NCBI GenBank assembly: GCA_965204665.1
Contig: OZ242002.1
Coordinates: forward strand, 1,433,995-1,497,994
Length of the DNA stretch: 64,000 nucleotides
Direction: 5' to 3'
Source of the DNA: Thermodesulfobacteriota bacterium
GTDB taxonomy: Bacteria; Desulfobacterota_D; UBA1144; Nemesobacterales; Nemesobacteraceae
Part shown: one piece after another, positions 1 to 64,000 of the stretch
Layout of the letters: each line of letters starts with the position of its first letter
Numbering within the stretch: position 1 is the first letter of the stretch
Notes under the pieces: generated by a model
Databases searched by the model: none
Seen by the model: only the letters and a program-made list of their open reading frames with translations
What the model was told of the DNA's origin: nothing
Program-made: the position numbers and the translations under genes

Positions 1-69
1 GTCCGCAAGCTCTCTTTGTTGTGAATAGCGGGCCGTTTTCAGTCAGTTAAACTATTCATGCTAAATTAA
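1..69 (+). CRISPR. Partial CRISPR array at window edge: spacer-like 1-33 followed by one 36-nt repeat (34-69), GTTTTCAGTCAGTTAAACTATTCATGCTAAATTAAA
   Basis: The 36-nt unit starts GTTTT like type II repeats. Its first 14 nt are the exact reverse complement of 4522-4535 (predicted tracrRNA anti-repeat). Its 3' end carries TGCTAAATT, an extended -10-like motif as in Neisseria type II-C repeats. It lies directly downstream of cas2. Only one repeat copy falls inside the window, so the array itself is inferred. Confidence 0.4.
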
Positions 70-90
70 AAGTGTGGATAGGCGGTTACG

Positions 91-155
91 GTTCCCAAAC
101 GAATTAAAAAAGACATATTTGTTTGGGAACCTTTTCTGTTTTTCTTCGTTTTTTT
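91..155 (+). terminator. Hairpin plus T-rich tract between the repeat and the cas2 3' end; candidate terminator for plus-strand pre-crRNA read-through
   Basis: Perfect 11-bp inverted repeat GGTTCCCAAAC...GTTTGGGAACC (91-131, 20-nt loop), followed by TTTTCTGTTTTTCTTCGTTTTTTT on the plus strand. No T-tract follows it on the minus strand. Confidence 0.35.
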
Positions 156-433
156 CCATAAAAAACCTGCATTCGCTCAAATTGCTTATCTGTAATATTA
201 ATAACTCTCACCTCGCCTCTTGGAGGCAAAGCATTGCGAACTTTTCCGGCATGCACATATGCGTTTTCATCACTGGCACAATGTCGTACGTAAACGGAAA
301 ACTGAAGCATGGAGAACCCATCTTGGATGAGGGATTTACGGAATTGGGTATATGAACGCCTATCCGCTTTATTCTCTGTGGGTAGATCAAACATTACTAT
401 TACCCACAAAGTTTTATATCCTCCGAAGATCAT
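104..433 (-). CDS. cas2: CRISPR-associated endoribonuclease Cas2
   Basis: 109 aa. N-terminal VIVMFDLPTE...SLIQDGFSMLQFSVYVR matches the Cas2 fold signature. Sits directly downstream of cas1 with a 1-nt gap. Confidence 0.85.
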   Translation of the reverse strand: MIFGGYKTLWVIVMFDLPTENKADRRSYTQFRKSLIQDGFSMLQFSVYVRHCASDENAYVHAGKVRNALPPRGEVRVINITDKQFERMQVFYGKKRRKTEKVPKQICLF

Positions 434-435
434 TT

Positions 436-1347
436 TTATATCAGAACCATTTCTTGTTGTTTCTTAATTACAAGTTCTGGGATTTCTAAGAATTCGGACC
501 CTTCGGTTAAAGACTTTTTTAAACTTGCGGCGGTATGTTGCAAAGCTACCATGAAAGGGATGTTTCTTCCTCTAAAAGACAACGGTTCAGCCAAGATGGA
601 TAGTAGAAAAGCTTTTGTTTTTTTATTGATATCAAATATTCCCCGCTCCCAGAGTTTATATACCTTTCTGTCAACTGCTGGCCTGAATGGTTCAATCAGG
701 TCGTCCGCAAGGCACATGGGATTGTATTGATTATGGTGGTGGATACCCAAAGCTGGGTGCAGACCTGTCCCGCAGATAGCGCGAGCAACGGAGGACCTTA
801 CTAGAGAGTACCCATAATTCAGCAGAGAGTTTGTCCCATCAGCTTCTTGGTCTCGTTTGAAACTTTGACCGAACATTAGCGGCCAGTAAATTCTTGATGC
901 CTGAGATTCGATATTTTCAGGGTCACCGCTCCGTACACGCGATTTCATTGAGTTGAGACCGGGAGAAGATTTTCCACAAGAAAGCAATGCCTTTATTTGA
1001 GCTTCTATTTTTGCAATTACAATCTTCTGCCAAAGACGCTTTTTTAGAGGTTTCTTCACACTCGTCTGAATATTTAAAATTTTACTGTGTAGGCAATTTC
1101 CAGAGAGAGGGAGAAGGACAGATACAGGTATATGTCTGCGGTCGCAAAAAATGATAATACAGTTGTTCTGCTGACAGGATGCTATGAGGTTTGAAGAGAT
1201 CGTCACTGATGGATTGGACACTATAAGTACTCCGATATCTTCAATTGGAATCCTTCCGACTTCGATTTTCTGCTGCTCAATTACCATCTGAAGATTCTTA
1301 GTATGAAGATAGGAAGGAGTGCTGATATCGACAATGCGTTTAACCAT
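436..1347 (-). CDS. cas1: CRISPR-associated endonuclease Cas1 (type II)
   Basis: 303 aa. Conserved Cas1 C-terminal region ...GIHHHNQYNPMCLADDLIEPFRPAVD. Overlaps the cas9 stop by 8 nt. Confidence 0.9.
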   Translation of the reverse strand: MVKRIVDISTPSYLHTKNLQMVIEQQKIEVGRIPIEDIGVLIVSNPSVTISSNLIASCQQNNCIIIFCDRRHIPVSVLLPLSGNCLHSKILNIQTSVKKPLKKRLWQKIVIAKIEAQIKALLSCGKSSPGLNSMKSRVRSGDPENIESQASRIYWPLMFGQSFKRDQEADGTNSLLNYGYSLVRSSVARAICGTGLHPALGIHHHNQYNPMCLADDLIEPFRPAVDRKVYKLWERGIFDINKKTKAFLLSILAEPLSFRGRNIPFMVALQHTAASLKKSLTEGSEFLEIPELVIKKQQEMVLI

Positions 1348-4300
1348 CTCGGTTTTTCAAGAGGACCCCGAGCACATCCACGGACTCCTTCCGCATATCA
1401 AAGTTTTTCATAAGTACTGAGATACTTTTCTGTACGCATTCCTTTTTGTTGTTTAGCGTTGCTGCACTGAGGAGTCTCAAAGTTAGTCTTGAGGCACTAG
1501 CCTCAAGTTTCTGCACACGGTAAAATACCCTTTCACCGTTCTCCTCTAGGCTTACGGTATCGTTACTGCAGAGATAGGTTATGTACTCCCAATCTTCTCC
1601 ATGTTCAGTTCTTACAATCGGCTCCTTGAATATCCGAACCTTTTTCGCAACTTCCATGGTTGTTATGAATTCACCTTCATATTTTCCGTTTTGACGGTTT
1701 CTTGTTATTTCTACATGGTGGATATTTCCGTACCTGAGAACATGTAGGGTTTTGCCTTCCTCGTTCTTGTGGTTCCAGTAGGAGTCTTCCGGAAAATCTT
1801 TCGACACCCAGACCCTTGCGCGACATATTTCGTTTCTCGTTTTCGGATGGATCAATGGCTTTTTCGACAATTGCTTCATTGCGGTTTTTACATCTCCTCC
1901 ACCCTCCCAGACATATCTCTCGACTGCAGATCTGATCACAGGGCAAACAATGTTTCCTTTTTCCTTCTCGGTCATATTCTCAAGCATTTTACGCACCACT
2001 AACCCGTGTTTTCCGCCTTCGCCTTCTCTTATCCCGTAGACCGTCTCCTCATGGAACGCTCCAGTTAATTTTCTGTTGGTAGCATGCGAGACTATGAGAT
2101 TTCCTAGTCGGTTGGAAAGAGTATCTCTCAGTTTTAGAAGCGGCGGGTCGACCTTGATTTTGTGATCGGGAGAAATGTCATCATCATCTGGTTTCTGCAA
2201 CTCGGTAATTTGATGAATGATCTTCTGGTAAAGCCTGCGGGTTGTGAGTGCGATTACAGTTGCGTCAACAGCATGGTGCCTGTGGTCTTCTCTGTTTTTT
2301 TCTCCACTATCCCCGAGCAAATTATTGAGTCCCCACTGTTTCCGTAGCCAGCTTGTCGCGCCACCTTTGGTGAAAGATACGTCACAACCTAAGTTCCTTA
2401 TATATTTTCCTGCTTCTCTTGATATGTAGCGTGCGTCTGTCAACTGATTGCTTATAAATTCATCAATTCCACCAAGGTCTTCTTTTAGTAATCTTTCTTT
2501 TTTTGGTCTGGGTAGTGAATTTGAAATTGACAAAATAGAATCCCATTCTTCAGTTTCTTCAAACGCTTCCCGAGGAGTCCTTGCTCCTTTTTCCCTGTTC
2601 TTTCTTGAAAAACAGATAACTTTGTTCATGTACGAGTCGTCAAGGGACCTCTTATACGGAAGTATATGATCAATCTCCGTTTCATCGGTAAAAAGTGTGG
2701 TTTTAGATATCATTTCTCCGCTGTAAATGCATACTCCCCCGCTTTCTTCCCATAGGCGGTATTTCAGTCTGTCCTGATAACTTATGTTCTTCTTGAGTTT
2801 AAGTTGTTGGTTATTGACCCTGATTATTTCATATTGTTCTCTAGCTCTTTCATTTGATTCTTCGTTCTTTTTGTACCTTGCGAGAGTTTCCTTGTACCTT
2901 TTAGTGTTCATTTCAAGGTCTCGCGCCATTTCTATTCGTACTGCGGATGGTTTACCGTATTTTTTGATAATTGCGTTTATAACATGTCGGAGTTCGTAGA
3001 GGGCCTTTTGAACTATTGGATTCGGTATCCAAGGTGGAGACGGAAGCAGGTCAGAATTTCCTTTTTCAACTTCACTGAACTTGTATCCTGCAATGTCTAC
3101 AGCATCATGATATTTTTTCCCTTCTTGCAGATAATGAAGAATCTTTTTCGTTGCTTTCAAAGAAAGGTTCGAATGTTCTTCCTCTAGTTCCACCACAGCA
3201 AGTCTAGTAGCTTCTTCTTCAGGAAATCTCCAGTGATTTAGGAAACGCTTTTTGAGCCCTTTTTTTGAGTTGTAAGAGATTATATCTTCGACAATCTGGG
3301 ACTGTTTCTCTTCACTGAAAGAATCCCAACTATCTCCGAGAATCTTTCTTATATCGCACGCTGTTGTATTTCCTTTGAGACCTTTTGTATTTCCCGGAAC
3401 CTTCTGAAGGTTAAATTCCGTTGCTTTGGGTAGTTTCAGAGCTTTTCTCACTGACGACCATGAGAGCCGTTTTGTCTTTTCAAGTTCACAAGCAAGATTT
3501 TTTTTCTGTTCGTCAGATAGAGGTATATCTATCTCACCTGTTTCAGGATCATCATAAGAGAGATTATTTATTTGTTGCCAGTAGCGAAATTGCTGAGATT
3601 CAAGGCGGGCATTCCTAGTTCTGCTCAACTTGGGTTCGAATGTACAATGCCCCACTCTATCCGGCTTCAGTTTAAGAGGTCTTTGGAAAAAGATGATGTG
3701 CTCAAGTTCCTCCTTCATCTTCTTATGGTAGATTTCAGGATTGAGTTCCGACTGCTTTTCCCATATCTTTTCGAACTCTTCTTTGTACATTGCCCTGTCC
3801 GTGTGTCGGTCATGTAGCGACCCCCTGTTTCGTTTGCGGGGAAGTCCAGACAGGTACTCTCCGAGAGTTCTAGTACCGACCTCGTCCATTTCCTTCCTGA
3901 GTGTTTTTATGTATCCCTTCAGATTTTTTTCGTCGTTGTCTTTATTGGAAGAGTTGTTTTCTTTTTCAAGAATGTTTTGGGCTTTGATGTCATCCGCCAA
4001 GTCTCCAAATGAGGTCTTGCGGTTGCTTAGAAACCCCCTGCGGGACCCTAGATGAAGAAGCGCTCTGCCAAACTCATGACGAGTCAGTTCCTCGTCCATC
4101 GCTTTTTTTCTTATTGAATAAGGGTCTCCCAACTTATTGAGTTCCTGCTCGGGGGAGGAATTATTCTTCAATGAATCGGGCAGAAATCCTTTGAGGACAA
4201 GGTAGTTTCTCAGGCGATTTTTACGTCTACTGCGACGTTGCACCTGTCTTCTCTGGAGGCGTGATTCTCTGCGTTTTCTATTTTTCGGGGTAGGGGATTT

Positions 4301-4447
4301 ATCTTCAACGGAGCGGATGAATATGCGACTTCCACAGTCGATAAATTTTCTGGGTTCTCCATATTTCTCTTCTATTATGCTCCATCCGATAGAGTTTGTC
4401 CCCATATCAAGTCCTATAGCGTATTCAGATAAATTCGACTTTTTCAT
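1340..4447 (-). CDS. cas9: Cas9 (type II-C, compact 1035 aa)
   Basis: RuvC-I motif IGLDMGTNSIGWSI at the N-terminus; HNH motif IDHILPYKRSLDDSYMNKVICFSRKNREKG; RuvC-III HHAVDATVIAL. Followed by cas1-cas2 with no csn2 or cas4, hence II-C. Confidence 0.95.
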   Translation of the reverse strand: MKKSNLSEYAIGLDMGTNSIGWSIIEEKYGEPRKFIDCGSRIFIRSVEDKSPTPKNRKRRESRLQRRQVQRRSRRKNRLRNYLVLKGFLPDSLKNNSSPEQELNKLGDPYSIRKKAMDEELTRHEFGRALLHLGSRRGFLSNRKTSFGDLADDIKAQNILEKENNSSNKDNDEKNLKGYIKTLRKEMDEVGTRTLGEYLSGLPRKRNRGSLHDRHTDRAMYKEEFEKIWEKQSELNPEIYHKKMKEELEHIIFFQRPLKLKPDRVGHCTFEPKLSRTRNARLESQQFRYWQQINNLSYDDPETGEIDIPLSDEQKKNLACELEKTKRLSWSSVRKALKLPKATEFNLQKVPGNTKGLKGNTTACDIRKILGDSWDSFSEEKQSQIVEDIISYNSKKGLKKRFLNHWRFPEEEATRLAVVELEEEHSNLSLKATKKILHYLQEGKKYHDAVDIAGYKFSEVEKGNSDLLPSPPWIPNPIVQKALYELRHVINAIIKKYGKPSAVRIEMARDLEMNTKRYKETLARYKKNEESNERAREQYEIIRVNNQQLKLKKNISYQDRLKYRLWEESGGVCIYSGEMISKTTLFTDETEIDHILPYKRSLDDSYMNKVICFSRKNREKGARTPREAFEETEEWDSILSISNSLPRPKKERLLKEDLGGIDEFISNQLTDARYISREAGKYIRNLGCDVSFTKGGATSWLRKQWGLNNLLGDSGEKNREDHRHHAVDATVIALTTRRLYQKIIHQITELQKPDDDDISPDHKIKVDPPLLKLRDTLSNRLGNLIVSHATNRKLTGAFHEETVYGIREGEGGKHGLVVRKMLENMTEKEKGNIVCPVIRSAVERYVWEGGGDVKTAMKQLSKKPLIHPKTRNEICRARVWVSKDFPEDSYWNHKNEEGKTLHVLRYGNIHHVEITRNRQNGKYEGEFITTMEVAKKVRIFKEPIVRTEHGEDWEYITYLCSNDTVSLEENGERVFYRVQKLEASASRLTLRLLSAATLNNKKECVQKSISVLMKNFDMRKESVDVLGVLLKNRDG

Positions 4448-4499
4448 CTTTAATTGTAAAAAATTCCTCCTGTTCGCTTGACTTTCAAGCCGTATATTG

Positions 4500-4633
4500 T
4501 AACGTATTAAGCAAGTTACACAACTGACTGAAAACTGCCATGATATTTGCTTTTGCTATTCATAACAAGAAGCGAATGTTTCGCAGGTAATCTCTACGGA
4601 GAACCCAGCCCTCGCACTCGGGGGCTTTTTTTT
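4500..4633 (+). ncRNA. Predicted tracrRNA (anti-repeat 4522-4535, internal hairpin, intrinsic terminator 4608-4633)
   Basis: AACTGACTGAAAAC at 4522-4535 is the perfect reverse complement of the repeat 5' end (34-47). Flanking partial complementarity is consistent with a lower stem, bulge and upper stem. Downstream hairpin GCGAA-TGT-TTCGC, then GCCCTC-GCACTC-GGGGGC followed by T8 on the plus strand. No plus-strand protein gene lies upstream that this terminator could serve. Confidence 0.5.
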
Positions 4634-4655
4634 ATCTGATTTTCGACTGTTGACT

Positions 4656-6092
4656 TTAGTCGGTTTGCAGATTTTTGAGGGATTCGAATTCAAACAACGC
4701 TTTTTTTCTTGCTGTCGAATGATCAACTATCTGAACTGGGTAAGATCCACGACCTGAACCTTTCCACGGTTCATGAGTATACAGGTTCGACACATTCTTG
4801 AGTTCCGGAATCCATCTCCGCACATAATCACCTTCCGGGTCGAATTTCTTTCCTTGGAGAGTCGGATTGAAAATACGAAAAAAGGGAGCGGCGTCCACCC
4901 CGCATCCCGCGACCCACTGCCAACTGACTGAGTTGTTCGCGAGGTCCGCGTCCACCAGAGTTTCGAAGAACCACTCGGCACCCCGCTGCCACGGAATTAA
5001 GAGATGTTTTACCAGGAATGACGCAGCGACCATCCGCACGCGGTTATGCATCCATCCGGTTGTCAGGAGCTGGCGCATTCCCGCGTCCACTATGGGATAA
5101 CCGGTAAGTCCTCGTTGCCAAAGGTCAAGCAACTCTTCGTTATCTTTCCAGGGGAATCGTTCAAATTCTTTCCGAAACGGCTTGTCGGGAAATTCCGGCC
5201 GGTGATAGAGAAGATGATGGGAGAATTCCCGCCAGATCAACTGACGCAAAAAGGAATCACAGTCTTCTTGAGAGCGGTTTTTCAGATTACGGCTTGCCGA
5301 GTGCCAGCAGAGCCTAGGTGAAATCTCTCCGAAATGAAGATGAGGAGAAAGCTTGGAAGTTCCGGAGACATCCGGCCGGTCGCGTTGCGTTTTATAGAGG
5401 GCCCCCGAATTTTCAAGAAACGAATCAATCCGCACAAGGGCTCCCCGTTCTCCGGGCGTCCATAAGTCGAGCCATCCCAGAGCCCGGTCGGGCTTTTGCG
5501 GAAGCAGGTTCCATGCTGAGAGAGAATCACCTCTCAAAGGTTTTTCCGGGCGGGAAATCTCTCTGGGTGCGGGAAGTGGCGAGCGGAGAGGGAGTTTTTT
5601 GAGGCACGCTCTGTAGAAAGGCGTGAAGACCCTGAAGCAGTCGCCTTTTCCGGTCGCTACCGATTCGGGAGGAAAAAGAAGACTGCCGTCGAAAGCGCGG
5701 ACCCCGATTCCAGTATCAGTTAGAACCCGTTCCACTTCCGTTTCTGTCTTTTTCGCGTGAGGTTCCGAAAGCCGGTTGAAATGGACAGCCGCAGCCCCGG
5801 TTTCGCGGGCAATTTCCGCGAGCACATCCGGAGGATTACCGCACCTGAGCAGAAGGCGATTCCCGTAGGACCCGAGAGTCTCATCAATTCCCGCGAGACT
5901 GTGGTGGAGCCACCATCTGCTTGCTCCCCGCGGAGCCCAGGGGTCGGAGTCTCCGTCTTCGAGTATGTAGACCGCTATCACAGGTCTTGATTTTTCTGCG
6001 GCCGCGAAAAGCGCAGGATTATCCGTAACCCTGAGGTCTTTTCGGAACCAGTGAATTACAGGATGTTCTTTTTCCCCTGTATGATTCATCAT
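4656..6092 (-). CDS. phr: Deoxyribodipyrimidine photolyase (class I CPD photolyase/cryptochrome family)
   Basis: 478 aa. N-terminal IHWFRKDLRVTDNPAL and FAD-binding C-terminal WQWVAGCGVDAAPFFRIFNPTLQGKKFDPEGDYVRRWIPEL. Confidence 0.9.
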   Translation of the reverse strand: MMNHTGEKEHPVIHWFRKDLRVTDNPALFAAAEKSRPVIAVYILEDGDSDPWAPRGASRWWLHHSLAGIDETLGSYGNRLLLRCGNPPDVLAEIARETGAAAVHFNRLSEPHAKKTETEVERVLTDTGIGVRAFDGSLLFPPESVATGKGDCFRVFTPFYRACLKKLPLRSPLPAPREISRPEKPLRGDSLSAWNLLPQKPDRALGWLDLWTPGERGALVRIDSFLENSGALYKTQRDRPDVSGTSKLSPHLHFGEISPRLCWHSASRNLKNRSQEDCDSFLRQLIWREFSHHLLYHRPEFPDKPFRKEFERFPWKDNEELLDLWQRGLTGYPIVDAGMRQLLTTGWMHNRVRMVAASFLVKHLLIPWQRGAEWFFETLVDADLANNSVSWQWVAGCGVDAAPFFRIFNPTLQGKKFDPEGDYVRRWIPELKNVSNLYTHEPWKGSGRGSYPVQIVDHSTARKKALFEFESLKNLQTD

Positions 6093-6199
6093 CTGCCTTC
6101 ATTTCTCGGGATTCGGTAAGATTATACCGAAGTAGAACCGGGTGCCGCGTGACCGGCATCCGACATTAATGTGCTATTAAAGAAGGCGAGGTCCGTCCC

Positions 6200-7108
6200 A
6201 TGTCCCGTCCGGATGCAGAGAAACAAGGTTTCAAGTCAGGATTCATTTCCGTGGTCGGAAGACCGAACGTAGGCAAATCCACGCTTGTAAATTCAATTGT
6301 CGGAGAGAAAGTCTCCGCGGTTTCCGATAAGCCCAGCACCACCAGGAACAAGATAGTCGGCGTGAAAACCTTCGAGGATTCACAGCTGATTTTCCTTGAT
6401 ACACCCGGGGTTTACAGGGAAAAAACGAGACTCGGAAAATCCATGGCCCGCGCAGTCAGCAGCGCTCTCGCCGACTCGGACCTGATCATGTTCGTAACGG
6501 ATGTGGAAAAACCGCTCGGTATTGCGGACAAGGGTATACTTGAGATGCTCGCGAAGCCCCCTGTTCTTGTTATAAACAAGATTGACAGGATCAAAAAATC
6601 AAAACTGCTTCCTGTCCTTTCCGCTGCGGACGGATTTACCGGGAAATTCCTTGAACTCGTCCCCGTCAGCGCTCTTGACGGAGACGGCGTTGTGCAGATT
6701 GTGGAACTGCTCAAAAAGTATCTGCCCGAAGGACCAATGTATTTTCCTAGGGAAGTTTTCACCGACCAGCCGGAAGTTTTCTACATAGCGGAGATTGTAA
6801 GGGAGAAGATATTCAATCTCACCCGAAAAGAGATTCCCTACAAAGTGGCGGTTCTGGTCACGGGTTTCAGCGAGGACGCGAAAAAAAACCTGATAAGCGT
6901 GAACGCGGAAATCTATGTTGAGAGAAAGAGCCATAAAAGAATCGTCATAGGAAAGGGCGGAGCGATACTCAAACGGGTGGGCTCGGAGGCGAGAGCCGAG
7001 ATTGAAAGCACTCTGGGTACAAGACTGTTTCTTGATCTTTATGTGAGAGTAAAGAAGAACTGGACAGGAAACGATTTTCTGATAAGAGAGTTCGGCTACG
7101 GGGAGTGA
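6200..7108 (+). CDS. era: GTPase Era
   Basis: G1 motif GRPNVGKSTL, G3 DTPG, NKID G4 motif; C-terminal KH domain. 302 aa. Confidence 0.95.
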   Translation: MSRPDAEKQGFKSGFISVVGRPNVGKSTLVNSIVGEKVSAVSDKPSTTRNKIVGVKTFEDSQLIFLDTPGVYREKTRLGKSMARAVSSALADSDLIMFVTDVEKPLGIADKGILEMLAKPPVLVINKIDRIKKSKLLPVLSAADGFTGKFLELVPVSALDGDGVVQIVELLKKYLPEGPMYFPREVFTDQPEVFYIAEIVREKIFNLTRKEIPYKVAVLVTGFSEDAKKNLISVNAEIYVERKSHKRIVIGKGGAILKRVGSEARAEIESTLGTRLFLDLYVRVKKNWTGNDFLIREFGYGE

Positions 7109-7123
7109 CAAACTGAGTTTATT

Positions 7124-7927
7124 TTATTCTCCCCGGAAAACAGGCTTTCTTTTTTCCATAAACGCCTTTCTGCCCTCACGGTAGTCTCTGCTTCCGCACA
7201 CCTCCCGGATGAGGGATTCCAGAACTGCCCGTTCACTTTCTGAAAGAGTTTGTTTCTCCTCCCAGATATTCATCATTTTCTTCATGGAGATCATGGAAAG
7301 AGGAGCGTTTTCAATTATGCTTTCCGTTGCTGAACGGACGAACTCTCCAAGTTTTTCTTTTTTCACCAAATGATTTACAAGCCCGTTTTCCAGAGCCCTT
7401 CGCGCAGTTATGGGTCGTGCGGTCAGAAAAAGTTCTCTTGTAAGTCCCGGCCCGATCAGATTGAGAAACTTCTTTATCCCCTCGTAAGAGTAGGTCACTC
7501 CGAGTTTTGCCGGGGGCATGGCGAACTTCGCATCGTCTGCTGATATTCTGATGTCGCATGCGACCGCAAGTTCGAGTCCCGCCCCGAACGCATGACCGTT
7601 TATCATGGCCACCACGGGAAGAGGACAGTTTCTCACCGCGCGCATCGCCTGCGTCAGAGGGTGATTCTCCCTTCTGTAGATATCTTCATCCGATATAGCC
7701 TTTATGTCGTATCCGGAGCAGAACGCCTCGTCTCCATTCCCCGTTACGATTATGCATCTGACGGCCGAGTCGCTGCCGAGTTTCTCCAACTCCGAGGCGA
7801 TCATTCTGAGAGCGCCTGCGGAGAGGGAGTTTCTTGTATCCGGACGGTTTATAGCGAGAGTTGCTGTGCCTCCCTCTATTTCTACGAGAATTTCCTTGTC
7901 CGCCGCCATGGGGAAATTATATATCAT
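7124..7927 (-). CDS. Enoyl-CoA hydratase/isomerase (crotonase family)
   Basis: 267 aa. ATLAINRPDTRNSL...CIIVTGNGDEAFCSGYDIKA...MINGHAFGAGLELAVACDIRI are typical crotonase-fold motifs. Confidence 0.8.
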   Translation of the reverse strand: MIYNFPMAADKEILVEIEGGTATLAINRPDTRNSLSAGALRMIASELEKLGSDSAVRCIIVTGNGDEAFCSGYDIKAISDEDIYRRENHPLTQAMRAVRNCPLPVVAMINGHAFGAGLELAVACDIRISADDAKFAMPPAKLGVTYSYEGIKKFLNLIGPGLTRELFLTARPITARRALENGLVNHLVKKEKLGEFVRSATESIIENAPLSMISMKKMMNIWEEKQTLSESERAVLESLIREVCGSRDYREGRKAFMEKRKPVFRGE

Positions 7928-8076
7928 CGCTGTTTCGTGTCTAAACTCCGCCGCTCGAAGATCTTTCTGTCTTAACGCCGAAAACCGTCAGGTTAGACGG
8001 TCATGAATCCTGCTAAGAACGGAGTTGTTTCTCCGTACGGGTAACTCCTGCCGTTCGATCACGGCGTAATCTATTC

Positions 8077-8367
8077 TTGAACCATCATTCCGACGGGAGG
8101 TTTGTCGCCTGCAGTGCGGGAAGTTGTCCGCGGGGTGAAATCAATCCCCAAGCACTCAATCTCCTACTGCAGCGCGGACATGGTACGGAGTATCTGCGCT
8201 CCAAGTCATGGAAAGAGTTCGAGTCGGAAGACGTGCCCGTCATGGATTTTGTATTTACTGTGTGCGACGATGCTGCGGGAGAAACCTGTCCTCTCCGGCC
8301 CGGAAAACCTGTAACGGCCCACTGGCGGCTTGCAGACCCCTCGGATATCGAGGGCAACTACCAATGA
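8077..8367 (+). pseudogene. ArsC/LMW-PTP-family arsenate reductase fragment (N-terminal P-loop missing)
   Basis: Retains YSAG-like FVACSAGS and the distal Cys pair VFTVCDDAAGETCP...HW..DP. No CX5R P-loop is encoded in any upstream frame (in-frame TAA at 8014). The ORF starts at TTG. Confidence 0.4.
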
Positions 8368-8603
8368 GCGGCGGAACTTTTACCGAGGCGTATCTTTTGT
8401 CGGAGGGGCGTATAAAGGCGTTTCTCTCGCTTGATTTTGAATCTCTCCCGAATGAGCAACTTGAGAAAAGTCTCGGGGAAATCGGTGCATTCAGATAGTT
8501 TTTCCACCTGTCCTCTTTATGTTTTCCGATTCACCGGGTGGTTCGGGGTTATGGGCGGTCTGATAAAACACAGCGGGTTTTACGAAAAAGTCGCGATTTG
8601 ATC

Positions 8604-8924
8604 TCAATCGGGAGATTCTTCCTTTCCTGAAACCATTTCCATGAAATCCGTTTCCTGCAGTATTCGTATCGGTTGTCCTTTCGCTATGAGTTCTTCCGCT
8701 CTTTTTTCTTTTGAAGTTTTCCTGTGCTCTCTGCGACTGCGGCCGTCATAGTTCCCGGATACCGGAACAGTAGTTTTTGTCGTCACATTTTCTTCTACTC
8801 CGTGTCCGTGGATAACTGCAATCGCAGATGCCTGCTTCCCTCTGATCGACAGCGGGCCGGTGAAAACGACTGTTTCTCCGATTTTATATTCTGCGCCGGG
8901 AGCGGAAGGTTCCGGATATTTCAT
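8604..8924 (-). CDS. BRCT-domain protein, translationally coupled to the upstream exonuclease
   Basis: GETVVFTGPLS...KGQPIRILQETDFMEMV resembles the C-terminal BRCT domain of NAD-dependent ligases and BRCT-exonucleases. ATGA overlap with the exonuclease stop. Confidence 0.5.
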   Translation of the reverse strand: MKYPEPSAPGAEYKIGETVVFTGPLSIRGKQASAIAVIHGHGVEENVTTKTTVPVSGNYDGRSRREHRKTSKEKRAEELIAKGQPIRILQETDFMEMVSGKEESPD

Positions 8925-9514
8925 TTTAGAGCGGGTCTGCGGCGATTTTTTCGCTGAAGCACCTTGAGCAGTTCTTCAAAGCGGAAGTCTGTCTCCGAGC
9001 ATGCTCTGAGTACTATTTCCGCTGACACTCTTGCGTCTTCCCCCGCGTCATGATGGTTGAATGAGATTTCAAGGTCGCCTGCGATATTTCCGAGGTTGTA
9101 CCCTCCGGAGGCGTATTTCTCCGGCCAGGCGCGTCTTGCAACCTGCGCGCTGTCGATCCATGCTTTATAACTGAGAGTTTTTCCGTAGAGTTCACAGGCT
9201 TTCTGAATCGCCCTGCGGTCAAAAAAAGTGTGGCTTACAACGGTGCCTTCCAGATATTCGGCGACTTTGTCGTATATATCCTCAAAGCCGGGAGAGTCCG
9301 CCACCATGCCGGATGTTATGCCGTGAACCCCTATATTCCCGGGGTGGAAATAATCCCCCGGGTCTACAAGTTGTGTCCATAACTCTGTTATTTCAGATGA
9401 CCTGACTACCGCAATCCCTATCTGGCAGATGCTCGAGACATCCGGGTTCGCCGTTTCCACATCAACCGCTACAAAATCTTGCGGCCGCGCTGATAAGATT
9501 TTTCTGTTCAGCAT
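8921..9514 (-). CDS. DnaQ-like DEDDh 3'-5' exonuclease
   Basis: Exo I motif FVAVDVETAN, Exo III HHDAGEDARVSAEI. 197 aa. Confidence 0.8.
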   Translation of the reverse strand: MLNRKILSARPQDFVAVDVETANPDVSSICQIGIAVVRSSEITELWTQLVDPGDYFHPGNIGVHGITSGMVADSPGFEDIYDKVAEYLEGTVVSHTFFDRRAIQKACELYGKTLSYKAWIDSAQVARRAWPEKYASGGYNLGNIAGDLEISFNHHDAGEDARVSAEIVLRACSETDFRFEELLKVLQRKNRRRPALK

Positions 9515-9570
9515 TTTTTATACTTTAGCGGCATCAGACATTGCAGTGCGGTGACCGAATACGGCGGATC

Positions 9571-10604
9571 CTAGGAATTCTCACGCCTTTGGGCTTGTTC
9601 TCGTTCGGGTGCATACGCAATTTCATGTCGGGACAACCCCTTGTGCCGACGCACATTGAGGGCTTTCCACTCCAGAAGCGGTTGGACCTGGATGCGTTTT
9701 TGGAGGGATGAATCCGAGGTCAGGATCGTCGCGTCGATTTCACCTTTGTCCAACAGAAGGTCGAGGAATGCCTGCTCGGCATCGGTAAACGGCAGCAGAA
9801 CGGACAGAGCTTTCTTGGTCTCCCCCAGAATTTGCGCCCCGTATTCCGCGGGCGACGCCTGTTTTTCTGGCTGACGGACTCGGAGAGTGGGACCGAGTTG
9901 TCTTGCCAGTTCCGATTCATCGTAGTCGGCATCGTCAATAGCAATGGTTCTCCAGTCCTTGCGGTTCATCGCCCCGTATACGAAGAAGGCGATGCGGAGC
10001 CGCTCGCGTTGAAGCGTGTCCGTATCAAGTATGCGATGACAATCGAACAGATCTCTCGCCTGTTTGCGGGAAAACAGCGCCGAGAGCTTGCCGGCCGCAA
10101 GTTCATGAAGGTCGAGAAGGGGAACATCTTTGGCCTGATTGTCCCCGAGCGGATGTGAATCGGCTTGGGGAATATCCCAAAGCGGTTGTCTGAACATGAA
10201 ATTCAAATCGACCTCCAGGCTCCCGGATTGCCAGGTGTAGCTCGGGTAACTCAACCGCCACTTCCCTACTGCGTGTTCGCCCGGCGTCCTCCTGACCGTG
10301 AACCCCTCACGGGAGAAGACCGCCTGGGCCGCATGCTCGATTCTCGGCCTCTCCTCCGGCATTTCCTCGCGCTCCAGCGCGCCGCGATGTAATTCAGGTC
10401 GATGTCCACGGACAACCGGGGATGGCGGAGGACGAACAGATTCAGGGCCGTGCCGCCCTTAAGGACCCATCTTCCCTTGAGCGACGGGTGCCTGTTCAGA
10501 GCGTTCAGCAGATTCATCAGACAGAAAACTTTCTCGACCACCTCCGCGTTGAATCCGTTGGCTCCGGCCACGGGAAGGATCTCCGAGGCGGAAAATCTCA
10601 CCAT
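9571..10604 (-). pseudogene. AbiEii/AbiGii-family nucleotidyltransferase toxin (DUF1814), frameshifted
   Basis: The N-terminal nucleotidyltransferase motif LKGGTALNLF...RLSVDIDLNY is in ORF 10266-10604. The rest of the protein is in ORF 9571-10362, in another frame, with a ~96-nt overlap. GC-rich relative to flanks. Confidence 0.6.
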
Positions 10605-11539
10605 ACCTCTCCCCAGGACTGATTCAGGATTTCATTAGGGACCATCAGGTTCCAGTCTTTCATCAAACGGCAATCTCTGGGCCTGCCTTGCATCAGATGG
10701 CGGGGCTGACTCGGACGCAGCCTGCGCAGGGCGTCCAGGTGTGTATTCCTTACCATCAGAGGCTCTCTGTGCTGTTCCAGAAAAAATCCGACCTTCGCGG
10801 CTGTGGTCGCATTCTCCAGCAGGCGGGTGTACGCGATGACTTGTTCCAGGTCGAAGAACTCCACCGATTCCAAGGATCGCCATATTTCCTCTCAGGTTCC
10901 GGTCAGGTCAGGTCGATCCAGCGCATCGACCATGGTTCTTTCATGGCTGGTCACCCGGAGTTTCACGCCGGAGCGCTCATGGCGAGTAACTCCGAACATC
11001 TCCTCTCCTTTCTCCGAAAGCGGCGGAGGCACGGGCGCGCGCCGGAACTCGTGGGACTGAAATGTAAGCGGAAGAGACTTGGTCGCCGAGATGTAGACCA
11101 GCCTCCAGTGTACAGAGTACGCTCTCCCGTGGAACTCCAGGGCAGTGTGGTAGCCCAGTACAGCATCCCCGGTCATCCTGGCCGCCACCAGGAATGGACC
11201 GACCGGAGCGGTTTCGGGGTCCATACCCCGGGGAACCGTTGCATACAGGCCGCGACGCACATGGACGATCCGGCCTCGCTTGCGGTGGTAGGCCAGCAGC
11301 GACTTGCGGGTGCGGGTGTTGCCGGACCCGTATTCGGAGAGGAAGCGGTCCAGTTCGTCCACCGTGAAAACGGCATGTCGAGCTAGGAATTCATTGAGCC
11401 TCACGGAATGTTTTCTTTGACTATCAGTCGACATAGTAGCAAAAAAATAACTGTATTTACTATATTCATCAATTATATGTGTATGAAAAACGGTCGAAGC
11501 GGGAGGGATTTTATTAGTGCTTGTCCACCGATTCGTCAA
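10598..11539 (-). pseudogene. AbiEi-family antitoxin/transcriptional regulator interrupted by an in-frame TGA
   Basis: ORFs 10892-11539 and 10598-10873 are in the same frame, separated by a single TGA at 10892-10894 (...DLTGT*EEIWRSLESVEFF...). Together ~312 aa, typical of AbiEi. The 3' end overlaps the AbiEii start by 7 nt (10598-10604), suggesting translational coupling. Confidence 0.5.
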
Positions 11540-12246
11540 AGGACTGGATATGCACTACTGACCGTCCTTATGATTATTCCGGCCTGCCTCGTGGGCAGAA
11601 AATCCTTGCATTCTGTTGATATTTTTTCAGATATATGTTTTCTACGGTTCTTTCAAAATCTGCTGCTCGATGCCTGCAGTCAAAGCGAAAGCGGATTGAT
11701 TATAATTTCCGAGCAGCTCGGTGCGGTCATGTCAGCCACGACGAGGTAAGCGTTCGGGCGGACCGTGACGAGGTGTCTGCTTTAGGTAATGCGCCGCTTT
11801 TGGACTTGTCGGATTGTGCGAAGCTCCAAGCTTGGCGAGGAAGTTCGAATGCTCAGGTTGGCGTTGCTTTGCCGCCCACTTGGTAGCGCGTGTGTGGAAT
11901 ATTATCATAAGATGTCTCGTGGGTCGGAGAGCGGGAAGTATCATTACCCAAAATGCTCCGCATGATCTTCAAGCCGGGTATGTGCGCGGAGAACAACCGG
12001 CGAAGGCTCAACGGATTCGACTTCGTAGGGAAAGTGATGACGGGTGTGAAATTCAAAGATGGGATTGAGAGATAAATAAGAAAAACGAAAAGGAGAATTC
12101 AAATAACTGGAACGCCTCTCGGTCATGCAAACACTGGATTTGACAATAACTCGTTTCAGGTCTGCTTATATAAATACGGAAACACCATGACCGGGTTTTA
12201 AACTCCTTCCGTATCATATATACTTCAAGTATTCAAAAAGTTTTTT

Positions 12247-12765
12247 ATGGAGACGAGCAGAGTGCCTTTATACGAATACGAATGCGAAAGTTGTATGGAG
12301 CGGTATAACAGGGACATAGACAACCTTGTCGGCAAACTTACAAAAACCAACGCTGCCGACATATTCAGGAAAAATAAAAACTTCTGCTATATTTCGGTCA
12401 CGCGGACAAAGAGCGGAAAACAGGTTTTCGAGTTCGGAGAAAAAAATGCGGCGGGAACGAGAAGGTTTCGTTACTCCCTTGAAAGCGGCAAGGTGCTTTA
12501 TCTTGAATTGAAGAATTTCCGCTTCGACCATCTTGTGTACGGAGAGCAGGACCGGGATGATGCCGTATGTCCCCTATGTGATGATGCCGCTTCGGTAAGA
12601 AGGGTTTTTTCAACATTCAAGGCCATATTTGATGACAAGAACAAAAGAGCGCCGAGGCCGGGAGATGATCTTCGCTGGCACCTTGAATACAAACAGCAGA
12701 AAGACGAGGAAATAGCGAGTGACTGGGTGGGACAGGATCACCTGGGTCAGTATTTCAACAGATAG
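12247..12765 (+). CDS. FmdB-type zinc-ribbon protein with a ~90-aa insertion between the Cys knuckles (paralog 1)
   Basis: MPLYEYECESC...(~95 aa)...CPLCDD. The probable true start is the GTG at 12262 giving MPLYEYEC; RBS GGAGAC upstream. Confidence 0.6.
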   Translation: METSRVPLYEYECESCMERYNRDIDNLVGKLTKTNAADIFRKNKNFCYISVTRTKSGKQVFEFGEKNAAGTRRFRYSLESGKVLYLELKNFRFDHLVYGEQDRDDAVCPLCDDAASVRRVFSTFKAIFDDKNKRAPRPGDDLRWHLEYKQQKDEEIASDWVGQDHLGQYFNR

Positions 12766-12775
12766 GAGAGAGCAG

Positions 12776-13258
12776 ATGCCGCTTTACGAATTCGAGTGCA
12801 TAAAATGCAGAAACAACATTGAAAAATCCCTCAAAGTGCTTGAAAAAAAAACAGATAAACAGACTGTGAAAGGTCTGGTCCAGAAACACGATAATATCCA
12901 CGTGATAGAGGTTGTTGATCTCGAGGGGGAGAAGATACTGGCGAAGCATGGAAAAAAAGGAAAAAATTCGGTGTTTCGGGATTTTTATCTGAATGAAGGA
13001 ACGGTGCTTGCCCTTTTCAACATGCGGAACTACAGATTCTCCGAGCTCATATACGCCGAAGGTGATGAAAAAAACGTGGAGTGTCGTTGTGGGGAGCGGA
13101 AAAAAGTGGAAAAGGTGTTCTCGACTTTTTCCTTTACGAAGGACCTTTCCACCGATATGCCCAAGCCGGACCTCTCGAACCTACCGCCTTCGGTAAGAAA
13201 CAGAACCCATATCGGTGAATATATAGAGGAAAAGGACAGACCGAAAAAGAATAGATAG
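12776..13258 (+). CDS. FmdB-type zinc-ribbon protein paralog 2 (second knuckle degenerate, CRC)
   Basis: MPLYEFECIKC...(~90 aa)...VECRCGERKKVEKVFSTFSF. Clear paralog of the upstream gene (YRFSELIYAEGDEKNVEC vs FRFDHLVYGEQDRDDAVC). RBS AGGAGAG lies 7 nt upstream of the ATG at 12776. Confidence 0.6.
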   Translation: MPLYEFECIKCRNNIEKSLKVLEKKTDKQTVKGLVQKHDNIHVIEVVDLEGEKILAKHGKKGKNSVFRDFYLNEGTVLALFNMRNYRFSELIYAEGDEKNVECRCGERKKVEKVFSTFSFTKDLSTDMPKPDLSNLPPSVRNRTHIGEYIEEKDRPKKNR

Positions 13259-13290
13259 ACCCCGCCCCTGCGCGCCGGCGGATGCGGAAA

Positions 13291-13956
13291 TCATTTCTGT
13301 TCGGGGGTTTTCCGCGCGTAATCTTCTTTCCGTTTTCCGAACCGTCTTTTGAGTTCGCGGGTCACATCATCGGGGCCGAGACCGGCTTCGCTCAGAACCA
13401 CCATGGAGTGAAACCACAGGTCCGCTGTCTCGTATACAACTTCCTTCGGGTCTCTGTTCTTGGCGGCTATTATCACTTCCCCCGCTTCCTCGCCGATTTT
13501 TTTCAGTATACGATCAAGCCCCGACTCCAGAAGGCCGCTTACGTATGACCCTTCTCCGGGGTTCTGCTTTCTGTTTTCTATAGTTTCTGCGACTTCGGCA
13601 AGGAATCCGCTGTCGAATTCAGGCGCGAGTTTTTCCGTAAAGTCCCGGGACCTGTAAAAACATGACGGCTTTCCCGTGTGGCAGGCGACTCCTGTTTGCG
13701 AGACCGTTACGAGCACGGTATCACGGTCGCAGTCGATGAATATTTCTTTCACGTCTTGAAAGTGACCGGATTGTTTTCCCTTGTTCCAGATCTTTTTTCT
13801 CGATCTGCTCCAGAAGTGGGTTCTTCCGGTCAGCACGGTTTTTTCAAGAGCATCCCTGTCGGCCCAGGCGAGCATGAGAACTCGGCCGGAAACTCCATCC
13901 TGCACTATAACCGGGACGAGCCCCTGTTCATTGAAATTTACATTGTCGAAATCCAT
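13291..13956 (-). CDS. hisIE: Bifunctional phosphoribosyl-AMP cyclohydrolase / phosphoribosyl-ATP pyrophosphatase HisIE
   Basis: HisI region GLVPVIVQD...[14 protein letters not shown]...THFWSRSR; HisE region [13 protein letters not shown]...[13 protein letters not shown]...[13 protein letters not shown]. The upstream 134-codon ORF extension overlaps rpoZ and is judged spurious; the start is set at MDFDNVNF. Confidence 0.85.
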
Positions 13957-14164
13957 TCGAAATTTCCTTGCCGAGCGTCCTAAGATAGTAATGGCGGAAT
14001 TTCGGTTGTCAAAAAGCCGCAAATAGGCGCCCGGGATTCTGACGGGAGAAGTCGAGAGCTCGTTCTGACCTGTTTTTAGACCGCGATGGGGTGCCGAGAG
14101 GTTTGACATATCTGTCAGAAAAGGGATCATACCAAGGTAATTCATACTGAGAAGGTGGATAAGG

Positions 14165-14377
14165 ATGGCTAGAATCACTATTGAAGATTGCCTTGAGAAA
14201 GTCGGAAACAAATTCGCACTCTCCATCGCCGCAATGAAAAGAGCAAAGCAGATATCCAAGGGAGCTAGGGTAGTGGCGTCTGAAAATGATGACAACAAAC
14301 ATGTTGTTTCAGCGCTTCGGGAGATAGCCGAAGGAAAAGTGGAAGTCCTATATCCCAAGGACAGGGATAACTACTGA
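14165..14377 (+). CDS. rpoZ: DNA-directed RNA polymerase subunit omega
   Basis: [30 protein letters not shown] matches the RpoZ N-terminus. 70 aa. Confidence 0.9.
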
Positions 14378-14402
14378 TCAACTGAGCGGCATCCGCCCCG
14401 TT

Positions 14403-16349
14403 ATGCTTTCTGCAGGCATAGACGCCGGAGGAACCTTCACCGATTTTGTTTTCTTCGACGGGAAAAAAATATCGATAAACAAGGTTCTTTCCACCCCCGA
14501 GGACCCCTCGAAAGCGGTAATGCAAGGTCTTTCGGGGTATACTTCCGGTTCGTCGGAACTTTCCGAAATCATCCACGGCACCACGGTAGCCACAAACTCC
14601 CTCCTTGAGCGGGACGGTGCCAGGACCTGTCTTGTCACCACAAAAGGGTTTGAAGACGTAATACAAATAGGGAGACAGAACAGGGAGAAACTCTACGACC
14701 TGTTCTGGAGTCCGCAACCCGCTCTTGTTCCGCCTCAACTCAGGTTCGGAGTTTCCGAGAGGGTTGATTACCGTGGACAGGTGCTCAAAAGCCCGCAGGA
14801 AAAAGAGATTGAGCGGATAGCGGAAAACATGCTGTCTTCGGATGTTGAAGCGATAGCGGTCTGTTTTCTTCATTCTTACGCCAATCCCGAAAACGAGCGC
14901 CTCGTGGCGCACATGCTCTCACATCTGGGCATACCCGTCACTCTTTCATCCGACCTCGCACCCGAGTTTCGTGAGTATGAAAGAACTTCCACCACTGTTG
15001 CCAACTCCTATCTGATTCCCAAAGTAAGCGGGTACATGCGCTCGCTTTTGAGAAGTCTGAAAGGAAAATCTCTTCACGTGATGCAGTCGAACGGCGGGGT
15101 GATATCCGCAGAACAGGCGGCCGAGGGTCCCGCAAGAATAGTGTTGTCCGGTCCTGCCGGGGGAGTCGTGGGGGCGTTTGAAGTATGCGCGCTTGCAGGA
15201 AGAAAAAAAATAATCACCTACGACATGGGCGGAACATCTACTGACGTATCGCTTTGCGACGGCGGGATAAGTTTCACTACCGAAAATATCCTGGACGGTA
15301 TAGCTCTCAAAGTGCCTATGATAGACATCTCGACCATAGGGTCGGGCGGAGGTTCCATAGCGCGCGTATCCGAGGGGCAGATACTGAAGGTCGGTCCCGC
15401 AAGCGCGGGCGCCGACCCGGGCCCCGCATGTTACGGAAAAGGGGTTCTCCCGACCGTTACGGACGCGAATGTAGTTCTGGGAAGAATGGAGCCCGGACGC
15501 TTTCTGGGCGGACGGATGAAGATATACCCCGAGAGGTCCGTCGAGGCGCTCAAAGAGCTTTATCCGGGCAGACCGGTTTGTGAAACGGCTGAAGCCGTGA
15601 TTAATATCTCAAACTCAAATATGGAAAAGGCGCTGAGGGTGATATCCGTCGGAAGGGGTCATGACCCGAGAGAATTTTCGCTTGTGTCGTTCGGGGGCGC
15701 GGGAGGACTTCATGCCTGCGCGCTCGCTTCCTCTCTCGGAATAGGAGAAGTGGTCTTTCCGGCGAATCCCGGAGCTCTTTCCGCTTACGGGATGCTGCTT
15801 GCCGACTCTTTTAAGGATTACGGCATCACCTTCTTCTCTCAAGCGGATGACCCGGACTGTGTTGCGGAAACATCCGACAGGTTCACGGAGCTCCAGAAAA
15901 AAGCTGTTTACGACACCCGTTGCGGCGACTTGCGTTTTGAACGGTATGTCGACGCGAGATACAGAAGACAGTCCCATGAACTCACCATTCCGTTCAGCGG
16001 TTCGATTGCTTCAGACTTTCACCGGGCTCACAAGAAGGCTTACGGTTATATGCAGTCGTCTCCGGTGGAGATCGTAACCTTGAGACTTCGGGCTTATCTG
16101 CCCGGGCGAAAGATAAAAATTCCCAAGCTGGTAAAAACGGGGCCCGGACCGCGTCCTGTTTCAAGGTCCGTGATATTTCAAGGCGGTGAAACGCAGGCGA
16201 CGTGTTATGACCGAGATGAGATGTCCGCGGGTTTTTCCTTTGATGGTCCGAGTGTCGTTTTTGAGAGGACCGCAACTGCTTTTATTCCGTCCGGGTTCTT
16301 ATGCAGTGTGGACGAATATGGAAGCATAATAGCTTCTGCAGACGCTTGA
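14403..16349 (+). CDS. Hydantoinase/oxoprolinase family protein (HyuA-like)
   Basis: 648 aa. N-terminal GIDAGGTFTDFV and the overall hydantoinase_A architecture. No hyuB partner is adjacent. Confidence 0.8.
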   Translation: MLSAGIDAGGTFTDFVFFDGKKISINKVLSTPEDPSKAVMQGLSGYTSGSSELSEIIHGTTVATNSLLERDGARTCLVTTKGFEDVIQIGRQNREKLYDLFWSPQPALVPPQLRFGVSERVDYRGQVLKSPQEKEIERIAENMLSSDVEAIAVCFLHSYANPENERLVAHMLSHLGIPVTLSSDLAPEFREYERTSTTVANSYLIPKVSGYMRSLLRSLKGKSLHVMQSNGGVISAEQAAEGPARIVLSGPAGGVVGAFEVCALAGRKKIITYDMGGTSTDVSLCDGGISFTTENILDGIALKVPMIDISTIGSGGGSIARVSEGQILKVGPASAGADPGPACYGKGVLPTVTDANVVLGRMEPGRFLGGRMKIYPERSVEALKELYPGRPVCETAEAVINISNSNMEKALRVISVGRGHDPREFSLVSFGGAGGLHACALASSLGIGEVVFPANPGALSAYGMLLADSFKDYGITFFSQADDPDCVAETSDRFTELQKKAVYDTRCGDLRFERYVDARYRRQSHELTIPFSGSIASDFHRAHKKAYGYMQSSPVEIVTLRLRAYLPGRKIKIPKLVKTGPGPRPVSRSVIFQGGETQATCYDRDEMSAGFSFDGPSVVFERTATAFIPSGFLCSVDEYGSIIASADA

Positions 16350-16353
16350 AGCG

Positions 16354-16950
16354 ATGGATATACGGGAGAAGATAGGAAAGGCTCTTGCGCTTCCGGGTGC
16401 GGATTCCGACCCCGGTGAAGGTCTTGTCGCATCCGCGGTCGCACTTATGCTGTGCCGTGCGGAGGAGCAGCACTGGATATGGTTCATAAGAAGAACCGAG
16501 TACAGAAAAGATCTCTTTTCAGGTCATGTGGCTTTTCCCGGAGGGAAGAGAAAAAACGAAGATTCCACTCTGTTGCATACGGCTTTTCGGGAGGTGGAGG
16601 AGGAACTCGGATTCTCCCTTGAGACGGAGGGGCGGATACTAGGGGAGATGGGTTTCGTCCGACCTTTTACGCCTGCTGTCCGTCAGTACGCGGTAAAACC
16701 TTTCGTCGCGTTCATAGATGCGGACCCTGACTTTATTCCCAACTATGAAGTCGCTCAATACTTCAGGGTTCCCGTTCGGCATCTGCTTTCTCCGGAAAAC
16801 CGGAAAACAAGAGAAAGAGTGCGGGGCGATGAAATTGTGAACGATTATGTCTTTCGATACCGAAATCACATAATATGGGGGCTTACCGGAAGGATTCTCA
16901 ATGAGTTCTTCAAAAAGACCTCGAACTTTTTTCCCGATTCTGCCGGATAG
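16354..16950 (+). CDS. NUDIX hydrolase (CoA pyrophosphatase-like)
   Basis: Nudix box GHVAFPGGKRKNEDSTLLHTAFREVEEELG. A 4-nt gap after the hydantoinase gene suggests an operon. Confidence 0.75.
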   Translation: MDIREKIGKALALPGADSDPGEGLVASAVALMLCRAEEQHWIWFIRRTEYRKDLFSGHVAFPGGKRKNEDSTLLHTAFREVEEELGFSLETEGRILGEMGFVRPFTPAVRQYAVKPFVAFIDADPDFIPNYEVAQYFRVPVRHLLSPENRKTRERVRGDEIVNDYVFRYRNHIIWGLTGRILNEFFKKTSNFFPDSAG

Positions 16951-17286
16951 AATCCGGTCGAATAACTTTACCATGCCTGCTCATTTGTACGACGGGTACC
17001 CCGACGATGGATACACCAATGTACAGTTTAATGGGTGCTGGGTTTTAGGTAAACTTGAGCCAATGGGCTGTATTGTGCCGGCATCGGTTGCTATTCTGTG
17101 CCAATCTCCCTTCAGAAAAGCAAGAAGAAATGGCTGAAACAGTTTAATGGGCGGGCGAAATTTAAAAGGCATGGCTTCTTATGTGGAGAAATATTTATTA
17201 GATTTCTACAAAAGTACAGAACATCTCTAATTAATGCTGGAGTAACTCTGCTAAGATATTCCCAACTACATCAAGGAGCGGGTTGA

Positions 17287-19031
17287 GTGAGCATTCTAAT
17301 AAAAACTGTGCGTGTTTCAGGATTTCGCGGGCTGGAAAATCTACAGGTGGATCTGGAGCGGACAACTGTTTTAACTGGAATGAATAATACAGGGAAGACA
17401 TCGTTTCTAAAGGCAATACAGATAGCATTGGGCAATCAGTTTATTTCTCCCGACGACTTTTTCATCCGTGATAATAGCAGTTGTGAGCGAATTACGATTG
17501 ATCTGCTTATTGTGCCTGTAGACATCGATGGTTCTGATGTCGACGATTTCTCCGAAGATTGGGAAGTGTTGCTGACCACCGACAGAATTAGAACGGACGG
17601 TATAAAAAACTTCCTGCCTCTAAGGACGATTTGTACTCTTGATTCAACGAACAGCAGTTATAAAATGCAACAATTCATCTTATCAGGTTGGCCGGAATTT
17701 AATGGTAATAACGATTGGCATAAACATGACGATGGTAAAAAAACACGCTTCCATTTCGAGGAAATCCCCTTTTTTATATGGACGCCCAGCGCGACATTAT
17801 GGAGGATACTAGACAAAAAAGTTCATATCTTGGAAAAATGTTGGCCAATATTGAATATTCGGACGCGGATATTGACGAGATAGAAACGCAGATCAAACAG
17901 TTGAACGAGAAAGCCGTAAGTAGCAGTGATGTTCTCCGTAATATTAAAGATACTCTTAAAGACTTAGATTCAGCGATGGGCAGCCAAAGCCATGGTATTG
18001 AGATAACTCCCTTCACTAAGAAAATACGCGATTTGAACAAAGGGATGAGTATCTACTACGGCGACAACAAGGACAGTTTTTCTATGGAGTACCATGGAAT
18101 GGGCACTAGAAGCTGGTCTTCTCTTTTGACTCTAAAGTCCTTTATCAACCAACTTTCCTCTCAAGCAGAGAACAAGAACAACGTGTTTTTCCCACTGCTG
18201 GCCGTAGAAGAACCGGAGGCGCACCTGCATCCGAATGCACAAAAAAAGTTGTACGGGCAAATAAATAACATCGCCGGTCAGAAAATCATTTCAACCCATT
18301 CCCCGTATATTGCTGCTGCTGCGGATATTAAGCAAATTCGAAATTTTTATAAAAGTGAAAAGGTGAATTGTGGCCGTATTAAGATTGATGCCTCGAATAA
18401 GGAAGACATAAGAAAAATAGAGCGTCGGGTGATTAGCCGCAGGGGTGAAATGTTTTTCTCGAAGTTGATCGTGTTTTTTGAAGGGGAAACCGAGGAGCAG
18501 GCATTACCGGTATTTTTCCGGAAATATTTCAGTAGAACCCATGTTGAAGTCGGTTTGGATTTCGTTGGAGTAGGCGGTTATACAAACTATCTTCCCTTTA
18601 TTAGATTCGCCGAAGATCTGGGCATTCCCTGGTTGATTCTCTCAGATGCTGAACAAAAGGCGAAAACGAATGTTTCGGAACAATTTCAGAAATGCAACAC
18701 ACAGAAAAATCTCAATGAAGTTGTTCTTTATTTAGATGGGAGCAACAATTTTGAGCGTCAACTAATTGCTGATGGATTTCAGGATGAAATTAGAAAGAGT
18801 ATTCTTGGTTTTTATGATTACGACAACGAACAAAATAGGGCAGACAGAGAGCAAAAAGTCGAAAGCTATACCGACGATGAACTTTATGAAACCATCAAGA
18901 AAAATAAGACGAAGTACGGCCCCGCCGTTGCAGAAAAAATCATAGAGAGCGGCAAAGAGTTGCCGCCGAAGATTGTAACCCTCTTCGAAAAAGTAAAGTC
19001 CATCCTTAAGTTAGGGGGAGTTGATGTATGA
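17287..19031 (+). pseudogene. gajA: OLD-family ABC-ATPase/Toprim nuclease (GajA-like), split by a 1-nt frameshift
   Basis: Walker A GMNNTGKTS in ORF 17287-17883. Q-loop-like LFYMDAQRD, Walker B LLAVEEPEAHLHP and the Toprim region (VFFEGETEEQ...LILSDAE) are in ORF 17778-19031, in another frame. The overlap contains A7, C4 and T6 homopolymers (17737-17775). Confidence 0.7.
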
Positions 19032-20908
19032 CTTCTCAAGTCGAATTGTCAGAAAAACAACGATCCATTGTTTATGCCGGTCCTGGTCCGGTCTGTGTCA
19101 AGGCCAGTGCTGGCAGCGGTAAAACGCGGGTGCTCACTCAACGCATCAGATATCTACTCAAGCAGTCCAACAAGAAAATATTAGCCTTGACCTTTACCAA
19201 CAAAGCCGGTCAGGAGATCAAGGAAAGACTAAGCGATATTTCTGATATTGATAACAGAACTTTTATAGGTACATTCCACAGTTTTTGCCAATCAATCTTG
19301 GAAAGTCACGGGAAATTGATTGGTTACTCCACAATGCCGCACATATTTGAAGATGAGGCAGATAGACTTGAACTTGTTGAAAGCGCAATCAGCCAAGTTC
19401 CGTCCTATGCAAGCGTTTACAGGAAAAAAGAGGGAAAGCGACGGAGAGACTTTTGCTATCGGGCATTACATTTTGTATCCAAAGTAAAACGAGACCTGAT
19501 CAGTGAATCTGATATAGAGAACCACACGAACGATGACAACATCGTTCTGCTATATCGTAACTATCAAGAACTTTTGAAAGTACAGAATGCTATAGATTTC
19601 GATGACCTATTGCTGGAAGCCTACAATTTGTTCGCCAGTTATTCAAGAATTGCTGCTTTATATCGCCGCAGTTTTTTCGCGATTTGTGTAGATGAAGCTC
19701 AAGACCTTAACAAAGCCCAGTATCAGTTTCTGAAAACTTTAACCGGTGACGAATTCAACAACATTCTGATGGTGGGTGACCCCAACCAATCCATTTTTCA
19801 CTTTAACGGCTCCTCACCGGATTATATGAACAAGTTTTTTGTTGAGGATTTTACTTCAAAAACTGTGGAGTTGACTGAAAATTTCCGATCATCTGTCGAA
19901 GTACTGAAGGCTGCGGAAAAGATTATCCCTGAGGCGGAATATATCGAGGGAACCGTAAAGCGGGGAATATTTGAGATGCATGAAAAAGAGAATGAAACGG
20001 CTGAGGCTGAGTGGGTGGCATCAAAAATTCAAGAAATATTAAGTATGAAGAAACATAGTGACATTGAAGGTGATATTTGCCCGGAGAAGATAGCAGTACT
20101 TGCTAGAAACAAGTATTTGTTCAAGTCCCTGGAAAAAGTTCTGAGTCAATGCTGTATTTCTTACTATTACAAAATGACGCCCGGGTCCTTGAAGTTCGAG
20201 TCCTCCGTAATGCAGGTATTCGACCTCGCTTTAAGGATCAAACTGAATTCACAAGATTTGTTGCACAAAAAACAATTATTGAAGATATTAGATCTTGACG
20301 GAAATGAAAATTCATCCCTTGCGGATATTGCAAAAACATCCGTTCGTACTGAATACAAAAAAATAATATCTCTTGTTATGTCTCTGGATGAAAACGGAGA
20401 AAATTTCAAAAGAAACCTTGAAAATTACAGAGATATGGTCTCCATTGACGACGATAATGATAAAAATATGTTGTTCAATGAGATTAACGAGTTGCTCGTC
20501 CATTGGTATAACTATGCCAAGAGCGTAGACAACACCTCGATTCATCAATTCAAGAACTCGATGGCGCTGGGGCAAACTCACCCTGCAATTCAACACTCAG
20601 GAGTTACTTTAAGCACTGTGCATACGATGAAAGGGCAGGAGTTTGATATCGTTTTTATCATAGGAATGGATGATGAAACCTTTCCGGATTATCGTGCTGT
20701 CAAAAGCGGAGGCGTAGATATGTTGCAGGAGAAGAATAACCTTTACGTTGCATTCACAAGGTCCAAGCGGTGGCTTTATATAACATGGCCTGCAAATAGA
20801 AGTATGCCTTGGGGAGATACTAAACGGCGAAAAAAATCTCGCTTCCTAGTTGGCTTTGAGTCCGAAGAAACAACTCCCAGCAGAAATCTCACGGCCGCTT
20901 TTTCCTGA
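19028..20908 (+). CDS. gajB: UvrD/PcrA/Rep-family SF1 helicase (GajB-like)
   Basis: Motif I ASAGSGKTRVL, II VDEAQDL, III GDPNQSIF, V TVHTMKGQEFDIVF, VI YVAFTRSKRWLYI. ATGA overlap with the gajA-like stop. Confidence 0.75.
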   Translation: MTSQVELSEKQRSIVYAGPGPVCVKASAGSGKTRVLTQRIRYLLKQSNKKILALTFTNKAGQEIKERLSDISDIDNRTFIGTFHSFCQSILESHGKLIGYSTMPHIFEDEADRLELVESAISQVPSYASVYRKKEGKRRRDFCYRALHFVSKVKRDLISESDIENHTNDDNIVLLYRNYQELLKVQNAIDFDDLLLEAYNLFASYSRIAALYRRSFFAICVDEAQDLNKAQYQFLKTLTGDEFNNILMVGDPNQSIFHFNGSSPDYMNKFFVEDFTSKTVELTENFRSSVEVLKAAEKIIPEAEYIEGTVKRGIFEMHEKENETAEAEWVASKIQEILSMKKHSDIEGDICPEKIAVLARNKYLFKSLEKVLSQCCISYYYKMTPGSLKFESSVMQVFDLALRIKLNSQDLLHKKQLLKILDLDGNENSSLADIAKTSVRTEYKKIISLVMSLDENGENFKRNLENYRDMVSIDDDNDKNMLFNEINELLVHWYNYAKSVDNTSIHQFKNSMALGQTHPAIQHSGVTLSTVHTMKGQEFDIVFIIGMDDETFPDYRAVKSGGVDMLQEKNNLYVAFTRSKRWLYITWPANRSMPWGDTKRRKKSRFLVGFESEETTPSRNLTAAFS

Positions 20909-20974
20909 TTCCTTCATGCTCATCGATCTTATCAGAACGGAGCAACATCTGTCCCGAGTGTTGCACTTCGAAGT

Positions 20975-21942
20975 TGAATGGGCGAGGTTCTTTTACTCGC
21001 GCTGAGCCGGAAAATCGTAAAAGGCTAGCAGTTGCTCACGACCCTTCTCCCAAACATCCGGCGGCTTTCGGATATTTGTCCCCGTATATCCTTGTGAACA
21101 GATCAAAAACGCTTCCCTCACATCTACCCGTAAACTTCAGGAAGTGCAGACCCCCAGAACTCCGTCACCGATTACAATCTTCGGCTCTTCCATCCCGCGG
21201 GCCCTGAGGTCCGGCAGCACTTCGCGCCGACTCTGCTTTGATTCCCCGACTCCGTTTTCAATGGAAAGGAAGTGCTTCCTGCCCGCTTCGTCCACCCCTA
21301 TCACCACCAGCGTGCACAACCCGGGATCATCTCCCCGCACCTTGCTGTGTATATATAAGCCCGGTCGCGGCCGCTGAGGTCTCTCCTGCGCCGTTTATCG
21401 TATTCCTCAGCCCACCCGCGCTTGAGCCTGGATACCGTAGCCGCGGAAAAACCCCGAGCCTCGGGGCCTATAAGGGCTTCCAATGCGGACTTTATGTTCC
21501 CCGTGGACAGCCCCTGCAGGTAAAGCCGCGGCAGAGACGAATCAATCTTCGCAGCCCTGCGCACGTACGGAGGCACGACAGCCGAACGGAACACGGCAGG
21601 CCGACCGTCCCGGGATCTCACCTTCGGTATGCGTACCGATACGGGACCTATACCCGTCTGCACCTCCCGTTCGGGGTGGTATCCGTTGCGGATCACCGCG
21701 GCTCTGCCGTCTTCAAGTCGTCTGTCGTCCCGGGACCGCAGGTATTCTTCCGACTCCATTCTGATTGCATAACCAAGGAGAAACCGAGCCGACCGGCTCA
21801 GCAGATCACTGAGGTCGTCGCAGACCTGTTCCGGACTGCCGAATCCGGAGTCAGGTCGTCTCTGAAGGGAAGACCCGTCGATTACTGTTCGGGTCTTCTC
21901 CCTGCCGACGAACTTTCTGAAAATGCTTTCCAATGAATCCAA
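20975..21942 (-). mobile_element. IS256-family transposase remnant (multiple frameshifts, truncated)
   Basis: RNGYHPEREVQTGIGPVSVRIPKVR, LYLQGLSTGNI...GFSAATVSRL and VVIGVDEAGRKHFLSIENGVGESKQSRREVLPDLRARGMEEP match IS256/Mutator transposase blocks but lie in at least two frames. Region is ~60% GC or more. No terminal inverted repeats identified. Confidence 0.7.
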
Positions 21943-22222
21943 AAACTTTTTTTGACCTTCACGGTCAGAGACTTTTTTTCAAAAACTGCCGAACACCAGA
22001 TTAGAGCATAACTCTCCTCGTATAACTAACACATGTTACAAGAAAGGCTGTTTATTACTGTTCAATCAACTTAAAACTCATTAATTATTCATTGTTGACT
22101 TTTAATGCTCGTTCATGTTACTTAATTCTGAACAGTTAACATATAAAGTAGATATATTATTTAATGCTGTTTAACTAACGTACCGAGTAAAAAATGTTAG
22201 TTTTTGAAGCTGGAGCATTGCT

Positions 22223-23392
22223 ATGGAAAAAAAAGAACGTATCGGCAGGCATGTAAAAAGTCCGGTTTCGGGAGGAGAATATTACGAGTCTTATATTCCG
22301 AAGCCTCTTCCTCCGAAGCCGCCTCTTTTAATGGATGAACTCTACCCTCTGCTTGAGAAAGCTAACATAGCGTTGGGTCGTCTTGACGGAATACATACGA
22401 TTCTTCCCGACTCTTCACTTCTTCTCTATATGTATGTCAGAAAAGAAGCCGTACTCTCTTCTCAGATTGAAGGAACGCAGTCCAGTTTGTCTCAACTTTT
22501 GCTGTATGAAGTTAAGGATTCTCCGGGGGTGCTCAGGGATAACGATGCTGCTCAGGCATCGCGTTGTGTCTCCGCCATGTATTATGGACTCGAGCGATTG
22601 AAGAATTTTCCGCTCTCCCTGCGTCTTATAAGAGAAATTCATGGTGAACTTATGCGGGGTGTTCGCGGCGGAGATATGTTCGCGGGTGAATTCAGGACAT
22701 CCCAGAACTGGGTGGGAGGTTCCCGGCCTGCAAATGCGCGTTATGTTCCGCCGCCTGCGGAAAACCTCATGGAATGTCTTGATAACTTCGAGAGGTTTCT
22801 GCATGAAGAAACGAGAAAATCGCCTGTTCTCATCAAGGCTGCTCTGGCGCATGCTCAGTTTGAGACGATTCATCCGTTTATCGGCGGAAACGGGCGGGTC
22901 GGACGGCTCCTGATAACTTTCATTCTGTGCGCTGAAGGAATTCTGAAACAGCCTCTTCTGTACCTCAGTCTCTACTTCAAGGTCAACCGTCAGGCTTACT
23001 ATGACTGTCTTCAGGGCGTGAGAGAAACGGGAGATTGGGAAGCATGGGTATCTTTTTTCCTCGAGGGCGTTATCGAGACAGCGGGTCAGGCCGAGGAGGC
23101 GGTAAGAACTATCATTGACCTGTTCGAGAGAGACCGGCGACGAATCGAGGAATCGGGCAAGTCGACTTCCGGTGTCTTGAATGTGTACGACCACCTGAAG
23201 CGGTTTCCCGTCAGCGATACGCATTCCATAAGAAACTCTTTCAAGACCTCCCATACTACGGTGCTTAGAAGTCTCCGTTTTCTGGAGTCTCTTGAAATAG
23301 TCAGGGAGATTACCGGCAGGGACCGCAACAAGCTTTTCGTCTACAGGGAGTATATGAACATTCTTGAGAAGGGGACGGAACCCGTTTTCTGA
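22223..23392 (+). CDS. fic: Fic-family protein (class II, N-terminal inhibitory helix)
   Basis: Fic motif HPFIGGNGRVGR; inhibitory SSQIEGTQSS motif in the Fic_N region; C-terminal wHTH-like tail. 389 aa. Confidence 0.9.
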   Translation: MEKKERIGRHVKSPVSGGEYYESYIPKPLPPKPPLLMDELYPLLEKANIALGRLDGIHTILPDSSLLLYMYVRKEAVLSSQIEGTQSSLSQLLLYEVKDSPGVLRDNDAAQASRCVSAMYYGLERLKNFPLSLRLIREIHGELMRGVRGGDMFAGEFRTSQNWVGGSRPANARYVPPPAENLMECLDNFERFLHEETRKSPVLIKAALAHAQFETIHPFIGGNGRVGRLLITFILCAEGILKQPLLYLSLYFKVNRQAYYDCLQGVRETGDWEAWVSFFLEGVIETAGQAEEAVRTIIDLFERDRRRIEESGKSTSGVLNVYDHLKRFPVSDTHSIRNSFKTSHTTVLRSLRFLESLEIVREITGRDRNKLFVYREYMNILEKGTEPVF

Positions 23393-23419
23393 CCCGCAGA
23401 AGTTCATAATGGAAACAGC

Positions 23420-24139
23420 ATGAATCGAGAGATTGAAAGACTCCGGCTGGGAGTTACTCCTTCTGTGAAGGAATCTTTTCATCTTCAGAGAAAACTTTCA
23501 CGGATGGTTATCAGGATTCCGGGTCCTGCGGATATAGGCACCGTAGCCGGAGCGGATATAGCGATTCGGACAAAAGAAAGAAAACTCATCTGCGGAATCA
23601 TTCTTTTTTCCTACCCCGAGATGAAGGAGATTGAGAGAGTCTGGACTGTTTCGGATGAGGTTTTTCCATATGTCCCGGGTCTTCTGGGTTTCAGAGAAGC
23701 CCCTGCCGTGATAAAAACGTTTAAGAAACTCAAGAACCGTTGCGATATGCTTATGGTGGACGGTCACGGGCTCGCCCACCCCAGAAAGTTCGGGCTCGCG
23801 TGCCATGTCGGCGTCTTACTCGATATTCCGGCAATCGGTGTTGCGAAGAAAAATCTTTACGGAACTTTCGAAGAGGTCGGTCCGGCAAGAGGCGAAAGAA
23901 CACCCGTAATAGGAGAGGGCGGGGATGTATTGGGGGTGGTTCTGAGGACGAGAGATGGGGTGAAGCCGGTTTATATATCGGTCGGCAACAGAACCGATAT
24001 TGATACGGCGGTCGCTGTTGTACTTGAGTGCTTGCGCGGTTTAAGAATTCCGGAACCCACGAGACTCGCGGATAAATACGTTGCTTCACTTAAAAAGGAA
24101 GCGTTTGTTTCTTGGTCCGATGGGATTGAACGCATCTAA
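23420..24139 (+). CDS. nfi: Endonuclease V (deoxyinosine 3' endonuclease)
   Basis: VAGADIA...PYVPGLLGFREAP...VDGHGLAHPRKFGLACHVGV...PAIGVAKK conserved Nfi blocks. 239 aa. Confidence 0.9.
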   Translation: MNREIERLRLGVTPSVKESFHLQRKLSRMVIRIPGPADIGTVAGADIAIRTKERKLICGIILFSYPEMKEIERVWTVSDEVFPYVPGLLGFREAPAVIKTFKKLKNRCDMLMVDGHGLAHPRKFGLACHVGVLLDIPAIGVAKKNLYGTFEEVGPARGERTPVIGEGGDVLGVVLRTRDGVKPVYISVGNRTDIDTAVAVVLECLRGLRIPEPTRLADKYVASLKKEAFVSWSDGIERI

Positions 24140-24161
24140 GTCGTCTGAGACCGTCGTCGGG

Positions 24162-25301
24162 TCAGGGCGATTTACCGGATTTGGAACAGTTCTCCATCAT
24201 CCTTATGAAGTTTTTGAAAAGATAAGAGGAATCGTGCGGCCCGGGCGAGGCTTCCGGGTGGTACTGGACGCAGGCGAGCGGATGATCCCTGTGAGTTAAT
24301 CCCTCGACGGTTTTGTCGTTGAGATTTATGTGCGTGATCTCAATTTTATTTCCAAGGGAATCGGGGTCGACTGCAAAACCGTGGTTCTGGGACGTTATCT
24401 CCACTTTTTCCGTAGAGAGATTCTTTACCGGCTGGTTGCCTCCTCGGTGTCCGAATTTGAGTTTGAAGGTTTTGCCTCCGAGCGCGAGGCCCAGTATCTG
24501 GTGTCCGAGACATATACCGAAAACGGGTTTTTTCCCGATCAGTTTTCTTACGTTTTTCGCGGCGTAATCAACTGCGGCGGGGTCCCCGGGTCCGTTCGAG
24601 AGAAAGATTCCGTCAGGATTGAAGTCAAGTATGTCCTCGGGTTCCGTAGTTGCGGGAAATACAGTGATGTTGCATCCCAGATCCGTGAGTTCGCGGAGAA
24701 TATTTCTCTTTATTCCGAAATCATAAGCGGCTACTCTGAATCTTCGTGCCGGTCCGTCTTCACGACTTCGTCTCCATGTTCCGGTCCCCTCTTTCCATCG
24801 GTAGGAATCGGAGCATGTTACTTCATCGACCAGATTGCGTCCGACCATTGACGGCGAAGAATCAACTTTCCGCGCCAAGGCGTCAATGTCGCTCTCCACG
24901 GTGGAGATAATGCCTCTTACAGCTCCGTGCGTCCGTATGATTCTTGTTATTTCCCTGGTGTCGACTCCCTGTATTCCTGGTATTCCGTATCTCGAGAGAA
25001 ACTCCGAAAGGGTTTCTTCCGATCTCCAGTTGCTCGGGTGATCCCAGTACTCTTTTACGACAAGGCCGCTTAGAAAAGGCCTTTCCGATTCAAAGTCTTC
25101 GGGGTTTATTCCGTAATTGCCTATCTCGGGATAGGTCATCACTATTATCTGGCTTCTGTACGACGGGTCCGTAAGTATTTCCTGATAACCGGTGAGGGAT
25201 GTGTTGAACACCATCTCTCCCGTCGCTTCGCCGCAGGCGCCGAAACTGCTGCCCTCGAACACTTTGCCGCCTTCAAAAACCAAGTACGCCTTGTCGCTCA
25301 T
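24162..25301 (-). CDS. carA: Carbamoyl-phosphate synthase small (glutaminase) subunit
   Basis: Catalytic [10 protein letters not shown] and the HGFAV...H triad region. Start set at [12 protein letters not shown]; the longer ORF extension is unsupported. Confidence 0.9.
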
Positions 25302-25450
25302 TTGCCCTGTTAAGGTATACGTCCGCTCTTTAATGTCAACCGCTTGCAGGCAGCCCCGGGATGGTTTCTTTGAATTTCCGAGCGGTTGTAGTATCATTCC
25401 CGCCGATTGTCGGAACTACCTCGATCGGCAGCGATGTGGAGAGTGTCTAT

Positions 25451-27241
25451 ATGAATTGGGACCTGAGTTCATACTTCCCCGAGTTTTCGGGAACTGAATA
25501 CGTGCAGTTCAGGGGAAGTTTAACCCGAGAGATAAAAGACCTTGACGAGAAAGCCTCGGCCGCGGAACCTCTCCGTGACTCCAATATTCAGTTCTGGACG
25601 GATGTTTTTTTAGAGACGGAGAAACTTATAAGCAGATACTCCCATATACGTTCTTACGTGGGGTGTCTTTGCGCCGCGGATTCAAACCGCGAGGACTATC
25701 TTCGCGAGGAAGCGGCTATCTCAGTCTTGGGATCTGATCTGGAGAAACTCGAAGTTCAATTGCGCAGAGCGCTTCGGGACGCAGGCGATGATCTGTTGAA
25801 TAAGTTCGTTTCCACCCCGGAGATGGAATCCGCGGCATATTTCGTGAAGCGGCTTCACAGGAATTCCCGCTTCACCATGTCGTCGGAAAAAGAAATTCTC
25901 GCTTCAGAACTCGGAGTTGACGGGATAAGCGCGTGGGGAAGAATTTACGATACAGTTTCCTCAAAAATGAGTTTTGAGATGACCTACCCCGACGGAACGA
26001 AAAAAAAGGTTCCCATGTCCCAGAGAAGGTCGCTTATGGAGAGCCCCGACAGGGAAGTGAGAAAAGCCGCGTTTTTTGGTGGAAACAAATCATGGGAGGT
26101 TTTCGAGGATGTAGCCGCTGCTGCTATAAACGCCATATCCGGAACGAGACACACGCTTTACAGACACAGAGAGATTTCTCATTTTCTCGATGTTGCTCTT
26201 TTTGACGCGGCGGTCTCCGAGGAAACACTCGAGGCGATGATGGAAGCTATATTGGAGAACACCGACCTTCCGACAAACATATTGAAACTCAAGGCCGAGA
26301 CCATGGGGCTTGAACAGATCGGCTGGTATGATCTGGGCGCGCCCGCGGATATAAAAAACACGGGACGGTTTGACTGGGGTGATGCCAAATCCATGGTTCA
26401 TGATTCTTTTTCCGGGGCGTATCCGCGTCTGGGAGATTTTTTTGACCGCGTATGTAAAGATCAGTGGATAGACTGGGAGATACGTGACGGTAAAAGACCC
26501 GGCGGTTTCTGCACCGGATCTCTTCTGACAGGCGAATCAAGAATATTTATGACATATAATGCGGGGCTCGGCGATATACTGACTCTTGCCCACGAGGCGG
26601 GTCACGCGTTTCATTCCCACGTGATGAGGAACCTTCGTCCCTATGCCCAGTTTTATCCGATGACTCTTGCCGAGACCGCTTCCACTTTCGGTGAAATGCT
26701 CCTTGCCGAGGGGATCCTGCGCAGTCCGTCGGCAAGCACGGAGGACAAGGTGCTTGTAAGAGATGCGGAAGTGAATCACGGGGCGATATACCTGCTTGAT
26801 ATACCCGTGAGATACCGTTTTGAAAAAAAACTTTACGAGCGTCGTCTGGAAGGACAACTCTCCGTCGGTGAACTCAAGGAACTGATGGTCGCTACTCAGA
26901 AGGATGTGTTCGGGGAGGTGTTGGGGGAATGCGACCCGTTTTTCTGGGCATCCAAACTTCATTTCTACATAACGGGGGTGACCTTCTATAATTTCCCCTA
27001 CACTTTCGGTTATCTGCTGAGCAGGTCGCTTTTTGAAAAGTTCCTTCAGCATGGAGAGCGGTTTATCCCGGTTTATGAAGAGTTCCTTGCGCTTACCGGT
27101 TCTGATGACGCGGAAGGCGCGGTAAAGAGGTCGACCGGGGACGACATAACCAAAAAAGATTTCTGGCGGGATGCCGTACTCACCCTCGCAAGGCCTCTTG
27201 AGGAACTCAAGACGCTCTTACCTTCAGCTGCTAGAGACTGA
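25451..27241 (+). CDS. pepF: Oligoendopeptidase F (M3B metallopeptidase)
   Basis: Zn-binding HEAGHAFH plus downstream E; ~597 aa from MNWDLSSYF. Confidence 0.85.
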   Translation: MNWDLSSYFPEFSGTEYVQFRGSLTREIKDLDEKASAAEPLRDSNIQFWTDVFLETEKLISRYSHIRSYVGCLCAADSNREDYLREEAAISVLGSDLEKLEVQLRRALRDAGDDLLNKFVSTPEMESAAYFVKRLHRNSRFTMSSEKEILASELGVDGISAWGRIYDTVSSKMSFEMTYPDGTKKKVPMSQRRSLMESPDREVRKAAFFGGNKSWEVFEDVAAAAINAISGTRHTLYRHREISHFLDVALFDAAVSEETLEAMMEAILENTDLPTNILKLKAETMGLEQIGWYDLGAPADIKNTGRFDWGDAKSMVHDSFSGAYPRLGDFFDRVCKDQWIDWEIRDGKRPGGFCTGSLLTGESRIFMTYNAGLGDILTLAHEAGHAFHSHVMRNLRPYAQFYPMTLAETASTFGEMLLAEGILRSPSASTEDKVLVRDAEVNHGAIYLLDIPVRYRFEKKLYERRLEGQLSVGELKELMVATQKDVFGEVLGECDPFFWASKLHFYITGVTFYNFPYTFGYLLSRSLFEKFLQHGERFIPVYEEFLALTGSDDAEGAVKRSTGDDITKKDFWRDAVLTLARPLEELKTLLPSAARD

Positions 27242-28145
27242 TGACCCTGTTTACCGGAGACATTGATGAAATTACTATGTCGATCACGATTCCCAGCATT
27301 ATAAGCAGCATGTAAAGGATCGAGGCTCCGAACGCTCGTCCGTAACCCTGATTGCGCCTGACGCTCATTATAACCAGATAATTGAAATATATTCCTGCGG
27401 CGGCGGCGAAGACGGCGAAGTATACGGAACTTGTGCCGGTGAGCCAGAATACTGAGGTAAGCGGCACAAGAGATAGAGAATATATAAGTATCAGCATATT
27501 CGTGTACTTGGTTCCCATCACGACGGGAAGCACTTTTATACCGGCGTTCTCGTAATCTTTTCTGTATTTCTGCGCAAGTACCCAGAAGTGAGGAGGCTGC
27601 CAGAGCATCATGAATACGAACAGCGCTATAATGTCGAGTCTCAGCACGGGAGTTATAGCCGTATAACCGATAAGCACCGGAAGCGCGCCGGGCACCCCTC
27701 CGAGTATGGTGCCGAAAGGAGATGTTCTTTTCAGAAAGAGCGTGTAGATGAGCGTATAACTGAGAATCGCGAGAACAATAAGAGATGTATTCACGTAATT
27801 AAAACAGAGAACGGAGATCATAAGAGCTGCGACCATCATGATGACGGACAGCCCCCATGCGTTTCTATCACCTAAAATCTGCAAAGCCTCGACTCTTTTT
27901 TCCAGACGTGACATTTTTTTGTCGATTTTCTTGTCGAGCAGGTTGTTGAGAATCGCGGACCCTCCGGCGCTCAAAAGAAGCGCGGTTATGCATAGAATGA
28001 CCGTATCCGCAGGAGGAGCGGCGCGGTTCGCCATCAGCATTCCCGCGACACCGGTAAACGCCACGCTCGTGATTATCCCGGGTTTTGATAGAACAACGGC
28101 GGAAACCGCCATCTGCCCGACGGATTTCTTTTCCTCTTCATTCAT
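27231..28145 (-). CDS. ctaB: Protoheme IX farnesyltransferase (heme O synthase)
   Basis: Polytopic UbiA-family membrane protein with GYTAITPVLRLD...WQPPHFW motifs. Sits in the cta cluster. Confidence 0.9.
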   Translation of the reverse strand: MNEEEKKSVGQMAVSAVVLSKPGIITSVAFTGVAGMLMANRAAPPADTVILCITALLLSAGGSAILNNLLDKKIDKKMSRLEKRVEALQILGDRNAWGLSVIMMVAALMISVLCFNYVNTSLIVLAILSYTLIYTLFLKRTSPFGTILGGVPGALPVLIGYTAITPVLRLDIIALFVFMMLWQPPHFWVLAQKYRKDYENAGIKVLPVVMGTKYTNMLILIYSLSLVPLTSVFWLTGTSSVYFAVFAAAAGIYFNYLVIMSVRRNQGYGRAFGASILYMLLIMLGIVIDIVISSMSPVNRVISL

Positions 28146-29017
28146 GACTCAAAAATTTCCGTGCGTCCGTCTTCCTCTCTTATGTAATCAAACCACGTGA
28201 GAAGAGAGAGGGAAAGTATGATAAGTCCGACCGAGAGATGAACCGCGGTTATGTAGAATGTAAGTTTTGAAGTTACAACCAGAATTCCCAGACCTATCTG
28301 CAGAAAAAGCAGCGCTACTATCCACGACATGTTTTTTTCAGCTCTGAGCAGAGAGGTCGACCTTCTGCAGAAAAGCAGCACTCCCGCAAATCCGAGCGTA
28401 AGCAGATAGGCGACCGTCCTGTGGGAGAAGTGAGCCAGCACCTTTCCGGAAAGTTCGGGAGGAATCCAGTAGCCGAGGCATTTGGGAAAATCGGGACATG
28501 CGAGACCGGCTTCAAGGTGCCTCACATAAGCTCCCAGGGAAGCCTGCAGAACCACCAGAAGCGACAGAAAGAAAAAGAGCCCCGCTTCTCCTGAGAATCT
28601 GAAATCCGGCTTTCTTTTCTCTCCGTCAAAATAAACCATGTAAAGGACGATACAGTAGATGATTATCGCATTTGTGAAATGAACGGTGGTAAGGTCCACG
28701 GGAAGTCCCGTAAGAACCACTATCCCTCCGAGTACTATCTGCAGAGCAAGGAGAACCGCTGCGGATACGGGAAGTAATCTGTAGTATCCGCGGTAGACCC
28801 GCAATCTTCTGTAGCAGAGAATAAAAAGAAAGATGGAGGTTATGCCGCCCACCACGCGGTGTGAGAACTCGACGTAAATGTCCCAGCGGAACGGTGGAAC
28901 TATCTGTCCGTGACACAGAGGCCAATCAGGGCAGGCGAGCCCGGCTTTGAGTCCGGATACCACATTTCCCCATATAAGCAGTATGAACAGAAGTCCTATG
29001 GCTGTTCTTGCGAGCAT
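28142..29017 (-). CDS. ctaA: Heme A synthase (COX15/CtaA)
   Basis: LACPDWPLCHG and a second ACPDFPKC pair with His-rich TM helices. 4-nt overlap with ctaB. Confidence 0.85.
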   Translation of the reverse strand: MLARTAIGLLFILLIWGNVVSGLKAGLACPDWPLCHGQIVPPFRWDIYVEFSHRVVGGITSIFLFILCYRRLRVYRGYYRLLPVSAAVLLALQIVLGGIVVLTGLPVDLTTVHFTNAIIIYCIVLYMVYFDGEKRKPDFRFSGEAGLFFFLSLLVVLQASLGAYVRHLEAGLACPDFPKCLGYWIPPELSGKVLAHFSHRTVAYLLTLGFAGVLLFCRRSTSLLRAEKNMSWIVALLFLQIGLGILVVTSKLTFYITAVHLSVGLIILSLSLLTWFDYIREEDGRTEIFES

Positions 29018-29044
29018 CGCTGTTTCTGTGCAGCTATAAATTCT

Positions 29045-29353
29045 CTATCTTACAACCGGCACTCTCGTGAACACCTCAAGCAGAGTGGAGCCGATAAGAA
29101 GAAACAGTAGAAACAGAGGGTAAAGCGCGTATATCCAGGTCAGTTTGTCCTCAAACTTGAGGTGCATGAAGTAATAGGCTACGATCGACGCCTTTATTGA
29201 AGCTAATACCATGGCGACTACTATGTTGAAGTCGCCGAAATCAAATCCCGCGGAGTAGACGGTAATTCCTGTAAGCGCAAACAGCGCAAGACACACAAGC
29301 GCATACGTCTTGAATCCGGAGTGATGTTCTTCGGTGTGATTTTCCGTGCTCAT
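29045..29353 (-). CDS. Cytochrome c oxidase subunit IV (caa3-type, CtaF-like)
   Basis: 102 aa, three predicted TM helices. Position between ctaE and ctaA. Confidence 0.55.
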   Translation of the reverse strand: MSTENHTEEHHSGFKTYALVCLALFALTGITVYSAGFDFGDFNIVVAMVLASIKASIVAYYFMHLKFEDKLTWIYALYPLFLLFLLIGSTLLEVFTRVPVVR

Positions 29354-29365
29354 TTTCTTCTCCAG

Positions 29366-29980
29366 TTATCCTATCAGATATAGAAGAGGAAACAGATATA
29401 TCCAGATCAGGTCGACCAGATGCCAGTAAAGCCCCCCGACCTCAACAGCTGAATATCTTCCCCTTATGAATGTTCCTCGTGAAGCCATTATTATCAGGGC
29501 CAGGATTATACCCATCCCGATAAAGACATGAAGCATGTGAAGTCCCGTCATCAGGAAGTAGAGAGCGAAGAATATGTTTGTATCCGGGTAGATATCGTGA
29601 TGGAACTTGGCGCCGTACTCGAAGTATTTATTTACTCCGAAAACCGCCGCGCAGAGAAAAGTGACCGCAAGCATTATTATCAGCAGTTTCGTGTTTTTTT
29701 TCTGTGATGCCGATACCGCGAGAGCCATCGTGAAACTGCTGAATATAAGTACTACGGTGTTTATCGCTCCCATGGTCGTATCCAGTTTCAGATGCGATTC
29801 ATGGAAGAGGTCCGGGAACTTCGCCCTGAACAGGGTGTATGCCGCAAACAGACCTCCGAACAACAGAATCTCCGTTCCAAGGAAAAGCCACATTCCCAAC
29901 TTGGCTGAAATATGTGATACGGCGTCTCCGAGTCCGTGTCCGTGCGCGTGGCCTTCAGCATGTTGTGCAGTACTGCTCAT
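29366..29980 (-). CDS. ctaE: Cytochrome c oxidase subunit III
   Basis: 204 aa polytopic protein with the CoxIII-like C-terminal HLVDLIWIYLFPLLY. Confidence 0.9.
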   Translation of the reverse strand: MSSTAQHAEGHAHGHGLGDAVSHISAKLGMWLFLGTEILLFGGLFAAYTLFRAKFPDLFHESHLKLDTTMGAINTVVLIFSSFTMALAVSASQKKNTKLLIIMLAVTFLCAAVFGVNKYFEYGAKFHHDIYPDTNIFFALYFLMTGLHMLHVFIGMGIILALIIMASRGTFIRGRYSAVEVGGLYWHLVDLIWIYLFPLLYLIG

Positions 29981-30000
29981 TTTTCGTATTAGCCTCCGAT

Positions 30001-31608
30001 CTATTTTTTCCCGTAAGAATAGGTCCAGTCGGTTACAGTCGGTATTTCATCAAAATTTTCGTGGGGCGGCGGAGAAGGAACCTGCCATTCAAGAGAGAGA
30101 GAACCGTATGGATTGGACGGTAGCGGACCCTCCGCTTTTTTCAGCAGCGGTAGAATCAGGTTCACGGTCATTATGATAACTCCGAGTCCCAGTATCCATG
30201 ACCCGTATGTCGAGAGCGAGTGATAGGATGTGTATTCAACGGGGTAGGTGGCGTACCTTCTCGGCATTCCCTGAAAGCCCATGAAGAACTGAGGGAAAAA
30301 CGTCACGTTGAACCCCGCAAACACCAGGAACCATGAGACTTTCGCCGTAAATTCATTGAACGCTCTTCCGAACCATTTCTGATACCAGAAATGAAGGGCG
30401 CCGAAAAATCCCATTACCGTACCTCCTATCATTACGTAGTGCATGTGAGCTACCACGAAATAGGTGTCATGCAGATGGACGTCAACTGCAAGCGCACCCA
30501 GATAGACCCCGGTAAGACCTCCCACGGTGAAAAGCACTATGAACGACAACGCGTAGAGCATTGATGAGTGGAAGTCTATGGATCCCTTGTACAGCGTCGC
30601 CGTCCAGTTAAACACCTTTATGGCTGTCGGAATGGCCACAAGCATTGTGAGGAATGAGAAAATACCGGCCGCTGTTTCCGATATTCCGCTTACGAACATG
30701 TGGTGCAGCCAGACGAAGAAACTTATTATGGCTATCGCGAAACTCGAGTAGGCGATGGCTTTGTATCCGAAAATGGGTTTTCTCGCAAAAACGGGGATTA
30801 TCTCCGATATGATTCCGAAAGCCGGTATGATCATTATGTACACCGCAGGATGAGAGTAGAACCAGAAGAAGTTCTGAAACAGTATGGGGTCGCCTCCCTT
30901 CGCGGGATCGAAAAAACCTATGTCCAGCATCCGCTCGGCTATAAGCAGAAGCAGAGTGATTCCTACAACGGGGGTCGCCAGCAGCTGAAGTATCGCGGTC
31001 GCGTAGGACGCCCAGATAAAAAGAGGCAACCTGCCCCAGGTCATTCCCGGAGCTCTCAATTTGTGTATGGTCACTATAAAATTCATTCCCGTCAGTATCG
31101 ACGAGAATCCGAGAACGAAAACCCCCAGAGTTATCATGATCACTTTCGTTCCGGACTGTATGCTGTACGGAGTATAGAATGTCCATCCGGTGTCGGCAGG
31201 CTGGAGAAGCGCGGAAAGCAGGACCGCCGTTCCGACGAGATATATCCAGAAACTGAGCAGATTGATTCTCGGAAACGCCACGTCCCTCGCCCCGATCATG
31301 AGAGGTATGAGGAAATTGCCGAAACTCGCCGCGATTCCGGGAACTATAAAGAAGAAAACCATCAGAGAGCCGTGCAGAGTGAAAGCCACGTTGTATTCAG
31401 TCGGGTTTCTGAAGAAATCAAGTTCCGGAGTCATAAGCTCGTATCTCATTCCCAAGGCGGTCAGTCCCGCGATAAGGAAGAAGAACGATATGGATATCAG
31501 ATATAGAATCCCAATCCTTTTGTGGTCTGTCGACAGTATCCACGACTTCCAACCCTGTTGAGCCAGAAACGGTATATGCTGATTATGCGTCATGACTCCG
31601 TTTGCCAT
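30001..31608 (-). CDS. ctaD: Cytochrome c oxidase subunit I
   Basis: 535 aa. Heme/CuB ligands WFFGHPEVY-like FWFYSHPAVY and HHMF region. Confidence 0.95.
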   Translation of the reverse strand: MANGVMTHNQHIPFLAQQGWKSWILSTDHKRIGILYLISISFFFLIAGLTALGMRYELMTPELDFFRNPTEYNVAFTLHGSLMVFFFIVPGIAASFGNFLIPLMIGARDVAFPRINLLSFWIYLVGTAVLLSALLQPADTGWTFYTPYSIQSGTKVIMITLGVFVLGFSSILTGMNFIVTIHKLRAPGMTWGRLPLFIWASYATAILQLLATPVVGITLLLLIAERMLDIGFFDPAKGGDPILFQNFFWFYSHPAVYIMIIPAFGIISEIIPVFARKPIFGYKAIAYSSFAIAIISFFVWLHHMFVSGISETAAGIFSFLTMLVAIPTAIKVFNWTATLYKGSIDFHSSMLYALSFIVLFTVGGLTGVYLGALAVDVHLHDTYFVVAHMHYVMIGGTVMGFFGALHFWYQKWFGRAFNEFTAKVSWFLVFAGFNVTFFPQFFMGFQGMPRRYATYPVEYTSYHSLSTYGSWILGLGVIIMTVNLILPLLKKAEGPLPSNPYGSLSLEWQVPSPPPHENFDEIPTVTDWTYSYGKK

Positions 31609-31633
31609 TTTTTCCTCCTTGAGCGGATTTTTC

Positions 31634-32581
31634 CTATTTAAGGGTTTTTATGTATTCGATGATCGCCGTGACTTCTTTCTCTGTCAGTATTCCCTTGAAC
31701 GAAGGCATGGTGGGTTGATAACCCTTGACCATTTTCGCCTGCGGTTCATAGATCGATTCCATCAGATAATTTTCATCAACAAGCACTGTGGAACCGTCCG
31801 CGAGCGTTTCAGTTTTTCCGTAAAGATTCTTGAAAGTCGGTCCGATGATTTCCTTGCCGTCTATACTGTGGCATGCGAGACAACCTCTCCCGGAGTAAAG
31901 TTCCTTTCCTAGTTCCGCGGGAGCTACGGTCGAGGCCACAGCCGTCCCCCTGTCCGCAAGTTCATCACCTTTTTCCCATCTTGCAAACGCTTCGGGGCTC
32001 ATGACGGTCACCTTCGCAAGCATCTGGGAGTGTCCCGAACCGCAGTATTCCGCGCACAGAAGATCAAAAGTGCCCACCTTGGTCGGCGTAAACCACAGTT
32101 GCGTGTAGTTGCCCGGCAGAATGTCCTGTTTTACCCGGAACTGAGGCACGAAAAAACTGTGCAGTACATCGTCCGACCTCATTATCAGCCGCACAGGCTT
32201 GTTCTGCTGAACAAAAAGTTCGTTTAGAGATTTCCTGCCGTCAAGATACGAAAACTCCCATATCCACTGTTTTGCCGTCAAGTTCACATCAACCGCTTCT
32301 GCGGGGGGATTCCTGAGTTCCTTAAAAACTATCCATCCCCACGCGAAGATAATCATCAGCAGTATGGTTGGAATTATCGTCCAGATGGTTTCAAAAACCA
32401 AGTTATGTGTTATGTACGAGGTCTGCTGGTCTTCGCTTTTTCTCCTGTACTTTATTGAGAAGACCACGAGTACAACCGAGATCAGAACGAAGAAAAATAC
32501 CGATACGGCCGTTACGAACAGGGTTATGTTGTCAACGCTCGCGGCGAGATTAGATGCAGATTCCGGTATCCAAGTGGACAT
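31634..32581 (-). CDS. ctaC: Cytochrome c oxidase subunit II with C-terminal cytochrome c domain (caa3-type)
   Basis: CuA motif CAEYCGSGHSQM and heme c site GCLACHS. Confidence 0.9.
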   Translation of the reverse strand: MSTWIPESASNLAASVDNITLFVTAVSVFFFVLISVVLVVFSIKYRRKSEDQQTSYITHNLVFETIWTIIPTILLMIIFAWGWIVFKELRNPPAEAVDVNLTAKQWIWEFSYLDGRKSLNELFVQQNKPVRLIMRSDDVLHSFFVPQFRVKQDILPGNYTQLWFTPTKVGTFDLLCAEYCGSGHSQMLAKVTVMSPEAFARWEKGDELADRGTAVASTVAPAELGKELYSGRGCLACHSIDGKEIIGPTFKNLYGKTETLADGSTVLVDENYLMESIYEPQAKMVKGYQPTMPSFKGILTEKEVTAIIEYIKTLK

Positions 32582-32607
32582 TTATGTTTTACAACCTCCA
32601 GAGATGA

Positions 32608-33459
32608 TTAAAAAAGTTTTTTCTCTTTTTTCCACATGAAATAAAGAAACGCGGCGAGAACCGTAAGAGTTATCATGCCTCCCGCCTTTACGACGTTGAG
32701 CGCCGCAAGAGCGTATCTTTTTCCTATCGGGTCGAATTGATAACAGAACATAATCACTTTATTAAGAAGTTCCGAAGATCCTATCTTTCCCGCCGAAGCT
32801 TCTATGAGAGACAACTTGAAATTACGCGGGTCGTGTTCAATGCCGTAGAGGTAGCGGGAAATCTTCCCTTCGGGCGTCAGCACCACAATTCCCGACGGAT
32901 GAGCGAACTCATCTCCATCCTCCCGGAAGCGAAAACCTACGGAGTCGGTGAGTTTCAGTATGTTTTCCCGCGTTGCGGTGAAAAACCGCCAGCCACCTGC
33001 CTCTTCAGCGCCTCCGGCAAGCGCGTTTGCGTACTGGTCCGCTTTGGCCCCTATTGCGCTGACTGATTCTTCAGGGTCGAAACTTACGGTCAGGATCGTG
33101 TAGTCCTTTCCGGGCCTGAAAGAATCAAGTCTGTTTACGGCCTCAAGCACCCCGTCGGTTCCCAGAAGACAGATTGTCGGGCACGTAAAATATGCGAGGT
33201 TCAGAACCACCGGTTTCTTCTGTCCGAAAAACGAAGACATGCTCACCTGCCGTCCGTCTGTCCGCAGCAACTGTACACCTGAGTCGATCGGTAGGCCCAG
33301 TTTTTCCTCAAACCCTATGTCCTCTAAATCATTTACGTTTGATATGGCGCGACTTTTAAGAAGCGGGACGACGGATAAAGCCGCAGTTAAGGAAATCATG
33401 ACGATGAGAAAAACAAAGAACCTCCGCATAATTAAGGAGTTTATTTTCAAATATATCAA
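32608..33459 (-). CDS. SCO1/SenC-family copper chaperone
   Basis: Thioredoxin-like CPTIC (CxxxC) motif, N-terminal TM helix. Upstream of the cta cluster. Confidence 0.8.
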   Translation of the reverse strand: MIYLKINSLIMRRFFVFLIVMISLTAALSVVPLLKSRAISNVNDLEDIGFEEKLGLPIDSGVQLLRTDGRQVSMSSFFGQKKPVVLNLAYFTCPTICLLGTDGVLEAVNRLDSFRPGKDYTILTVSFDPEESVSAIGAKADQYANALAGGAEEAGGWRFFTATRENILKLTDSVGFRFREDGDEFAHPSGIVVLTPEGKISRYLYGIEHDPRNFKLSLIEASAGKIGSSELLNKVIMFCYQFDPIGKRYALAALNVVKAGGMITLTVLAAFLYFMWKKEKKLF

Positions 33460-33557
33460 AGATATTTTGGGAAAAAATCCTGTCTGGTGTTTCTGTTCCC
33501 CGAGTCGTTCTAGATTCTATACTATGTCAGTTTTCTGTCAAGAATCTTCCTGATGAT

Positions 33558-34640
33558 TCACTTCTTTCTCAGGCACATCACGATTCCGATTCCGATAAAC
33601 GCGGTCAGCACGGACGACCCCCCGTAACTTATCAGAAAAAGAGGAGTGCCTATGGTGGGCAGAAGTCCTGTTATCATGGCTATATTCACCACTCCGTGCC
33701 AGAAGAACATCGCAGCTATTCCGAAGCATGTGATCATCGGGAAGTTCTCCTCACAGGACATCGATGTAGTGAGAATGAGAAGGATAATCGAGAAATACAG
33801 AAGGAGAACGAACACCGAACCCCGGAACCCCCATTCCTCGGCAATTACCGAGAAGGCGAAGTCCGTGTGGTTTGCGGGCAGAAAACTCAGACTGGATTGC
33901 GACCCCAGGGAGAATCCTTTTCCGTAACCCATACCGGAACCTATGGCGATCCGCGACTGAATCAGGTTGTAACTTATCCCCTGCGGATCCGAATGAATTC
34001 CCAGAAAGGAATATATCCGCTGTTTCTGATATTCCTTTATTCCTAGATTCCATACTGGTATGGCTGATATGAGAACGATTATTACTATTTTCGCCAGCGC
34101 CGCTCTGCTGACGCCGAGAAGAAGAATCATACTTGTTCCTATGAGACAGATGATCAGTGCGGTTCCCGCGTCCGGCTGCATAAGCACAACGCCGACCGGA
34201 AGAAGTAGAAGTAAAAGGGGTTTTACTATATTTTTTAGACCGTAACCGCCCGGTGGAACCAGATGATCGTCGTAGTGGTTTGCAATTGCCGCTATTATAG
34301 CGATTTTCATGAATTCGGATGGTTGTACGGATATGGGTCCCAGTTGAAACCAACTCTGAGAACCGGCCACTGTTTTTCCGAAAACAAGGGTCAGCGTCAG
34401 AAAGATGAAAGAACCTATGTAGAAGATCGTGGACAGTCTTTTTATATTGGCGGGTTTAATAAAACTTATGATCGTCGCCACGACGATTCCGATAATCATC
34501 CAGATCATCTGCTTTTTGAATATGCCGAGTTCCGCATCCAGTGATATACTGTACATATTGAGCAGTCCCATAGCGCAGAGCAGACCCAGGAGAATCAGCA
34601 TCCAATTTGATCTTTTCAGGTTCGACAGTTCAAATTTCAT
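33558..34640 (-). CDS. rodA: Peptidoglycan glycosyltransferase RodA (SEDS family)
   Basis: 360 aa. FtsW/RodA/SpoVE polytopic architecture. Downstream of mrdA with overlap. Confidence 0.9.
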   Translation of the reverse strand: MKFELSNLKRSNWMLILLGLLCAMGLLNMYSISLDAELGIFKKQMIWMIIGIVVATIISFIKPANIKRLSTIFYIGSFIFLTLTLVFGKTVAGSQSWFQLGPISVQPSEFMKIAIIAAIANHYDDHLVPPGGYGLKNIVKPLLLLLLPVGVVLMQPDAGTALIICLIGTSMILLLGVSRAALAKIVIIVLISAIPVWNLGIKEYQKQRIYSFLGIHSDPQGISYNLIQSRIAIGSGMGYGKGFSLGSQSSLSFLPANHTDFAFSVIAEEWGFRGSVFVLLLYFSIILLILTTSMSCEENFPMITCFGIAAMFFWHGVVNIAMITGLLPTIGTPLFLISYGGSSVLTAFIGIGIVMCLRKK

Positions 34641-36411
34641 TACGGCTTTCCTTCAACTCGAAGTAGGCTTCAAAGATTTTTTTCGCCATCGGCGCTGCAA
34701 CCAATCCCCCGCTGCCGCCGTTTTCAACCACGATGGTAACGGAAATTTCAGGGGAATCCGAAGGCGCATACGACGTGAACAGCGCGTGGTCCATAAAGCG
34801 TTTTTCCTTTGATTTGACACTGGAGGACACCACCTGCGCCGTTCCGGTTTTGCCGGAAACGGAAACTTCGGCTGAACCGGCCAGAACCCCCGTCCCCCTG
34901 TCTCCGTTCACCGCTTTGTGTAGGGAATCTCTCAGAAAAGAAAGGGATTCCTCATCAAGACCTTCGACCGGTCTTGTTGTCGATTCCGTCTGAAGTTCTT
35001 TCCTCAAGACGGGTTTTACAAGTTTACCTCCGTTCGCCACCGCCGCCGTCATAACGCTTATCTGAATAGGGGTTGCGGTTATGTATCCCTGACCTATGGA
35101 CATGATCAGCGTTTCACCCGGATACCAAGGTTCTTTGAGATTTTTTCTCTTCCAGTAGGGTGACGGATTGATTCCCGTTTTTTCCGGCAGGATTATGCCG
35201 GTTTTTTTCCCGAACCCGAATTTTTCAATGTATTCATGAAGTTTTCCGGCTCCGAGTTGAAGAGAACGTTTATAAAAGTAGACGTCGCAGGATTCGGCAA
35301 TGGCCTTTTTCAGGTCCGAGGGTCCATGTCCTTCTTTGCGCCAGCAGTTGAACCTTTTCTGGTTAAGTACGAAATAGCCGGGACATTGTACTGTATCCGC
35401 CGGATCAGCTGTTTTTTCCTTAAGCAGAGCGAATGCGGTGACTATTTTCATGATTGACCCCGGAGGGTAGGTGCCCTGCGTTGCGCGGTTAAGGAAAGGA
35501 GAGGACTTTTCCTGTTCAAATTTTTTCCACATGTCCTGCGGAATACGGCCTGATACTTCTTCCAGGGAATAGTTAGGATGACTTACCATGGCCAGGATTT
35601 CCCCGTTTCTTACGTCCATTACTATTATCGATCCGCTTTCCTCTCCGAGAGTTTCTTCGGCGACTTTTTGGACATCCAAATCAATGGTGAGATGGATGTC
35701 CTTACCGGGAATCATCTCCCTTGCCTGTTTTCTCGCAACGGTAGAAAAAAAGGAGTCGGAGACTATTTTTCCATGTGCGTCCACAGTTACGCTTTTCAGC
35801 CCCCTGACGCCTCGGATCTCATCGTCGAAGACTTTTTCCACTCCTGTTTTGCCCAACAGGGTTTGCGGGTCGACCATTTTGTCAGATTTCATCTCATCTT
35901 CAGTGGCAAATCCCGAGTAGCCTAGAAGCGGAGCGGCCAAATCTCCGCCGGGGTAGTGCCTTTTATATCCGAGTTCCAGAATCAGACCACTAAGTTCTGA
36001 TTTATTTCTTTCAAACCGAAGAAGTTCTTCCCAACTTATGTCAGATGTTACGAGAACCGGATAAAAGCTTCTTCCGGCAGCAGATTTCGTGAGTTTTTCC
36101 GTAAGTTTCTCCTGTTCGACGTTTACTATCCTGGAAAGTTTTTCCGAGAGTTCACGGGGGTTGTTTATTTCATTCGGAGCTGCGTAGATGTTGAACAGCG
36201 GTTTGTTGTAGACGATTCTTTTCCCGTTTCTGTCCAGAATACGTCCCCTCGGAGCGGGAAGTCGGATTGTCCTGAGGATGTTGTCACGGGAGAAGTTTCT
36301 GTACTGTTCTCCCTTGTGTATCTGGAAGTAGTAGAACCTTGCGGAAAAAACGAGGAAGGCCAGCAGAGGCAGAAAACAGATTTTTAACAGCCTACCTTTT
36401 AATAAATGCAT
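34630..36411 (-). CDS. mrdA: Penicillin-binding protein 2 (peptidoglycan D,D-transpeptidase)
   Basis: Transpeptidase motifs SIMK (SxxK), SSN-like and KTGT. 593 aa. Confidence 0.9.
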   Translation of the reverse strand: MHLLKGRLLKICFLPLLAFLVFSARFYYFQIHKGEQYRNFSRDNILRTIRLPAPRGRILDRNGKRIVYNKPLFNIYAAPNEINNPRELSEKLSRIVNVEQEKLTEKLTKSAAGRSFYPVLVTSDISWEELLRFERNKSELSGLILELGYKRHYPGGDLAAPLLGYSGFATEDEMKSDKMVDPQTLLGKTGVEKVFDDEIRGVRGLKSVTVDAHGKIVSDSFFSTVARKQAREMIPGKDIHLTIDLDVQKVAEETLGEESGSIIVMDVRNGEILAMVSHPNYSLEEVSGRIPQDMWKKFEQEKSSPFLNRATQGTYPPGSIMKIVTAFALLKEKTADPADTVQCPGYFVLNQKRFNCWRKEGHGPSDLKKAIAESCDVYFYKRSLQLGAGKLHEYIEKFGFGKKTGIILPEKTGINPSPYWKRKNLKEPWYPGETLIMSIGQGYITATPIQISVMTAAVANGGKLVKPVLRKELQTESTTRPVEGLDEESLSFLRDSLHKAVNGDRGTGVLAGSAEVSVSGKTGTAQVVSSSVKSKEKRFMDHALFTSYAPSDSPEISVTIVVENGGSGGLVAAPMAKKIFEAYFELKESRNEI

Positions 36412-36886
36412 TTACTTTCCTCAGAAAGATTATTACCGGAATTCCAAATACCGTATTCACTGCAGTATGATGAATGAACAGTTCAATGTTGAGATATGGA
36501 TAGTCCGCCTGTCCTAATCGTTCCGCAAACACTTTGAACAGGATGTCCATAAGCAGGGTTCCCGAGGACAGCATAACGGACAGCGATAACAACCGGTTGT
36601 CGCTCCATCTGATGTTAAGTATGGCGATACGCGCGATAAAAAATACGGTTAGACTTACGAAAATGTAAATTCCAACGGTACTTGTCAAGGCACCCACAAG
36701 CAAGCCGTTTAGAGCGGCTGGTATGAAAAGGTATGGGCTGTCCTCAAACGCAAGGCAGATTACCAATATCAGATTCAGGTTCGGTGTGAACCTACCTAAA
36801 GAACTTTCGGGTACGACTGTGGTCTGAAGTACGGGAAAGGCGAAACAACAGAACAGGTAGAAGACAAACGACAGCGTATTCTTCAT
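36392..36886 (-). CDS. mreD: Rod shape-determining protein MreD
   Basis: 164 aa, 5-TM small membrane protein between mreC and mrdA. Confidence 0.7.
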   Translation of the reverse strand: MKNTLSFVFYLFCCFAFPVLQTTVVPESSLGRFTPNLNLILVICLAFEDSPYLFIPAALNGLLVGALTSTVGIYIFVSLTVFFIARIAILNIRWSDNRLLSLSVMLSSGTLLMDILFKVFAERLGQADYPYLNIELFIHHTAVNTVFGIPVIIFLRKVNAFIKR

Positions 36887-37740
36887 TGCCGGATGTTTAT
36901 ATCCGGGTGAGTCTTCGCCAGTTCCTTGCGGGTCGGCATAACAACAAGCACTTCTTCAATCTCTCCGATATCAATTTCAGGCTTTATTAGAGCTTTTTTC
37001 AATCCTCCATTGATCTTTTCAACCCTAGTAACTGTTCCTATGACCGCGCTTTTCGGGAAAACGGCATCTTTGCCGGAAGATATGATTTTATCTCCCGCTA
37101 CAATATCTCCTTCAGGATCAATATATTTCATTATATAGTTGTTTCCCGCACCGGTTACTATCCCCCGTAGGCGTGTTCTCTGCACAATCGCGTCCACCAC
37201 GCTGAAAGGGTTTGTCATAAGCATCACCATTGAGTTTTTTGCATTCACCGAATACACGGTTCCGATAACCTTTGAGTTGCTCATCACCGGAGCCCCTTTG
37301 CTTATTCCGTCAGATTCTCCCTTGTCTATTATGAGGAAACCGGGTTCCACAACAGACGGACTTCCACCAGTGACTTTCGCCATAGAAGTTTTTGCGGTGG
37401 TGGAATTTTTGTAGTCAAGAAGGGTTTTAAGTCTGTTGTTCTCAAGCCGCAACTCCTCAAGTAGAAAACTCTGTGATTCCATTTCCTGAAGCTGCTTTTT
37501 GAGCAGGGAATTCTCTATGCTGGTATCTGAAAGGTGAATGTAGTGATTCCAGTAATAACTTGTTTTATCCTTGATGTGATTTACAAAGGAACCTGAACTT
37601 CTGTTCATTCCCAGCATAAGCCTTGTGGCGTAACCATCTCCTTTGCCTGCTATATCAAAGACCAGCGGGAGCAAATTAACAAATACCACGGTCAGAACAA
37701 AGTAGAAGGAAAACTGGTTTTTACTGAAAAATCCCTTCAT
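36883..37740 (-). CDS. mreC: Rod shape-determining protein MreC
   Basis: N-terminal TM helix, coiled coil (LKKQLQEMESQSFLLEELRLENNRLK), C-terminal beta domains. Confidence 0.85.
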   Translation of the reverse strand: MKGFFSKNQFSFYFVLTVVFVNLLPLVFDIAGKGDGYATRLMLGMNRSSGSFVNHIKDKTSYYWNHYIHLSDTSIENSLLKKQLQEMESQSFLLEELRLENNRLKTLLDYKNSTTAKTSMAKVTGGSPSVVEPGFLIIDKGESDGISKGAPVMSNSKVIGTVYSVNAKNSMVMLMTNPFSVVDAIVQRTRLRGIVTGAGNNYIMKYIDPEGDIVAGDKIISSGKDAVFPKSAVIGTVTRVEKINGGLKKALIKPEIDIGEIEEVLVVMPTRKELAKTHPDINIRQ

Positions 37741-38415
37741 GTCATATCGATTTACATCATTATCTCAACAAAACTCCAATTCTTGACGCAAGAGCGGAAT
37801 GAACTCAGGACTCGCGGACAAGGTGCGAACAAAGATTTTTTGTGACGAAATTTACAGTCTTCCACATGAACTATCTCCGTGGCAGCTCCCGCGGATACAG
37901 CCTCTGCAGTATTGAAACAGAACTGACATCGCTTGCGGTTTTTCATGGCGGCCGAGCACGCGTTTTCTCTCAGAAGGCGAAGATGTTCATAGTTTCATGA
38001 AAATTTTCGGGAGTGTACATTTATATTTTCCGAACCCGTTGCAACAACTATCTTCTGCATTAACTTGCCGATATCCCGATGCTCCGTTTAGATATTTCCT
38101 TGCTGCTACATATATCTAGATACAGTTTTTACGCAACTTTGTCAATACAATATATTGTTGATAGTCCGGAATTCGGTCGCGGAGAACGAGATCATGGCGC
38201 GCAGAGTATAAATCAAGGTCGAACGGCGGGAATCTGATTGCGCCTGCGAGTGAGACGACAGTGTATTACTTAACAGTTTAACCCCGGGCGAGTCTGGACT
38301 TTTCCTGACGGTCGAAAACTGTGTTGTACGGAGCAGCGGAGGATGTGCATGCAGATCTCTGTAATATAAGGGTTGTTTCTATTTAACCGGGTCCTGAATT
38401 GAGGATACAGGATTC

Positions 38416-39456
38416 TTATGTTGCGACGGATCTGAGAAGGTCTAAATCTTCTAAAGCTTTTCCGGACCCCATTACCACGCAGTCAAGCGGGTTTTCCGGC
38501 CTTTTTGTTTTGATACCGGTTCTTTTCTCTATGCTTAAATTCAATCCCCGCAAGAGAGAACCGCCACCTGCCATCATTATTCCAGTCTCGAACACGTCAG
38601 CTGCAAGTTCCGGAGGAGTTTTCTCAAGCGTCTGCATTATAGCGTCAACTATCTGATTCGTGGGGATCTGCAGGGCTTCAGGGATTTCGTCTGTATCAAT
38701 CGTGCAGACTGTTGGAACTCCGGAAATACTATCTCTACCGGTTACTTTCAACTGTACCTTTTTGTTTGCTATGTCAGGTTGAGTCGAGAACCTTTTTTTC
38801 AATTCCTCCGCGGTTCTGTATCCGATCACAAGCCCGTACTTCTTTTTCACCCATTGATGTATGGCTTCGTCCATCTTATCTCCGCCGACTTTTATGGATT
38901 CACTTACGACTATTCCGGACAGAGCGATAATCGCTATTCCGGTTGTGCCGCCTCCTATGTCAACTATCATTTTTCCAGCAGGTTCATTTACGTTCAGCCC
39001 GCATCCTATGGCGGCGCACATTGTCTCTTCGATGATGTATACTTTTCTCGCCCCCGCCGCTTCTGCGGATTCCTTCACAGTCCTTTTTTCCACTTCGCTG
39101 ATCTGCAGAGGAACCGACACTATTATTCTTGGCCGCAGGAGTTCTATTTTATTGCTGTTGCACTTCTTTATGAAGTGTTCGATCATTTTCTGAGCGGCGT
39201 AAAAATCGGCGATGACTCCATCCCGAAGAGGTCGTATAGCCTTTATTGCACCCGGGGTTCTTCCCAGCATATTTCTTGCTTCTGTACCTACAGCAATAAG
39301 TTTGGGTTTGTGTCCTGGAATTTCCTGCAGAGCGACCACGGAGGGTTCGTTTAAGACTATTCCCTTTCCCCTTGAGTACACAAGCGTGTTTGCGGTTCCA
39401 AGGTCAATTGCCAGGTCGTTTGAAAAAGACCTTATGATGCTTTCAAAAAAATCCAT
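38416..39456 (-). CDS. mreB: Rod shape-determining protein MreB (actin homolog)
   Basis: DLGTANTLVY phosphate-1 motif, DIGGGTT phosphate-2. Start set at MDFFESIIRSF. Confidence 0.95.
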   Translation of the reverse strand: MDFFESIIRSFSNDLAIDLGTANTLVYSRGKGIVLNEPSVVALQEIPGHKPKLIAVGTEARNMLGRTPGAIKAIRPLRDGVIADFYAAQKMIEHFIKKCNSNKIELLRPRIIVSVPLQISEVEKRTVKESAEAAGARKVYIIEETMCAAIGCGLNVNEPAGKMIVDIGGGTTGIAIIALSGIVVSESIKVGGDKMDEAIHQWVKKKYGLVIGYRTAEELKKRFSTQPDIANKKVQLKVTGRDSISGVPTVCTIDTDEIPEALQIPTNQIVDAIMQTLEKTPPELAADVFETGIMMAGGGSLLRGLNLSIEKRTGIKTKRPENPLDCVVMGSGKALEDLDLLRSVAT

Positions 39457-39583
39457 CTTCTTAGATACCTCAACTTTTCTTCTGAAATGAGTTGTATTCG
39501 GCAACGACACCGAAACCATGCTGAAAACTTAAAAGATAGGAATTCAAAACCGTCAATTATGATAATTCTAGCATGATTTCCAA

Positions 39584-40687
39584 CTATTTAAAATGATTCC
39601 AGACAGGTTTTCCAAGTATTTTCACCTTGTCGGATGATATTTCATCGCCGGTTTTTCTCCTAACCGCAAGTTCGTCCGTAAAATCCCGAAACTCCTTTCT
39701 TACATAGCCCAGCGCGATATTCTTTCCGCATAGAGGAGAATAGGCGGATGATGTTATTCTCCCCACTTTTTTCCCATCGACGGAAAGTTCATCACCGGGA
39801 AACATATCAGTACCTTCCTTCGCCGCAAAGCAGGCAAGATGCCAGTTGACTCTTCCTCTCCACCTTATCCTCGCTATTACTTCCTGTCCGACGTAACATC
39901 CTTTTTCAAAGTCGAGAGCGTTCCATATTCCCGCTTCAATCGGTATGGTCGAAGAATCCATGTCTTTTCCGTAAATGGGAATTCCAGCCTCTATTCTCAA
40001 AGTTTCCAGAGAATCCAGGCCGAAAAGATAAGCGCAGTCTCTATCATCTAAAGTGAGTAGATCCCACACCGCAAGAGAATTGTGGTTTTCAAGCAGCACG
40101 TCAAAACCGGTTTCACCCGTTCTGTTTATTTTGAAAACCGTGAGTCGGCGGTCGTCCGAGCATGTGTGGTCGTACTCGTCCATTTCTACGGTTTTTACAC
40201 CTAGCCTGCTTTCGAGGAATTCTGAAGAATCGGGACCACACACATGCAGTACGCAGTATTTCTCCGTCACGTCAGACAGTTCAATTTTGTATGAAAGCTT
40301 GAATCTGGTAAGTACCCTCACAACTTCACTGCCTGCGCAAGGTTCTATGTCCATGTAGACAGAGTGCTCGCGTACGAAGATTCTCATATCTGAAATCATC
40401 TTTCCTTTGGGAGTCAGAAGAGTCGCGTAGGCGCCTGTTCCGGCGACTTTTTCCTTCACATCATTTGTGAGCATTCCTTGCAGGAATTTTATGCGGTCTC
40501 TGCCGGAAACAACAATTTTTGACCTGTTTGAGATATCGACTACTGCTACGTTTTTCCTTGCGTTCCGAGATTCTGCGAACGGGTCGCCGTAATTTTGCGG
40601 AAGATGAAATTCCGAACTTCCAGAAAACCTTGCGCCACGCGCTTTCTGTTTTTCGTAAAGAGGTGTTCTCTTCGAAGGTTCGGTCAT
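39584..40687 (-). CDS. Aminomethyltransferase-family folate-binding protein (GcvT/YgfZ-like)
   Basis: 367 aa with GcvT-like N-terminal fold (RSKIVVSGRDRIKFLQGMLTNDV) and a C-terminal barrel. Confidence 0.7.
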   Translation of the reverse strand: MTEPSKRTPLYEKQKARGARFSGSSEFHLPQNYGDPFAESRNARKNVAVVDISNRSKIVVSGRDRIKFLQGMLTNDVKEKVAGTGAYATLLTPKGKMISDMRIFVREHSVYMDIEPCAGSEVVRVLTRFKLSYKIELSDVTEKYCVLHVCGPDSSEFLESRLGVKTVEMDEYDHTCSDDRRLTVFKINRTGETGFDVLLENHNSLAVWDLLTLDDRDCAYLFGLDSLETLRIEAGIPIYGKDMDSSTIPIEAGIWNALDFEKGCYVGQEVIARIRWRGRVNWHLACFAAKEGTDMFPGDELSVDGKKVGRITSSAYSPLCGKNIALGYVRKEFRDFTDELAVRRKTGDEISSDKVKILGKPVWNHFK

Positions 40688-40778
40688 ATTTGTAATTTCC
40701 TTTACGAGTTTTCTCCGCTTGAAAAACTACTTGACAGCAGTAATATACACACCCTTAAAAAATTGCGGAGTGCTGAGA

Positions 40779-41723
40779 GTGAGTGAACTAGAAAAAAGTT
40801 ATAAGGTGGTGATCATGGGGTCAGGCCCCGCGGGACTTACGGCAGCTATTTATGCCGCGCGGGCTAACCTTGAGCCGCTTGTTCTTGAAGGACCTGAAGC
40901 CGGCGGTCAGCTTACCACGACTACTGATGTGGAGAATTTTCCGGGTTTTCCGCGAGGCGTTATGGGTCCGGAACTTATGGACCTTCTTAGGGAGCAAGCG
41001 CAGAGGTTCGGGGCGCGATGCATGCAGAAGTCAGTTACATCTGTTGATTTTTCCCGAAGACCTTTTCACGTGTTCGTAGACGAAGAAGAGTCGCGGTCAT
41101 CTGCGTTTATAGTTTCTTCAGGCGCTACGGCGAAAATGCTCGGACTTCCAACGGAGCGGGAACTTTTGGGTTATGGGGTTTCCACCTGCGCCACCTGCGA
41201 CGGTTTTTTCTTCAAAGACAAGGAACTCGTAGTGGTCGGAGGCGGAGACAGCGCCATGGAGGAATCCATATTTCTTACAAAATTCGCTTCTCGAGTTACG
41301 GTCGTTCACAGAAGAGACACGCTCAAGGCGTCTGTGATAATGCAACAACGCGCCCGTGACAATGAGAAAATAGATTTCATATGGAACGCGGTCGTTGAGC
41401 AAGTACTGGGCTTGAGAGAAACTGGAGTGACGGGGGTGATGTTGAGGGATGTCAACACAGGCGAGAGTTATGTGAGGCAGTGTCAGGGAATGTTTGTCGC
41501 CATAGGGCATACTCCCAACAGTGAGATATTCAAAGGACAACTCCAAATGGATGAAAACGGGTACCTTATAACCAAAAGCGGTACTTCTGAAACCAGCGTT
41601 GCGGGGGTATTTGCGGCAGGAGATATCCAGGACACAAGATATAAGCAGGCGATAACTGCCGCGGGCAGCGGTTGCATGGCGGCTATCGACGCTGAGAGAT
41701 TTCTTGAGGAAAACGGACTTTAG
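40779..41723 (+). CDS. trxB: Thioredoxin-disulfide reductase
   Basis: FAD site GSGPAGLTAAIYAARA, redox CATC, NADPH site GGGDSAMEE. Start set at the in-frame GTG giving MSELEKSYKVVIMGSG. Confidence 0.9.
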   Translation: MSELEKSYKVVIMGSGPAGLTAAIYAARANLEPLVLEGPEAGGQLTTTTDVENFPGFPRGVMGPELMDLLREQAQRFGARCMQKSVTSVDFSRRPFHVFVDEEESRSSAFIVSSGATAKMLGLPTERELLGYGVSTCATCDGFFFKDKELVVVGGGDSAMEESIFLTKFASRVTVVHRRDTLKASVIMQQRARDNEKIDFIWNAVVEQVLGLRETGVTGVMLRDVNTGESYVRQCQGMFVAIGHTPNSEIFKGQLQMDENGYLITKSGTSETSVAGVFAAGDIQDTRYKQAITAAGSGCMAAIDAERFLEENGL

Positions 41724-41790
41724 TTACTTTGTGAATTACAGTTTTGGACAAAGTATTTTTATTCGGTTATAGAATTTGCCGGCTTTTCCC

Positions 41791-41865
41791 GGGCGGTTAG
41801 CTCAGCGGGAGAGCATCTGCCTTACAAGCAGAGGGTCACAGGTTCAAATCCTGTACCGCCCACCA
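41791..41865 (+). tRNA. tRNA-Val (anticodon TAC), CCA encoded
   Basis: Cloverleaf readable by eye: acceptor GGGCGGT/ACCGCCC, anticodon loop CTTACAA, T-loop GGTTCAAATCC. Confidence 0.85.
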
Positions 41866-41873
41866 TTTTAAAC

Positions 41874-41948
41874 GGGGCCGTAGTTCAGTTTGGTCAGAAC
41901 GCTGGCCTGTCAAGCCAGAGGTCGCGGGTTCAAATCCCGTCGGTCCCG
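41874..41948 (+). tRNA. tRNA-Asp (anticodon GTC)
   Basis: Acceptor GGGGCCG/CGGTCCC (one G-U), anticodon loop CTGTCAA, T-loop GGTTCAAATCC. 8 nt after tRNA-Val. Confidence 0.85.
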
Positions 41949-42314
41949 CACCCCGATTTATTTTACAGCGCCCGTCCCATGGCCCTCTGTCGGTTTTTGT
42001 ACGCACCTTGGTCTATCCCCCCCCTCTCATCTCAATTTGCAAAGTCTAAGCGAGACAGGGCTGTGTTTCTCGTAACTCGCCGAGCAGGCGAACAAACAAC
42101 TGTCGCAGTGAACGGACCGGAGAAAAGAGTGTCAGTATGCAGCGTACGGTTGTTTTGATGCGTCAAGCAGACTTGAGCAACCGAGCGCGAATTGTTTCAT
42201 AACATGTCTTGGACCCGACTCGGCGTCCTCGTCCGATGTATCTGCGTATTTGCTTGAAATTATATAAAATAGTATCAGAAATGAAGATTTATATTCAAAT
42301 CTGAGCATGGAGAG

Positions 42315-45300
42315 TTGACGGTGACGAAGCACTCGTTCTCTGGTCAAGAAAATGAATTGCATCTGCGATGTCTCTCTGTTGACCTTGAGGTGGACAGCAG
42401 GAGCGGAAAAATTCGTGCCGTCGGTGCCGTGCGTTCAGATACCGGACAATCAGTCAGTTTTCGAAACGGGGACCTGCGGAAGTTGCTTGAGGAACTGGAT
42501 GATTTTGCGGACGGCGCATCTCTTCTTGTCGGCCATAACCTGATAAAATTCGACCGTCCTAAACTGGATGCCGTAAAATCCGATCTCAATCTTTTGAAAC
42601 TGCCGTCAATAGACACTCTCTGGCTGAGCCCTCTTGCCTTTCCTCGCAACCCTTATCATAAGCTGGTGAAGCACTACAAGAAAGGAGACTTGGTGCGCGA
42701 GCAGATAAACAAACCTGAACTGGATGCGAAGATTGCTCTAACTCTTCTCCATGACGAATGGAACTCCCTGCGGAGAACAGATAAAGACCTGACCCTTATT
42801 TGGCACCGGTTGGCCACATCCGATAGCGGGATGTCGGGTTTTAATATGTTCTTCTCTTCTCTGAGGAATTCATCTCCTCCTTCAGATGTCGAAACCCGAA
42901 AGACGCTAAGCAGATGGCTTGAGGGCAAAGTCTGTCAAACTCATGCCGGCGACATTACAAACGTGGCCAGACGAAATCCGTGGCCGTTTGCTTATGCTTT
43001 GGCGTGGTTTTCAGTGGCGGGAGGTAACTCCGTAATGCCGCCCTGGGTCCGTCATCAGTTTCCCGAAGCGGGGCGTATAGTCCGTAAGTTACGTGACACC
43101 GCCTGCGTCAATGACGGATGTATCTGGTGTCGTGAGAACCACGATTCCCGCAAGGAACTTTCCCGCTGGTTCGGCTATTCCGATTTTCGACCGGGGCAGA
43201 AATCGGTAGTTGATACTGCTATGGTCGGAAACCATGTTCTGGGAATTATGCCCACAGGCGCCGGCAAATCGCTTTGCTACCAGGTTCCCGCTCTTTCGCG
43301 CTACCACAAAACGGGGGCATTGACCGTTGTAATCTCACCGCTGGTCGCTCTTATGGCGGACCAAGTGGCAGGTCTTGAGTCGAGAGGGATCGGGTCATGC
43401 GTTACCGTAAACGGACTTTTATCCATGCCTGAGCGTGTTACGGCTCTGGAGAGGGTGAGGCTTGGAGACGCGAGCATACTTATAATTTCACCGGAGGGAC
43501 TCCGCAACATTTCACTGATACGAGCACTGGACCAACGGGAGATAGGCGCTTGGGTGCTTGACGAAGCTCATTGTCTCTCAAGATGGGGTCATGATTTCCG
43601 CCCTGATTACCGATATGTGGGAAGGTTTATACGCAGCAGGTCGGAGAACGGTTATGTGGCGCCCGTAATGTGTCTTACCGCAACAGCGAAACCCGAAGTT
43701 GTAGATGAAATCAAGTCTTATTTCAGAAAGCATCTGGGAGTGGATTTAATTGTTTTTAACTGCGGAGCGCACCGTCCGAATCTTATTTTTCAGGTTGTGC
43801 TGACGAGCGAAGCGAAAAAGTTTTCCCAAATATACCGGATAATTGAAGCCAATTTGCCGAACGGAACGTCGGGAGGCGCCATAGTTTATTGCGCGACGCG
43901 CGCGAATACGGAAGAAATGGCAGTTTTTCTTAAAGGAAAAGGTCTTGAATCTGACTTTTTTCATGCCGGCCTTCCTCCGCAGAAAAAACTGAATGTGCAG
44001 AAAAGTTTCATCAACGGCGACCTGCAGGTTATTTCTGCCACCAATGCATTCGGCATGGGAATTGACAAAGAGGATGTGCGCGTCGTGATCCATGCGGATA
44101 TACCGGGGTCGCTTGAGAATTATCTGCAGGAGGCTGGAAGAGCGGGAAGAGATCAAAGACCCGCCCACTGCGTGCTTCTCTATACGCAGGAAGATGTCGA
44201 AAGACAATTCGGATTCTCGGCGCGTTCACGGCTGACCCGAGAAGAGATCCAGAGCATTTTCAGATTCCTGCGCAGACTGGACAAAAAGAAACGAACGGGC
44301 GGAGAGATCGTGGTCACCTCAGGTGAGATTCTGTTTGAAGACAGGGACAATGAGATTAGAAACAACAGAAGAGACTCCGTGACCGATAATACCGGTGATA
44401 CCAAGGTTCGTACGGCTATTTCTTGGCTTGAAGAATCAGATATGCTCACCCGGGAAAAAAACCTGGTTAGTGTTTTCCCGTCTTTTCTTTATGTGAACTC
44501 TTTAGACGAGGCGAAGAGAAGGCTTCAGAGTAAAGGAATAAATTCCGACCGTCTTGACGGTCTTCTATCCATAGTCAGGGAAATAATGAATGCGGATAAA
44601 GATCAAGGGATTTCCACTGACGAACTTATGCACATATCGGGGCTCAGTCCGCAGAGAGTTCTCTCCGCCCTGAGTGATCTGGAGAGTTCCGACATAGTCA
44701 GTAACGACATTACGATGACCGCCTTCGTGCATTCCGGGGTTAAGCATTCATCTCTTCGCCGCTTCCGGGAGGCGCAGGATCTGGAATGTTCACTGATCAA
44801 CTACATGCGCGATATGAAGAATGATGTCAAGTTGGTTGAACAGGGGTTTACTCTGTCTCTGTCCGCTGCGGTGCAGGCACTGCGGGAACAGATGAAGGAT
44901 GAGAATCTTTTCCCTCAACGATTACTTAGCATACTGCGCAGCATATCCTACGACGGCCGTGGAGAGATGGACAACTCGGGGAGTCTGGGAGTGCGAAACC
45001 TGAACGGCAGGTCAGTTCGTCTGACGCTTTTCCGGGAATGGTCTGATTTGGAAAAAATTGCGGAACTCAGGCGCGGGGCGGCGGAAGCAGTGCTTCGCCA
45101 CCTGCTGAGCCGCGTACCTAAAGGTACACACGGAGTTGACCTCAAAGTTGATACGACTTTCGGAAAACTGTCAAGGGAAATCGCTTCTGACATAGGATTA
45201 AGAAAGGGGAGCCGAGATCTGCAGGAATTACGGAAAAAATTACAGGACAGAGCTCTTATGTGGTTACACGAACAGAGAGTCATACGTCTTCACAGAGGAC

Positions 45301-47480
45301 TCACGGTGTTTCGCCCTGCTATGACGGTCCGTCTTAAAAGAGAAAAGCAGATGTTTACGAAAGAGGACTTTGAACCGCTCGCCGAGCATTACAGCGGACA
45401 GATCCTGCAGATACATATAATGGATGAGTATTCGCGCAGAGGTATCAAGGCCATCTCCGATGCGTTGGCGATGGTGGATGAATATTTCAGTGTTGAAGAG
45501 GAGAAGTTCGTTAGACGATGGTTGCAGGAAAAGTTTTATGAATCCATGATGCAGAACAGGGGAAAACGGAAGAATATCTTTATGCAGACCACTCCGGAAT
45601 CGTGGCGCAGGATTGTGGAAGATCTTGGAAATCCCGACCAGAGGCGAATTGTTGAGGATAATCGGGAGCGGACAAATGTGCTTGTGCTCGCAGGCCCCGG
45701 TTCCGGTAAGACGAGGGTATTAGTTCATCGCATTGCCTATCTTCTGCGCATCAGGCGGGAGAATCCGAGCAGTATCATTGCTCTTGCGTACAATCGTCAC
45801 GCAGCTGTGGAGATTCGCCGTCGTCTCAAGGAACTTGTGGGTGACGACTCCTGCGGGGTAATGGTGCTTACGTGTCACTCCTTGGCCATGCGTCTGGTCG
45901 GGTTCAATTTCTCCTATACAGCTTCAAAGCAGGTTGAGGAAAAGGAGTTTTTCATCAAGGTGCTGCGGGATGCGTCGGCTCTGCTCAAAGGGCAGGGAGT
46001 TGCGCCGGAAGAGTCGGATGAACATCGAGAACGTCTGCTGGCCGGTTTCAGATGGATTCTGGTTGATGAATATCAGGATATAGGTCCTGATGAATATGAA
46101 CTTATCTCGGCGCTGGCTGGAAGGACGCTCGGTGAAGAGGAAAGCAAACTTACGTTGTTCGCCGTAGGCGATGATGATCAGAACATCTACTCTTTTAACG
46201 GTACTTCAGTTGAGTTCATCCGCCGTTTCGAAAAAGATTATAAATCCAGACCCGCCTTTTTGACCGACAATTACCGTTCCACCCGTCATATTGTAGAAGC
46301 ATCAAATGCGATGATTAATCCGGCACGGAACCGCATGAAGGTTCACAATCCCATCCGAGTTAATAAGGCGCGTATGAAAGACCCTCGAGGCGGCGAATGG
46401 CGGGGACTGGACCCCGTAGCGCAGGGAAGGGTTCAGATTCTTGATGCGGGTACTGATCCGGCATCTCAAGCGTGGTCTGCAATGATGGAACTCAAGCGAC
46501 TTTACGAGCTCTCGCCTGATTGGGATTGGTCCAGATGCGCGGTGATCGCCCGTAAATGGGAACATTTAGACCCTGTAAGTTCTTTTTGCCGAATCCACAA
46601 GATTCCCGCACAGATGGCGAACGAAAAACCTCCATTCTGGCAATTGCGCGAAACCGGAAAATTTCTCAATTGGCTCGGTGAAAAAGAGACGGAACTTGTC
46701 AGCGGCGCGGACCTTGACAGGTGGTTGCGCAGTCAAAAATCCAATTGCTGGAATGATTTGCTGTTGCAGGCTGTCGGGGAGTATTGTCTGGAGACTGACG
46801 GTGCCGAAACGCCTGTTGAACATGTCGTTGAATGGCTTGCCGAGTGGGGCTTTGAGATACGACGACGCCAGCACGGGATTTTGCTTACAACCGCGCACGG
46901 AAGCAAGGGACTTGAATTTGATCACGTGTCGGTGCTGGGCGGCGATTGGAATGATTCAGACGAGGAACGCAGATTGTACTATGTCGCGATGACCCGGGTT
47001 AAAAAGACCCTGTTGCTGCTGCGTCTCCCCAAATCCAACAGGCTGCAGAATACGTTGTTTGACGATTCATCCGTTCTCACCCGCCGGTTATCGACAGGGC
47101 CGTCCGAGGAATTGAAAAAGCTCAGGACCTGTTTCAGAAAACTTGCTCTCGGTGATGTGTTTTTGAGTTTTGCCGGATATAGAAATGCCCGGGACCCCCT
47201 GCATCGCGTTATTGAGGCGCTTTCGCCCGGTGACCCTCTTGATGTGCGGCATGCGGGAAGCGGTCGGCTGGAACTGGTGGATCGTTCTTCGGGAGTGGTG
47301 GTTGGACAACTGGCAAAAGCGTACAGACCTCCGTCCGGCATGCGTTGTGTTTCCGCAAACGTGTTTGCTGTGGTGAACCGCAAGCGCGAGTTTTCAGAAC
47401 CCCAATATCAAGACGGCATGAAGTGTGACCAGTGGGAAGTGGTGCTTCCGGAACTCAGGTTTGAACCTGATGTCGGTTAA
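42315..47480 (+). CDS. Giant 1721-aa fusion: DEDDh 3'-5' exonuclease + RecQ-like SF2 helicase + ~480-aa uncharacterised linker + UvrD-like SF1 helicase
   Basis: Exo motifs LSVDLEVDS / HNLIKFDRP. RecQ motifs FRPGQKSVV, MPTGAGKSLCYQ, DEAHCLSRWGHDFRPDY, LTATA, QEAGRAGRD. UvrD motifs LAGPGSGKTRVL, ILVDEYQDI, GDDDQNIYSFNG, TAHGSKGLEFDHV, YVAMTRVKKTL. A probable GTG start at 42321 has the RBS GGAGAG. Confidence 0.8.
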   Translation: MTVTKHSFSGQENELHLRCLSVDLEVDSRSGKIRAVGAVRSDTGQSVSFRNGDLRKLLEELDDFADGASLLVGHNLIKFDRPKLDAVKSDLNLLKLPSIDTLWLSPLAFPRNPYHKLVKHYKKGDLVREQINKPELDAKIALTLLHDEWNSLRRTDKDLTLIWHRLATSDSGMSGFNMFFSSLRNSSPPSDVETRKTLSRWLEGKVCQTHAGDITNVARRNPWPFAYALAWFSVAGGNSVMPPWVRHQFPEAGRIVRKLRDTACVNDGCIWCRENHDSRKELSRWFGYSDFRPGQKSVVDTAMVGNHVLGIMPTGAGKSLCYQVPALSRYHKTGALTVVISPLVALMADQVAGLESRGIGSCVTVNGLLSMPERVTALERVRLGDASILIISPEGLRNISLIRALDQREIGAWVLDEAHCLSRWGHDFRPDYRYVGRFIRSRSENGYVAPVMCLTATAKPEVVDEIKSYFRKHLGVDLIVFNCGAHRPNLIFQVVLTSEAKKFSQIYRIIEANLPNGTSGGAIVYCATRANTEEMAVFLKGKGLESDFFHAGLPPQKKLNVQKSFINGDLQVISATNAFGMGIDKEDVRVVIHADIPGSLENYLQEAGRAGRDQRPAHCVLLYTQEDVERQFGFSARSRLTREEIQSIFRFLRRLDKKKRTGGEIVVTSGEILFEDRDNEIRNNRRDSVTDNTGDTKVRTAISWLEESDMLTREKNLVSVFPSFLYVNSLDEAKRRLQSKGINSDRLDGLLSIVREIMNADKDQGISTDELMHISGLSPQRVLSALSDLESSDIVSNDITMTAFVHSGVKHSSLRRFREAQDLECSLINYMRDMKNDVKLVEQGFTLSLSAAVQALREQMKDENLFPQRLLSILRSISYDGRGEMDNSGSLGVRNLNGRSVRLTLFREWSDLEKIAELRRGAAEAVLRHLLSRVPKGTHGVDLKVDTTFGKLSREIASDIGLRKGSRDLQELRKKLQDRALMWLHEQRVIRLHRGLTVFRPAMTVRLKREKQMFTKEDFEPLAEHYSGQILQIHIMDEYSRRGIKAISDALAMVDEYFSVEEEKFVRRWLQEKFYESMMQNRGKRKNIFMQTTPESWRRIVEDLGNPDQRRIVEDNRERTNVLVLAGPGSGKTRVLVHRIAYLLRIRRENPSSIIALAYNRHAAVEIRRRLKELVGDDSCGVMVLTCHSLAMRLVGFNFSYTASKQVEEKEFFIKVLRDASALLKGQGVAPEESDEHRERLLAGFRWILVDEYQDIGPDEYELISALAGRTLGEEESKLTLFAVGDDDQNIYSFNGTSVEFIRRFEKDYKSRPAFLTDNYRSTRHIVEASNAMINPARNRMKVHNPIRVNKARMKDPRGGEWRGLDPVAQGRVQILDAGTDPASQAWSAMMELKRLYELSPDWDWSRCAVIARKWEHLDPVSSFCRIHKIPAQMANEKPPFWQLRETGKFLNWLGEKETELVSGADLDRWLRSQKSNCWNDLLLQAVGEYCLETDGAETPVEHVVEWLAEWGFEIRRRQHGILLTTAHGSKGLEFDHVSVLGGDWNDSDEERRLYYVAMTRVKKTLLLLRLPKSNRLQNTLFDDSSVLTRRLSTGPSEELKKLRTCFRKLALGDVFLSFAGYRNARDPLHRVIEALSPGDPLDVRHAGSGRLELVDRSSGVVVGQLAKAYRPPSGMRCVSANVFAVVNRKREFSEPQYQDGMKCDQWEVVLPELRFEPDVG

Positions 47481-47520
47481 AATACCACTAAGGTTCGCAT
47501 CACTCTGGTTTCTTTTTCCG

Positions 47521-47613
47521 GAGTAATTGCGGGATAAGTCCTTGACCGTAGTGAGTCTCTGAATAATATTAATAGTGATAAAGGATATTTCGGGAGAAAT
47601 TCTGTTTCTTTTC
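47521..47613 (+). repeat. Direct repeat copy 1 (~83% identical to 48261-48353); a diverged duplicate of the kefB promoter/5' coding end
   Basis: By-eye alignment: 93 nt, ~16 mismatches. Encodes a pseudo-start MIKDISGEILFLFAVA, resembling the kefB start MKDILGEILLLFVVAV. Confidence 0.6.
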
Positions 47614-47696
47614 GCGGTTGCGGAACGCCCGTTAAACTTCAAAGTGCAGCACTCGGGACTGCCGGACTTGCTGTTGCGCCCGCTCTGGAACCGGCA

Positions 47697-48120
47697 GGAA
47701 AAAGGAGATATTCTGCTACGATCGGACTGTTCCGGGGAGATATCACGACGCTTGAGGTCGATGCCGTCGTCAACGCCGCCAACGAGAGGCGCTCATCACC
47801 GCCGGCTACCGACTGCCGGCCCGCCATGTCATCCACACGGTCGGGCCCGTCCGGCGCGGTGTGGGTACTGAAGAAGACACGCTGCCGGCCGCCTGCTACC
47901 GCGATTGCTTTGCGTTCGCGCGGAAGTACGGTTTGGGTTCCATAGCTTTTCCCGCCATCTCCACCGGCGTTTACGGCTTCCCGCCGGACCGTGCGGCCGG
48001 CATTGCCGTCGCCGGCGCCCAGGCCCACGGCACCGGCTTCACACGCATCGTCTTCGTCTGCTTCGACGAAACGACCGAGGCACTGTACCGCGAAGAGTTG
48101 GAGACCCTCCGAACCTTCGG
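47697..48120 (+). pseudogene. Macro-domain (ADP-ribose binding/hydrolase, YmdB/DarG-like) remnant with an internal deletion and frameshift
   Basis: GDITTLEVDAVVNAANER, then in another frame GYRLPARHVIHTVGPV...SIAFPAISTGVYGFP...IVFVCFDE. About 35 aa of the Gly-rich loop region are missing. ~68% GC. Confidence 0.55.
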
Positions 48121-48260
48121 CCGCAGCTGGAGCAATGCGGTCTTGAGGGGGGGGCATCGGCTTCGAGCCGGCCCCGGACGCGCGGGGATGGTCCGGTGCG
48201 ATGGTACGGGCAGAAACATTCAGTTGTCGTGATGGAAGTTTAACGGGCGGAACGGTTGAG

Positions 48261-48353
48261 GGATAAGCCCTTGATCGGATGGAGCCCCTGAATAATATTG
48301 ATAGCTATGAAGGATATTTTGGGAGAAATTCTGCTTCTTTTCGTGGTTGCGGT
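48261..48353 (+). repeat. Direct repeat copy 2 (the functional kefB 5' region)
   Basis: See copy 1. Contains the kefB start codon at 48298. Confidence 0.6.
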
Positions 48354-50010
48354 TTTCATGATCGTTCTGTTCCGCCGATTAAAGCTGCCGCCTATTCTTG
48401 GATATATGTTTGCGGGCATACTGTTCGGCCCTCATGCGCTCGGCGTTTTTGAGGACAGAGAGACCGTTCATATACTCGGGGAAATAGGAATTGCCTTCAT
48501 GCTGTTCGTGATAGGGCTTGAATTCTCCCTTACTCGTTTCTGGCACATGCGGCGAATCCTTTTGGGTCTCGGAGGTGTGCAGGTTTTCGTGGGTACGGTT
48601 TTCGGCGGTCTCATAGGTTGGCATATGGGAATCGGTTGGCCGGCAGTTCTCATAGTGGGCGGAGCGCTCGCGCTTTCTTCCACGGCTATTGTTGTAAAAC
48701 AGCTTACGGAACAGGCGGAACTTCACAGCCCGCACGGGCGGTTTTCTCTCGGGATACTTCTGTTTCAGGATGTGGCCGCCGTCATTTTTCTTGCAATGAT
48801 TCCCAGTTTGTCAGTGCAGGGATTCTCGGGTTCCGGTCAGGAACTGTTCTACTCTCTGATTGAAGGAACGCTCGCTTTCGTTGTTCTTATCGCCGTAGGA
48901 CATTGGTTGCTTGAGCCGCTTTTTCGTGAGGTTTCCGCCGCAGATTCCAAGGAACTTTTTACGCTGACTGTTCTGCTGGTATCTCTTTTTGCCGCTTGGT
49001 TTACTTATCTCATGGGTCTTTCCCTTGCGCTGGGATCTTTCCTTGCCGGAATGATGCTGAGCGAAACTAGATATCGTCATCAGATAGAAGAAGAGCTCAG
49101 ACCCTTTCGAGACATTCTTCTCGGTCTTTTCTTCATCGTAGTGGGTATGCAGATCAATCTCGGTGCGTTTTCAGATGTGTGGCTGTGGGTGATTGTTGTG
49201 TTTGTCGGGCTTTTGCTGGGTAAGGGTCTCCTTATATATCTGCTTGTACTCTTGACCGGGACTGACAGAGTAACCGCGGTGCGCACGAGTCTTGTCTTGT
49301 CTCAAGGCGGTGAATTTGGATTTGCTCTCATAACATTGGCGGTGAACAGAGGTCTGCTTTCCAATTCCGATAGTCAGGCGATACTGATTGCCGTGGGACT
49401 TTCGATGCTGATAGCTCCTGTTCTTATACGTTACAGCGGCATTATTGCCAATCGTTTCTCCCCTACCCCTAAAGAAGTGACGCAGGAAGAAAAGGAGATT
49501 TCCGACATCGTTGCCGCAGTCGAGGAAATCACATCCAAGCCTCATGTGGTTATCTGCGGCTATGGAAGAGTGGGGCGCGTGATCGCGCATTTTCTGCGTC
49601 TTCAGGATATAAACTTTATTGCTCTTGACAGGGATAAGGAACAGGTCAAGCTGGCGTTGGAAGACGGAGAGAATGTACTCTGCGCGGATGTAAATCGCGC
49701 GGAGGTTCTTTCCGCTATATCACTTGAAAATTCGCTTGCCCTCGTGATCAGTTTTAACAACGCGGAGAGAGCTGCAAATATAATCCGGTACGTACGTGAG
49801 CGTTACGAGTCTCTTCCGATCCTGGTCAGGGCCGACAACGCGGATGACATGAAATCCTTGCTTTCCATAGGGGCCAGCGAAGTGGTCCCGGAAGTCATGG
49901 AGTTAGGGTCTTTGGTGTCGAGGCAGCTTCTTCTCTCTCTAGGACTATCTGAAGACGAGGTTTCGGAACGAATAAGTAAATTCAAGGAAGACCATTACGG
50001 ATTGCCCTGA
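48298..50010 (+). CDS. kefB: CPA2-family K+/H+ antiporter with C-terminal RCK/TrkA-N domain (KefB/KefC-like)
   Basis: ~12 TM Na+/H+ exchanger domain, then a Rossmann motif ICGYGRVGRVIAHFL. 570 aa. Confidence 0.85.
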   Translation: MIAMKDILGEILLLFVVAVFMIVLFRRLKLPPILGYMFAGILFGPHALGVFEDRETVHILGEIGIAFMLFVIGLEFSLTRFWHMRRILLGLGGVQVFVGTVFGGLIGWHMGIGWPAVLIVGGALALSSTAIVVKQLTEQAELHSPHGRFSLGILLFQDVAAVIFLAMIPSLSVQGFSGSGQELFYSLIEGTLAFVVLIAVGHWLLEPLFREVSAADSKELFTLTVLLVSLFAAWFTYLMGLSLALGSFLAGMMLSETRYRHQIEEELRPFRDILLGLFFIVVGMQINLGAFSDVWLWVIVVFVGLLLGKGLLIYLLVLLTGTDRVTAVRTSLVLSQGGEFGFALITLAVNRGLLSNSDSQAILIAVGLSMLIAPVLIRYSGIIANRFSPTPKEVTQEEKEISDIVAAVEEITSKPHVVICGYGRVGRVIAHFLRLQDINFIALDRDKEQVKLALEDGENVLCADVNRAEVLSAISLENSLALVISFNNAERAANIIRYVRERYESLPILVRADNADDMKSLLSIGASEVVPEVMELGSLVSRQLLLSLGLSEDEVSERISKFKEDHYGLP

Positions 50011-50153
50011 GATCTTAAAATCACTGCGCTCTCCGTCCTCGTAGAAACAATCCCGATGTCACCCGCCGCTTCCATCCGCAATCACCTTATATGAGAGCGC
50101 TCGAACGGTTGGAGTTCGTGAATCTGAAAAGAGTGTCAAACACCCTCTCCGTA

Positions 50154-50882
50154 CTAGATTATTCCCTTAAGTTCCGACAGGTCGTTTATCGTAAACAAGG
50201 GGTTTGCTCGGATGGTCTGTTCTCTTCTTTTCACCCATACGGAATCCATTCCGCATTCTGCGGAACCCGCGATATCCGCTTCGGGGTTGTCTCCTACAAA
50301 GACCGTGTTGGATGGCTCTTCATTCATACGGTCAAGGGCTGCCTTGAATATTTCGGGGTGTGGTTTTCTCCAGCCCACTTCTTCTGAAACCACCACTTGC
50401 TCGAAGAACTCGGAGATCCCGAATTTTTCAAGCAGTTTCAAAGCGGTGGGCGCGTGATCAAAGTTCGAAACCACGCAGAGTCTGTACTCTCCGTCTCTCA
50501 GATAAGAGAGAATATCCGTGTGGCTCTCCGGATATATCACGGCGGTGCATAGACTCTCCATGTGCGAGGATACGAGGTTGTTTATGAGATTTTCATCTTT
50601 TTTCATGCCTGTTCTTTCAAGAAGTATCTCAAACCTTTTGCTGTTTGGATATTCCCGCAGGTTTTTTTTCCGCATTTTCATGATCTCTTTATGACTTTCG
50701 AGAAAAGATATGCAGAAATCACTGAATTCCATGTCGCCGAAACTGCTCCCGAGTTCGTTGAAGACACCCTGCGCGGTCGTGTTCCATGTTTTTCCGTTAA
50801 CGGTGATTTCAGGCAGAAGAGACGGTTCGAACATCACAAGCGTGTCGAACAGGTCGAAAAAGACGGTCGAGTACTTTTTCAT
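50154..50882 (-). CDS. HAD-family hydrolase
   Basis: Motif I FFDLFDTLV, motif IV VGDNPEADIAG. Start set at MKKYSTVFFDLFDTL. Confidence 0.7.
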   Translation of the reverse strand: MKKYSTVFFDLFDTLVMFEPSLLPEITVNGKTWNTTAQGVFNELGSSFGDMEFSDFCISFLESHKEIMKMRKKNLREYPNSKRFEILLERTGMKKDENLINNLVSSHMESLCTAVIYPESHTDILSYLRDGEYRLCVVSNFDHAPTALKLLEKFGISEFFEQVVVSEEVGWRKPHPEIFKAALDRMNEEPSNTVFVGDNPEADIAGSAECGMDSVWVKRREQTIRANPLFTINDLSELKGII

Positions 50883-50886
50883 CCGG

Positions 50887-51264
50887 CTACGCCTGTGAGG
50901 GCACACAGGTGGATCTTTCGAAGATCACTTCTATTATGTTGTCGTGAAGCCCCAGCGGTTCGGTCACCCTGTGATTTACTCGGGGAAACTCCCGGGCGGC
51001 TTCCTCCACCATTCTCGGTATATCGGATTTTGAATGTCTTCCCGGCGCGAGGAAGTAAGGAAAAACGGTTATGTCGTCTGCTCCCGAGGCAACGCATTCT
51101 GCAAATGCGTCCTTTATCGAAGGTTCGCACAACTCCATGTGACAATGCAGTACTGTATCAAATGGCGAGTCCTGGCGCGTTCTCATCTTGGATGCTATCT
51201 CCTCTAGAAGATCGTTTGCCTCCTTTACCTTGCTTCCATGGTCAACGAGAATAAGAGCCTTCAT
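50887..51264 (-). CDS. CbiX/SirB-type (small) chelatase
   Basis: ALILVDHGSK...HCHMEL...VFPYFLAPGRHS matches the short CbiX fold. 125 aa. Confidence 0.65.
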   Translation of the reverse strand: MKALILVDHGSKVKEANDLLEEIASKMRTRQDSPFDTVLHCHMELCEPSIKDAFAECVASGADDITVFPYFLAPGRHSKSDIPRMVEEAAREFPRVNHRVTEPLGLHDNIIEVIFERSTCVPSQA

Positions 51265-51270
51265 AAGAGT

Positions 51271-52419
51271 TCAGTTTCTTTCCGCGTGGAGTCTGGTGGT
51301 TTCAAGCACAATCTCGGCTGACCTGAAGAACTCGTCAAGAACAAGATATTCGTTTACCGTGTGAAGTTCATACATCCCCGTTCCCAGATTAACGCACTCG
51401 ATTCCCTTTTCGTTTATATAGTTCGCATCGCACCCGCCGCCACTGGTGTGATACTCTATTGCGAGGTCGAGATTCTCTGCGGCCCTGAGCACAAGTTCGC
51501 TCACAGCGGCGTCAGGGGAGACATTCATTACCGGATACACGCGTTTTACATCAATTTCCGCACCAGCCTTATGACGTTCACCATCAATACAGATTTCCTT
51601 CTCCGCCGCGGCCTGAAGAAAACAGTCGCGCATGTGCTTTATCTGCGCGTCAAGTTTTGCTTCATCATGACTTCTCGACTCCGCGCTCGCCTCCACCATG
51701 CCGGCAACTATGTTTATTGCCGTGCCGCCTCTTATCTTTCCGATGTTCGCCGTTGTTTCGTGGTCTATTCTTCCGAGATTCATCTTCGAGACCGCATTGC
51801 TCAGCACCTCAATGGCGCTTATTCCGTTTTCGGGGCAAAGTCCGGCATGCGCCTCAATTCCGTGTATTTTCACGTTCATGATGTCCGAACACGGGCATCT
51901 AAGCACAAGCCTGTCGGGAGTGCTGCTGTCAAGTACTATTCCGTAGCGGCTCTTAAATGAAGATGTATCGAGGAATTTAGCCCCCAGAAGTCCGATTTCC
52001 TCGCATATGGTGAAGGCGACTTCAATATCGGGATAAGGGATTTCGCTCTCGCGGAGAACTCTCAACACCTCTACTATTATCGACACGCCGCTTTTGTCGT
52101 CACTTCCTAGTATAGTGGTGCCGTCGCTTCTCATAATCCCATCCTCGATTCTCGGGTTTATTCCCTCGCCGGGGCTCACGGTGTCCATGTGCGAGCAGAG
52201 GAAAAAGGGTGGGACATCTTTTCTGGTTCCCGGGAAATTGACTATCAGATTGCCCGTGTTTCCGTTGACTTTTTCACCTGCGTTGTCGTAAAAACATTCC
52301 GCGCCCAATTCCTTCATCTCTTTTTCAAGTCTTGCGGCTACATCCTTTTCTTTTCTTGAAGGACTGTCTATTCGTACTATGTCCATCAGATGCCGGGTCA
52401 TTCTTTCCTGTTGTATCAT
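51271..52419 (-). CDS. pepT: M20-family tripeptide aminopeptidase (PepT-like)
   Basis: CSHMDTV, GSDDKSGV, ICEEIG, HAGLCPENGISAI and a C-terminal HTVNEYL match M20B PepT blocks. Start ambiguous (MIQQER/MTRHL). Confidence 0.8.
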   Translation of the reverse strand: MIQQERMTRHLMDIVRIDSPSRKEKDVAARLEKEMKELGAECFYDNAGEKVNGNTGNLIVNFPGTRKDVPPFFLCSHMDTVSPGEGINPRIEDGIMRSDGTTILGSDDKSGVSIIVEVLRVLRESEIPYPDIEVAFTICEEIGLLGAKFLDTSSFKSRYGIVLDSSTPDRLVLRCPCSDIMNVKIHGIEAHAGLCPENGISAIEVLSNAVSKMNLGRIDHETTANIGKIRGGTAINIVAGMVEASAESRSHDEAKLDAQIKHMRDCFLQAAAEKEICIDGERHKAGAEIDVKRVYPVMNVSPDAAVSELVLRAAENLDLAIEYHTSGGGCDANYINEKGIECVNLGTGMYELHTVNEYLVLDEFFRSAEIVLETTRLHAERN

Positions 52420-52775
52420 GCGGTCGTCCTGTTTTTGTCCTCTGTCGTGTAGTATCGCAACGGTTCCGCTTCTTGCGGTATCCCCGGCGATCATGACTTT
52501 ACGCCGAGGGGGTTTCTCACGAACGAGGAACTCGGATTTTTTGTTGCCGTGCGGTTTGCTTCCTGATCACTTAAGTCCTAGTTCACAGACTTCCTCCGTA
52601 TTGATTATATCTGTGAATCTCTATTCGCGCACCTCGGAGAAGAAAAATTTATGGACGATGTAATATGTGAGTTTGTAAAGTAAACAAAAATTCGATATGA
52701 TGTGGGCGTTGTATTTCGTAATAACTCCGAAAATGTCGTAAAACGGATTTTCAGACCGCACAAGGAGGTTTTTAT

Positions 52776-53296
52776 ATGATTAGGAATGCGTTTCTTATTG
52801 GATTTCTGCTGCTTGGTTCCGTTGCTTGCGGGGGGGGGGCGATGACGGAGAGGCGGAAATAGAGTACGACTGCGAAGAGGTTGTCAGGATAGAACCTTTA
52901 CCTAGGGGAACCTATCCTGCAGCATTGGTGGGAGAGTGGGATTGCGAAAGTTCCGACGGTTCAAGTTCAACCCAGATTATCAGTTCTGACGGGACCTTCT
53001 TTCTCGAACTCAGTCCCGGCGACTATCCTTCTGAAGTTCGGGAAATACGGAATCAATGCGGAATCGGAACTTCACCTCCTGATATTGCCGGTCACTGGAT
53101 TGTTGATGGAACCCGAATGTGCCTTCGATACGATGTGATGCCCGGAATAATCGCATGCGGACCTTTTAGAATAAATCAGCTGGGAGAGTGGATATCTTCT
53201 CCTTCCGATGTAATAGAGTTCTATCAGTATGGACGATTAGTAACATCAAGTGCCATTGGAAGTATTCAAGGCGGCGGTCGTTGTGTAAAGAGATGA
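52776..53296 (+). CDS. Small Cys-rich lipoprotein, currently out of frame at a G10 tract just after the lipobox Cys
   Basis: RBS AAGGAGG, then ATG at 52776 encoding MIRNAFLIGFLLLGSVAC, then G10 (52830-52839). As read, the signal-peptide frame terminates at 52860. The mature-protein ORF (52826-53296) is in a different frame, and G11 would fuse them. Confidence 0.5.
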
Positions 53297-53612
53297 AGTT
53301 TTCTATTCTCAGGTTTTTCTTAACCTTGAGAATCTCATTTGTCGGAGCCTGATCACCTGTCAGTTTGATACCTCGACCTGAAGTTCAAATCAGAGTTTAG
53401 ATGGGATTGAGACTGCGGAGGGACCTTGACTGCATCAAGTTGATGCGTTGGCCGGAACTGCAGGTTTTTTTATGAGCGGGAGGTTATATCGGAAATTCAG
53501 TACGCCGGAGTTTGAGGGGTGATGTGAACCTTGATCTGCTTCGGGTTTATAGTGTAGATTAACTGTTCAGTTAAGATGCGGAAGATTTACAAGCATCTTA
53601 AAATCCAGATAT

Positions 53613-55094
53613 ATGGTGAAAAAAGTGGAGTTTTTTCTCCTAAAGGAAAATATTGCCGATGCTGAGTCGGACTCGGTTGTTTTTTTCTGTTATGAAGGTC
53701 AGCAACTTGCTTCCGGGGCAAAAAAAATTAATGAGAGACTCGGAGGGTTCCTTTCCGATAAGGTTCGTTTATCTGATTTCAGAGGGACATTCGGAAGCAC
53801 GGTCATTGTCGATACGCCGAGGGACCCGAATATTCGAAGAGTCGTTCTCATGGGTCTCGGAGGAAAATCGGACTTCGGACCGCTTGAGGCTTTCCGTTGC
53901 GCAAACATCCTTGCGGGGAAATTAAAACGGTTATCAACCACAGTCAATGTTGATTTCACCAGGATGGACAGAAAATTCCTTGAAGTTTTTCTTCAAGGCT
54001 TGGGAAGCGGACTCTATGAATATGGGAAACTCAAGACCTCTGATCAGGAAAAATGCCGTCTTGAAAAAATCGGCATATACTCGGGAAAAATTTCCGCAGG
54101 TCACTTCAGTTCCGTTTCCGCGCGCGCAAGCGTCGTTTCGCAGAGCGTGTCTTTTTCGAGAAACTTGGTGAACGACCCTCCCAATATGCTCACCCCGTCA
54201 ATTCTGGCGGAGCACGCGCTCTCGGTTGCCGCGGAATCTGATCATCTTGAGTGCAGGATATTAAAAAAAGACGAAATAAAGGAATTGGGTATGGGAGGAC
54301 TTTCTGCGGTTTCTTTCGGAAGTAGTGAACCTCCCGTGTTTATTCACCTTACTTATACTCCTCCCGCAAAATCAAAAAAGAAAATTGCTATTGTGGGCAA
54401 GGGTATAACCTTTGATTCGGGCGGTCTGTGTCTCAAGCCTGCCGACAGTATGAGAACCATGAAAATGGATATGTCCGGCGCCGCAGTCGTTATCGGTGCG
54501 ATGAAGGCCGTAGGACATCTTAAACCGAACGTAATTGTTCACGGCATCGTACCCGCTACGGAGAATATGACGGGCGCTTCCGCCTACAAGCCGGATGATG
54601 TGGTTACGGCTCTCAACGGAAAGACGATAGAGATTATAAATACAGACGCGGAGGGCAGAGTAGCTCTTTCGGACGCGCTCAGTTACGCTGTGCGCCTCGG
54701 GGTTTCGGAGATAGTGGACCTTGCGACGCTTACGGGAGCCTGCATAGTAGCTCTCGGACTTCATAACGCGGGAGTTATGGGCAATGACCCCGCTCTGGTG
54801 AAGTCCATTCTTGATTCGGCAGGCAATGCGGGAGAGAAGATGTGGGAACTTCCACTGGATTCAGAACTTAAAGAAGAGATAAAAAGTCATGTGGCTGACA
54901 TTAAAAACGTCGGAAGCAGATGGGGAGGAGCGATCACCGCGGCGCTTTTTCTTGAGAATTTCGTTTCCGATGTACCTTGGGTTCATATAGACATAGCCGG
55001 CCCGTCCTATGTGGAAAAGACATCCGAGTGGTATCAGTACGGCGCTTCGGGTTTCGGAGTGAGAACCATAGTCGATTACCTGATGAACAGATGA
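53613..55094 (+). CDS. pepA: Leucyl aminopeptidase (M17)
   Basis: NTDAEGRVAL, VGKGITFDSGG and MKMDMSGAA conserved M17 motifs. 493 aa. Confidence 0.9.
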   Translation: MVKKVEFFLLKENIADAESDSVVFFCYEGQQLASGAKKINERLGGFLSDKVRLSDFRGTFGSTVIVDTPRDPNIRRVVLMGLGGKSDFGPLEAFRCANILAGKLKRLSTTVNVDFTRMDRKFLEVFLQGLGSGLYEYGKLKTSDQEKCRLEKIGIYSGKISAGHFSSVSARASVVSQSVSFSRNLVNDPPNMLTPSILAEHALSVAAESDHLECRILKKDEIKELGMGGLSAVSFGSSEPPVFIHLTYTPPAKSKKKIAIVGKGITFDSGGLCLKPADSMRTMKMDMSGAAVVIGAMKAVGHLKPNVIVHGIVPATENMTGASAYKPDDVVTALNGKTIEIINTDAEGRVALSDALSYAVRLGVSEIVDLATLTGACIVALGLHNAGVMGNDPALVKSILDSAGNAGEKMWELPLDSELKEEIKSHVADIKNVGSRWGGAITAALFLENFVSDVPWVHIDIAGPSYVEKTSEWYQYGASGFGVRTIVDYLMNR

Positions 55095-55201
55095 AATCAG
55101 GAGTCTCGGATTTACTGGACAAGGAAACCGCAGGCGGAAACATTCAGATATTTTACGGTCGGACTCTGTTTCAGAATCTGTGATTCCCCCGGGGAGAGAG
55201 G

Positions 55202-56131
55202 CTAAACGGAGTAGTCGTAGTCGAGCCAGTGGCTGAACCTCGGATCTTTTCCCTTAAGCGCGGCGAAGTATCTCTGCTGAATCCTTCTTGTCGTCTCGCC
55301 GCGTTTTCCCGACCCTATCTCCCTTCCGTCAACTTCCCTTATCGGGGTAACCTCGGCCGCCGTACCTGTGAAGAACGCCTCGTCAGATATATAGAGTTCA
55401 TCCCTCGTGAAAAGTTGTTCCTTTACCTCGAGACCTTCGTCCCTGATTATATCCAGGACGCATTTTCTGGTTATCCCTTCAAGCACGCATGTAAGAGGAG
55501 GAGTTTTCAGAACTCCGTCTCTTACGATAAAAATATTTTCTCCGCTTCCTTCCGCAACATACCCTTCAGAATCAAGAAGTATCGCTTCGTCGTAACCCGT
55601 AACGGCCGCTTCCTGCCTGGCCATGACAGAATTTACGTAGTTTCCGCATATCTTCGCCTTGGTCATGAATGAGTTCACGCTCATTCTCGTGTAGGATGAA
55701 ATCTTCGCTCTGATTCCGTTTGAGATGGCGCCGTCCCCGAGGTAGGTCCCCCACGGCCATGTGGCTATGGCCACGTTTATGGCGTTGTCTCCGGGCAGTA
55801 TTCCGGATGTTCCGCCGCCGATGAAGGCTATCGGCCTTATATAAGCTTCCGTATGTCCGTTTTCCCGCAGAACATCAACCACCGCATCGCAGAGCGTATC
55901 CATGTCGTATGGAATATTCATCCCCGCCACATGAGCCGAAGAGTAAAGCCTCTTCATATGTTCGGCGAGTTTCAGAACGGCCGATTTTCCGCCGGACCGT
56001 CTGTACGCCCGTATGCCTTCGAACACTCCCAGACCGTAATGCAGCGTGTGTACCATAATATGCACATTCGCTTCATTCCACGGCAACAGTTTTCCGTTAA
56101 ACCATATTTTCGATAAATTGCTGTCCGACAT
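55202..56131 (-). CDS. ilvE: Branched-chain amino acid aminotransferase
   Basis: Class IV PLP fold with EGSGENIF and GITR motifs. Start set at MSDSNLSKIWFNG. Confidence 0.9.
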   Translation of the reverse strand: MSDSNLSKIWFNGKLLPWNEANVHIMVHTLHYGLGVFEGIRAYRRSGGKSAVLKLAEHMKRLYSSAHVAGMNIPYDMDTLCDAVVDVLRENGHTEAYIRPIAFIGGGTSGILPGDNAINVAIATWPWGTYLGDGAISNGIRAKISSYTRMSVNSFMTKAKICGNYVNSVMARQEAAVTGYDEAILLDSEGYVAEGSGENIFIVRDGVLKTPPLTCVLEGITRKCVLDIIRDEGLEVKEQLFTRDELYISDEAFFTGTAAEVTPIREVDGREIGSGKRGETTRRIQQRYFAALKGKDPRFSHWLDYDYSV

Positions 56132-56216
56132 GATCCGACACGCGGTCCGGGGGAAGAAATTTTGCAAACAGTATTATTCTTCCGCATCCCGTTGTCAAGC
56201 GTGCCGAGACGGCATT

Positions 56217-56603
56217 TTATTCAGCTTCCGAGGGACTTTCAAGAATTTCCCGCATTATAGAATGCATCTCCCGGGAGAATCTTGACCTCGGAACAACAAG
56301 GTCGATTCCTTTTTCTAAAAATTTGCCGGCAAGTTCCTTTTCCACATGAGGTAGATAGCCTATACAGAACAGATGTCTGTGGTAAGCGGAGTTCTTCAGT
56401 TCCATAAAAATTTCCGCGGCGTCGATCTTTTTCGAAGCGAGATCAATAATCACAAGCCCGATATTCTCATTCTCGGTTTTAGCGTGCAGTTCTCCCTGTT
56501 TTTTTACCTTTACCGTCCGTGCGCCGAGTTTTTCCGCAGCCGCCTGGATTTTTGATGAGAAAAAGATGTCGTCTGCGACCAGACATACAATTTTGCGTAA
56601 CAT
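56217..56603 (-). CDS. Stand-alone receiver (CheY-like) domain protein
   Basis: Acidic pocket LVADD, putative phospho-acceptor LVIIDLA, conserved K. No adjacent kinase or output domain. 128 aa. Confidence 0.45.
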   Translation of the reverse strand: MLRKIVCLVADDIFFSSKIQAAAEKLGARTVKVKKQGELHAKTENENIGLVIIDLASKKIDAAEIFMELKNSAYHRHLFCIGYLPHVEKELAGKFLEKGIDLVVPRSRFSREMHSIMREILESPSEAE

Positions 56604-56737
56604 CGTTGAACCGGTTAACTCTCCCCGCTAAACATAGTAGAATTGAAGGGGTTTAGCAATACTTCGGGTTTTGTTCGGCCCGGAACTTCAGACCGTCCGA
56701 TACCGGACAGGTTTTCTTTAGCAAGGAGGATAATGAA

Positions 56738-57172
56738 ATGAAAGCTACGCTGATCGCTTTTGTTGTGGCCATGATATGGGGACTCAATCCTATTTTTGAA
56801 AAACTCAGTCTCAAGGGGGCGTCTCCTCTCTCTGCGATCACGATAAGATTTGTCTTCACGACATTCTGTCTTGTTCTCGTGGTGCTTGCAACCGGGAGAT
56901 TCACGCAGATAATAGACATCGACGGTGAAACGCTTTTCTGGATACTGCTTTCCGGTCTGCTGGGAGGATTGATAGGACTTTTTCTCTATTTTACAGCCCT
57001 TCAGATTTCAGACACATCGAAAATTGTGGCGATAATAGCCACGTTTCCCATGTTCACGGCACTTTACGCATATCTGCTTCTAGGAGAGACTCCGGGTCCG
57101 ACGAGGATAATCGGAATAGCTTTCATAGTCGTCGGTTCCGTGCTTATCGAGTGGAACATGCACGCGCGCTGA
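56738..57172 (+). CDS. Small EamA/DMT-superfamily membrane protein (4 TM)
   Basis: 144 aa, four hydrophobic helices, EamA-like LNPIFEKL...ALQISDTSKIVA. Confidence 0.55.
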   Translation: MKATLIAFVVAMIWGLNPIFEKLSLKGASPLSAITIRFVFTTFCLVLVVLATGRFTQIIDIDGETLFWILLSGLLGGLIGLFLYFTALQISDTSKIVAIIATFPMFTALYAYLLLGETPGPTRIIGIAFIVVGSVLIEWNMHAR

Positions 57173-57178
57173 GGCGTA

Positions 57179-57496
57179 CTACGACTCCATGAACTCAATA
57201 AGATCGCGAAACTCCTCGGCCATATCCGGATGGCCGTGCCTGAGGGCTGCCCGGATGCCTTTTTGGTAGGCGTTTTTCGCGTCCTGCCTCATTCCCAGTT
57301 CCGCATAGCAGTATGCAAGCATTCTGTAAGCGGCTCCCTCGTCGTCTTTCAGATCAAGGTATGTTTTTATCGTTTCTATTGTTTCCTCATAGCGTTCGAG
57401 TTTGAAGTATTCATTGGCGAGACTGTAATGAATCAAAGGGTTTTCAGGATTTTTCCTGAGTAGTTTTTTGAAATTCAGAATTTTATCTTCGGACAT
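57179..57496 (-). CDS. TPR-repeat protein
   Basis: Two to three TPR-like repeats (YSLANEYFKLERYEE..., YRMLAYCYAELGMRQDA...). Confidence 0.55.
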   Translation of the reverse strand: MSEDKILNFKKLLRKNPENPLIHYSLANEYFKLERYEETIETIKTYLDLKDDEGAAYRMLAYCYAELGMRQDAKNAYQKGIRAALRHGHPDMAEEFRDLIEFMES

Positions 57497-57532
57497 TCTT
57501 CACCACCTGATCGAGTCTCAACCCGTCTGCTT

Positions 57533-58261
57533 TCACTCAGTTTTTCTCCGGCAGTCTGCCGTTGTCTGTTCATGCTGTCTGTTGTTCGTTATGTCCTGTT
57601 CGTTTTTTGAAGAGATACCGGTAAAACCGAACACTTCAGTAAAATTCTTTATCAGTGAAGGCGACACATCATCAACCGTGATTTCGCCGTTTTCCCCAAG
57701 CCAGCTCCGCATGGAGGATATCCGCACATCGGTTATTCCGCAGGAAAGTATGAGGTCGAAATAATCAAGGTCCGTACATACGTTAAGAGCGAAACCGTGG
57801 TAGGTCACCCATTTTTTTACCGCTATACCTATGGATGCTATCTTGCTTCTTTCAACCCAGACCCCCGTCGCATTATCTGTTCGTCTGCTTCGGATCCCGA
57901 AATCGCTGAGAGTGCGTATTATCACCTCTTCAATCTTTCTCATATGGTTGCGAATATCTGTCCCGTGATCTTTCAGGTCCATAATCGGATAGCCGACTAT
58001 CTGTCCCGGACCGTGAAAAGTTATATCACCTCCTCTTGAAGAATGAATGAATGAAATTCCATGTTTTTCAAGATAGTCCTTTCTTACCAGAAGGTGTCGG
58101 GTATCACCTTTTCTTCCGATGGTGATGGTAGGCGGATGCTGCAGAATCAGCAGGGAATCAGGCGATTGTCCCGTTATTTTTCCGGCAAGAAGAGTTTTCT
58201 GGTAGGAGAGAGCCTTCTCATAACCGAGAGTCCCGAGCTCATATATGTCAAGGTCACCCAT
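57533..58261 (-). CDS. lipB: Octanoyltransferase LipB
   Basis: LQHPPTITIGRKG, RGGDITFHGPGQIVGY, and a catalytic Lys-containing GIAVKKWVTYHGFALNV. Confidence 0.85.
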   Translation of the reverse strand: MGDLDIYELGTLGYEKALSYQKTLLAGKITGQSPDSLLILQHPPTITIGRKGDTRHLLVRKDYLEKHGISFIHSSRGGDITFHGPGQIVGYPIMDLKDHGTDIRNHMRKIEEVIIRTLSDFGIRSRRTDNATGVWVERSKIASIGIAVKKWVTYHGFALNVCTDLDYFDLILSCGITDVRISSMRSWLGENGEITVDDVSPSLIKNFTEVFGFTGISSKNEQDITNNRQHEQTTADCRRKTE

Positions 58262-58291
58262 CAGATCGGGAGCAGAGGACGCTTCGCACAA

Positions 58292-59722
58292 TCAGAAATT
58301 TCTGACCCTTCCCATCGCGTCCAGAGCCGCTTCCATCACGGCTTCTGATAGAGTGGGGTGCGCATGCTGCGTGACAGCTATCTCGAAAGCAGTGGTTTCA
58401 AGAGTTTTCGCCACTCCGAGTTCCGCGATCATTTCCGTCGCTCCGTGGCCTATTATATGACCTCCGAGAAGTTCCTTTGTTTCTGCATCGAAAACAACCT
58501 TGACGAAACCATCCGTTTCTCCCACTGCAACGGCTTTGCCGACCGCCCTGAACGGAAACCTTCCGACCTCTATCTTATAACCTTGATCCCTCGCCTGTTT
58601 TTCCGTAAGTCCCAACATGGATACTTCAGGCTGACAGTAGACGCACCCCGGAATCGAGTTGTAGTGAACCCTGGAATCAAGACCGTTCATTCTTTCAACC
58701 GCCACAACTCCTTCTTCCGAAGCCTTATGAGCTAGCATCGCTCCGCCTATAACGTCTCCTATGGCGTATATGTTGCTGCAGGTCGTCATATAGTTTTCAT
58801 CTGTTTTTATAAAGCCGCCGTCGTCAAGCTCGATTCCCACATCTTCAAGACCCATACTGTCACCCGTGTCGTAAAAGGAAAAAGATGTCGGAGCAGCGTT
58901 CGCCGCAGCTTTTCTTCCTATTGAAACAAGTACCATATCGGCTTCAAGTTTCGCTTCTTTTCCGGATGTCCTGTCCTCAACGGTCACGGTCGCGGACCCC
59001 GCTCTTTTAGTCAGAGATTTGTAGGCAGTTTCGATGAGAATAGTCATCCCCTGTTTTTTGAATATTTTCAGCGCCTCCCGCGCCACTTCCTCGTCCGAAC
59101 CCGGCATGATCTGCTTTTCCATCTCAATTATGGTCACCTTGCTTCCGAAAGAGTTGTACACATAAGCGAACTCCATTCCTATGTATCCTCCGCCTATTAT
59201 CACAACGGAATCCGGGACCTCGGTGTGCATTACAGCCTCATCGCTTGTCATTACCACTTTACCGTCAATCTCAAGTCCCGGAAGGGTTCTCGGAACGGAA
59301 CCCGTGGCGAGAAGTATGCGCTCACTTTCGATATCACAGGTGTCTTTTCCCTCAACGGAAACGCTGTGCGGAGATGTGAGTCTCGCGGTGCCGCTTACAA
59401 GGTCTATCTTGTTTTTCTTGAGCAGTCCGACAACTCCCCTGTTGAGGCTTGAGGATGCGTTTCTGCTTTTCTTTATAACCTTTGAATAATCAAATGAAAG
59501 TTCTTTATGTGAGATTCCGAACCGTTCCGCGTGAATGAAATAGGAGTACATTTCCGCGCATTTGAGGATCGCCTTTGATGGTATGCACCCCCAGTTAAGG
59601 CACACTCCGCCGGGTTTATCCCGCTCCACCACCGCGACTTTCATTCCCATCTGCGCGGCTCTTATGGCCGCTATGTATCCGCCGGGTCCGGACCCTACAA
59701 CCGTAAGATCAAACTTTTCCAT
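58292..59722 (-). CDS. lpd: Dihydrolipoyl dehydrogenase (E3)
   Basis: FAD site GSGPGGY, redox-active CLNWGCIPSK, NAD site GGGYIGME, and a C-terminal HAHPTLSE dimerisation motif. Confidence 0.95.
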   Translation of the reverse strand: MEKFDLTVVGSGPGGYIAAIRAAQMGMKVAVVERDKPGGVCLNWGCIPSKAILKCAEMYSYFIHAERFGISHKELSFDYSKVIKKSRNASSSLNRGVVGLLKKNKIDLVSGTARLTSPHSVSVEGKDTCDIESERILLATGSVPRTLPGLEIDGKVVMTSDEAVMHTEVPDSVVIIGGGYIGMEFAYVYNSFGSKVTIIEMEKQIMPGSDEEVAREALKIFKKQGMTILIETAYKSLTKRAGSATVTVEDRTSGKEAKLEADMVLVSIGRKAAANAAPTSFSFYDTGDSMGLEDVGIELDDGGFIKTDENYMTTCSNIYAIGDVIGGAMLAHKASEEGVVAVERMNGLDSRVHYNSIPGCVYCQPEVSMLGLTEKQARDQGYKIEVGRFPFRAVGKAVAVGETDGFVKVVFDAETKELLGGHIIGHGATEMIAELGVAKTLETTAFEIAVTQHAHPTLSEAVMEAALDAMGRVRNF

Positions 59723-59993
59723 GGTGACGGTAATTATATTTATATTTGCTGTATCGTCAAAGACGGAATTGCAGATTTGTTATCTGTTCCGCATGAATTG
59801 AACTCGGATTCGGTTTCGGACGGGATATTATCGAATGCGGAAATGATTCCGGCTGAATGATCTCCACAACACGCTCTTTCATGGCGTCCGACATTCAACG
59901 GAAAAATGTTTTGTCGCAATGTAAAAAACTTACGGGTGATATATGCAAGGTATGTGGGATATCCACGGGTCGGATATGGTGTCTGTTCGCTGC

Positions 59994-60029
59994 AGAAAAC
60001 CCGGGCTCCGATCTTTCGGAACCCGGGTT
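59994..60029 (-). terminator. Intrinsic terminator downstream of the collagen/RTX lipoprotein gene
   Basis: Nested hairpin AACCCGGG-C-TCCGA-TCTT-TCGGA-A-CCCGGGTT, followed on the minus strand by TTTTCTGC. Confidence 0.5.
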
Positions 60030-60111
60030 GATCTGAAGAAGAACAAACAGAACCTGCTGAACATTGAAGTTGTTTTCTATAGAGAAACAACTTCACCGGA
60101 ACCGATTGAAC

Positions 60112-61452
60112 TCAGTCCACGAATTCCCGTCGGGCCGCTGTATTGCGGATTGTATCTGCTACACCGGATGACTGTAACTGAACAACATCATCGAAAGTAG
60201 TGGTTCCTGCTACGATAACGGAAATATTAACGGTGCCGGTTCCGCCGAACGTTTTGGCTCCTTGGGGGAAACCCTTGAAGCGGATCTTGTCGTTCTGTGA
60301 TGCATTAAAGTCCCTGATAGCGTCCTTCTCATTTCTGTGCTCGTATTCAAGGACGAAGATGTCGGCGCCGGCCTGGCCGTAAAGAATGTCGGCACCGGCA
60401 CCACCTGTAATAACATCATTACCACCCCCTCCAGCGAGCAGATCATTTCCGGCTTTTCCGTTAATCGTATCGTTTCCACCCAGCCCGTAAAGGTGATTTC
60501 CCAGAGCATCTCCGCTGATGGTATCATTGGCGCTAGTGGCCATAACGTTCTCAATACCTGTAAATGTAGACATTCCCCAACCATGAGTACTGCCGTCGAA
60601 AGACCCGGTGGAAAGATCAAAGGTTACAGATGTATTCACAAAATTGAAGACAGCTTGGGAATTATCCTTCAATCCCGGCAATATGGCACTTGCACTAGGT
60701 ATATTACCTATGAGCATCAAATCATTTGCAGCAGCACCACGAAGAGCAGTTCCTGTCGGGGTGCCGCCGTTAAATCTGTTATTCCCTGGTTCAGTCAGAA
60801 AAAAAACATCTCCACCGTCTCCACCGTTGAGCGTATCATTGCCGTCGCCGCCATAGAGTACGTCCCGTCCCGCATCGCCGTTGATGGTATCATCGCCGCC
60901 TGCTCCCCGGATATAATCAGCACCGTCTCCGCCGTGGATGGTATTGGCGCCGGCGGTGGCCCAGATTGTATCATCTCCGTCTCCGCCGTAGATGATGTCG
61001 TCGGTAGTTCCCGAGAGGTTGCCGTCAAGATGAGCATCAATGTGGTCATCTCCGTCTTCACCATATATCGTATCCGTGCCGGCACCGCCGCCTATCTTGT
61101 CGTTTCCGGCACCGGCGTAAACAGTATCATCGCCGTCTCCGGCATTAATCGTGTTTTTGTACTGATTTCCGCATATGACATCGTCGTCATCAGTCCCCGT
61201 GATATCATTGGAGATACCGGGCAGCGCATTTATACCGTTGCTCACGTCGCATCTGGGGTCACCGAAGGACTTTCCCTGATCTCCCTGCGGGCCCCCCGCT
61301 CCCTGTGTTCCCGGATCTCCTTTATCTCCTTTCGCCCCGTCTTTCCCTGCCGGACCTGCTGGTCCCGCAGGACCTCTATCCCCCTCACAAGCAACAAAGA
61401 AAACCGCTCCGCCGAGCAGAAACAACAAAACTAAGAAATTACGTAACTTCAT
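60112..61452 (-). CDS. Secreted lipoprotein with collagen-like (G-X-Y)13 segment followed by RTX-type Ca2+-binding beta-roll repeats
   Basis: Signal peptide with lipobox FFVAC; GPAGPAGPAGKDGAKGDKGDPGTQGAGGPQGDQG; many GGxGxDxux nonapeptides (GGDGDDTIW, GGAGNDKIGGGAGTDTIYG, GGNDTINGKAGNDLLAGGGGNDVITGGAGADILYG). Confidence 0.75.
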   Translation of the reverse strand: MKLRNFLVLLFLLGGAVFFVACEGDRGPAGPAGPAGKDGAKGDKGDPGTQGAGGPQGDQGKSFGDPRCDVSNGINALPGISNDITGTDDDDVICGNQYKNTINAGDGDDTVYAGAGNDKIGGGAGTDTIYGEDGDDHIDAHLDGNLSGTTDDIIYGGDGDDTIWATAGANTIHGGDGADYIRGAGGDDTINGDAGRDVLYGGDGNDTLNGGDGGDVFFLTEPGNNRFNGGTPTGTALRGAAANDLMLIGNIPSASAILPGLKDNSQAVFNFVNTSVTFDLSTGSFDGSTHGWGMSTFTGIENVMATSANDTISGDALGNHLYGLGGNDTINGKAGNDLLAGGGGNDVITGGAGADILYGQAGADIFVLEYEHRNEKDAIRDFNASQNDKIRFKGFPQGAKTFGGTGTVNISVIVAGTTTFDDVVQLQSSGVADTIRNTAARREFVD

Positions 61453-61480
61453 GACAAAACCTCCTTAAGCAGATGTTTTG

Positions 61481-61507
61481 ATTCTACCCCCCCCCATATG
61501 AAGTCAA
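61481..61507 (-). promoter_or_regulatory. Sigma70-like promoter TTGACT-N15-TAGAAT whose spacer contains a G9 homopolymer (minus-strand sense)
   Basis: Minus-sense reading: TTGACT tcatat GGGGGGGGG TAGAAT ...AAGGAGG-7nt-ATG of the lipoprotein gene. With 9 G the spacer is 15 nt; G11 would give the optimal 17. Confidence 0.45.
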
Positions 61508-61753
61508 GCAATCTTTTTGAAGAGATAGTCGAGACTGTGAAGATATTCTGAGGTTCTGCATTGTTAAGCGTAGACCTCGGAACCGAGATGTTTTTATAGA
61601 ATATGATTTGTATCCATTTTTCTTTCCTCGGCCGATACTATCTGAAGCGGCATAATTATCTTTGCTCCCGCCCATTACAGGCAGTCAGGAGTCGGCATCA
61701 CCTCTTTCCCGAGGTATGAATACACTATTCTTGATACCGAGGTGTAATACGCA

Positions 61754-61972
61754 ATGAACTGACGCAGATACAAACCCGCACTTGACCGCGGTCAAACACT
61801 GCTTCTGCCCGAGAGAGTGGAAGACTGTGCGGGAGAGAATCACCGGGTTCGGGCGCTTGACACCTATGTCGACACCCTTGATCCGGCTTCTCTAGGATTC
61901 AAGCATACCGAGGCCGGCACCACAGCGGAGATGCATCCCTATAATTCGTGGGTGAAATTTTTAGCTGGATGA
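61754..61972 (+). mobile_element. N-terminal remnant (~70 codons) of an IS5/IS1182-family transposase
   Basis: (M)RRYKPALDRGQTLLLPERVEDCAGENHRVRALDTYVDTLDPASLGF...AEMHPYNS matches the conserved N-terminus (YKP.DR.Q..LLPP..ED..PEDH.VR...FVD.LDL) of IS5-group transposases. Interrupted by a stop after codon 2 and truncated at 61972. Confidence 0.5.
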
Positions 61973-62131
61973 TCTAACAAACACACTCCTTTGCTCCATG
62001 CAGAGACACTCAGAAGTCGGGAAAAAAGTTGTTTCCGGCACTTCTGGCACATTGTAAAGGGGCGGAGTTAAAAACAAGTTCAGTTATGCCTCAGATGGTT
62101 TTTCTCTGCGAGGAATTCACCTCGGTCTCCG

Positions 62132-62160
62132 TTGACATTGCGTCGCAGCGAAATTATATT
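62132..62160 (+). promoter_or_regulatory. Candidate sigma70 promoter TTGACA-N17-TATATT immediately upstream of hrcA
   Basis: Perfect -35 and near-consensus -10 with 17-nt spacing. The -10 ends only 8 nt before the annotated ATG, implying a leaderless or very short-leader mRNA, or a downstream start. No CIRCE element was seen by eye. Confidence 0.35.
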
Positions 62161-62168
62161 TTCAAAAT

Positions 62169-63203
62169 ATGACACGGAAGATATCTCCGAGGAACGAGAC
62201 TTTTCTGGGCTTTGTAGTGAAACATTTCATAGAGACGGGAAATTCAATCGGTTCTTCAACTCTTATATATAAATACGGAGTTAAGTGGTCGCCGGCCACG
62301 GTAAGGAAGGGACTGAGTAAACTTATGGAGGAGGGTTTTCTGACCCAAAGCCATATTTCATCGGGTAGATATCCCACCGAAAAGGGAATAAACTACTATG
62401 TGGAGAACATCCTGCGTGCCGGGGAATGTATCAAGACCGGACTTGCATTTATTGAGAGCAGGTATGAGGAGGTTGACGGTACGCTTGACCACGTAATAAG
62501 TGCCACAAGCCACATGCTTTCCGATTTTACAAAACTTGCGGGACTTGCGATGCTTCCTCAAAGAAACACACTGCGGGTGAAATCAGCGAAACTTCTCAGG
62601 ATAGGCGGCAGGGAATGCCTTATAATTCTGGTATTCGAAGGCTGTCTTACGGAAAAAACCTTCATCAGGCTTGCAAAGCCGATAAGCGAGGTGCAGGTCG
62701 AAAGAATAGGAGTATACCTTAATCATCTGATTCTGGGACTCACTATAGAACAGGTGCGCAAGGTCGTTCTTGAAAAAATAAAAAGGACCACTACCGAGTA
62801 TAATGAAGTGCTTGAGAGGGTGTTGCGGATAAGCAGCGAGCTTTTCGAAAAGGAGAGGAAGGCAGGACTGTTCGTGGAAGGAAAGTTAAGCGTCATAGAG
62901 TCTCTCAATTTTGCGGACTATGCTATCTACAAAACTATAATCGAAATCTTGGAAGACCGGGAACTTCTTTCAAATCTTCTGAAATCAGTTGTCAGGGATG
63001 GATGTTCAAAGGTTTTTATAGGGTCTGAGAAGGGAATGCCGGACGGGTTCAGCCTTGTCGCCGCGCCTTACAGCAAGGGACAGAGTTACGGAAGCCTAGG
63101 AGTGTTCGGTCCCACAAGGATGAATTATTCGAAAATAATACCGCTTGTGAATTATACGGCGGAAATGGTGACTAGGAGGGTTAACGGAAGAACAAGGCAA
63201 TGA
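62169..63203 (+). CDS. hrcA: Heat-inducible transcription repressor HrcA
   Basis: N-terminal wHTH (GNSIGSSTLIYKYGVKWSPATVRKGLSKLMEEGFL) and HrcA C-terminal domain. Followed by grpE with a 4-nt overlap. Confidence 0.85.
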   Translation: MTRKISPRNETFLGFVVKHFIETGNSIGSSTLIYKYGVKWSPATVRKGLSKLMEEGFLTQSHISSGRYPTEKGINYYVENILRAGECIKTGLAFIESRYEEVDGTLDHVISATSHMLSDFTKLAGLAMLPQRNTLRVKSAKLLRIGGRECLIILVFEGCLTEKTFIRLAKPISEVQVERIGVYLNHLILGLTIEQVRKVVLEKIKRTTTEYNEVLERVLRISSELFEKERKAGLFVEGKLSVIESLNFADYAIYKTIIEILEDRELLSNLLKSVVRDGCSKVFIGSEKGMPDGFSLVAAPYSKGQSYGSLGVFGPTRMNYSKIIPLVNYTAEMVTRRVNGRTRQ

Positions 63204-63769
63204 CCGACAGCAAAGAACAAGAGACCCCGGAACAGTATCCGGATGCGCCGGAAGAAACGGAAAAGAGCACAGAACAGGAAATTCAGGAACTGAAGGAAGA
63301 GAAAAGTAAACTTTCTGACGAGAAGTTGAGACTTCTTGCGGAATTTGATAATTATAAGAAAAGGTCCGCACGCGACAGGCAGAGAGATGCGGAATCGGCG
63401 AGCGCTTCTTTGCTTGAGAAGATAATTCCTGTTCTTGACGACATTGAGAGGGCGGTAGAGGAATCCGAGGGACCAACCGATTTCACCGCTTTTTTTGATG
63501 GAATAAGGCGTATTCACACGAAATTTATCGCAACTCTTGAGAAGGTCGGGATAACTGTCATAGATTCCGGCGAGGGAACGCGGTTTGACCCCGGTTGTCA
63601 TGAGGCGGTTTTCAAAGAGTATTCGGAAACTCACGAAAGCGGGACTATAATATCAGAAATACAAAGAGGCTATCTTTTCAAAGGAAGACTTCTTCGTCCC
63701 TCCATGGTCTGTGTTTCCGAGGGCCCGGGTCCGCAGAGAGAGTTCGAAGCACCGATTTCCGAGAGTTGA
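63200..63769 (+). CDS. grpE: Nucleotide exchange factor GrpE
   Basis: Coiled-coil N-terminus, LRLLAEFDNYKKRSARD and the C-terminal beta domain. 189 aa. Confidence 0.9.
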   Translation: MTDSKEQETPEQYPDAPEETEKSTEQEIQELKEEKSKLSDEKLRLLAEFDNYKKRSARDRQRDAESASASLLEKIIPVLDDIERAVEESEGPTDFTAFFDGIRRIHTKFIATLEKVGITVIDSGEGTRFDPGCHEAVFKEYSETHESGTIISEIQRGYLFKGRLLRPSMVCVSEGPGPQREFEAPISES

Positions 63770-63839
63770 AGCAGCGGTATGAAGAAGATGTATGAGAAAA
63801 CAGTTCGCACATTAAACTTTTCCGAGCGTGAATTCCACA

Positions 63840-64000
63840 ATGGCTAGAGATTACTACGAAATACTTAATATTCAAAAAGACGCATCACCGCAGGATGTAA
63901 AGAATTCCTACAAGAATCTTGCGTTCAAGTACCACCCCGATCGTAATCCCGGCGACAAGAACGCAGAGGATCGATTCAAAGAAATAAATGAAGCTTACCA
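63840..64000 (+). CDS. dnaJ: Chaperone DnaJ (N-terminal J domain, truncated by the window end)
   Basis: [53 protein letters not shown] is a canonical J domain with HPD. Confidence 0.85.

Follow-up and report, generated by a model that had tools for sequence, protein, structure and literature searches.

A probably active type II-C CRISPR-Cas9 locus with a compact Cas9 and a conserved tracrRNA gene in a Thermodesulfobacteriota chromosome

Our analysis indicates that a 64-kb stretch of a Thermodesulfobacteriota (Dadabacteria-like) chromosome, hereafter the window, very probably carries at its left end a complete and active type II-C CRISPR-Cas9 adaptive immune locus. The locus is an intact, ordinary small-Cas9 bacterial immune system and not a new kind of system. 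Its three protein genes form one minus-strand operon, cas9-cas1-cas2, in which neighbours abut or overlap; genes for a photolyase, Era and an enoyl-CoA hydratase (ECH) lie upstream, and the locus sits at a chromosomal site conserved within its lineage. From the left edge, the array and the genes are arranged as follows.

1-17, plus strand: 3' part of the probable cas2-proximal spacer, abutting the repeat on its 5' side; resembles neither the repeat nor any related locus
18-53, plus strand: CRISPR repeat of 36 nt, GTTGTGAATAGCGGGCCGTTTTCAGTCAGTTAAACT, nearest cas2 and thus the final one when the array is read in the predicted crRNA direction
54-89, plus strand: leader-like spacer region from the array to cas2, with a GCTAAA motif common to the relatives (same interval compared, 9 loci)
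90-156, plus strand: conserved 15-bp hairpin (90-104/117-131) that spans the stop codon of cas2, with a T-rich run (132-156) after it
104-433, minus strand: cas2, 109 aa (TIGR01573, 74 bits; PF09827)
436-1347, minus strand: cas1 of the type II class, 303 aa (TIGR03639 cas1_NMENI, 282 bits, cut-off 120)
1340-4447, minus strand: cas9, 1035 aa (TIGR01865, 654 bits, cut-off 100; Pfam HNH_4, RuvC_III and Cas9_a)

Type II-C is defined by the minimal set cas9, cas1 and cas2, while csn2 belongs to II-A and cas4 to II-B (PMC3737331); because the gene set here is cas9, cas1 and cas2 only, we assign the locus to type II-C. A sequence-only reading of this DNA had arrived at the same three genes and the same 1035-aa length for Cas9, and the profile matches and the open reading frame bear it out. 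Neither csn2 nor cas4 was called at the window locus, of which the window covers the right side of the cas2 edge only, or at nine related loci, where the array follows cas2 directly.

Judged by its motifs, Cas9 is catalytically intact. The RuvC and HNH motifs are complete, including the RuvC-I aspartate and the HNH histidine on whose presence the sequence-only reading had made its call depend, and they line up with those of solved II-C Cas9s (9ar4 was aligned).

Cas9 residue D14 (GLDMG): RuvC-I
Cas9 residues 59-83: arginine-rich bridge helix
Cas9 residue E506: RuvC-II
Cas9 residues 573-625: HNH_4 domain, with H594 (DHILPY) and N608
Cas9 residues 662-794: RuvC_III domain, with H725/D728 of RuvC-III

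Among solved structures the best matches are all II-C-sized enzymes (267-197 bits), compared with 113-133 bits for St1/Sa-type enzymes and about 55 bits for SpCas9. By these structure-match and model scores, which are not a formal tree, Cas9 groups with II-C enzymes and not with II-A, II-B or II-D; an assignment to type II-D (Cas9d) was rejected, as the NF049971 model gave 158.6 bits against a cut-off of 375 and the protein, at 1035 aa, exceeds the criterion of less than about 950 aa. The top scores, 267 and 255 bits, belong to Geobacillus-type II-C Cas9s (9ar4, 1082 aa; 8uza/8uzb, 1087 aa), which by their N-terminal sequences we take to be ThermoCas9 and GeoCas9. Their RuvC-I, HNH and RuvC-III motifs align residue by residue with Cas9 here, whereas the match as a whole is partial (residues 8-349 and 424-874), Cas9 here lacks about 50 residues of their length, its guide RNA is unrelated in sequence and its host is not a thermophilic Firmicute. 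Nme1Cas9 of Neisseria meningitidis (1082 aa; PDB 6JDQ) aligns weakly over residues 3-746 (E = 2e-66, 228 bits) and nothing aligns beyond, the C-terminal PAM-interacting part included. CjCas9 of Campylobacter jejuni (984 aa; PDB 5X2G) is likewise a compact II-C enzyme and a weaker match, confined to the N-terminal half (E = 2e-37). The PAM of Cas9 may be new, because its C-terminal region found no match among solved structures.

The protein itself is already in public databases, where one entry (P0001) is 100% identical to it, and it falls within a large uncharacterised clade of ~1030-aa enzymes. Its closest homologues, more than 100 in number (P0001-P0120), include 24 full-length proteins at 63-68% identity and many more at 42-59%; members annotated as Cas9 come from Ca. 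Mycalebacterium zealandia, Ca. Dadabacteria, Methylomonas montana and Desulfobulbaceae. To call this Cas9 one of the smaller II-C enzymes, as had been done, is fair, but the whole clade is of that size (1017-1091 aa). The clade loci we examined share the layout, repeat family and tracrRNA architecture seen here, and only details of repeat and tracrRNA sequence, a 6-nt duplication in the tracrRNA bulge and the spacers set the window locus apart. A metagenome scan with Cas9 returned two distant loci only (32-33% identity), which did not help with the tracrRNA. The gain for biology is small, given textbook II-C behaviour, a conserved lineage site and a protein already deposited.

The window contains one repeat copy and 17 nt of spacer, the remainder of the array presumably lying off the left edge, and because of this single copy the repeat was delimited from related loci only. 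Its boundaries, GTTGTGAATAGCGGGCCGTTTTCAGTCAGTTAAAAT, were set from the arrays of nine related loci (L002, L003 and L006-L012) with the same or a similar 36-nt repeat; a unit beginning GTTTT (35-70) was ruled out once these arrays fixed the unit at 18-53. The window copy matches the 25-copy repeat of a related MAG (CAXXCU010000001) at 35/36 nt, differing from that consensus at position 35, and a genome scan with the repeat gave matches in this MAG only, a genome other than the source; a literature search with the repeat sequence returned no relevant paper. Across the nine relatives the arrays have 36-nt repeats, 29-31-nt spacers and 3-41 repeats per locus. Since degenerate repeats sit at the cas-distal end of the array in L001 and L009, we infer that the leader end adjoins cas2, and the spacer at 1-17 is probably the newest in the array. 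Searches for protospacers gave no match for 164 spacers from the nine related arrays against the window and the related loci, no exact match for four cas2-proximal spacers against viral contigs, and no match for a subset of ~70 spacers (L002, L003, L008 and L009; a 2,897-nt query) against a phage collection.

On the other side of cas9, 58 nt upstream and on the opposite strand, lies a tracrRNA gene, placed on the plus strand by the sequence-only reading as well. It is kept at the same position upstream of cas9 in the nine related loci, whose Cas9s are 46-68% identical, and folds with a z-score of -3.85. Its parts are these.

4493-4498, plus strand: -10-like box TATATT; transcription start predicted near 4505
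~4505-4633, plus strand: tracrRNA gene of ~129 nt (5' end approximate), divergent from cas9
4522-4539, plus strand: upper-stem arm of the anti-repeat, pairing with repeat nt 14-31 (window 31-48) at 17/18 positions
4540-4554, plus strand: tracrRNA-side bulge of 15 nt, ATGATATTTGCTTTT, facing the single repeat base G13
4555-4566, plus strand: lower-stem arm of the anti-repeat, pairing with repeat nt 1-12 (window 18-29) at 12/12 positions, one of them G·U
4569-4582, plus strand: nexus-like hairpin GAAGC-GAAU-GUUUC (RNAalifold helix, columns 49-62)
4586-4605, plus strand: second hairpin GG-UAA-UCUC-UACG-GAGA-A-CC (RNAalifold helices 2-4)
4607-4633, plus strand: intrinsic terminator with an 8-bp G+C-rich stem (4607-4626) and U8 (T8, 4626-4633)

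Of the first 31 nt of the full 36-nt repeat, as taken from the relatives, 30 are complementary to this element; a lack of complementarity would have told against the proposed tracrRNA. The 14-nt perfect anti-repeat at 4522-4535 (plus strand; AACTGACTGAAAAC) stands as first described, save that its exact complement lies at 35-48, one base off the 34-47 proposed. A bulge had been seen correctly too, but the extent of pairing around it was understated: it separates two arms of 18 and 12 bp. These correspond to two collinear inverted repeats, 31-48/4522-4539 (18 nt, 94% complementary) and 16-29/4555-4568 (14 nt, 93% complementary). Any 5 kb will contain many inverted repeats that are 13-18 nt long and match at 80-93% (33 pairs), and one might take the complementarity for a chance match or for an inert, degenerate orphan repeat, with the true tracrRNA elsewhere. 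However, AACTGACTGAAAAC has these two sites only in the 64 kb at up to one mismatch, against 0.04 expected, and GCTATTCAYAAC, from the lower-stem half, has only its two paired sites, against 0.01 expected. Folding the repeat against 4501-4590 (plus strand), a check proposed at the outset, gives a duplex energy of -41.9 kcal/mol, the best of any non-self site in the window, where the background averages -17.2 kcal/mol (sd 3.6), and no second anti-repeat was found elsewhere in the window. Nine loci moreover keep the element in place and in structure, with covariation, and both readings are effectively refuted already.

The duplex of repeat and tracrRNA covaries among the relatives. The L008 repeat has GCUUUUU with AAAAAGC in its anti-repeat; the lower stem of L011 carries a compensatory change (repeat AATTA/G, AAUUA, with tracrRNA CAATT, CAAUU); in L012 the upper stem is perfect over 24 bp. 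In an energy matrix of repeats by anti-repeats, cognate pairs are best or near-best. An Rfam search gave nothing but noise: neither tracrRNA nor CRISPR-repeat families matched at the gathering score or at E values up to 10.

The 3' modules of the tracrRNA are supported by compensatory changes in the nexus, the second hairpin and the terminator alike; across nine loci, 92.8% of cells are paired and 9/17 pairs are compensatory (0/500 shuffles). A nexus-like hairpin had been called and is present, with the qualification that two foldings compete for it: GCGAA/UUCGC, favoured by single-sequence folds and equally foldable, was set aside, as compensatory changes support GAAGC/GUUUC instead (3/5 pairs; 97.8% of cells paired). 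All three inner pairs of the second hairpin covary (UCUC/GAGA, CCUU/AAGG, CCCC/GGGG). The terminator with its T8 run is where it was first placed, and a hairpin followed by a T run of at least 6 closes the tracrRNA in all loci. At the 5' end, a GTATAnT/TAAAAT box precedes the anti-repeat by 18-26 nt, both in the window and in the six closest related loci (L002, L003 and L006-L009); the tracrRNA promoter was not among the calls of a generic sigma-70 scan.

We place both RNAs on the plus strand, with crRNAs predicted to be transcribed towards cas2, because the G·U pairs and the U8 terminator fit that strand. Watson-Crick complementarity is symmetric, and most of the duplex could also form from minus-strand transcripts, with the array co-transcribed with the cas operon and the anti-repeat within a long cas9 5' leader; a promoter-like TTGTTA-17-TATCAT at 4568-4540 (minus strand) would suit this arrangement. 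We consider it very improbable. Read from the other strand, the conserved G·U pairs turn into C·A mismatches; these pairs include the repeat G4·U pair of the lower stem and others in the 3' hairpins and in the hairpin at the cas2 stop codon. The tracrRNA has its U8 terminator and its conserved -10 box on the plus strand, where its modules also follow the canonical order of anti-repeat, nexus, hairpins and terminator. The promoter-like site, also considered as a cas9 promoter within the tracrRNA bulge, is attributed to chance: it is not conserved in the relatives, and the promoter scan shows no excess over expectation (6 versus 7.4).

Transcription of the array from the plus strand agrees with two further conserved elements. 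The last six repeat bases read TAnnnT in all 10 loci (TAAAAT, TAAATT, TACAAT, TACACT or TAAACT), and crRNAs probably start from these -10-like boxes at the 3' end of each repeat. Repeat-embedded promoters are documented in II-C systems, including N. meningitidis and C. jejuni (PMC5965381), where the repeat-end hexamer of C. jejuni serves as the promoter -10 box, and transcription starts at the 6th nt of each spacer (PMC12477760). At the opposite end of the transcript, the hairpin at the cas2 stop codon (RNAfold -21.8 kcal/mol) is conserved across 9 loci with 95.6% of cells paired and 5 compensatory pairs (0/500 shuffles), and several of its pairs are U·G or G·U, valid on the plus strand only. 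Together with its T run it is a probable terminator of array-sense transcription.

In these respects the locus resembles that of N. meningitidis, which likewise has a minimal cas9-cas1-cas2 operon, a Cas1 of the NMENI class, 30-nt spacers and a 36-nt repeat that begins GTTGT and ends in a -10-like hexamer, with repeat-embedded crRNA promoters documented for that system (PMC5965381, PMC12477760). The window repeat differs in having AGT before its TAAAAT, so that only part of the TGn extended -10 seen in Neisseria and Campylobacter is present, and the tracrRNA-side bulge here, at 15 nt, is much larger than in Neisseria. The Neisseria tracrRNA is encoded between cas9 and cas1, whereas here it lies upstream of cas9 and divergent from it. 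The C. jejuni repeat ends in the same hexamer as here, TAAAAT, and its repeat:anti-repeat duplex is almost fully paired, without a large bulge.

The bulge bears on whether the locus still functions. Compared with the closest relatives it has 6 nt more (15 versus 8-9 nt; about 8-13 nt across the relatives' alignment), and these extra nucleotides appear to be a TTTGCT tandem duplication, present in this genome only among the loci compared. A decaying or silent remnant, with genes intact and no immunity, a perhaps solitary repeat and a tracrRNA perhaps impaired by the duplication, would fit this length, the one visible repeat with its base change at position 35, and the frameshifted cas9 of the related MAG L002, by which decay does occur within the clade. 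We nevertheless regard a remnant as unlikely. The three open reading frames are full length with every catalytic motif present, the 17 nt left of the repeat resemble a spacer and not the flank beyond the relatives' arrays, and syntenic relatives carry 12-41 repeats. The bulge length seems to be tolerated, because it varies among loci with large arrays: cognate duplex folds of all 10 loci leave 5-14 tracrRNA-side nucleotides unpaired at this position.

We envision an active locus working as follows. The array would be read from the plus strand towards cas2, with short crRNAs starting from the TAAAAT hexamer that ends each repeat, ~6 nt into each 30-nt spacer, to give guides of ~24 nt; read-through would end at the conserved hairpin and U-run that overlap the stop codon of cas2. 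Each crRNA would pair through its repeat-derived part with the tracrRNA, in a lower stem of 12 bp and an upper stem of 18 bp on either side of the 15-nt tracrRNA-side bulge; the upper stem may be trimmed by RNase III, and Cas9 would hold this duplex along with the nexus and 3' hairpins, its RuvC and HNH sites cutting PAM-flanked DNA. Cas1-Cas2 would add new spacers at the cas2-proximal end.

Beyond this, we tentatively raise the idea, which we hold to be doubtful, that the ~1030-aa Cas9 clade (Dadabacteria, other Thermodesulfobacteriota, Methylococcales) uses a distinct guide-RNA architecture. Its lower stem would be long (11-12 bp), its tracrRNA bulge would be conserved, U-rich and one-sided and serve Cas9 as a specific handle, every repeat would fire a crRNA, and a conserved terminator would be built into the cas2 stop codon. 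In L012, the most distant locus, the lower stem is shorter (~7 bp). If the idea were true, the architecture combined with a PAM-interacting domain unlike any solved Cas9 could make for a compact editor with a new PAM and an orthogonal guide.

Usable now for the 1035-aa Cas9 are the full repeat, the crRNA orientation, the tracrRNA with its exact modules and a single-guide scaffold that folds; they make the locus a ready-to-test candidate for a compact editing enzyme, smaller than the II-C editors of 1074-1092 aa that were recently described as 'compact' (bioRxiv 10.64898/2026.08.17.745178). The suggestion that an sgRNA could be designed directly from the readable repeat and tracrRNA proved sound at the level of folding: the designed scaffold, GUUGUGAAUAGCGGGCCGUUUUCA-GAAA-UGAAAACUGCCAUGAUAUUUGCUUUUGCUAUUCAUAACAAGAAGCGAAUGUUUCGCAGGUAAUCUCUACGGAGAACCCAGCCCUCGCACUCGGGGGCUUUUUUUU, folds as intended (z = -6.3).

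ORF calling in the window placed three open reading frames head-to-tail on the minus strand. These genes and the RNA elements around them are arranged as follows.

1-17, plus strand: end of a spacer, 5' of the window repeat
18-53, plus strand: repeat copy, one base different (position 35)
90-104/117-131 (element 90-156): 15-bp hairpin straddling the cas2 stop codon, followed by a T-rich run on the plus strand
104-433, minus strand: cas2, 109 aa; TIGR01573
436-1347, minus strand: cas1, 303 aa; type II class, TIGR03639 cas1_NMENI, 282 bits
1340-4447, minus strand: cas9, 1035 aa; TIGR01865, 654 bits (cut-off 100); Pfam HNH_4, RuvC_III and Cas9_a
4522-4539, plus strand: anti-repeat part 1, pairing with repeat nt 14-31 (17/18)
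4540-4554, plus strand: bulge, 15 unpaired tracrRNA bases opposite the single repeat base G13
4555-4566, plus strand: anti-repeat part 2, pairing with repeat nt 1-12 (12/12; G·U at repeat G4)
4569-4582, plus strand: nexus hairpin, GAAGC-GAAU-GUUUC
4586-4605, plus strand: second hairpin, downstream of the nexus hairpin
4607-4633, plus strand: terminator, G+C-rich stem with U8

Neither csn2 nor cas4 was found among the genes at the locus, and the profile matches bear out the type II-C assignment of the sequence-only reading, because the gene set is cas9, cas1 and cas2 only, as the type is defined (PMC3737331). Against the Cas9d (type II-D) model, the window Cas9 scores far under the cut-off. Its catalytic set is complete (GLD14MG in RuvC-I, IE506MARD in RuvC-II, DH594ILPY...N608KV in HNH and HH725AVD728A in RuvC-III) and aligns residue for residue with 9ar4, the best-matching solved Cas9 structure; D14 of RuvC-I and H594 of HNH, the residues on which the earlier reading had been made to depend, are both present. 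Among solved structures, the nearest are II-C Cas9s of 1082-1092 aa, which match at 228-267 bits with partial coverage, and the C-terminal ~160 residues had no match in any solved structure.

Since the window begins inside the array and a single repeat is visible, the window by itself does not show where the repeat starts and ends. When the 31-mer at 18-48 was searched against species-representative genomes, a single contig from a Thermodesulfobacteriota MAG gave 25 copies, which form an array immediately after a cas9-cas1-cas2 operon and set the repeat unit at 36 nt, GTTGTGAATAGCGGGCCGTTTTCAGTCAGTTAAAAT (window plus-strand orientation). The cas9 of this MAG is itself broken near its 3' end (4900-5110 of the fetched locus), where the ORF ends after 972 aa and the rest of the C-terminal coding region runs on in another frame, a frameshift or long-read assembly error. 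Eight further loci, fetched via Cas9 homologues of 46-68% identity, have the identical layout (8/8), with arrays of 3-41 36-nt repeats of the window's repeat family and spacers of 29-31 nt. Upstream of cas9 in the window lie photolyase, Era and enoyl-CoA hydratase (ECH) genes; this ECH-Era-photolyase-cas9 neighbourhood is common to four of the eight, with a fifth, L008, lacking photolyase, and its retention argues that the locus is a long-standing resident of its chromosomal site. The cas operon (window 1-4000) has 41.5% G+C versus ~49% for the remaining window, despite synteny across relatives with Cas9 only 64-68% identical. In L003, the closest syntenic relative, two successive identical spacers at about 11780-11860, AATGGCGAGTTAACGAATTGTCTTTTGTCA, are a duplication of the spacer-repeat unit. 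No protospacers were found for the relatives' spacers: 164 were compared with the window and the fetched loci, four cas2-proximal ones with viral contigs (exact matches), and about 70 with a phage collection.

The 14-nt anti-repeat noted earlier proved real and unique in the window, although its partner is 35-48, one base from where it had been placed. The bulge is likewise present, but the pairing around it is larger than had been described and falls into two parts. When folded in silico, this duplex reaches -41.9 kcal/mol, and no other non-self site in the 6394 segments of the two strands does better (mean -17.2, sd 3.6). Repeat and anti-repeat change in concert, GCUUUUU with AAAAAGC in L008 and AAUUA with CAAUU in L011, and in L012 the upper stem is entirely different in sequence, yet perfect over 24 bp. 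All loci show a one-sided tracrRNA bulge, which the cognate folds put at 5-14 unpaired bases. In alignment A1, which comprises nine tracrRNA sequences, the window bulge exceeds that of the closest relatives by 6 nt; the extra bases apparently reflect a tandem duplication (TTTGCT TTTGCT) absent from all relatives. A minus-strand promoter-like TTGTTA-17-TATCAT at the bulge owes its spacing to this duplication and was taken as chance.

Downstream of the anti-repeat, both the nexus-like hairpin and the intrinsic terminator with T8 were located as anticipated. The tracrRNA element occurs in all nine related loci at the identical place, divergent from cas9. RNAalifold on A1 yields a structure with 92.8% of cells paired and compensatory changes in 9 of 17 pairs; none of 500 shuffles reached the observed values, and slid controls collapsed. 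The single-sequence fold preferred a GCGAA/UUCGC nexus, which is unable to form in the relatives, whereas GAAGC/GYUUC is able to. Rfam returned no family matches.

Several independent features indicate that array RNA and tracrRNA are both encoded on the plus strand: the U8 terminator; a -10-like box (TATATT, 4493-4498, plus strand; TATAAT, TATAGT or TAAAAT in relatives) conserved 18-26 nt ahead of the anti-repeat; the order anti-repeat, nexus, hairpins, terminator; and conserved G·U pairs in the lower stem and hairpins, where minus-strand RNAs would have C·A mismatches. Transcription of the array would thus run towards cas2, converging with that of the cas operon.

The last six repeat bases are TAnnnT in 10/10 loci (TAAAAT, TAAATT, TACAAT or TACACT; TAAACT in the window copy). 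Boxes of this kind within the repeats of N. meningitidis and C. jejuni serve as promoters for short crRNAs, with no dependence on RNase III (PMC5965381), and crRNAs from such promoters start at the sixth nt of each spacer (PMC12477760). We infer that window crRNAs start likewise from each repeat's -10 box; with 30-nt spacers, the resulting guides would be about 24 nt long. Confidence in this step is lower, as the TGn extension before the box in the repeat is incomplete (AGT). Degenerate repeats at the cas-distal array end in two relatives suggest that the leader, the acquisition end, is probably on the cas2-proximal side.

Five compensatory pairs, and several G·U pairs valid on the plus strand only, mark the hairpin at the cas2 stop codon as conserved, and its non-coding arm covaries with the coding arm across nine loci. 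Probably it acts as a terminator, so that array-sense transcripts do not extend antisense into cas2. We know of no description of a terminator-like hairpin at the cas2 stop in II-C loci.

Overall, the sequence-only observation was confirmed and its interpretation supported. A guide can also be designed directly, with the repeat supplied by the relatives: a single-guide scaffold joining repeat nt 1-24, a GAAA loop and the tracrRNA from position 4528 onwards adopts exactly the intended fold (-51.9 kcal/mol, z = -6.3). The exact window Cas9 is already in NCBI/ENA (P0001), and the matches listed include more than 100 homologues of 1017-1091 aa and 42-68% identity, some of which carry annotations as Cas9 of Dadabacteria, Methylomonas and Desulfobulbaceae. 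Our literature search found no paper characterising this ~1030-aa clade or quoting its repeat; metagenome mining for compact II-C Cas9s is a busy, well-worked field (PMC10278012; bioRxiv 10.64898/2026.08.17.745178). Three features are mildly unusual: the large size of the one-sided tracrRNA bulge, a tracrRNA that lies upstream of cas9 and diverges from it, and the probable terminator in the cas2 stop.

Just past the arrays of three relatives lie DUF87 and SIR2_2 (L003, 12515-15102), DUF4276 with a PARIS-like AAA_15/AAA_21 ATPase (L009, 9928-11138) and a D12 methyltransferase (L007, 10030-10470), which gives the site the character of a defence island. Elsewhere in the window, a Gabija system (17287-20908, plus strand), similar to the cas locus in its low G+C (41%), comprises GajB (19028-20908; PADLOC PDLC00132, 751 bits) and GajA, whose coding sequence is divided by a frameshift (a pseudogene or an assembly error) between two ORFs that overlap, 17287-17883 (model positions 1-166) and 17778-19031 (167-601). 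At 41791-47480 (plus strand), two neighbouring tRNA genes (41791-41862 and 41874-41948) precede a 1721-aa fusion of a DEAD/Helicase_C module (DpdF-like, PADLOC, 382 bits) and a UvrD-type helicase (residues 1106-1568), which may be a helicase for defence or repair at a tRNA-linked locus. The minus strand also carries a haem-copper oxidase subunit I (COX1, 496 bits; 30001-31608), in a Thermodesulfobacteriota/Dadabacteria-like genome, and an RTX calcium-binding repeat protein (60112-61452) with a 54-nt tandem repeat at 60876-60994.

Follow-up and report, generated by a model that had tools for sequence, protein, structure and literature searches.

A Gabija gene pair with a frameshifted gajA, probably a relic, in a Thermodesulfobacteriota genome

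Positions 17287-20908 of the window, the 64,000-nucleotide stretch of Thermodesulfobacteriota DNA analyzed here, carry a gajA-gajB pair, predicted to encode a class 2 OLD nuclease and a UvrD-like helicase, and the assignment of this pair to the Gabija family holds on sequence grounds. The locus is a further copy of a well-known anti-phage system, and its subfamily already falls within the PADLOC profiles. As sequenced, however, gajA is broken by the loss of a single base, and the cassette is probably an inactive relic. The full reading, in which the pair came from a type I restriction-modification (R-M) operon, was frameshifted and was thereby inactivated, is one that we favor with moderate confidence.

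Family assignment of the gene pair

Both genes lie on the plus strand. The gajA gene is divided between an N-terminal fragment of 198 codons (17287-17883) and a C-terminal fragment of 417 aa (17778-19031), which match the PADLOC GajA profile (PDLC00067) at 157 and 524 bits, respectively (E 1.2e-46, profile positions 1-166 of 604; E 9.5e-158, positions 167-601). Together the ATPase and Toprim domains cover profile positions 1-601, but are split across two reading frames. The intact gajB gene (19028-20908) encodes a 626-aa SF1A helicase of the UvrD/PcrA/Rep type and matches the PADLOC GajB profile (PDLC00132) over its full length, at 751 bits (E 2e-226). Pfam agrees, with AAA_15 and OLD-like_TOPRIM in the gajA product and UvrD-helicase and UvrD_C in the gajB product, so the Gabija, or class 2 OLD, architecture proposed in the preliminary description, including a UvrD-type helicase after gajA, is borne out. 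The PADLOC search suggested at that stage ranks the GajA and GajB models first; for the C-terminal gajA fragment, GajA scores 524 bits vs 84 for Old and 62 for AriA (AriA range 47-62), and these scores do not group the protein with AriA/AriB or with stand-alone OLD proteins, as had been considered. The coupling of the two genes was also seen correctly, the gajA stop and gajB start sharing the 4 nt ATGA at 19028-19031. Of 80 related metagenome loci, 78 have a gajB partner and the remaining two are on contigs that stop just past gajA; the pairing recurs in every further relative looked up, with 4-nt overlaps kept throughout the clade. A plasmid search with GajB returned relatives of at most 38% identity, again with an AAA ATPase partner.

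The active-site motifs of both proteins are present. In GajA, the ATP-binding site is kept (G31-MNNTGKT-S39, AVEEPE with E308/E309, and STH338S) and aligns with the K35 and H320 regions of Bacillus cereus GajA (BcGajA). The Toprim catalytic residues, whose absence had been raised as a possible objection, are in place: E399 (with E403), G428-G431 and D454-A-E456 are the counterparts of BcGajA E379, G409 and D432/D434. The second Toprim aspartate is conservatively replaced by glutamate, giving DxE instead of the canonical DxD. Walker A, Q168, E308/E309, H338, E399, E403, G428-G431 and D454-A-E456 are invariant in 15 clade sequences. For BcGajA D511 and K541, whose region lies past the end of the sequence alignment (about residue 469), the candidate counterparts are the clade-invariant E490 and K541. 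In GajB, the full set of SF1 motifs is present, among them the DEXQD box (DEAQD) and NFRSS; AGSGKT, DEAQD, GDPNQSI, VHTMKGQEFD and YVAFTRSK are invariant in the clade alignment.

Structure prediction points in the same direction. An AF2 model of GajA (pLDDT 62 overall, mostly 70-90 in the Toprim region) has the GajA chains 8u7i, 8sm3 and 8x5i as its best Foldseek matches. The C-terminal regions of class 2 OLD proteins, 6nk8 and 6njx, align with it over their whole length (TM 0.64, normalized to target), and the alignments to the Bp and Xcc class 2 regions cover 206-212 columns (TM 0.57-0.65, normalized to target). The class 2 OLD Toprim region carries an insert of roughly 50 aa relative to class 1 (PMC10568477). 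Such a helical insert is predicted here from the length of GajA (581 aa, vs 528 aa for the class 1 OLD of Thermus scotoductus, TsOLD) and from modeled helices over 457-574, a stretch of moderate confidence (pLDDT 70-90).

Among known systems, the Gabija of B. cereus VD045 (PDB 8SM3, 8U7I, 8J4T) has the same two-gene operon, gajA then gajB, in which GajA joins an ABC-ATPase-like domain to a Toprim domain and GajB, an SF1 UvrD-like helicase, has a DEAQD box; this system also supplies the best structural match to the GajA model. The Toprim glutamate (E379 there, E399 here), the conserved glycine and the acidic pair all have counterparts, but the pair is D432-x-D434 in B. cereus and D454-x-E456 here. 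The two GajA proteins share only about 14-17% identity (phmmer E 4e-10), and GajB is longer and more PcrA-like here (626 vs 494 aa). Unlike the B. cereus system, the gajA of the window is frameshifted and its clade is linked to type I R-M operons. The class 2 OLD proteins BpOLD and XccOLD (PDB 6NK8, 6NJV; Schiltz et al. 2019) share the EGxxE and (T/S)DxD/E Toprim motifs (EGETE...SDAE here vs EGDAE...TDLD and TDRD), a C-terminal region that aligns as a whole, helical insert included (TM about 0.64, normalized to target), and a neighboring UvrD-like helicase gene. They differ in the second acidic residue, which is Glu here, and their sequence similarity is limited to about 85 residues (E 1e-6). 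PARIS (AriA/AriB, class 4 OLD) has an ATPase of the same ABC superfamily, AriA being a weak match (47-62 bits), but places its Toprim (DUF4435) on a separate protein and has no helicase, whereas here the Toprim is fused to the ATPase and the helicase is next to it.

It could be argued that the locus is not Gabija at all, and instead consists of a housekeeping UvrD/PcrA helicase beside an unrelated OLD/AbiL/PARIS-type ATPase, or of a stand-alone OLD of class 1. In direct sequence comparison, PcrA (E 1e-51) is indeed a closer match to the helicase than B. cereus GajB is (E 8e-14), and the nuclease is about equally near to TsOLD (6P74; E 3e-11) and to BcGajA (E 4e-10). Class 1 proteins such as TsOLD and P2 Old share the ATPase-Toprim fusion at this comparable distance. 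They are, however, encoded by stand-alone genes, whereas the helicase partner is conserved here, and they are about 50 aa shorter, a difference that fits the class 2 insert. Moreover, the PADLOC GajA and GajB profiles match end to end at 6-8 times the Old or AriA scores, the helicase falls far under the NCBIfam cut-offs (301 of 911 bits for pcrA, 242 of 1144 for uvrD and 234 of 951 for rep), and the 4-nt-overlap pairing, the Foldseek results and the fused Toprim all count against this alternative, which is extremely improbable. Roughly 8-15% of sequenced genomes carry Gabija (PMC10568477); with the system this common and its subfamily already covered by PADLOC, the assignment itself adds little to biology.

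The interrupted gajA gene

The lesion lies in a run of six T residues at 17770-17775, which is one base short relative to every homolog: the window reads CCCTTTTTTATATGGAC, whereas homologs read CCCTTTTTCTATATGGAT or CCATTCTTTTACATGGAT. Translation from the native GTG start, with its Shine-Dalgarno sequence AAGGAG 8 nt upstream, would end after 198 codons; residues 1-164 correspond to GajA, and the 34 codons after them are read out of frame up to a premature stop. The N-terminal fragment holds Walker A (strand-Walker A, GMNNTGKTS) and the N terminus of Pfam AAA_15. The C-terminal fragment holds the Q-loop, the dimerization region, Walker B (AVEEPE), the H-loop (STHS) and the Toprim domain (EGETE ... 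SDAEQ), corresponding in Pfam to the C terminus of AAA_15 and OLD-like_TOPRIM. An ABC-ATPase with Walker A/B motifs and a C-terminal Toprim had been described as one gene; the motifs are present, but they are spread over two ORFs in different frames. Inserting one base yields a 581-aa GajA, with a junction, PFFYMDAQRD, that 14 homologs share without variation. The gene is uninterrupted at this position in all 86 homologous loci examined, including 80 metagenome homologs that match in a single frame. The same 417-aa C-terminal fragment (P0009) is on record from the 1.98-Mb source contig.

The frameshift cuts Walker A from the rest of GajA, and loss of function is therefore predicted unless the deletion is a sequencing error. 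Missing from the residual 417-codon ORF are Walker A and the first third of the ATPase head. In Bacillus, the isolated Toprim fragment (GajA-CTR) has no nuclease activity (PMC8136825), and the cassette is therefore most likely a relic with gajB intact but orphaned. Inactivation was most likely recent, judging from the protein sequence, since GajA differs, mostly conservatively, at 10 of the 221 positions at which the other 14 sequences all agree (controls, 0-9).

We infer that the missing base is biological and not an assembly error. Alternatively, the base loss at 17770-17775 could be a homopolymer error in the deposited assembly, in which case an intact and functional system would produce a normal 581-aa GajA together with GajB. 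What is missing is a single base of a T-run, and single-base changes in homopolymers are the commonest kind of sequencing or assembly error. The rest of gajA is undecayed, keeping all motifs and 211 of the 221 clade-invariant residues, gajB is entirely intact and has an AGGAGG ribosome-binding site of its own, and the Shine-Dalgarno sequences and ATGA coupling are kept; the undecayed remainder of gajA and the intact gajB would fit a functional system with a wrong base call equally well. However, the 12 other homopolymers of at least 6 bases in gajAB read in frame, and long genes across the window show no breaks, among them ORFs of 1721, 1035 and 648 aa. In the other broken genes of the window there are several lesions each, away from homopolymers, which indicates real decay instead of error. 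Both the operon context of the cassette and the stop codon of gajB are gone as well, which suggests that the cassette is no longer maintained. An assembly error is possible, if on the doubtful side.

The frameshift might instead be regulatory, either as a phase-variable ON/OFF switch or through -1 ribosomal or transcriptional slippage that would allow small amounts of full-length GajA, a potentially toxic protein. If tRNA-Phe slipped by -1 on UUU_UUU (17770-17775), reading would continue with UAU AUG GAC and give exactly the conserved FFYMDAQRD. The cost of nuclease-based abortive systems and the ON/OFF switching of defense genes known from other bacteria speak in favor of such a device. The recoding is not conserved, however, with an uninterrupted ORF in all 86 loci, and the closest homologs, which read TTTTTCTAT, are without a long T-run. 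The zero frame has no canonical X_XXY_YYZ heptamer, and the A-site codon AUA is the commonest Ile codon of host genes (27 per 1000) and is therefore not a 'hungry' codon. The downstream 100 nt fold no better than shuffles (z = -1.3), and 6 bases are short for phase variation or transcriptional slippage, so regulation of this kind is very unlikely. HMM-based defense finders would count the locus as Gabija despite a nuclease gene that is interrupted as sequenced, and counts of systems per genome should check for lesions such as this one.

Origin of the cassette and predicted activity

The pair appears to derive from a type I R-M operon. A blastn match to a locus with the order hsdM-hsdS-gajA-gajB-hsdR (L002) spans 17202-20874 and begins 85 nt before gajA. 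Directly upstream of gajA lies a degenerate remnant of an hsdS 3' end (17197-17286, plus strand), in which a 73-nt stretch (17197-17269) aligns locally, with indels, to the hsdS 3' end of L002 at a score of 25 vs 10.1 +/- 1.5 for shuffles (z = 10). In relatives, gajA-gajB lies between hsdS and hsdR, the stop codon of one gene overlapping the start of the next. Of the upstream neighbors in the clade, 20 of 57 are Methylase_S, and of the downstream neighbors, 10 of 46 are HSDR_N; the gajAB genes of this clade usually sit inside type I R-M operons, as hsdS-gajA-gajB-hsdR. In a literature search we found no direct treatment of Gabija nested in hsd operons. Within the window there is no protein-level match to hsdM, hsdR or a further hsdS. 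Positions 17098-17140 were also considered as an additional hsdS piece (an hsdS fragment of L001), but match no better than shuffles.

At the right edge, homology to other GajB proteins stops at about 20874; the native stop codon is gone, and the ORF continues for 11 codons in foreign DNA. This edge points to an IS-associated deletion, since it removes the gajB stop codon and adjoins a decayed IS256 copy. The AT-richness reported earlier for the ~3.6 kb of gajAB is confirmed, GC being 41% across 17-21 kb vs about 50% in the flanks and GC3 0.44 in the gajAB region vs 0.54 in host genes. The gajA-gajB cassette was probably acquired horizontally; taken as a whole, a cassette of foreign, AT-richer origin spanning ~17197-20874 is the best explanation and a reasonably probable one. 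At the island edges, neither direct nor inverted flanking repeats reach significance, and no tRNA gene was found nearby. The two nearest genomes (80% and 73% identity; MAGs labeled Thermodesulfobacteriota and Spirochaetia) have unrelated upstream genes that the window does not contain. An endonuclease V scan of genome contigs yielded neither a definable empty site nor a sister strain; the history, whether insertion or in situ decay of a type I R-M operon, is therefore one that we infer. The ancestral state would have been an hsdM-hsdS-gajA-gajB-hsdR operon, from which hsdM, most of hsdS and hsdR were lost and the gajB stop was removed by the IS-associated deletion, leaving only the hsdS stub, gajA and gajB. 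The locus may serve as an example of defense turnover, in which a cassette was cut from its R-M operon, came to lie beside a decayed IS, and lost a stop codon and then its frame.

By analogy with B. cereus, GajA and GajB of an intact system would assemble as a 4:4 complex. Physiological NTP/dNTP, bound at the ABC-ATPase-like domain, would keep the Toprim nuclease off, and nucleotide depletion by phage replication would release GajA to cut DNA. GajB would sense DNA ends and hydrolyze (d)ATP/(d)GTP, deepening the depletion. For the GajA4:GajB4 complex, NTP-inhibited cleavage and phage protection, documentation is limited to B. cereus and a small number of other systems (PMC10781630, PMC8136825). 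Since its GajA has so little identity to BcGajA, the mechanism predicted for the window is transferred over a large distance, from a homolog at about 15% identity. We know of no phage challenge of any member of this DxE Gabija clade.

The tight hsdS-gajA-gajB-hsdR nesting suggests a possible, testable functional coupling between Gabija and type I restriction. The DxE-Toprim clade could be a functional accessory, or guard, of type I R-M enzymes and not autonomous, a suggestion for which PrrC with EcoprrI provides a precedent but which we regard as unlikely. GajAB, encoded between hsdS and hsdR, would be translated together with them, and phage anti-restriction proteins that disable the R-M complex would trigger it. 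The window copy would have been stranded when an IS256-associated deletion removed its R-M partner, and the frameshift would then have switched off a gajA that was useless or toxic alone. PrrC-type accessory defense genes nest within type I R-M operons, much as the relatives' Gabija genes do, with overlapping stops and starts between hsdS and hsdR; unlike them, the gajAB of the window has no R-M genes, and the coupling of GajAB to R-M is only putative.

Neighboring genes

The preliminary description treated 16.95-23.4 kb as one defense and mobile islet. This is only loosely supported: gajAB is low in GC (33-47%), as claimed, but the IS remnant is high (52-64%) and the Fic gene host-like (45-53%). 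As only gajAB is low in GC, the region is a mosaic of three different compositions and not one islet. The two neighbors named there do exist. The first is a remnant of an IS256-family (Mutator-type) transposase on the minus strand, at about 20910-21942 (Pfam Transposase_mut; NCBIfam transpos_IS256 below cut-off). Transposase_mut profile positions 19-159 correspond to 21301-21942 and 182-237 to 21137-21340. Read in three frames, it changes frame at least 4 times and contains in-frame stops; an internal gap is probable, and the C-terminal end is unrecognizable.

The second is a Fic-domain gene of SoFic type (22223-23392, plus strand; 389 aa), a candidate single-gene defense protein. It matches PADLOC SoFic (PDLC03963, E 2e-113) and Pfam Fic_N and Fic, and, like SoFic, the Fic AMP-transferase of Shewanella oneidensis, it carries the inhibitory motif SSQIEG and aligns over its full length with the Shewanella SoFic structures (E 1e-34). 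It differs in its catalytic loop, HPFIGGNGRVGR, which relative to HxFx(D/E)GNGRxxR has Gly at the acidic position, where SoFic has a metal-binding Asp, and at 162 bits it is below the NCBIfam SoFic equivalog cut-off of 550.

Counts of promoters and terminators over 16.8-23.5 kb are at chance level, and Rfam gave no matches there. The left flank is a NUDIX hydrolase gene (16354-16950, plus strand; CoA pyrophosphatase-like, Pfam NUDIX, NCBIfam PRK10707 below cut-off) of host-like composition (GC about 52%). On the right, endonuclease V (nfi, 23420-24139, plus strand; Pfam Endonuclease_5, E 1.8e-67) begins an nfi-carA-pepF block whose synteny is conserved in the two nearest genomes (L007 and L009). 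An arsC-like pseudogene also lies nearby, with frame breaks away from homopolymers.

Interruption of gajA and the state of the Gabija locus

The gajAB genes are flanked by a NUDIX hydrolase gene (16354-16950) on one side and the endonuclease V gene nfi (23420-24139) on the other. The preliminary description reported a single gajA-like gene coupled to a helicase gene in AT-rich DNA, an observation that is real except that gajA consists of two ORFs in different frames, overlapping by ~100 nt. ORF 1 (17287-17883, + strand, 198 aa) encodes the strand-Walker A N terminus of an ABC/AAA_15 ATPase, ORF 2 (17778-19031, + strand, 417 aa) the remaining AAA_15 portion and an OLD-like Toprim domain, and ORF 3 (gajB; 19028-20908, + strand, 626 aa) a protein with UvrD-helicase and UvrD_C domains. 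The coupling is seen as an ATGA overlap of ORF 2 and ORF 3, and the composition is as described, with 41% GC over 17-21 kb versus ~50% on both sides; GC3 is 0.44 in the gajAB region versus 0.54 in eleven long host genes.

Both pieces match the same PADLOC profile, PDLC00067, consecutively (ORF 1 at positions 1-166, ORF 2 at 167-601). They meet at a T6 run (17770-17775), where one added base gives a 581-aa protein that can be aligned over its whole length to 14 homologs (62-76% identity). Residues F162, F163, Y164, D166, A167, Q168, R169 and D170 at the junction are invariant in this alignment. The closest homologs read CCC TTT TTC TAT ATG GAT where the window reads CCC TTT TTT ATA TGG AC, and the window gajA is one base short at this point. 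Translation from the GTG at 17287 stops after 198 codons. Walker A and the whole of residues 1-164 are missing from the 417-codon ORF, which is preceded only by a GAGGA at poor spacing; gajB is preceded by an AGGAGG of its own. In relatives, gajA occupies a single frame in all 80 metagenome loci of a family-alignment search and in all six loci of an exact look-up. The 417-aa fragment is itself recorded as a called protein on the 1.98-Mb contig (NCBI, ENA), so the lesion belongs to the deposited genome.

On sequence grounds, we consider the Gabija system inactive as sequenced, probably through a real mutation. The competing explanation, a sequencing or assembly error in the T-run, is distinctly less probable. 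Of the 221 positions at which the other 14 sequences all agree, GajA departs at 10 (0 to 9 in leave-one-out controls), mostly by conservative changes (E/D, K/R, V/I), and the gene otherwise looks healthy, so the lesion is either an error of assembly or of very recent date. We lean toward mutation, because twelve further homopolymers of at least 6 bases in gajAB, as well as the long genes throughout the window, are read correctly, because the cassette is already without its operon context and a gajB stop, and because genuine pseudogenes with multiple lesions lie close by. These are an IS256 remnant and an arsC-like gene (LMW-phosphatase-type arsenate reductase, ~8006-8498, + strand) split into three pieces (frames 3, 1 and 3). 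The latter is broken away from homopolymers, which argues that genuine gene decay happens in this genome, and its catalytic CTGNSCRS motif reads RTGNSCRS. Regulated frameshifting at the T-run is very improbable: slippage by -1 on UUU_UUU would restore the exact conserved sequence, but the site is not conserved, with homologs having uninterrupted ORFs and no T-run. Moreover, the canonical heptamer is absent in frame, AUA is the commonest Ile codon in host genes, and the downstream 100 nt have no unusual structure (z = -1.3). With gajA interrupted as sequenced, automated tools would over-call a functional system here.

Family assignment and activity by analogy

The preliminary description placed the pair in the Gabija family and named clustering with AriA or Old, or missing Toprim residues, as grounds for rejecting this; profile scores and motifs answer both points in favor of Gabija. 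With PADLOC, the C-terminal GajA fragment scores 524 bits against GajA (PDLC00067), 84 against Old and 62 against AriA, and the helicase scores 751 bits over the full length of GajB (PDLC00132). In the repaired GajA, Walker A (GMNNTGKTS), the Q-loop (Q168), Walker B (AVEEPE) and the H-loop (STHS) are found. E399 and E403 (EGETE) align with the Toprim glutamates of B. cereus GajA (EGPSE) and of the Burkholderia (Bp) and Xanthomonas (Xcc) class 2 OLD proteins (EGDAE), G428-G431 with the conserved Toprim glycine, and D454-A-E456 with the DxD motif; the corresponding B. cereus residues are E379, G409 and D432/D434 (PMC10781630). DxE in place of DxD is invariant across the clade alignment and, judged by it, is a clade character and not decay.

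The repaired GajA is distant from solved structures (E 4e-10 for B. cereus GajA, 3e-11 for class 1 TsOLD, and about 1e-6 for the Xanthomonas and Burkholderia class 2 OLD C-terminal regions). An AlphaFold2 model built from 15 aligned sequences is moderately good, with an overall pLDDT of 62; most of the Toprim region reaches 70-90, and 164-281 is poorly predicted. Foldseek with this model ranks the GajA chains 8u7i, 8sm3 and 8x5i best, followed by TsOLD, and the class 2 C-terminal regions align to it over their whole length at a TM of about 0.64 normalized to the target. Relative to TsOLD the repaired protein is 53 aa longer, consistent with a helical insert of the class 2 kind (PMC10568477). 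GajB has all SF1A motifs (AGSGKT, DEAQD, GDPNQSI, VHTMKGQEFD, YVAFTRSK) and is nearer in sequence to PcrA (1e-51) than to B. cereus GajB (8e-14), yet it scores far below the NCBIfam PcrA/UvrD/Rep cut-offs. Pairing of the two genes holds in 78 of the 80 loci; in the other two, the contig ends just past gajA. The locus is a fresh case of a known system, its subfamily being already represented in existing defense-finder profiles.

By analogy, the repaired protein would work as in B. cereus, where GajA assembles with GajB as a 4:4 complex (PMC10781630). GajA of that species is a Toprim endonuclease that is fully inhibited by physiological NTP/dNTP via its ATPase-like domain, and its Toprim fragment by itself is inactive (PMC8136825). 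DNA ends cut by GajA are sensed by GajB, which hydrolyses (d)ATP/(d)GTP (10.1101/2023.05.02.539174). A 2025 preprint ties target choice to phage proteins antagonising RecBCD (PMC12407980).

Proposed origin of the cassette in type I R-M operons

In L002, a relative's contig, the gene order is hsdM-hsdS-gajA-gajB-hsdR, with 4-nt overlaps among the first four genes and hsdR 21 nt past gajB. Window positions 17202-20874 align to it at 76% identity (blastn), and the initial 85 nt of the L002 match fall within the hsdS 3' end; local alignment of 17197-17269 to this end scores 25 versus 10.1 +/- 1.5 for shuffled sequence. As the alignment has indels, the hsdS piece is a dead stub. On the right, homology ceases at the gajB stop, where L002 reads GAA AAA TAA and the window GAA GAA ACA ACT..., so that the ORF extends for 11 codons more. 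Neither hsdM nor hsdR was detectable in the window.

The wider clade context was drawn from L002, L004-L006, L026, L001, the P0018 neighborhood, and alignments A5/A6 (loci L028-L107). Same-strand upstream neighbors include Methylase_S (HsdS) in 20 of 57 cases and downstream neighbors HSDR_N (HsdR) in 10 of 46, along with RhuM (4), Fic-like_C (2) and one intact IS256-family transposase. Complete hsdM-(DUF1016)-hsdS-gajA-gajB-hsdR operons occur among the loci looked up. Several loci, like the window, retain hsdS stubs only, and L001 and L026 show such stubs. The clade is regularly found inside type I R-M operons (hsdS-gajA-gajB-hsdR), and we infer that the window cassette derives from one whose partners were then lost. 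This tight nesting makes a PrrC-like guard relationship to type I R-M conceivable, if unlikely.

Neighboring genes and other features of the window

The proposal of one mobile islet at 16.95-23.4 kb gives way to a patchwork of differing GC. IS256-family transposase remains (20910-21942, - strand) begin ~35 nt past the end of gajB homology, and with a GC of 52-64% they come from a third source. Recognizable segments lie in frames 0, 2, 1, 2 and 1 with in-frame stops; homology is unrecognizable from Pfam profile position 237 to the FDLF...KYPKAA segment and at the C-terminal end. An AT-rich spacer (27-35% GC) follows, then a gene of host-like GC for a 389-aa Fic protein (22223-23392). This protein scores 377 bits on PADLOC SoFic and aligns along its entire length to Shewanella SoFic structures; it falls under the NCBIfam SoFic cut-off. 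Its catalytic loop is HPFIGGNGRVGR versus HPFIDGNGRTGR in SoFic, with the metal-binding Asp/Glu (Asp in SoFic) replaced by Gly, and the protein may be catalytically altered; as in SoFic, the inhibitory SSQIEG motif is kept.

Neither flanking repeats nor a tRNA turned up for the 16.95-23.4 kb region. The two nearest genomes keep the nfi-carA-pepF block, but DNA upstream of nfi is unrelated there, and their fetched loci are without the Fic gene. The site upstream of nfi is variable, and no empty site could be reconstructed from these two genomes. The nearest relative (L008, MAG OZ220467.1) has a second endonuclease V at 10001-10691, whose two parts lie in different frames (tblastn segments 1-90 and 90-232).

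A type II CRISPR-Cas module (436-4447, - strand) occupies a second low-GC patch (41-42%) and comprises Cas1 (436-1347) and a 1035-aa Cas9-like protein (1340-4447) with HNH_4, RuvC_III and Cas9_a domains. A search of 1-1500 gave no repeat array; an array or cas2 may lie past the window edge. An ORF at 10892-11539 (- strand), in a stretch of 53-58% GC, weakly matches AbiEi_4 (antitoxin/transcriptional regulator) and possibly belongs to a toxin-antitoxin or abortive-infection pair. Two tandem overlapping ORFs of 172 and 179 aa (12247-13258, + strand), in a stretch of 43% GC, both have an N-terminal zinc-ribbon match (Zn_ribbon_8) under the Pfam cut-off.

Follow-up and report, generated by a model that had tools for sequence, protein, structure and literature searches.

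This study identified a single gene whose 1719-residue product joins, on one chain, a putative exonuclease module of DEDD fold, a RecQ-family SF2 helicase core, and a UvrD-type SF1A helicase core, and which belongs to a large family that is rigidly conserved in architecture and undescribed in the literature searched. We consider the chance about even that the protein is a stand-alone nuclease-helicase of this uncharacterized family with a likely role in genome maintenance, and such a role appears more likely than phage defense. The evidence for this reading comprises the domain architecture, which is fixed across the family, the catalytic residues kept across 182 members, the stand-alone gene, the neighborhood shared with relatives, the co-divergence of the gene with its neighbors, and the ordinary neighbors observed in 20 unbiased loci. 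Machines that couple helicase and nuclease activities play a central part in DNA repair as well as in bacterial immunity, and no enzyme combining an SF2 RecQ motor, an SF1 UvrD motor, and an exonuclease on one chain was found in the literature searched.

Gene structure and domain order

The gene was analyzed within a 64,000-nucleotide stretch of DNA (the window), and the positions of its features are listed in Table 1. The 1721-aa ORF reported in the earlier note is present in the window sequence at 42315..47480 (plus strand). Translation most likely begins at GTG 42321 rather than at TTG 42315, because the GGAGAG motif stands at a spacing of 6 nt from the former, and this start agrees with the 1719-aa database protein P0001. 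The exonuclease-RecQ-UvrD order on a single chain was as previously described and proved to be a conserved architecture. The module list was correct for the three enzyme modules but had missed a C-terminal HIRAN-like beta domain and a CCCH knuckle.

Table 1. Features of the fusion gene and its immediate upstream region (positions in the window)
Feature	Position (nt)	Strand	Remarks
tRNA-Val(tac)	41791-41865	+	Adjacent context; functional or insertional link not supported
tRNA-Asp(gtc)	41874-41949	+	Adjacent context; functional or insertional link not supported
Shine-Dalgarno-like GGAGAG	42309..42314	+	6 nt upstream of GTG 42321; predicted from the sequence
Fusion-protein CDS	42321..47480	+	Stop codon included; 1719 aa (1721 aa if TTG 42315 is the start); P0001 100% identical
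DEDD-fold (DnaQ-like) 3'-5' exonuclease domain, putative	42363..42815	+	P0001 D21, E23, H72-N73, D78, D98, D135; N130 replaces the canonical His
Helical extension of the N-terminal module, ending in CCCH knuckle	42816..43154	+	C262, C267, C270, H274 (nt 43104-43142)
RecQ-family SF2 helicase core	43149..44234	+	Motif 0 FRPGQ, Walker A GKS, DEAH, motif VI QEAGRAGRD
Family-specific middle region	44235..45614	+	~460 aa; at least one winged-helix-like segment (~residues 740-820), conserved helical motifs
UvrD/PcrA/Rep-type SF1A helicase core	45615..47024	+	Walker A GSGKT, DEYQD, GDDDQ, NYRS, KGLEF, VAMTRA
C-terminal beta-rich domain, HIRAN-like fold	47127..47468	+	~130 aa; modelled segment 47010-47477

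We considered whether an assembly or frameshift error had merged two or three neighboring genes into the long frame. The fusion protein has matches in more than 7,600 database proteins, the same ~1700-aa architecture recurs uninterrupted in thousands of independent assemblies, complete PGAP-annotated plasmids and chromosomes among them, and every split version is an evident product of decay. The artefact explanation was rejected on these grounds, and we regard its probability as negligible. At the DNA level, no match to window positions 40000-50000 was found in complete E. coli genomes, and a scan of genome contigs with the single protein as query returned as its sole match an unrelated UvrD-like protein with 26% identity. 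A search for contigs encoding P0001 returned no record.

Helicase cores

Residue conservation was counted across 182 full-length family members, with P0001 numbering. The RecQ-type SF2 core claimed in the earlier note was corroborated by Pfam, NCBIfam, and PDB matches. Pfam placed DEAD at residues 292-465 and Helicase_C at 507-613, the NCBIfam model TIGR00614 (recQ_fam) assigned the core to the RecQ family with 317.9 bits against a cut-off of 219.8, and RecQ chains in the PDB matched residues 279-640 with E=7e-72. The residues K316, D414, E415, H417, R607, and R610 were invariant in 182/182 members. The scores for housekeeping RecQ orthologs remained below their cut-offs (352.6 against 640.2 for TIGR01389 recQ; 282 against 1015 for NF008279), and a Pfam search of the fusion protein revealed no RecQ_Zn_bind, RQC, or HRDC domain.

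The proposed UvrD/PcrA-type SF1 core was likewise supported. The Pfam scores (UvrD-helicase, 131.3 bits against a cut-off of 23; AAA_19, 81.9; UvrD_C, 53.5) identified an SF1A core, and the PDB matches to this core included UvrD (E=2.5e-31) and PcrA (E=6e-28). K1130, D1249, E1250, Q1252, Q1287, and R1559 were present in every one of the 182 members. The equivalog models for UvrD, PcrA, Rep, HelD, and helicase IV scored 51-161 bits against cut-offs of 419-1168, which does not indicate orthology to any of these enzymes.

N-terminal module

The N-terminal domain exhibits an RNase H-like DEDD fold. The earlier note had described it as a DEDDh exonuclease, and of that description the fold and the four metal-binding carboxylates of motifs ExoI, ExoII, and ExoIII stood: D21 and E23 occur in 174/182 members (seven of the others are alignment gaps), and D78 and D135 occur in 182/182. 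The canonical general-base histidine did not stand. Its position is occupied by Asn in 175/182 members and never by His or Tyr, so that neither the DEDDh pattern (H-x4-D) nor the DEDDy pattern applies, and profile alignment placed this asparagine (N130) onto the His of Staphylococcus aureus DinG. No Pfam match to the domain was obtained at E values up to 10; the best PDB profile matches were not significant (E=0.06-0.7), and the top ones were all DEDD exonucleases. The domain also contains an invariant loop, N110-P-Y112-H113-x-L-V-K117, of which the Y112/H113/K117 portion had low pLDDT in the structure model.

Nucleases of the DEDD superfamily digest DNA starting at its 3' end, and membership in this superfamily suggests that the domain would degrade in the 3'-5' direction. 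Because Asn replaces the general-base His or Tyr in 175 of the members, the putative exonuclease may be weak, may employ an alternative base, perhaps from the Y112/H113/K117 loop, or may only bind DNA ends. This substitution makes the domain a natural test case for DEDD catalysis. The structure model of the N-terminal module contained helices at residues 155-273, and the terminal CCCH knuckle, in which the three Cys are found in 182/182 members and the His in 170/182, is predicted to bind zinc.

Middle region and C-terminal domain

The region between the two helicase cores, which could not be assigned from the sequence at the outset, yielded only weak winged-helix matches on domain annotation (HTH_24, DprA_WH, MarR_2, and Crp-type families). 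A PDB profile search with the region gave nothing beyond designed helical repeat proteins and weak matches to HTH proteins, and no catalytic motif was detected in it. The weak winged-helix signals suggest that this inter-core region is a winged-helix-containing scaffold.

The C-terminal beta domain, which carries a near-invariant W-E-V motif near its C-terminus, appears HIRAN-like in the structure model. No Pfam HIRAN match was found in the 29 members scanned, and hhalign against the HLTF HIRAN domain gave E=0.067 over 22 columns without the 3'-end-binding NPYD-type loop. The domain also resembles part of Hachiman HamB.

Genomic setting of the gene

The earlier note had located the gene beside a tRNA pair and read the site as an island insertion. 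The tRNA-Val and tRNA-Asp genes are present upstream, with a gap of 365 nt between tRNA-Asp and the TTG codon, and a foreign-looking GC-rich fragment follows the gene; both observations would be expected if the gene were cargo of an island recently integrated at the tRNA locus. Nevertheless, no direct repeat of the tRNA 3' end was found downstream of the gene, and no integrase was present among the ten large neighboring ORFs scanned, which include MreB/C, GcvT, a TrxB-like reductase, a Kef-type antiporter, a HAD hydrolase, and M20/M17 peptidases. The GC content of the gene differed little from that of the flanks (0.507 versus 0.479), and any tRNA was present in the flanks of only 3/31 family loci. 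The GC-rich fragment is real but is no island border; it is the remnant of a decayed macro-domain gene, bracketed by a duplicated 97-nt piece from the start of the antiporter gene that lies downstream, and represents a separate event.

Two relatives carry the gene within the same M20/HAD/M17 peptidase (and Kef) neighborhood without tRNAs; their upstream side differs, with glmS in place of the tRNAs, and the downstream synteny is kept. The identity of the gene in these relatives (79% and 61%) parallels that of the housekeeping neighbors (80-94% and 62-79%). The shared neighborhood and the parallel divergence indicate that the gene is long resident in this lineage and not a freshly inserted island. 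A tRNA-integrated island was accordingly rejected, and we judge it very improbable. The window should not be viewed as a tRNA island and, on present evidence, should not be counted as a defense locus.

Family size and distribution

Among the best 120 homologs, 119 measured 1674-1768 aa and one measured 1588 aa, with identities of 57-100%. Clustering by the N-terminal domain at 50% identity gave 1,168 clusters. The members with sufficient length for the whole architecture centered on ~1700-1900 aa, and the shorter ones appear to be fragments. Named members belong to the Alpha-, Beta-, and Gammaproteobacteria, Chloroflexota, and Dadabacteria, with a distant clade (~30%) in the Cyanobacteria, Bacteroidota, and Campylobacterota; named Caldilineaceae members share 58-59% identity with the protein of the window's Dadabacteria-like genome, across phyla. 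The databases annotate the family only as "RecQ family helicase." Decayed copies were also observed, including a frameshifted copy in Rhizobium TA1, truncated copies, and an IS-interrupted copy in Nostoc. In Nostoc, the label "3'-5' exonuclease" beside split RecQ/UvrD genes was rejected as evidence for the N-terminal domain, the labeled fragment being most likely the UvrD_C part of the decayed gene.

Near-full-length close copies (40-55% identity) occur on ~17 plasmid or megaplasmid records, and 25 such records cover at least 80% of the query when the distant ~30% clade is counted. Some carrier plasmids are conjugative or mobilizable. At the L016 contig of IMG/VR, ParB-methylase-type genes adjoin the family gene, and at the L011 locus the genes no more than 10 kb away from it include an integrase and transposases. 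These observations favor a function for a mobile element, in which the gene would be cargo of a plasmid or integrative element that aids the element itself, for instance by processing replication or transfer intermediates or by shielding it from host nucleases. However, most carrier plasmids are large, non-mobilizable, and chromid-like, linkage to relaxase, replication, or transfer genes does not recur across the family loci, and chromosomal copies lie within housekeeping contexts. Furthermore, a full-length copy was absent from 50,697 phage records, in which only the RecQ core (~21% of the query) was matched. We consider a mobile-element function improbable.

Single-gene defense against phages or plasmids is a more serious alternative. 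The protein would recognize invading DNA by its 3' ends or its replication intermediates, unwind these with two motors, and degrade them with the exonuclease, analogously to other nuclease-helicase immunity proteins. The family is patchily distributed across phyla with unusually high identity, copies reside on megaplasmids, and the decayed copies described above attest to strain-level loss. Several annotated loci lie near toxin-antitoxin genes (PIN/HipA/PhD, RES, BrnT, HicAB, PemK), restriction-modification genes, a type I-D CRISPR system, or transposases. The best PADLOC domain matches are DpdF, PsyrT, and GajB, and the similarity of the C-terminal domain to HamB points in the same direction. 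In addition, the N-terminal domain of the family is found on four IMG/VR contigs, of which the three with sufficient sequence (L014, L016, and L017) hold full-length copies.

However, no full-length PADLOC model was matched, and neither a self/non-self module nor a partner gene was found; across the 31 loci no partner recurred, and no flanking gene family appeared in more than three. The stable syntenic inheritance in the window's lineage is unlike the fast turnover typical of defense genes. The 150 flanking ORFs from 20 metagenomic loci, an unbiased sample, encoded mostly transporters, methyltransferases, and dehydrogenases, with few defense-model matches. The suggestion that homologs might recur beside tRNA genes or defense islands held for defense-type neighbors at some loci only and failed for tRNAs. 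The neighbors scanned on two of the "viral" contigs were methylases, regulators, a beta-lactamase, and a helicase rather than phage structural genes, and toxin-antitoxin neighbors are common on megaplasmids anyway. We therefore regard a defense function as possible but rather unlikely. If it were defensive, the protein would be a compact one-gene system. The patchiness, the identity between phyla, the megaplasmids, the toxin-antitoxin, restriction, and CRISPR neighbors, and the pseudogenes suit a repair gene and an accessory or conflict gene equally well.

Comparison with known systems

The impression that the protein matches no described protein or defense system was borne out in PADLOC, the PDB, and the open-access literature searched. 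No description of this architecture was found in that literature or in PADLOC, solved structures in the PDB matched only the two helicase cores, a Foldseek search against the PDB gave no significant match, and PADLOC 2.0 returned domain-level matches with no partner of a known system among the window neighbors. Membership in Dpd, PsyrTA, Gabija, or Hachiman was rejected, since the matches are partial and domain-level and the partner genes are absent.

The eukaryotic Werner syndrome protein, WRN, similarly joins an N-terminal DEDD-superfamily 3'-5' exonuclease to a RecQ-family SF2 core, and its helicase core matched residues 269-630 (E=3e-50). The WRN exonuclease is of the RNase D/DEDDy type, and WRN carries RQC and HRDC modules, whereas the exonuclease of the fusion protein is DnaQ/DinG-like with Asn at the general-base position, RQC and HRDC were not detected, and the chain additionally carries a second motor, of SF1 type, and an apparently HIRAN-like domain. 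The DinG of Gram-positive bacteria (S. aureus and Bacillus subtilis) differs in having a single, XPD-like SF2 motor, in retaining the DEDDh His, and in lacking a HIRAN-like domain.

RecBCD, AddAB, and AdnAB also combine two motors with a nuclease that acts on DNA ends. They are multi-subunit enzymes with RecB-family PD-(D/E)xK nucleases, and the RecBCD motors have opposite polarity; in contrast, the fusion protein is one chain with an SF2 RecQ and an SF1A UvrD core, both of 3'-5' families, and a DEDD exonuclease. The AddA and RecB models matched the UvrD-like part weakly, and all RecBCD, AddAB, and AdnAB equivalog models scored below cut-off.

In PADLOC, the RecQ part matched DpdF (381.7 bits) and PsyrT (301.7 bits) over residues ~275-650. 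DpdF, which belongs to the Dpd DNA-modification system, and PsyrT/RqlH, which belongs to a toxin-antitoxin system, resemble the fusion protein in having a RecQ-like core without the canonical RecQ C-terminal modules, but the matches were confined to the helicase core, the NCBIfam DpdF equivalog scored 200 against a cut-off of 550, and neither a dpd cluster nor a PsyrA-type partner gene was found nearby. That the best PADLOC matches of this part are helicases of conflict systems counts against a repair reading. Gabija GajB and Hachiman HamB, defense helicases that survey DNA for ends or damage, act with a separate nuclease partner (GajA and HamA, respectively), which is absent near the fusion gene, and their matches were partial and domain-level.

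HLTF and Rad5 join a HIRAN domain to a DNA motor, as the fusion protein appears to do with its HIRAN-like fold, and FBH1 is a UvrD-like fork-reversal helicase, to which a UvrD motor acting on nascent strands would be a conceptual parallel. However, the motors of HLTF and Rad5 are SNF2 double-strand translocases, all three proteins are eukaryotic, the HIRAN signature loop is not conserved in the fusion protein, and sequence similarity is not detectable. We infer a functional parallel to HLTF, Rad5, and FBH1 by analogy.

Possible mechanism and role

Helicases of the RecQ and UvrD/PcrA/Rep families move along single-stranded DNA in the 3'-5' direction, and in HLTF and Rad5 the HIRAN domain holds on to a free 3' end. 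By analogy with these families, the protein would be a stand-alone, single-chain nuclease-helicase with two 3'-5' motors and a 3'-5' exonuclease. The family polarities, the direction of DEDD nucleases, and the holding of 3' ends by HIRAN domains together suggest that it engages 3'-ended or branched DNA, for instance a D-loop, a 3'-tailed duplex, or a fork that has stalled or reversed. The two motors most likely act on different arms or strands of a branched molecule, because motors of the same polarity, unlike those of RecBCD, cannot track both strands of a duplex in the same direction. For example, at a stalled fork the motors could strip away both nascent strands, with the exonuclease trimming the 3' end that is released. 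How two same-polarity motors cooperate would be relevant to fork reversal and to the disruption of D-loops.

The role would be one of accessory genome maintenance, in the processing of forks or recombination intermediates. The gene appears to have been inherited vertically in a housekeeping neighborhood in the small-genome lineage of the window and to have spread horizontally elsewhere. More tentatively, and with a doubtful chance of being correct, the family may represent an unrecognized class of bacterial DNA machine, in which RecQ and UvrD 3'-5' motors, a variant DEDD exonuclease, and a HIRAN-like end binder reverse or dismantle 3'-ended branched DNA. Such a class would unite activities that eukaryotes split between WRN and FBH1/HLTF and would serve, depending on the host, in fork rescue or as an immune system of one gene directed at replicating invaders.

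Only one member was observed to carry an S24 peptidase domain of the LexA/UmuD type, which is not a family trait. This domain, like the lack of full-length copies in phage records, would fit a genome-maintenance role, and it hints at a coupling to DNA damage.

A single gene encodes the exonuclease-RecQ-UvrD fusion

The window carries a single unbroken ORF of 1721 codons, running from a TTG codon at 42315 to 47480. The sequence GGAGAG was read at 42309-42314, 6 nt 5' of a GTG codon at 42321, and the database protein P0001, which is 100% identical to the fusion ORF product, contains 1719 residues; because of this spacing and this length, GTG 42321 is most likely the true start. Residue numbers are those of P0001 (ORF numbering minus 2) unless marked ORF.

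A search of approximately 5.8 billion proteins with the fusion protein returned >7,600 matches. Among the best 120 of these matches, 119 were 1674-1768 aa long and one was 1588 aa long, with 57-100% identity and at least 90% coverage. The same single gene was identified on complete PGAP-annotated plasmids of Thiothrix, Cereibacter, Rhizobium, Microvirga, Sulfitobacter, and Allochromatium, as well as in a Lautropia genome, which excludes an assembly artefact. These findings confirm the earlier note, which had described the three enzymes as the product of one ORF.

The first 278 residues alone yielded 1,168 clusters at 50% identity in an exhaustive search, 181 of them at E<=1e-30. The members able to hold the whole architecture grouped at ~1700-1900 aa and the shorter entries resembled contig-truncated fragments, indicating that the N-terminal domain is specific to the exonuclease-RecQ-UvrD architecture.

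Domain architecture of the fusion protein

Features of the fusion protein and its upstream region in the window
Feature	Position	Strand	Basis or remark
tRNA-Val(tac)	41791-41865	+	Upstream of fusion ORF
tRNA-Asp(gtc)	41874-41949	+	Upstream of fusion ORF; gap to ORF 365 nt
N-terminal module	Residues 1-278	+	AlphaFold model, PDB profile matches, residue conservation
N-P-Y-H-x-L-V-K-x-Y loop	Window 42648-42680 (P0001 110-120)	+	Invariant; between ExoII and ExoIII
RecQ core	ORF residues 279-640	+	Pfam DEAD + Helicase_C
Middle region	ORF residues 641-1100	+	Conserved helical motifs
UvrD-type SF1A core	ORF residues 1101-1570	+	Pfam UvrD-helicase, AAA_19, UvrD_C
C-terminal beta-rich domain	ORF residues about 1605-1718	+	AlphaFold model

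The N-terminal module had no Pfam match even at E=10. Its AlphaFold model (43 sequences) was confident (pLDDT 81.7, pTM 0.81), and a profile of 29 members retrieved only sub-threshold PDB matches, led by DinG, TREX1-like proteins, and the T7 polymerase exonuclease; Gram-positive DinG was the nearest structural match. In the alignment of 182 full-length members, H72, D78, D98, and D135 were present in all, N73 in 181, and D21 with E23 in 174 (seven exceptions were alignment gaps). The position five before D135, which holds the catalytic His in DEDDh enzymes, was Asn in 175/182 members and His or Tyr in 0/182, and it coincided exactly with the DinG histidine in the profile alignment. With Asn rather than His, the module falls outside the canonical DEDDh enzymes, and its exonuclease chemistry is uncertain given this replacement. 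An invariant loop modeled with low confidence (N110-P-Y112-H113-x-L-V-K117) may be the source of the general base removed by the Asn-for-His change. The 'NPYH' of this loop is superficially like the 'NPYD' motif of HIRAN domains, a likeness that is probably coincidental. The module closes with a knuckle, C262/C267/C270(/H274), the three Cys of which are invariant among the 182 members.

The RecQ core scored above the cut-off of the NCBIfam model recQ_fam and far below those of the housekeeping RecQ equivalogs, and its PDB matches were the RecQ, RECQ5, BLM, RECQ1, and WRN cores (E=1e-72 to 1e-49). No zinc-binding, RQC, or HRDC module was detected in the fusion by Pfam. The UvrD-type core matched UvrD, UvrD1, PcrA, and Rep in the PDB, and every equivalog model scored far under its cut-off. 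The fusion belongs neither to housekeeping RecQ nor to housekeeping UvrD, PcrA, or Rep, and in each of the two motors all Walker and arginine-finger residues were invariant (182/182 members). Winged-helix matches in the middle region were weak and inconsistent (around residues 740-820); a profile search of the PDB gave no meaningful match to this region, and its conserved helical motifs included no recognizable catalytic motif.

The three enzyme modules listed in the earlier note were all recovered, but that list had overlooked a C-terminal domain, which AlphaFold modeled very confidently (pLDDT 90.7) as a beta-rich fold. The domain had no sequence match in Pfam or the PDB. A PDB search with the HLTF HIRAN sequence as the query had 3k2y as its best non-HLTF match. 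Foldseek returned nothing significant for the C-terminal model (top, Rad5, E=0.1), the hhalign comparison with HLTF HIRAN likewise fell short of significance, and the domain lacks the NPYD loop with which HLTF holds the 3'-OH; because of these results, the modeled domain is described as HIRAN-like by fold only and is placed outside the sequence-defined HIRAN family. Among the 318 sequences compared, only the metagenomic member P0177 carried an extra C-terminal Peptidase_S24 domain (LexA/UmuD-like; residues 1773-1869, 26.7 bits vs. a cut-off of 23.3), a weak hint that regulation of this variant is coupled to RecA or DNA damage.

Comparison with known systems and proposed mechanism

Like WRN, the fusion joins an exonuclease to a RecQ core, and it resembles the dual-motor end-processing machines RecBCD, AddAB, and AdnAB. 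Its likeness to the conflict-system helicases DpdF, PsyrT, GajB, and HamB is at the domain level only, and it belongs to no PADLOC system. The modules are of known kinds, and the protein as a whole counts as a helicase-nuclease machine; no description of their combination was found in the open-access literature searched, PADLOC 2.0, NCBIfam, or the PDB. The family has many members and is rigidly conserved; its mechanism is puzzling, and it lends itself to experiment.

The protein comprises three enzyme modules with strictly conserved active-site residues in a fixed domain order, and there is no partner gene. From knowledge of the respective families, both motors are expected to translocate 3'-5' and the nuclease to act 3'-5', with a role in holding a DNA end possible for the C-terminal domain. 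Motors that share a polarity and a chain cannot run in parallel along both strands of one duplex. In the simplest model, they would act on the two arms of a branched molecule, either unwinding the two nascent strands of a stalled fork or dismantling a D-loop, and either version would leave the released 3' end for the exonuclease to trim.

Genomic setting and inheritance of the fusion gene

The neighbors of the fusion gene in the window are ordinary genes, which encode MreC, MreB, GcvT, and a TrxB-like reductase upstream and a Kef-type Na+/H+ exchanger, a HAD hydrolase, an M20 peptidase, and an M17 aminopeptidase downstream. The tRNA pair had been proposed as the insertion point of an island. 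However, no repeat of the tRNA 3' end was found downstream of the gene, none of the ten neighboring ORFs scanned encoded an integrase, and a tRNA was present in the flanks of only 3/31 loci; given these results and the synteny of relatives, a tRNA-integrated island was rejected.

In a 2.39-Mb relative, the antiporter, HAD, CbiX-like, M20, M17, and aminotransferase genes of the window recur downstream of a 79%-identical orthologue, and glmS/glmU, not tRNAs, lie 5' of it. In a 2.44-Mb relative, a 61%-identical orthologue is located between the same M20 and M17 genes. The helicase identities of 79% and 61% compare with 80-94% and 62-79%, respectively, for the syntenic housekeeping proteins, a pattern that co-divergence predicts; the fusion gene is a long-term resident of this lineage. 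Relatives keep it in an M20/M17 housekeeping neighborhood. The island and defence framing of the earlier note is not supported.

The foreign GC-rich fragment that had been reported after the gene is present (47624-48255, ~630 bp). It is flanked by a 97-nt direct repeat with 85% identity (47527-47623 and 48256-48352), and the latter copy corresponds to the start of the Kef-type antiporter gene (promoter region and first codons). A frame-broken macro-domain remnant (ORF matching Pfam Macro positions 74-118 of 118, E=5e-11) lies inside this duplication. The insert is absent from the relative with the 79%-identical orthologue. It stems from an insertion or duplication that was small and separate, and it is not the border of an island.

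Elsewhere in the window, positions 1-22000 form a strong GC mosaic (0.41 at 1-4 kb, 0.49-0.58 at 5-11 kb, 0.43 at 12-13 kb, 0.41 at 17-21 kb, and 0.57 at 21-22 kb), which suggests foreign or differently constrained blocks.

Family members in other genomes

We clustered 458 flanking ORFs from 31 loci, and no family occurred in more than 3 loci; the fusion gene is therefore stand-alone. The recurrent flanking families were lineage-specific housekeeping genes, HipA, and ABC ATPases. Many annotated family loci are situated in variable regions. Neighbors at these loci were an MmeI-like restriction gene with PIN, HipA, and PhD-PIN modules; type I-D CRISPR with a WYL-domain gene; RES toxins, BrnT, and H-NS; HipA; type I restriction, an HNH nuclease, and an integrase; IS66 and VapC; and PemK, HicAB, an integrase, and IS elements. 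Other loci had mundane neighbors. When 150 ORFs flanking 20 metagenomic loci were pooled and compared with Pfam and PADLOC, they were chiefly transporters, methyltransferases, and dehydrogenases, with defence-model matches only scattered among them.

The family N-terminal domain was detected on four IMG/VR contigs, and full-length copies are present on the three that are long enough (L014, L016, and L017). Neighbors scanned on two of these contigs were methylases, regulators, a beta-lactamase, and a helicase, with no phage structural genes, and no phage genome of the reference collection contained a full-length copy.

Identity between phyla was 58-59%, which indicates horizontal spread under strong constraint. 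Some Rhizobium strains carry an intact gene and others a truncated one; it is frameshifted on plasmid pTA1_3 of Rhizobium ruizarguesonis TA1 (L088, 1471-6583; ORFs of 814 and 916 aa), and both TA1 assemblies match the family query in two pieces. Nostoc copies of a distant ~30% clade are split or interrupted by IS1634. Given these decayed copies (L088 and plasmid matches H15, H17, H23, and H24), the gene is dispensable in some hosts.

One-gene immunity is in our estimate the less likely role, though the gene's patchy occurrence, its megaplasmid and toxin-antitoxin/restriction surroundings, and its decay in individual strains lend it some weight. We favor an accessory role in genome maintenance, to which we give about an even chance, because inheritance in the window's lineage is vertical and syntenic, the unbiased neighborhood sample is ordinary, and the protein has no discrimination module.

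The distant clade has ~30% identity, ~1600 aa, and the same exonuclease-RecQ-UvrD order, and its match ends short of the C-terminal domain, near residue 1560. This clade is carried by Bacteroidota, Cyanobacteria, and Aliarcobacter plasmids (L009, a Bacteroides finegoldii plasmid; L008, Nostoc; plasmid matches H18-H30). At locus L002 (2463-9875), co-directional genes encoding DUF6361 (412 aa), a 602-aa protein, a 1067-aa DEAD/Helicase_C protein, and a 361-aa protein lie just upstream of a 65% homologue and adjoin an MmeI-like restriction-methylase gene; this cluster may be a separate defence system. On the IMG/VR contig L014, a gene for a 1064-aa ResIII helicase lies 3' of the family gene.

Follow-up and report, generated by a model that had tools for sequence, protein, structure and literature searches.

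A poly-G tract directly after the lipobox cysteine codon: a probable slipped-strand contingency locus in a Thermodesulfobacteriota lipoprotein gene

Homopolymer contingency loci are textbook material for a few host-adapted pathogens, such as Neisseria, Campylobacter, Helicobacter, Mycoplasma and Treponema. In the phasomes of Neisseria and Campylobacter, long G/C runs occur in excess at the 5' ends and in the promoters of surface-protein genes, forming a translational and a transcriptional class of switches (PMC5953494). The hpuA gene of N. meningitidis, which encodes a lipoprotein, carries an intragenic poly-G tract that varies from 7G to 19G among isolates (PMC3352162). The Vlp lipoproteins of Mycoplasma hyorhinis belong to a multigene family in which each promoter contains a homopolymer; the signal peptide and 5' region are conserved, and the mature part is repetitive and variable (PMC10502178). 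A literature search returned nothing relevant on such a poly-G contingency set in Thermodesulfobacteriota.

A candidate locus of this kind was analysed in the window, that is, the whole stretch of 64,000 nucleotides studied here. The features of the gene are the following:

52673..52701, plus strand: possible sigma-70-type promoter TTGTAA-17-TATGAT, from a consensus scan; no poly-G within it
52762..52768, plus strand: AAGGAGG ribosome-binding site, 7 nt 5' of the ATG, read from the sequence
52776..52829, plus strand: start codon, signal peptide and lipobox, MIRNAFLIGFLLLGSVAC (18 codons; the Cys codon TGC is 52827-52829)
52830..52839, plus strand: G10 homopolymer, the proposed slipped-strand switch (ON at 8, 11 and 14; OFF as sequenced)
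52841..53296, plus strand: coding sequence of the mature domain, Cys-rich and beta-rich (151 codons plus stop), in the -1 frame
52860..52862, plus strand: premature TAG that ends the 28-aa OFF-state product, from translation of the sequence

The strong ribosome-binding site and the signal peptide named in the original prediction were both found, and an identical AAGGAGG stands 5' of the homologue in a sister genome (L001). The region 5' of the gene can be aligned with the sister species. Promoter-like sites in this region were no more numerous than in shuffled sequence, which makes 52673..52701 weak evidence of a promoter. The N-terminal sequence conforms to the PROSITE-type lipobox pattern, with a basic N-terminal residue, a hydrophobic core and the Cys; the Ser at -3 is less common. 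Of 38 family members compared, at least 90% share the lipobox Cys. With every element of a lipoprotein start in place, the N terminus is a predicted Lgt/LspA substrate.

The tract behind the Cys codon was found to consist of exactly ten G, as had been foreseen, with a C on either side, and it covers codons 19-22. As sequenced, the frame after the Cys reads GGG-AMTERRK and then TAG, so that the predicted early termination was recovered as a 28-aa ORF. A tract of G11 restores one ORF of 173 aa, in agreement with the original prediction, and G8 does likewise with 172 aa, the reading being C-GGG(G)-DDGEAEIEYDCEE. A change of tract length therefore toggles between a lipoprotein of 172-174 aa (G8, G11, G14) and the stop at 52860 (G10). 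The 156-aa ORF that had been described as out of frame is indeed open to 53296; the frame label '+1' attached to it was wrong, and the shift is -1 (equal to +2).

This long ORF (52826..53296) reaches 156 aa when counted from a TTG lacking a ribosome-binding site. Expression from TTG 52826 was considered and rejected: apart from the missing ribosome-binding site, the start lies within the signal-peptide codons, and a protein with six conserved cysteines needs export. Public gene calls begin at this internal TTG, giving products of 156 and 149 aa, and the signal peptide is thereby missed.

The gene resembles hpuA of N. meningitidis and N. gonorrhoeae, whose product HpuA is the lipoprotein of the haemoglobin receptor HpuAB: both ORFs code for a lipoprotein and contain a poly-G run. 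There, slipped-strand ON/OFF switching makes every third length ON, and the same frame logic applies at the G10 gene. The protein family and function are unrelated, however, the phylum is another one, and switching is observed in hpuA whereas it is predicted here. In contrast to hpuA, the Gly linker is itself encoded by the tract, whose first G directly follows the lipobox Cys codon. The G10 gene also differs from Vlp, since the proposed switching would take place at translation and not at transcription. With the phasomes of Neisseria and Campylobacter the window shares the excess of long G/C runs, their 5' or promoter placement and the presence of both classes, although the host in this case is uncultured and known from metagenome assemblies alone.

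The occurrence of such a tract by chance was evaluated from run-length statistics. Under an i.i.d. model, 0.04 G runs of at least 10 nt are expected in 64 kb, and an analytic extrapolation from the window's own short G/C runs gave 0.0001-0.026. The spectrum of G/C runs was bimodal, with 52 runs of 5 nt, 4 of 6, none of 7 and four of at least 8 (cumulatively 291 at 4 nt or more, 60 at 5 or more and 8 at 6 or more), unlike that of the A/T runs in the window, which decayed smoothly with length. For runs of at least 8 nt the short runs predict 0.02-0.56, as against the four observed (C8 at 42017, G8 at 48147, G10 at 52830 and C9 at 61487). The three tracts outside the lipoprotein gene, and the gene behind the last one, are as follows:

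42017..42024, plus strand: C8 tract between tRNA-Asp and the gene of a 1721-aa helicase, from the run-length scan
48147..48154, plus strand: G8 tract at the end of a decayed macro-domain gene; G10 in L007, a second contig from the same sample
60112..61452, minus strand: collagen-like/RTX-repeat lipoprotein gene, from a family match
61481..61507, minus strand: proposed second poly-G switch, TTGACT (61507-61502)-tcatat-G9 (61495-61487)-TAGAAT (61486-61481); C9 on the plus strand

The G10 tract lies above the threshold of at least 9 G/C used for phasome prediction in Neisseria (PMC5953494). GGG was found to be the rarest Gly codon in the long ORFs of the window (17%), and an all-GGG linker is therefore not predicted by codon usage.

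Homopolymer length is the main residual error in long-read metagenome assemblies, and long G runs are called least reliably there. To judge from contig names such as ctg107562_3x_l, the present assemblies are presumably of this type, and it was considered that the true tract might be in frame (G11, for example) and the gene ON, the frameshift being a homopolymer-calling artefact. The comparison with L007, a low-coverage contig (3x), is of interest in this respect. Over 11,736 bp it showed 0 mismatches and one indel relative to the window, and that indel is a poly-G tract, G8 at 48147 in the window and G10 in L007. Low-coverage contigs thus differ from the main contig in poly-G length alone, and part of the differences in tract length between contigs could be technical. 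The lipoprotein tract, on the other hand, is G10 in both of these separately assembled contigs. Both homologues, that of the window and that of L001, stand one G away from an ON length, as an artefact might leave them, but the corrections are +1 in the window and -1 in L001, so that miscalls in opposite directions would be needed in the two genomes. Moreover, about 45 A/T runs of 7-9 nt lie within long ORFs and none of them breaks the frame, which shows that the assembly is not generally error-prone at homopolymers. On these grounds an error of assembly or consensus is unlikely. Since an in-frame G11 or G14 would still be hypermutable by the criteria applied to known phasomes, such an error would alter the current state of the gene and not the mechanism.

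A search of 5.8 billion proteins retrieved four relatives of the lipoprotein, including P0001, which is the mis-started 156-aa call of the window itself. The closest homologue (P0002, 149 aa) shares 70% amino acid identity and is mis-started in the same way. It is encoded in the sister genome L001 (OZ220467.1, 'MAG: Thermodesulfobacteriota bacterium'), a circular sequence of 2.39 Mb, where the gene reads AAGGAGG-ATGATG...ACTGCATGT-G15-TACGGAAATAGAATATGA and is out of frame. Its tract, TGT-G15-T, follows the Cys codon directly, in the identical position and behind the same signal peptide. In both genes a single non-G base after the tract completes a GGN codon, and the ON lengths are therefore n = 2 mod 3 in both. 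The lengths observed, 10 (1 mod 3) in the window and 15 (0 mod 3) in L001, are two different OFF phases, which implies independent changes of length. Among GTDB genomes only the sister MAG was found, and no further copies or strains were found in JGI metagenomes with either a protein pattern or the flanking DNA with a variable gap.

Other members of the family do without the homopolymer. In an intact paralogue (P0003, 40% identity), the Gly residues of the linker CGGGGDDG are coded GGT GGC GGA GGT, and two distant members (P0012 and P0004) have a Cys-Gly-Gly-Gly linker in mixed GGN codons. The tract is therefore derived in this sub-branch and is not needed for the linker.

The consensus is OFF in both homologues, as it would also be in a decaying gene, and a pseudogene with a permanent inactivating frameshift in a shrinking, IS-rich genome, whose tract has no switching role, had to be weighed. 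The coding sequence after the tract points the other way. Between the window gene and P0002, dS was 1.10 and dN 0.18 (dN/dS 0.16) over 140 aligned codons, in which neither gene showed a stop or a further frameshift. To judge from this alignment, purifying selection has acted on the frame after the tract over practically the entire divergence. A ratio of 0.16 at saturated dS, with no other lesion over about 150 codons in either copy, means that this is not a dead gene. The ribosome-binding site, the ATG and the signal peptide are conserved between the two genes and intact. In addition, the copies stand in different OFF phases, so that the shifts are independent and recent, and a G run of 10-15 nt is not expected to hold a fixed length.

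Several observations speak for decay, among them the history of the locus. In the syntenic region of the sister species (L014, with strain copies L015 and L012; about 82% nucleotide identity), an M20 peptidase gene is followed by 470 bp and PepA, and the lipoprotein gene is absent (L014 13537-14007 as compared with 52445-53577 in the window). The sister region retains the 5' part including AAGGAG, which still aligns, though weakly where it enters the signal-peptide codons; then about 730 bp are missing, and this deletion has its left edge approximately at the tract, near the would-be poly-G. These 5' remnants indicate that the gene was ancestral there and was lost in the sister species, the P0002 copy sitting elsewhere. 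Deletion of the syntenic copy with only upstream remnants left also shows the gene to be dispensable, and it keeps the pseudogene reading alive. Contingency genes are usually dispensable. Further points on the side of decay are another decayed gene in the window (the macro-domain remnant described below), IS elements in the sister genome, and a third family member there (L006, about 5700-6400), which lacks its 5' end and adjoins an opposite ORF that is transposase-like by eye; this member is probably a truncated pseudogene. All in all, permanent decay of the G10 gene is very unlikely.

Long homopolymers support transcriptional slippage in bacteria, which is documented mainly for A/T runs. Stuttering of RNA polymerase or ribosomal frameshifting could give some full-length protein from an out-of-frame allele, the tract then setting the amount and not acting as a heritable switch. 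In that case the tolerance of out-of-frame alleles in the two genomes would be understandable. Yet the window needs a shift of -1 and L001 one of +1, with no conserved direction; no significant or conserved RNA structure was found 3' of the tract (z = -1.3 and -0.3), and the run is wholly absent from other family members. Slippage during expression as the role of the tract is accordingly highly improbable, although a minor contribution of transcriptional or translational slippage may exist. A programmed ribosomal frameshift or transcriptional realignment was rejected on the same observations, namely opposite shift directions, the lack of downstream structure and homologues without the run.

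The lipoprotein gene is probably a slipped-strand contingency locus, caught in the OFF state. The original prediction of a phase-variable candidate is supported by the G15 of the homologue, the dN/dS of 0.16, the linkers of other family members that lack the homopolymer, the poly-G-only indels elsewhere and the ORFs left intact by A/T runs. In the comparison of tract lengths that it had proposed, no length polymorphism was seen at the lipoprotein tract between the two contigs compared (window and L007), and the homologue in the other species has G15. In the proposed mechanism, the Gly linker right after the +1 cysteine would be written as a pure G run, in which slipped-strand mispairing during replication may add or remove G's. 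With 8, 11 or 14 G, the signal peptide and lipobox would be joined to the mature domain (ON); with other lengths, a stop would follow after 5-7 more codons, leaving a 28-aa signal-peptide stub (OFF). The G10 of the assembled population consensus would then represent OFF as the modal state of the sampled population. Reversible switching of single cells would make the population a mixture with respect to this surface or periplasmic lipoprotein. For G10 itself, we infer an in vivo origin of the length changes, their reversibility and an effect on the phenotype. The mechanism is classical; novelty lies in the host lineage, in the position of the tract right at the +2 codon of the lipoprotein and, above all, in its setting within a dense candidate poly-G phasome that includes a very large family of collagen-like lipoproteins.

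An exhaustive profile search assigned 69 representatives to the family, which are small (150-230 aa) and nearly all of which have a signal peptide, a lipobox and a Gly-rich linker. The family motifs are DCSDP..TEPLP.G..P, W.C, DGTF, W..CR.GT.PP..G.WVV and C.R.D..PG.V.C. The lipoprotein had no match in Pfam or NCBIfam. An AF2 model built with 38 sequences gave a confident all-beta domain (pLDDT 91.5; with 4 sequences the pLDDT was 39). The best Foldseek matches in the PDB, the barrels of avidin, FABP and NanoLuc, were weak (E of 1.9e-3 or higher, TM 0.30-0.37, rmsd 6-10 A). The predicted domain is thus all-beta like the small barrels of calycin type (avidins, fatty-acid-binding proteins, lipocalin-like lipoproteins), but it differs from them in that the structural matches are weak, a sequence-family match is lacking and the six conserved cysteines are not a calycin feature. 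The protein was treated as an exported, predicted disulfide-stabilised beta-domain lipoprotein.

The second lipoprotein tract of the window was found in a promoter. The module at 61481..61507 lies 28 nt 5' of the ATG of the collagen-like/RTX lipoprotein gene, and its spacer measures 15 nt, or 17 if the run were G11. With its G run between the -35 and -10 hexamers, 61481-61507 is a predicted promoter-spacer homopolymer switch. Paralogues of this gene number at least 28 on the 1.98 Mb chromosome of the window and at least 34 on the sister chromosome, and they have near-identical signal peptides, MKLRNFLV.LFLLGGAVFFAAC-EG. Copies of the family lie at L001 2840-4099, L011 5951-11188, L014 and L015 9888-11158 and about 18319-20863, and window 60112-61507, and the DNA of nine copies, at seven loci, could be read. 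A poly-G tract of 9-14 nt was present upstream in all nine readable copies, and in seven of the nine it lies within a conserved module, cgctagtcCTTGACTttgtga-Gn-TAAA(A/C)TCAAAAGA. The sister paralogues with an intact upstream context carry the same promoter module, with G11-G14. Across the modules, the spacer from TTGACT to the -10-like hexamer ranges from 15 to 24 nt.

The paralogue P0003, whose linker is free of the homopolymer, has a poly-G tract in its promoter spacer instead, TTGACTttgta-Gn-TAAGCT. Within one lipoprotein family, a poly-G tract thus follows the lipobox Cys codon in some genes and occupies the promoter spacer in another. In two co-occurring strains the P0003 promoter tract is G19 (L003 5892-5910) and G15 (L002 5896-5910). 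These two contigs are 98.7% identical, with 163 substitutions, and the promoter poly-G is the sole indel in 12.5 kb. Of the 15 listed tracts of at least 8 nt, among which the halves of an IS-split tract count as two, 13 belong to a lipoprotein gene and stand either in its promoter or at its first mature codon. The DNA sampled amounts to about 64 + 110 kb of the two chromosomes of 1.98 and 2.39 Mb.

Like Vlp, the collagen-like/RTX family is multigene, with a conserved 5' region, a repetitive mature part and a promoter homopolymer. Vlp differs in its poly-A tract and its wall-less Mollicute host, whereas the present family has poly-G, belongs to a presumably diderm organism and is several times larger (at least 28-34 copies). 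From its sequence organisation, the family looks like a variable surface lipoprotein system of the Vlp style. In the favoured reading, the G10 gene belongs to a set of poly-G switches that act on lipoprotein genes throughout the lineage; the others seen are transcriptional, with poly-G between -35 and -10.

A wider reading, which is held tentatively and with slightly less than even confidence, is that these uncultured Thermodesulfobacteriota with small genomes (2.0-2.4 Mb) possess a poly-G phasome throughout the genus, of which the G10 gene would be the visible tip. This phasome would comprise at least 28-34 collagen-like/RTX lipoproteins per genome, each with its own poly-G promoter switch, and a second, small Cys-rich family switched in the promoter or after the lipobox cysteine; surface variation in this diderm would be combinatorial and of Vlp type, and the tracts would also serve as IS targets. 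If true, it would point to a host- or predator-facing lifestyle under strong fluctuating selection. Already the probable switch at G10, together with the dozens of collagen-like lipoproteins behind poly-G promoters, would extend phase variation to a Thermodesulfobacteriota lineage that is uncultured, known from metagenomes alone and without a reported case, and would flag these proteins as the exposed, selected surface of the organism. Homopolymer lengths at such loci in long-read MAGs would be biological information, which should not be 'polished away'.

An insertion was observed in one of the promoter tracts of the collagen-like family. In L015, an ISAs1-like element (7436-9900; DDE_Tnp_1, with a 594-aa transposase) lies within the promoter poly-G of a collagen-like lipoprotein gene and parts the -35 from the -10. 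The split tract reads G10 on the left and G12 on the right, compared with an uninterrupted G13 in L014 (9888-9900). Poly-G tracts may be targets of IS insertion.

The two remaining G/C tracts of the window have other surroundings. The macro-domain remnant (47575-48243) is GC-rich, frameshifted and partly deleted, and no function was evident for the G8 at its 3' end. It is flanked by a 97-nt direct repeat of 85% identity (47527-47623 and 48256-48352), the second copy of which includes the start of a Na+/H+ exchanger gene. In the sister genome, the helicase gene is followed directly by the exchanger gene; the macro-domain segment is therefore a lineage-specific insertion, with duplication of the exchanger 5' region. 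The C8 at 42017-42024 is separated by about 70 nt from the preceding tRNA-Asp and by about 290 nt from the helicase gene that follows, which encodes a DEAD/UvrD double helicase of 1721 aa. On the minus strand, the flank of the tract (cgcttagactttg...G8) bears a faint likeness to the promoter module of the lipoprotein genes, with no gene following it, and the tract may be a relic.

Two adjacent, overlapping ORFs at 12247-13258 (172 and 179 aa) each start with a zinc-ribbon motif (Zn_ribbon_8). The second one holds the longest A run of the window (A9, 12843-12851), which is in frame.
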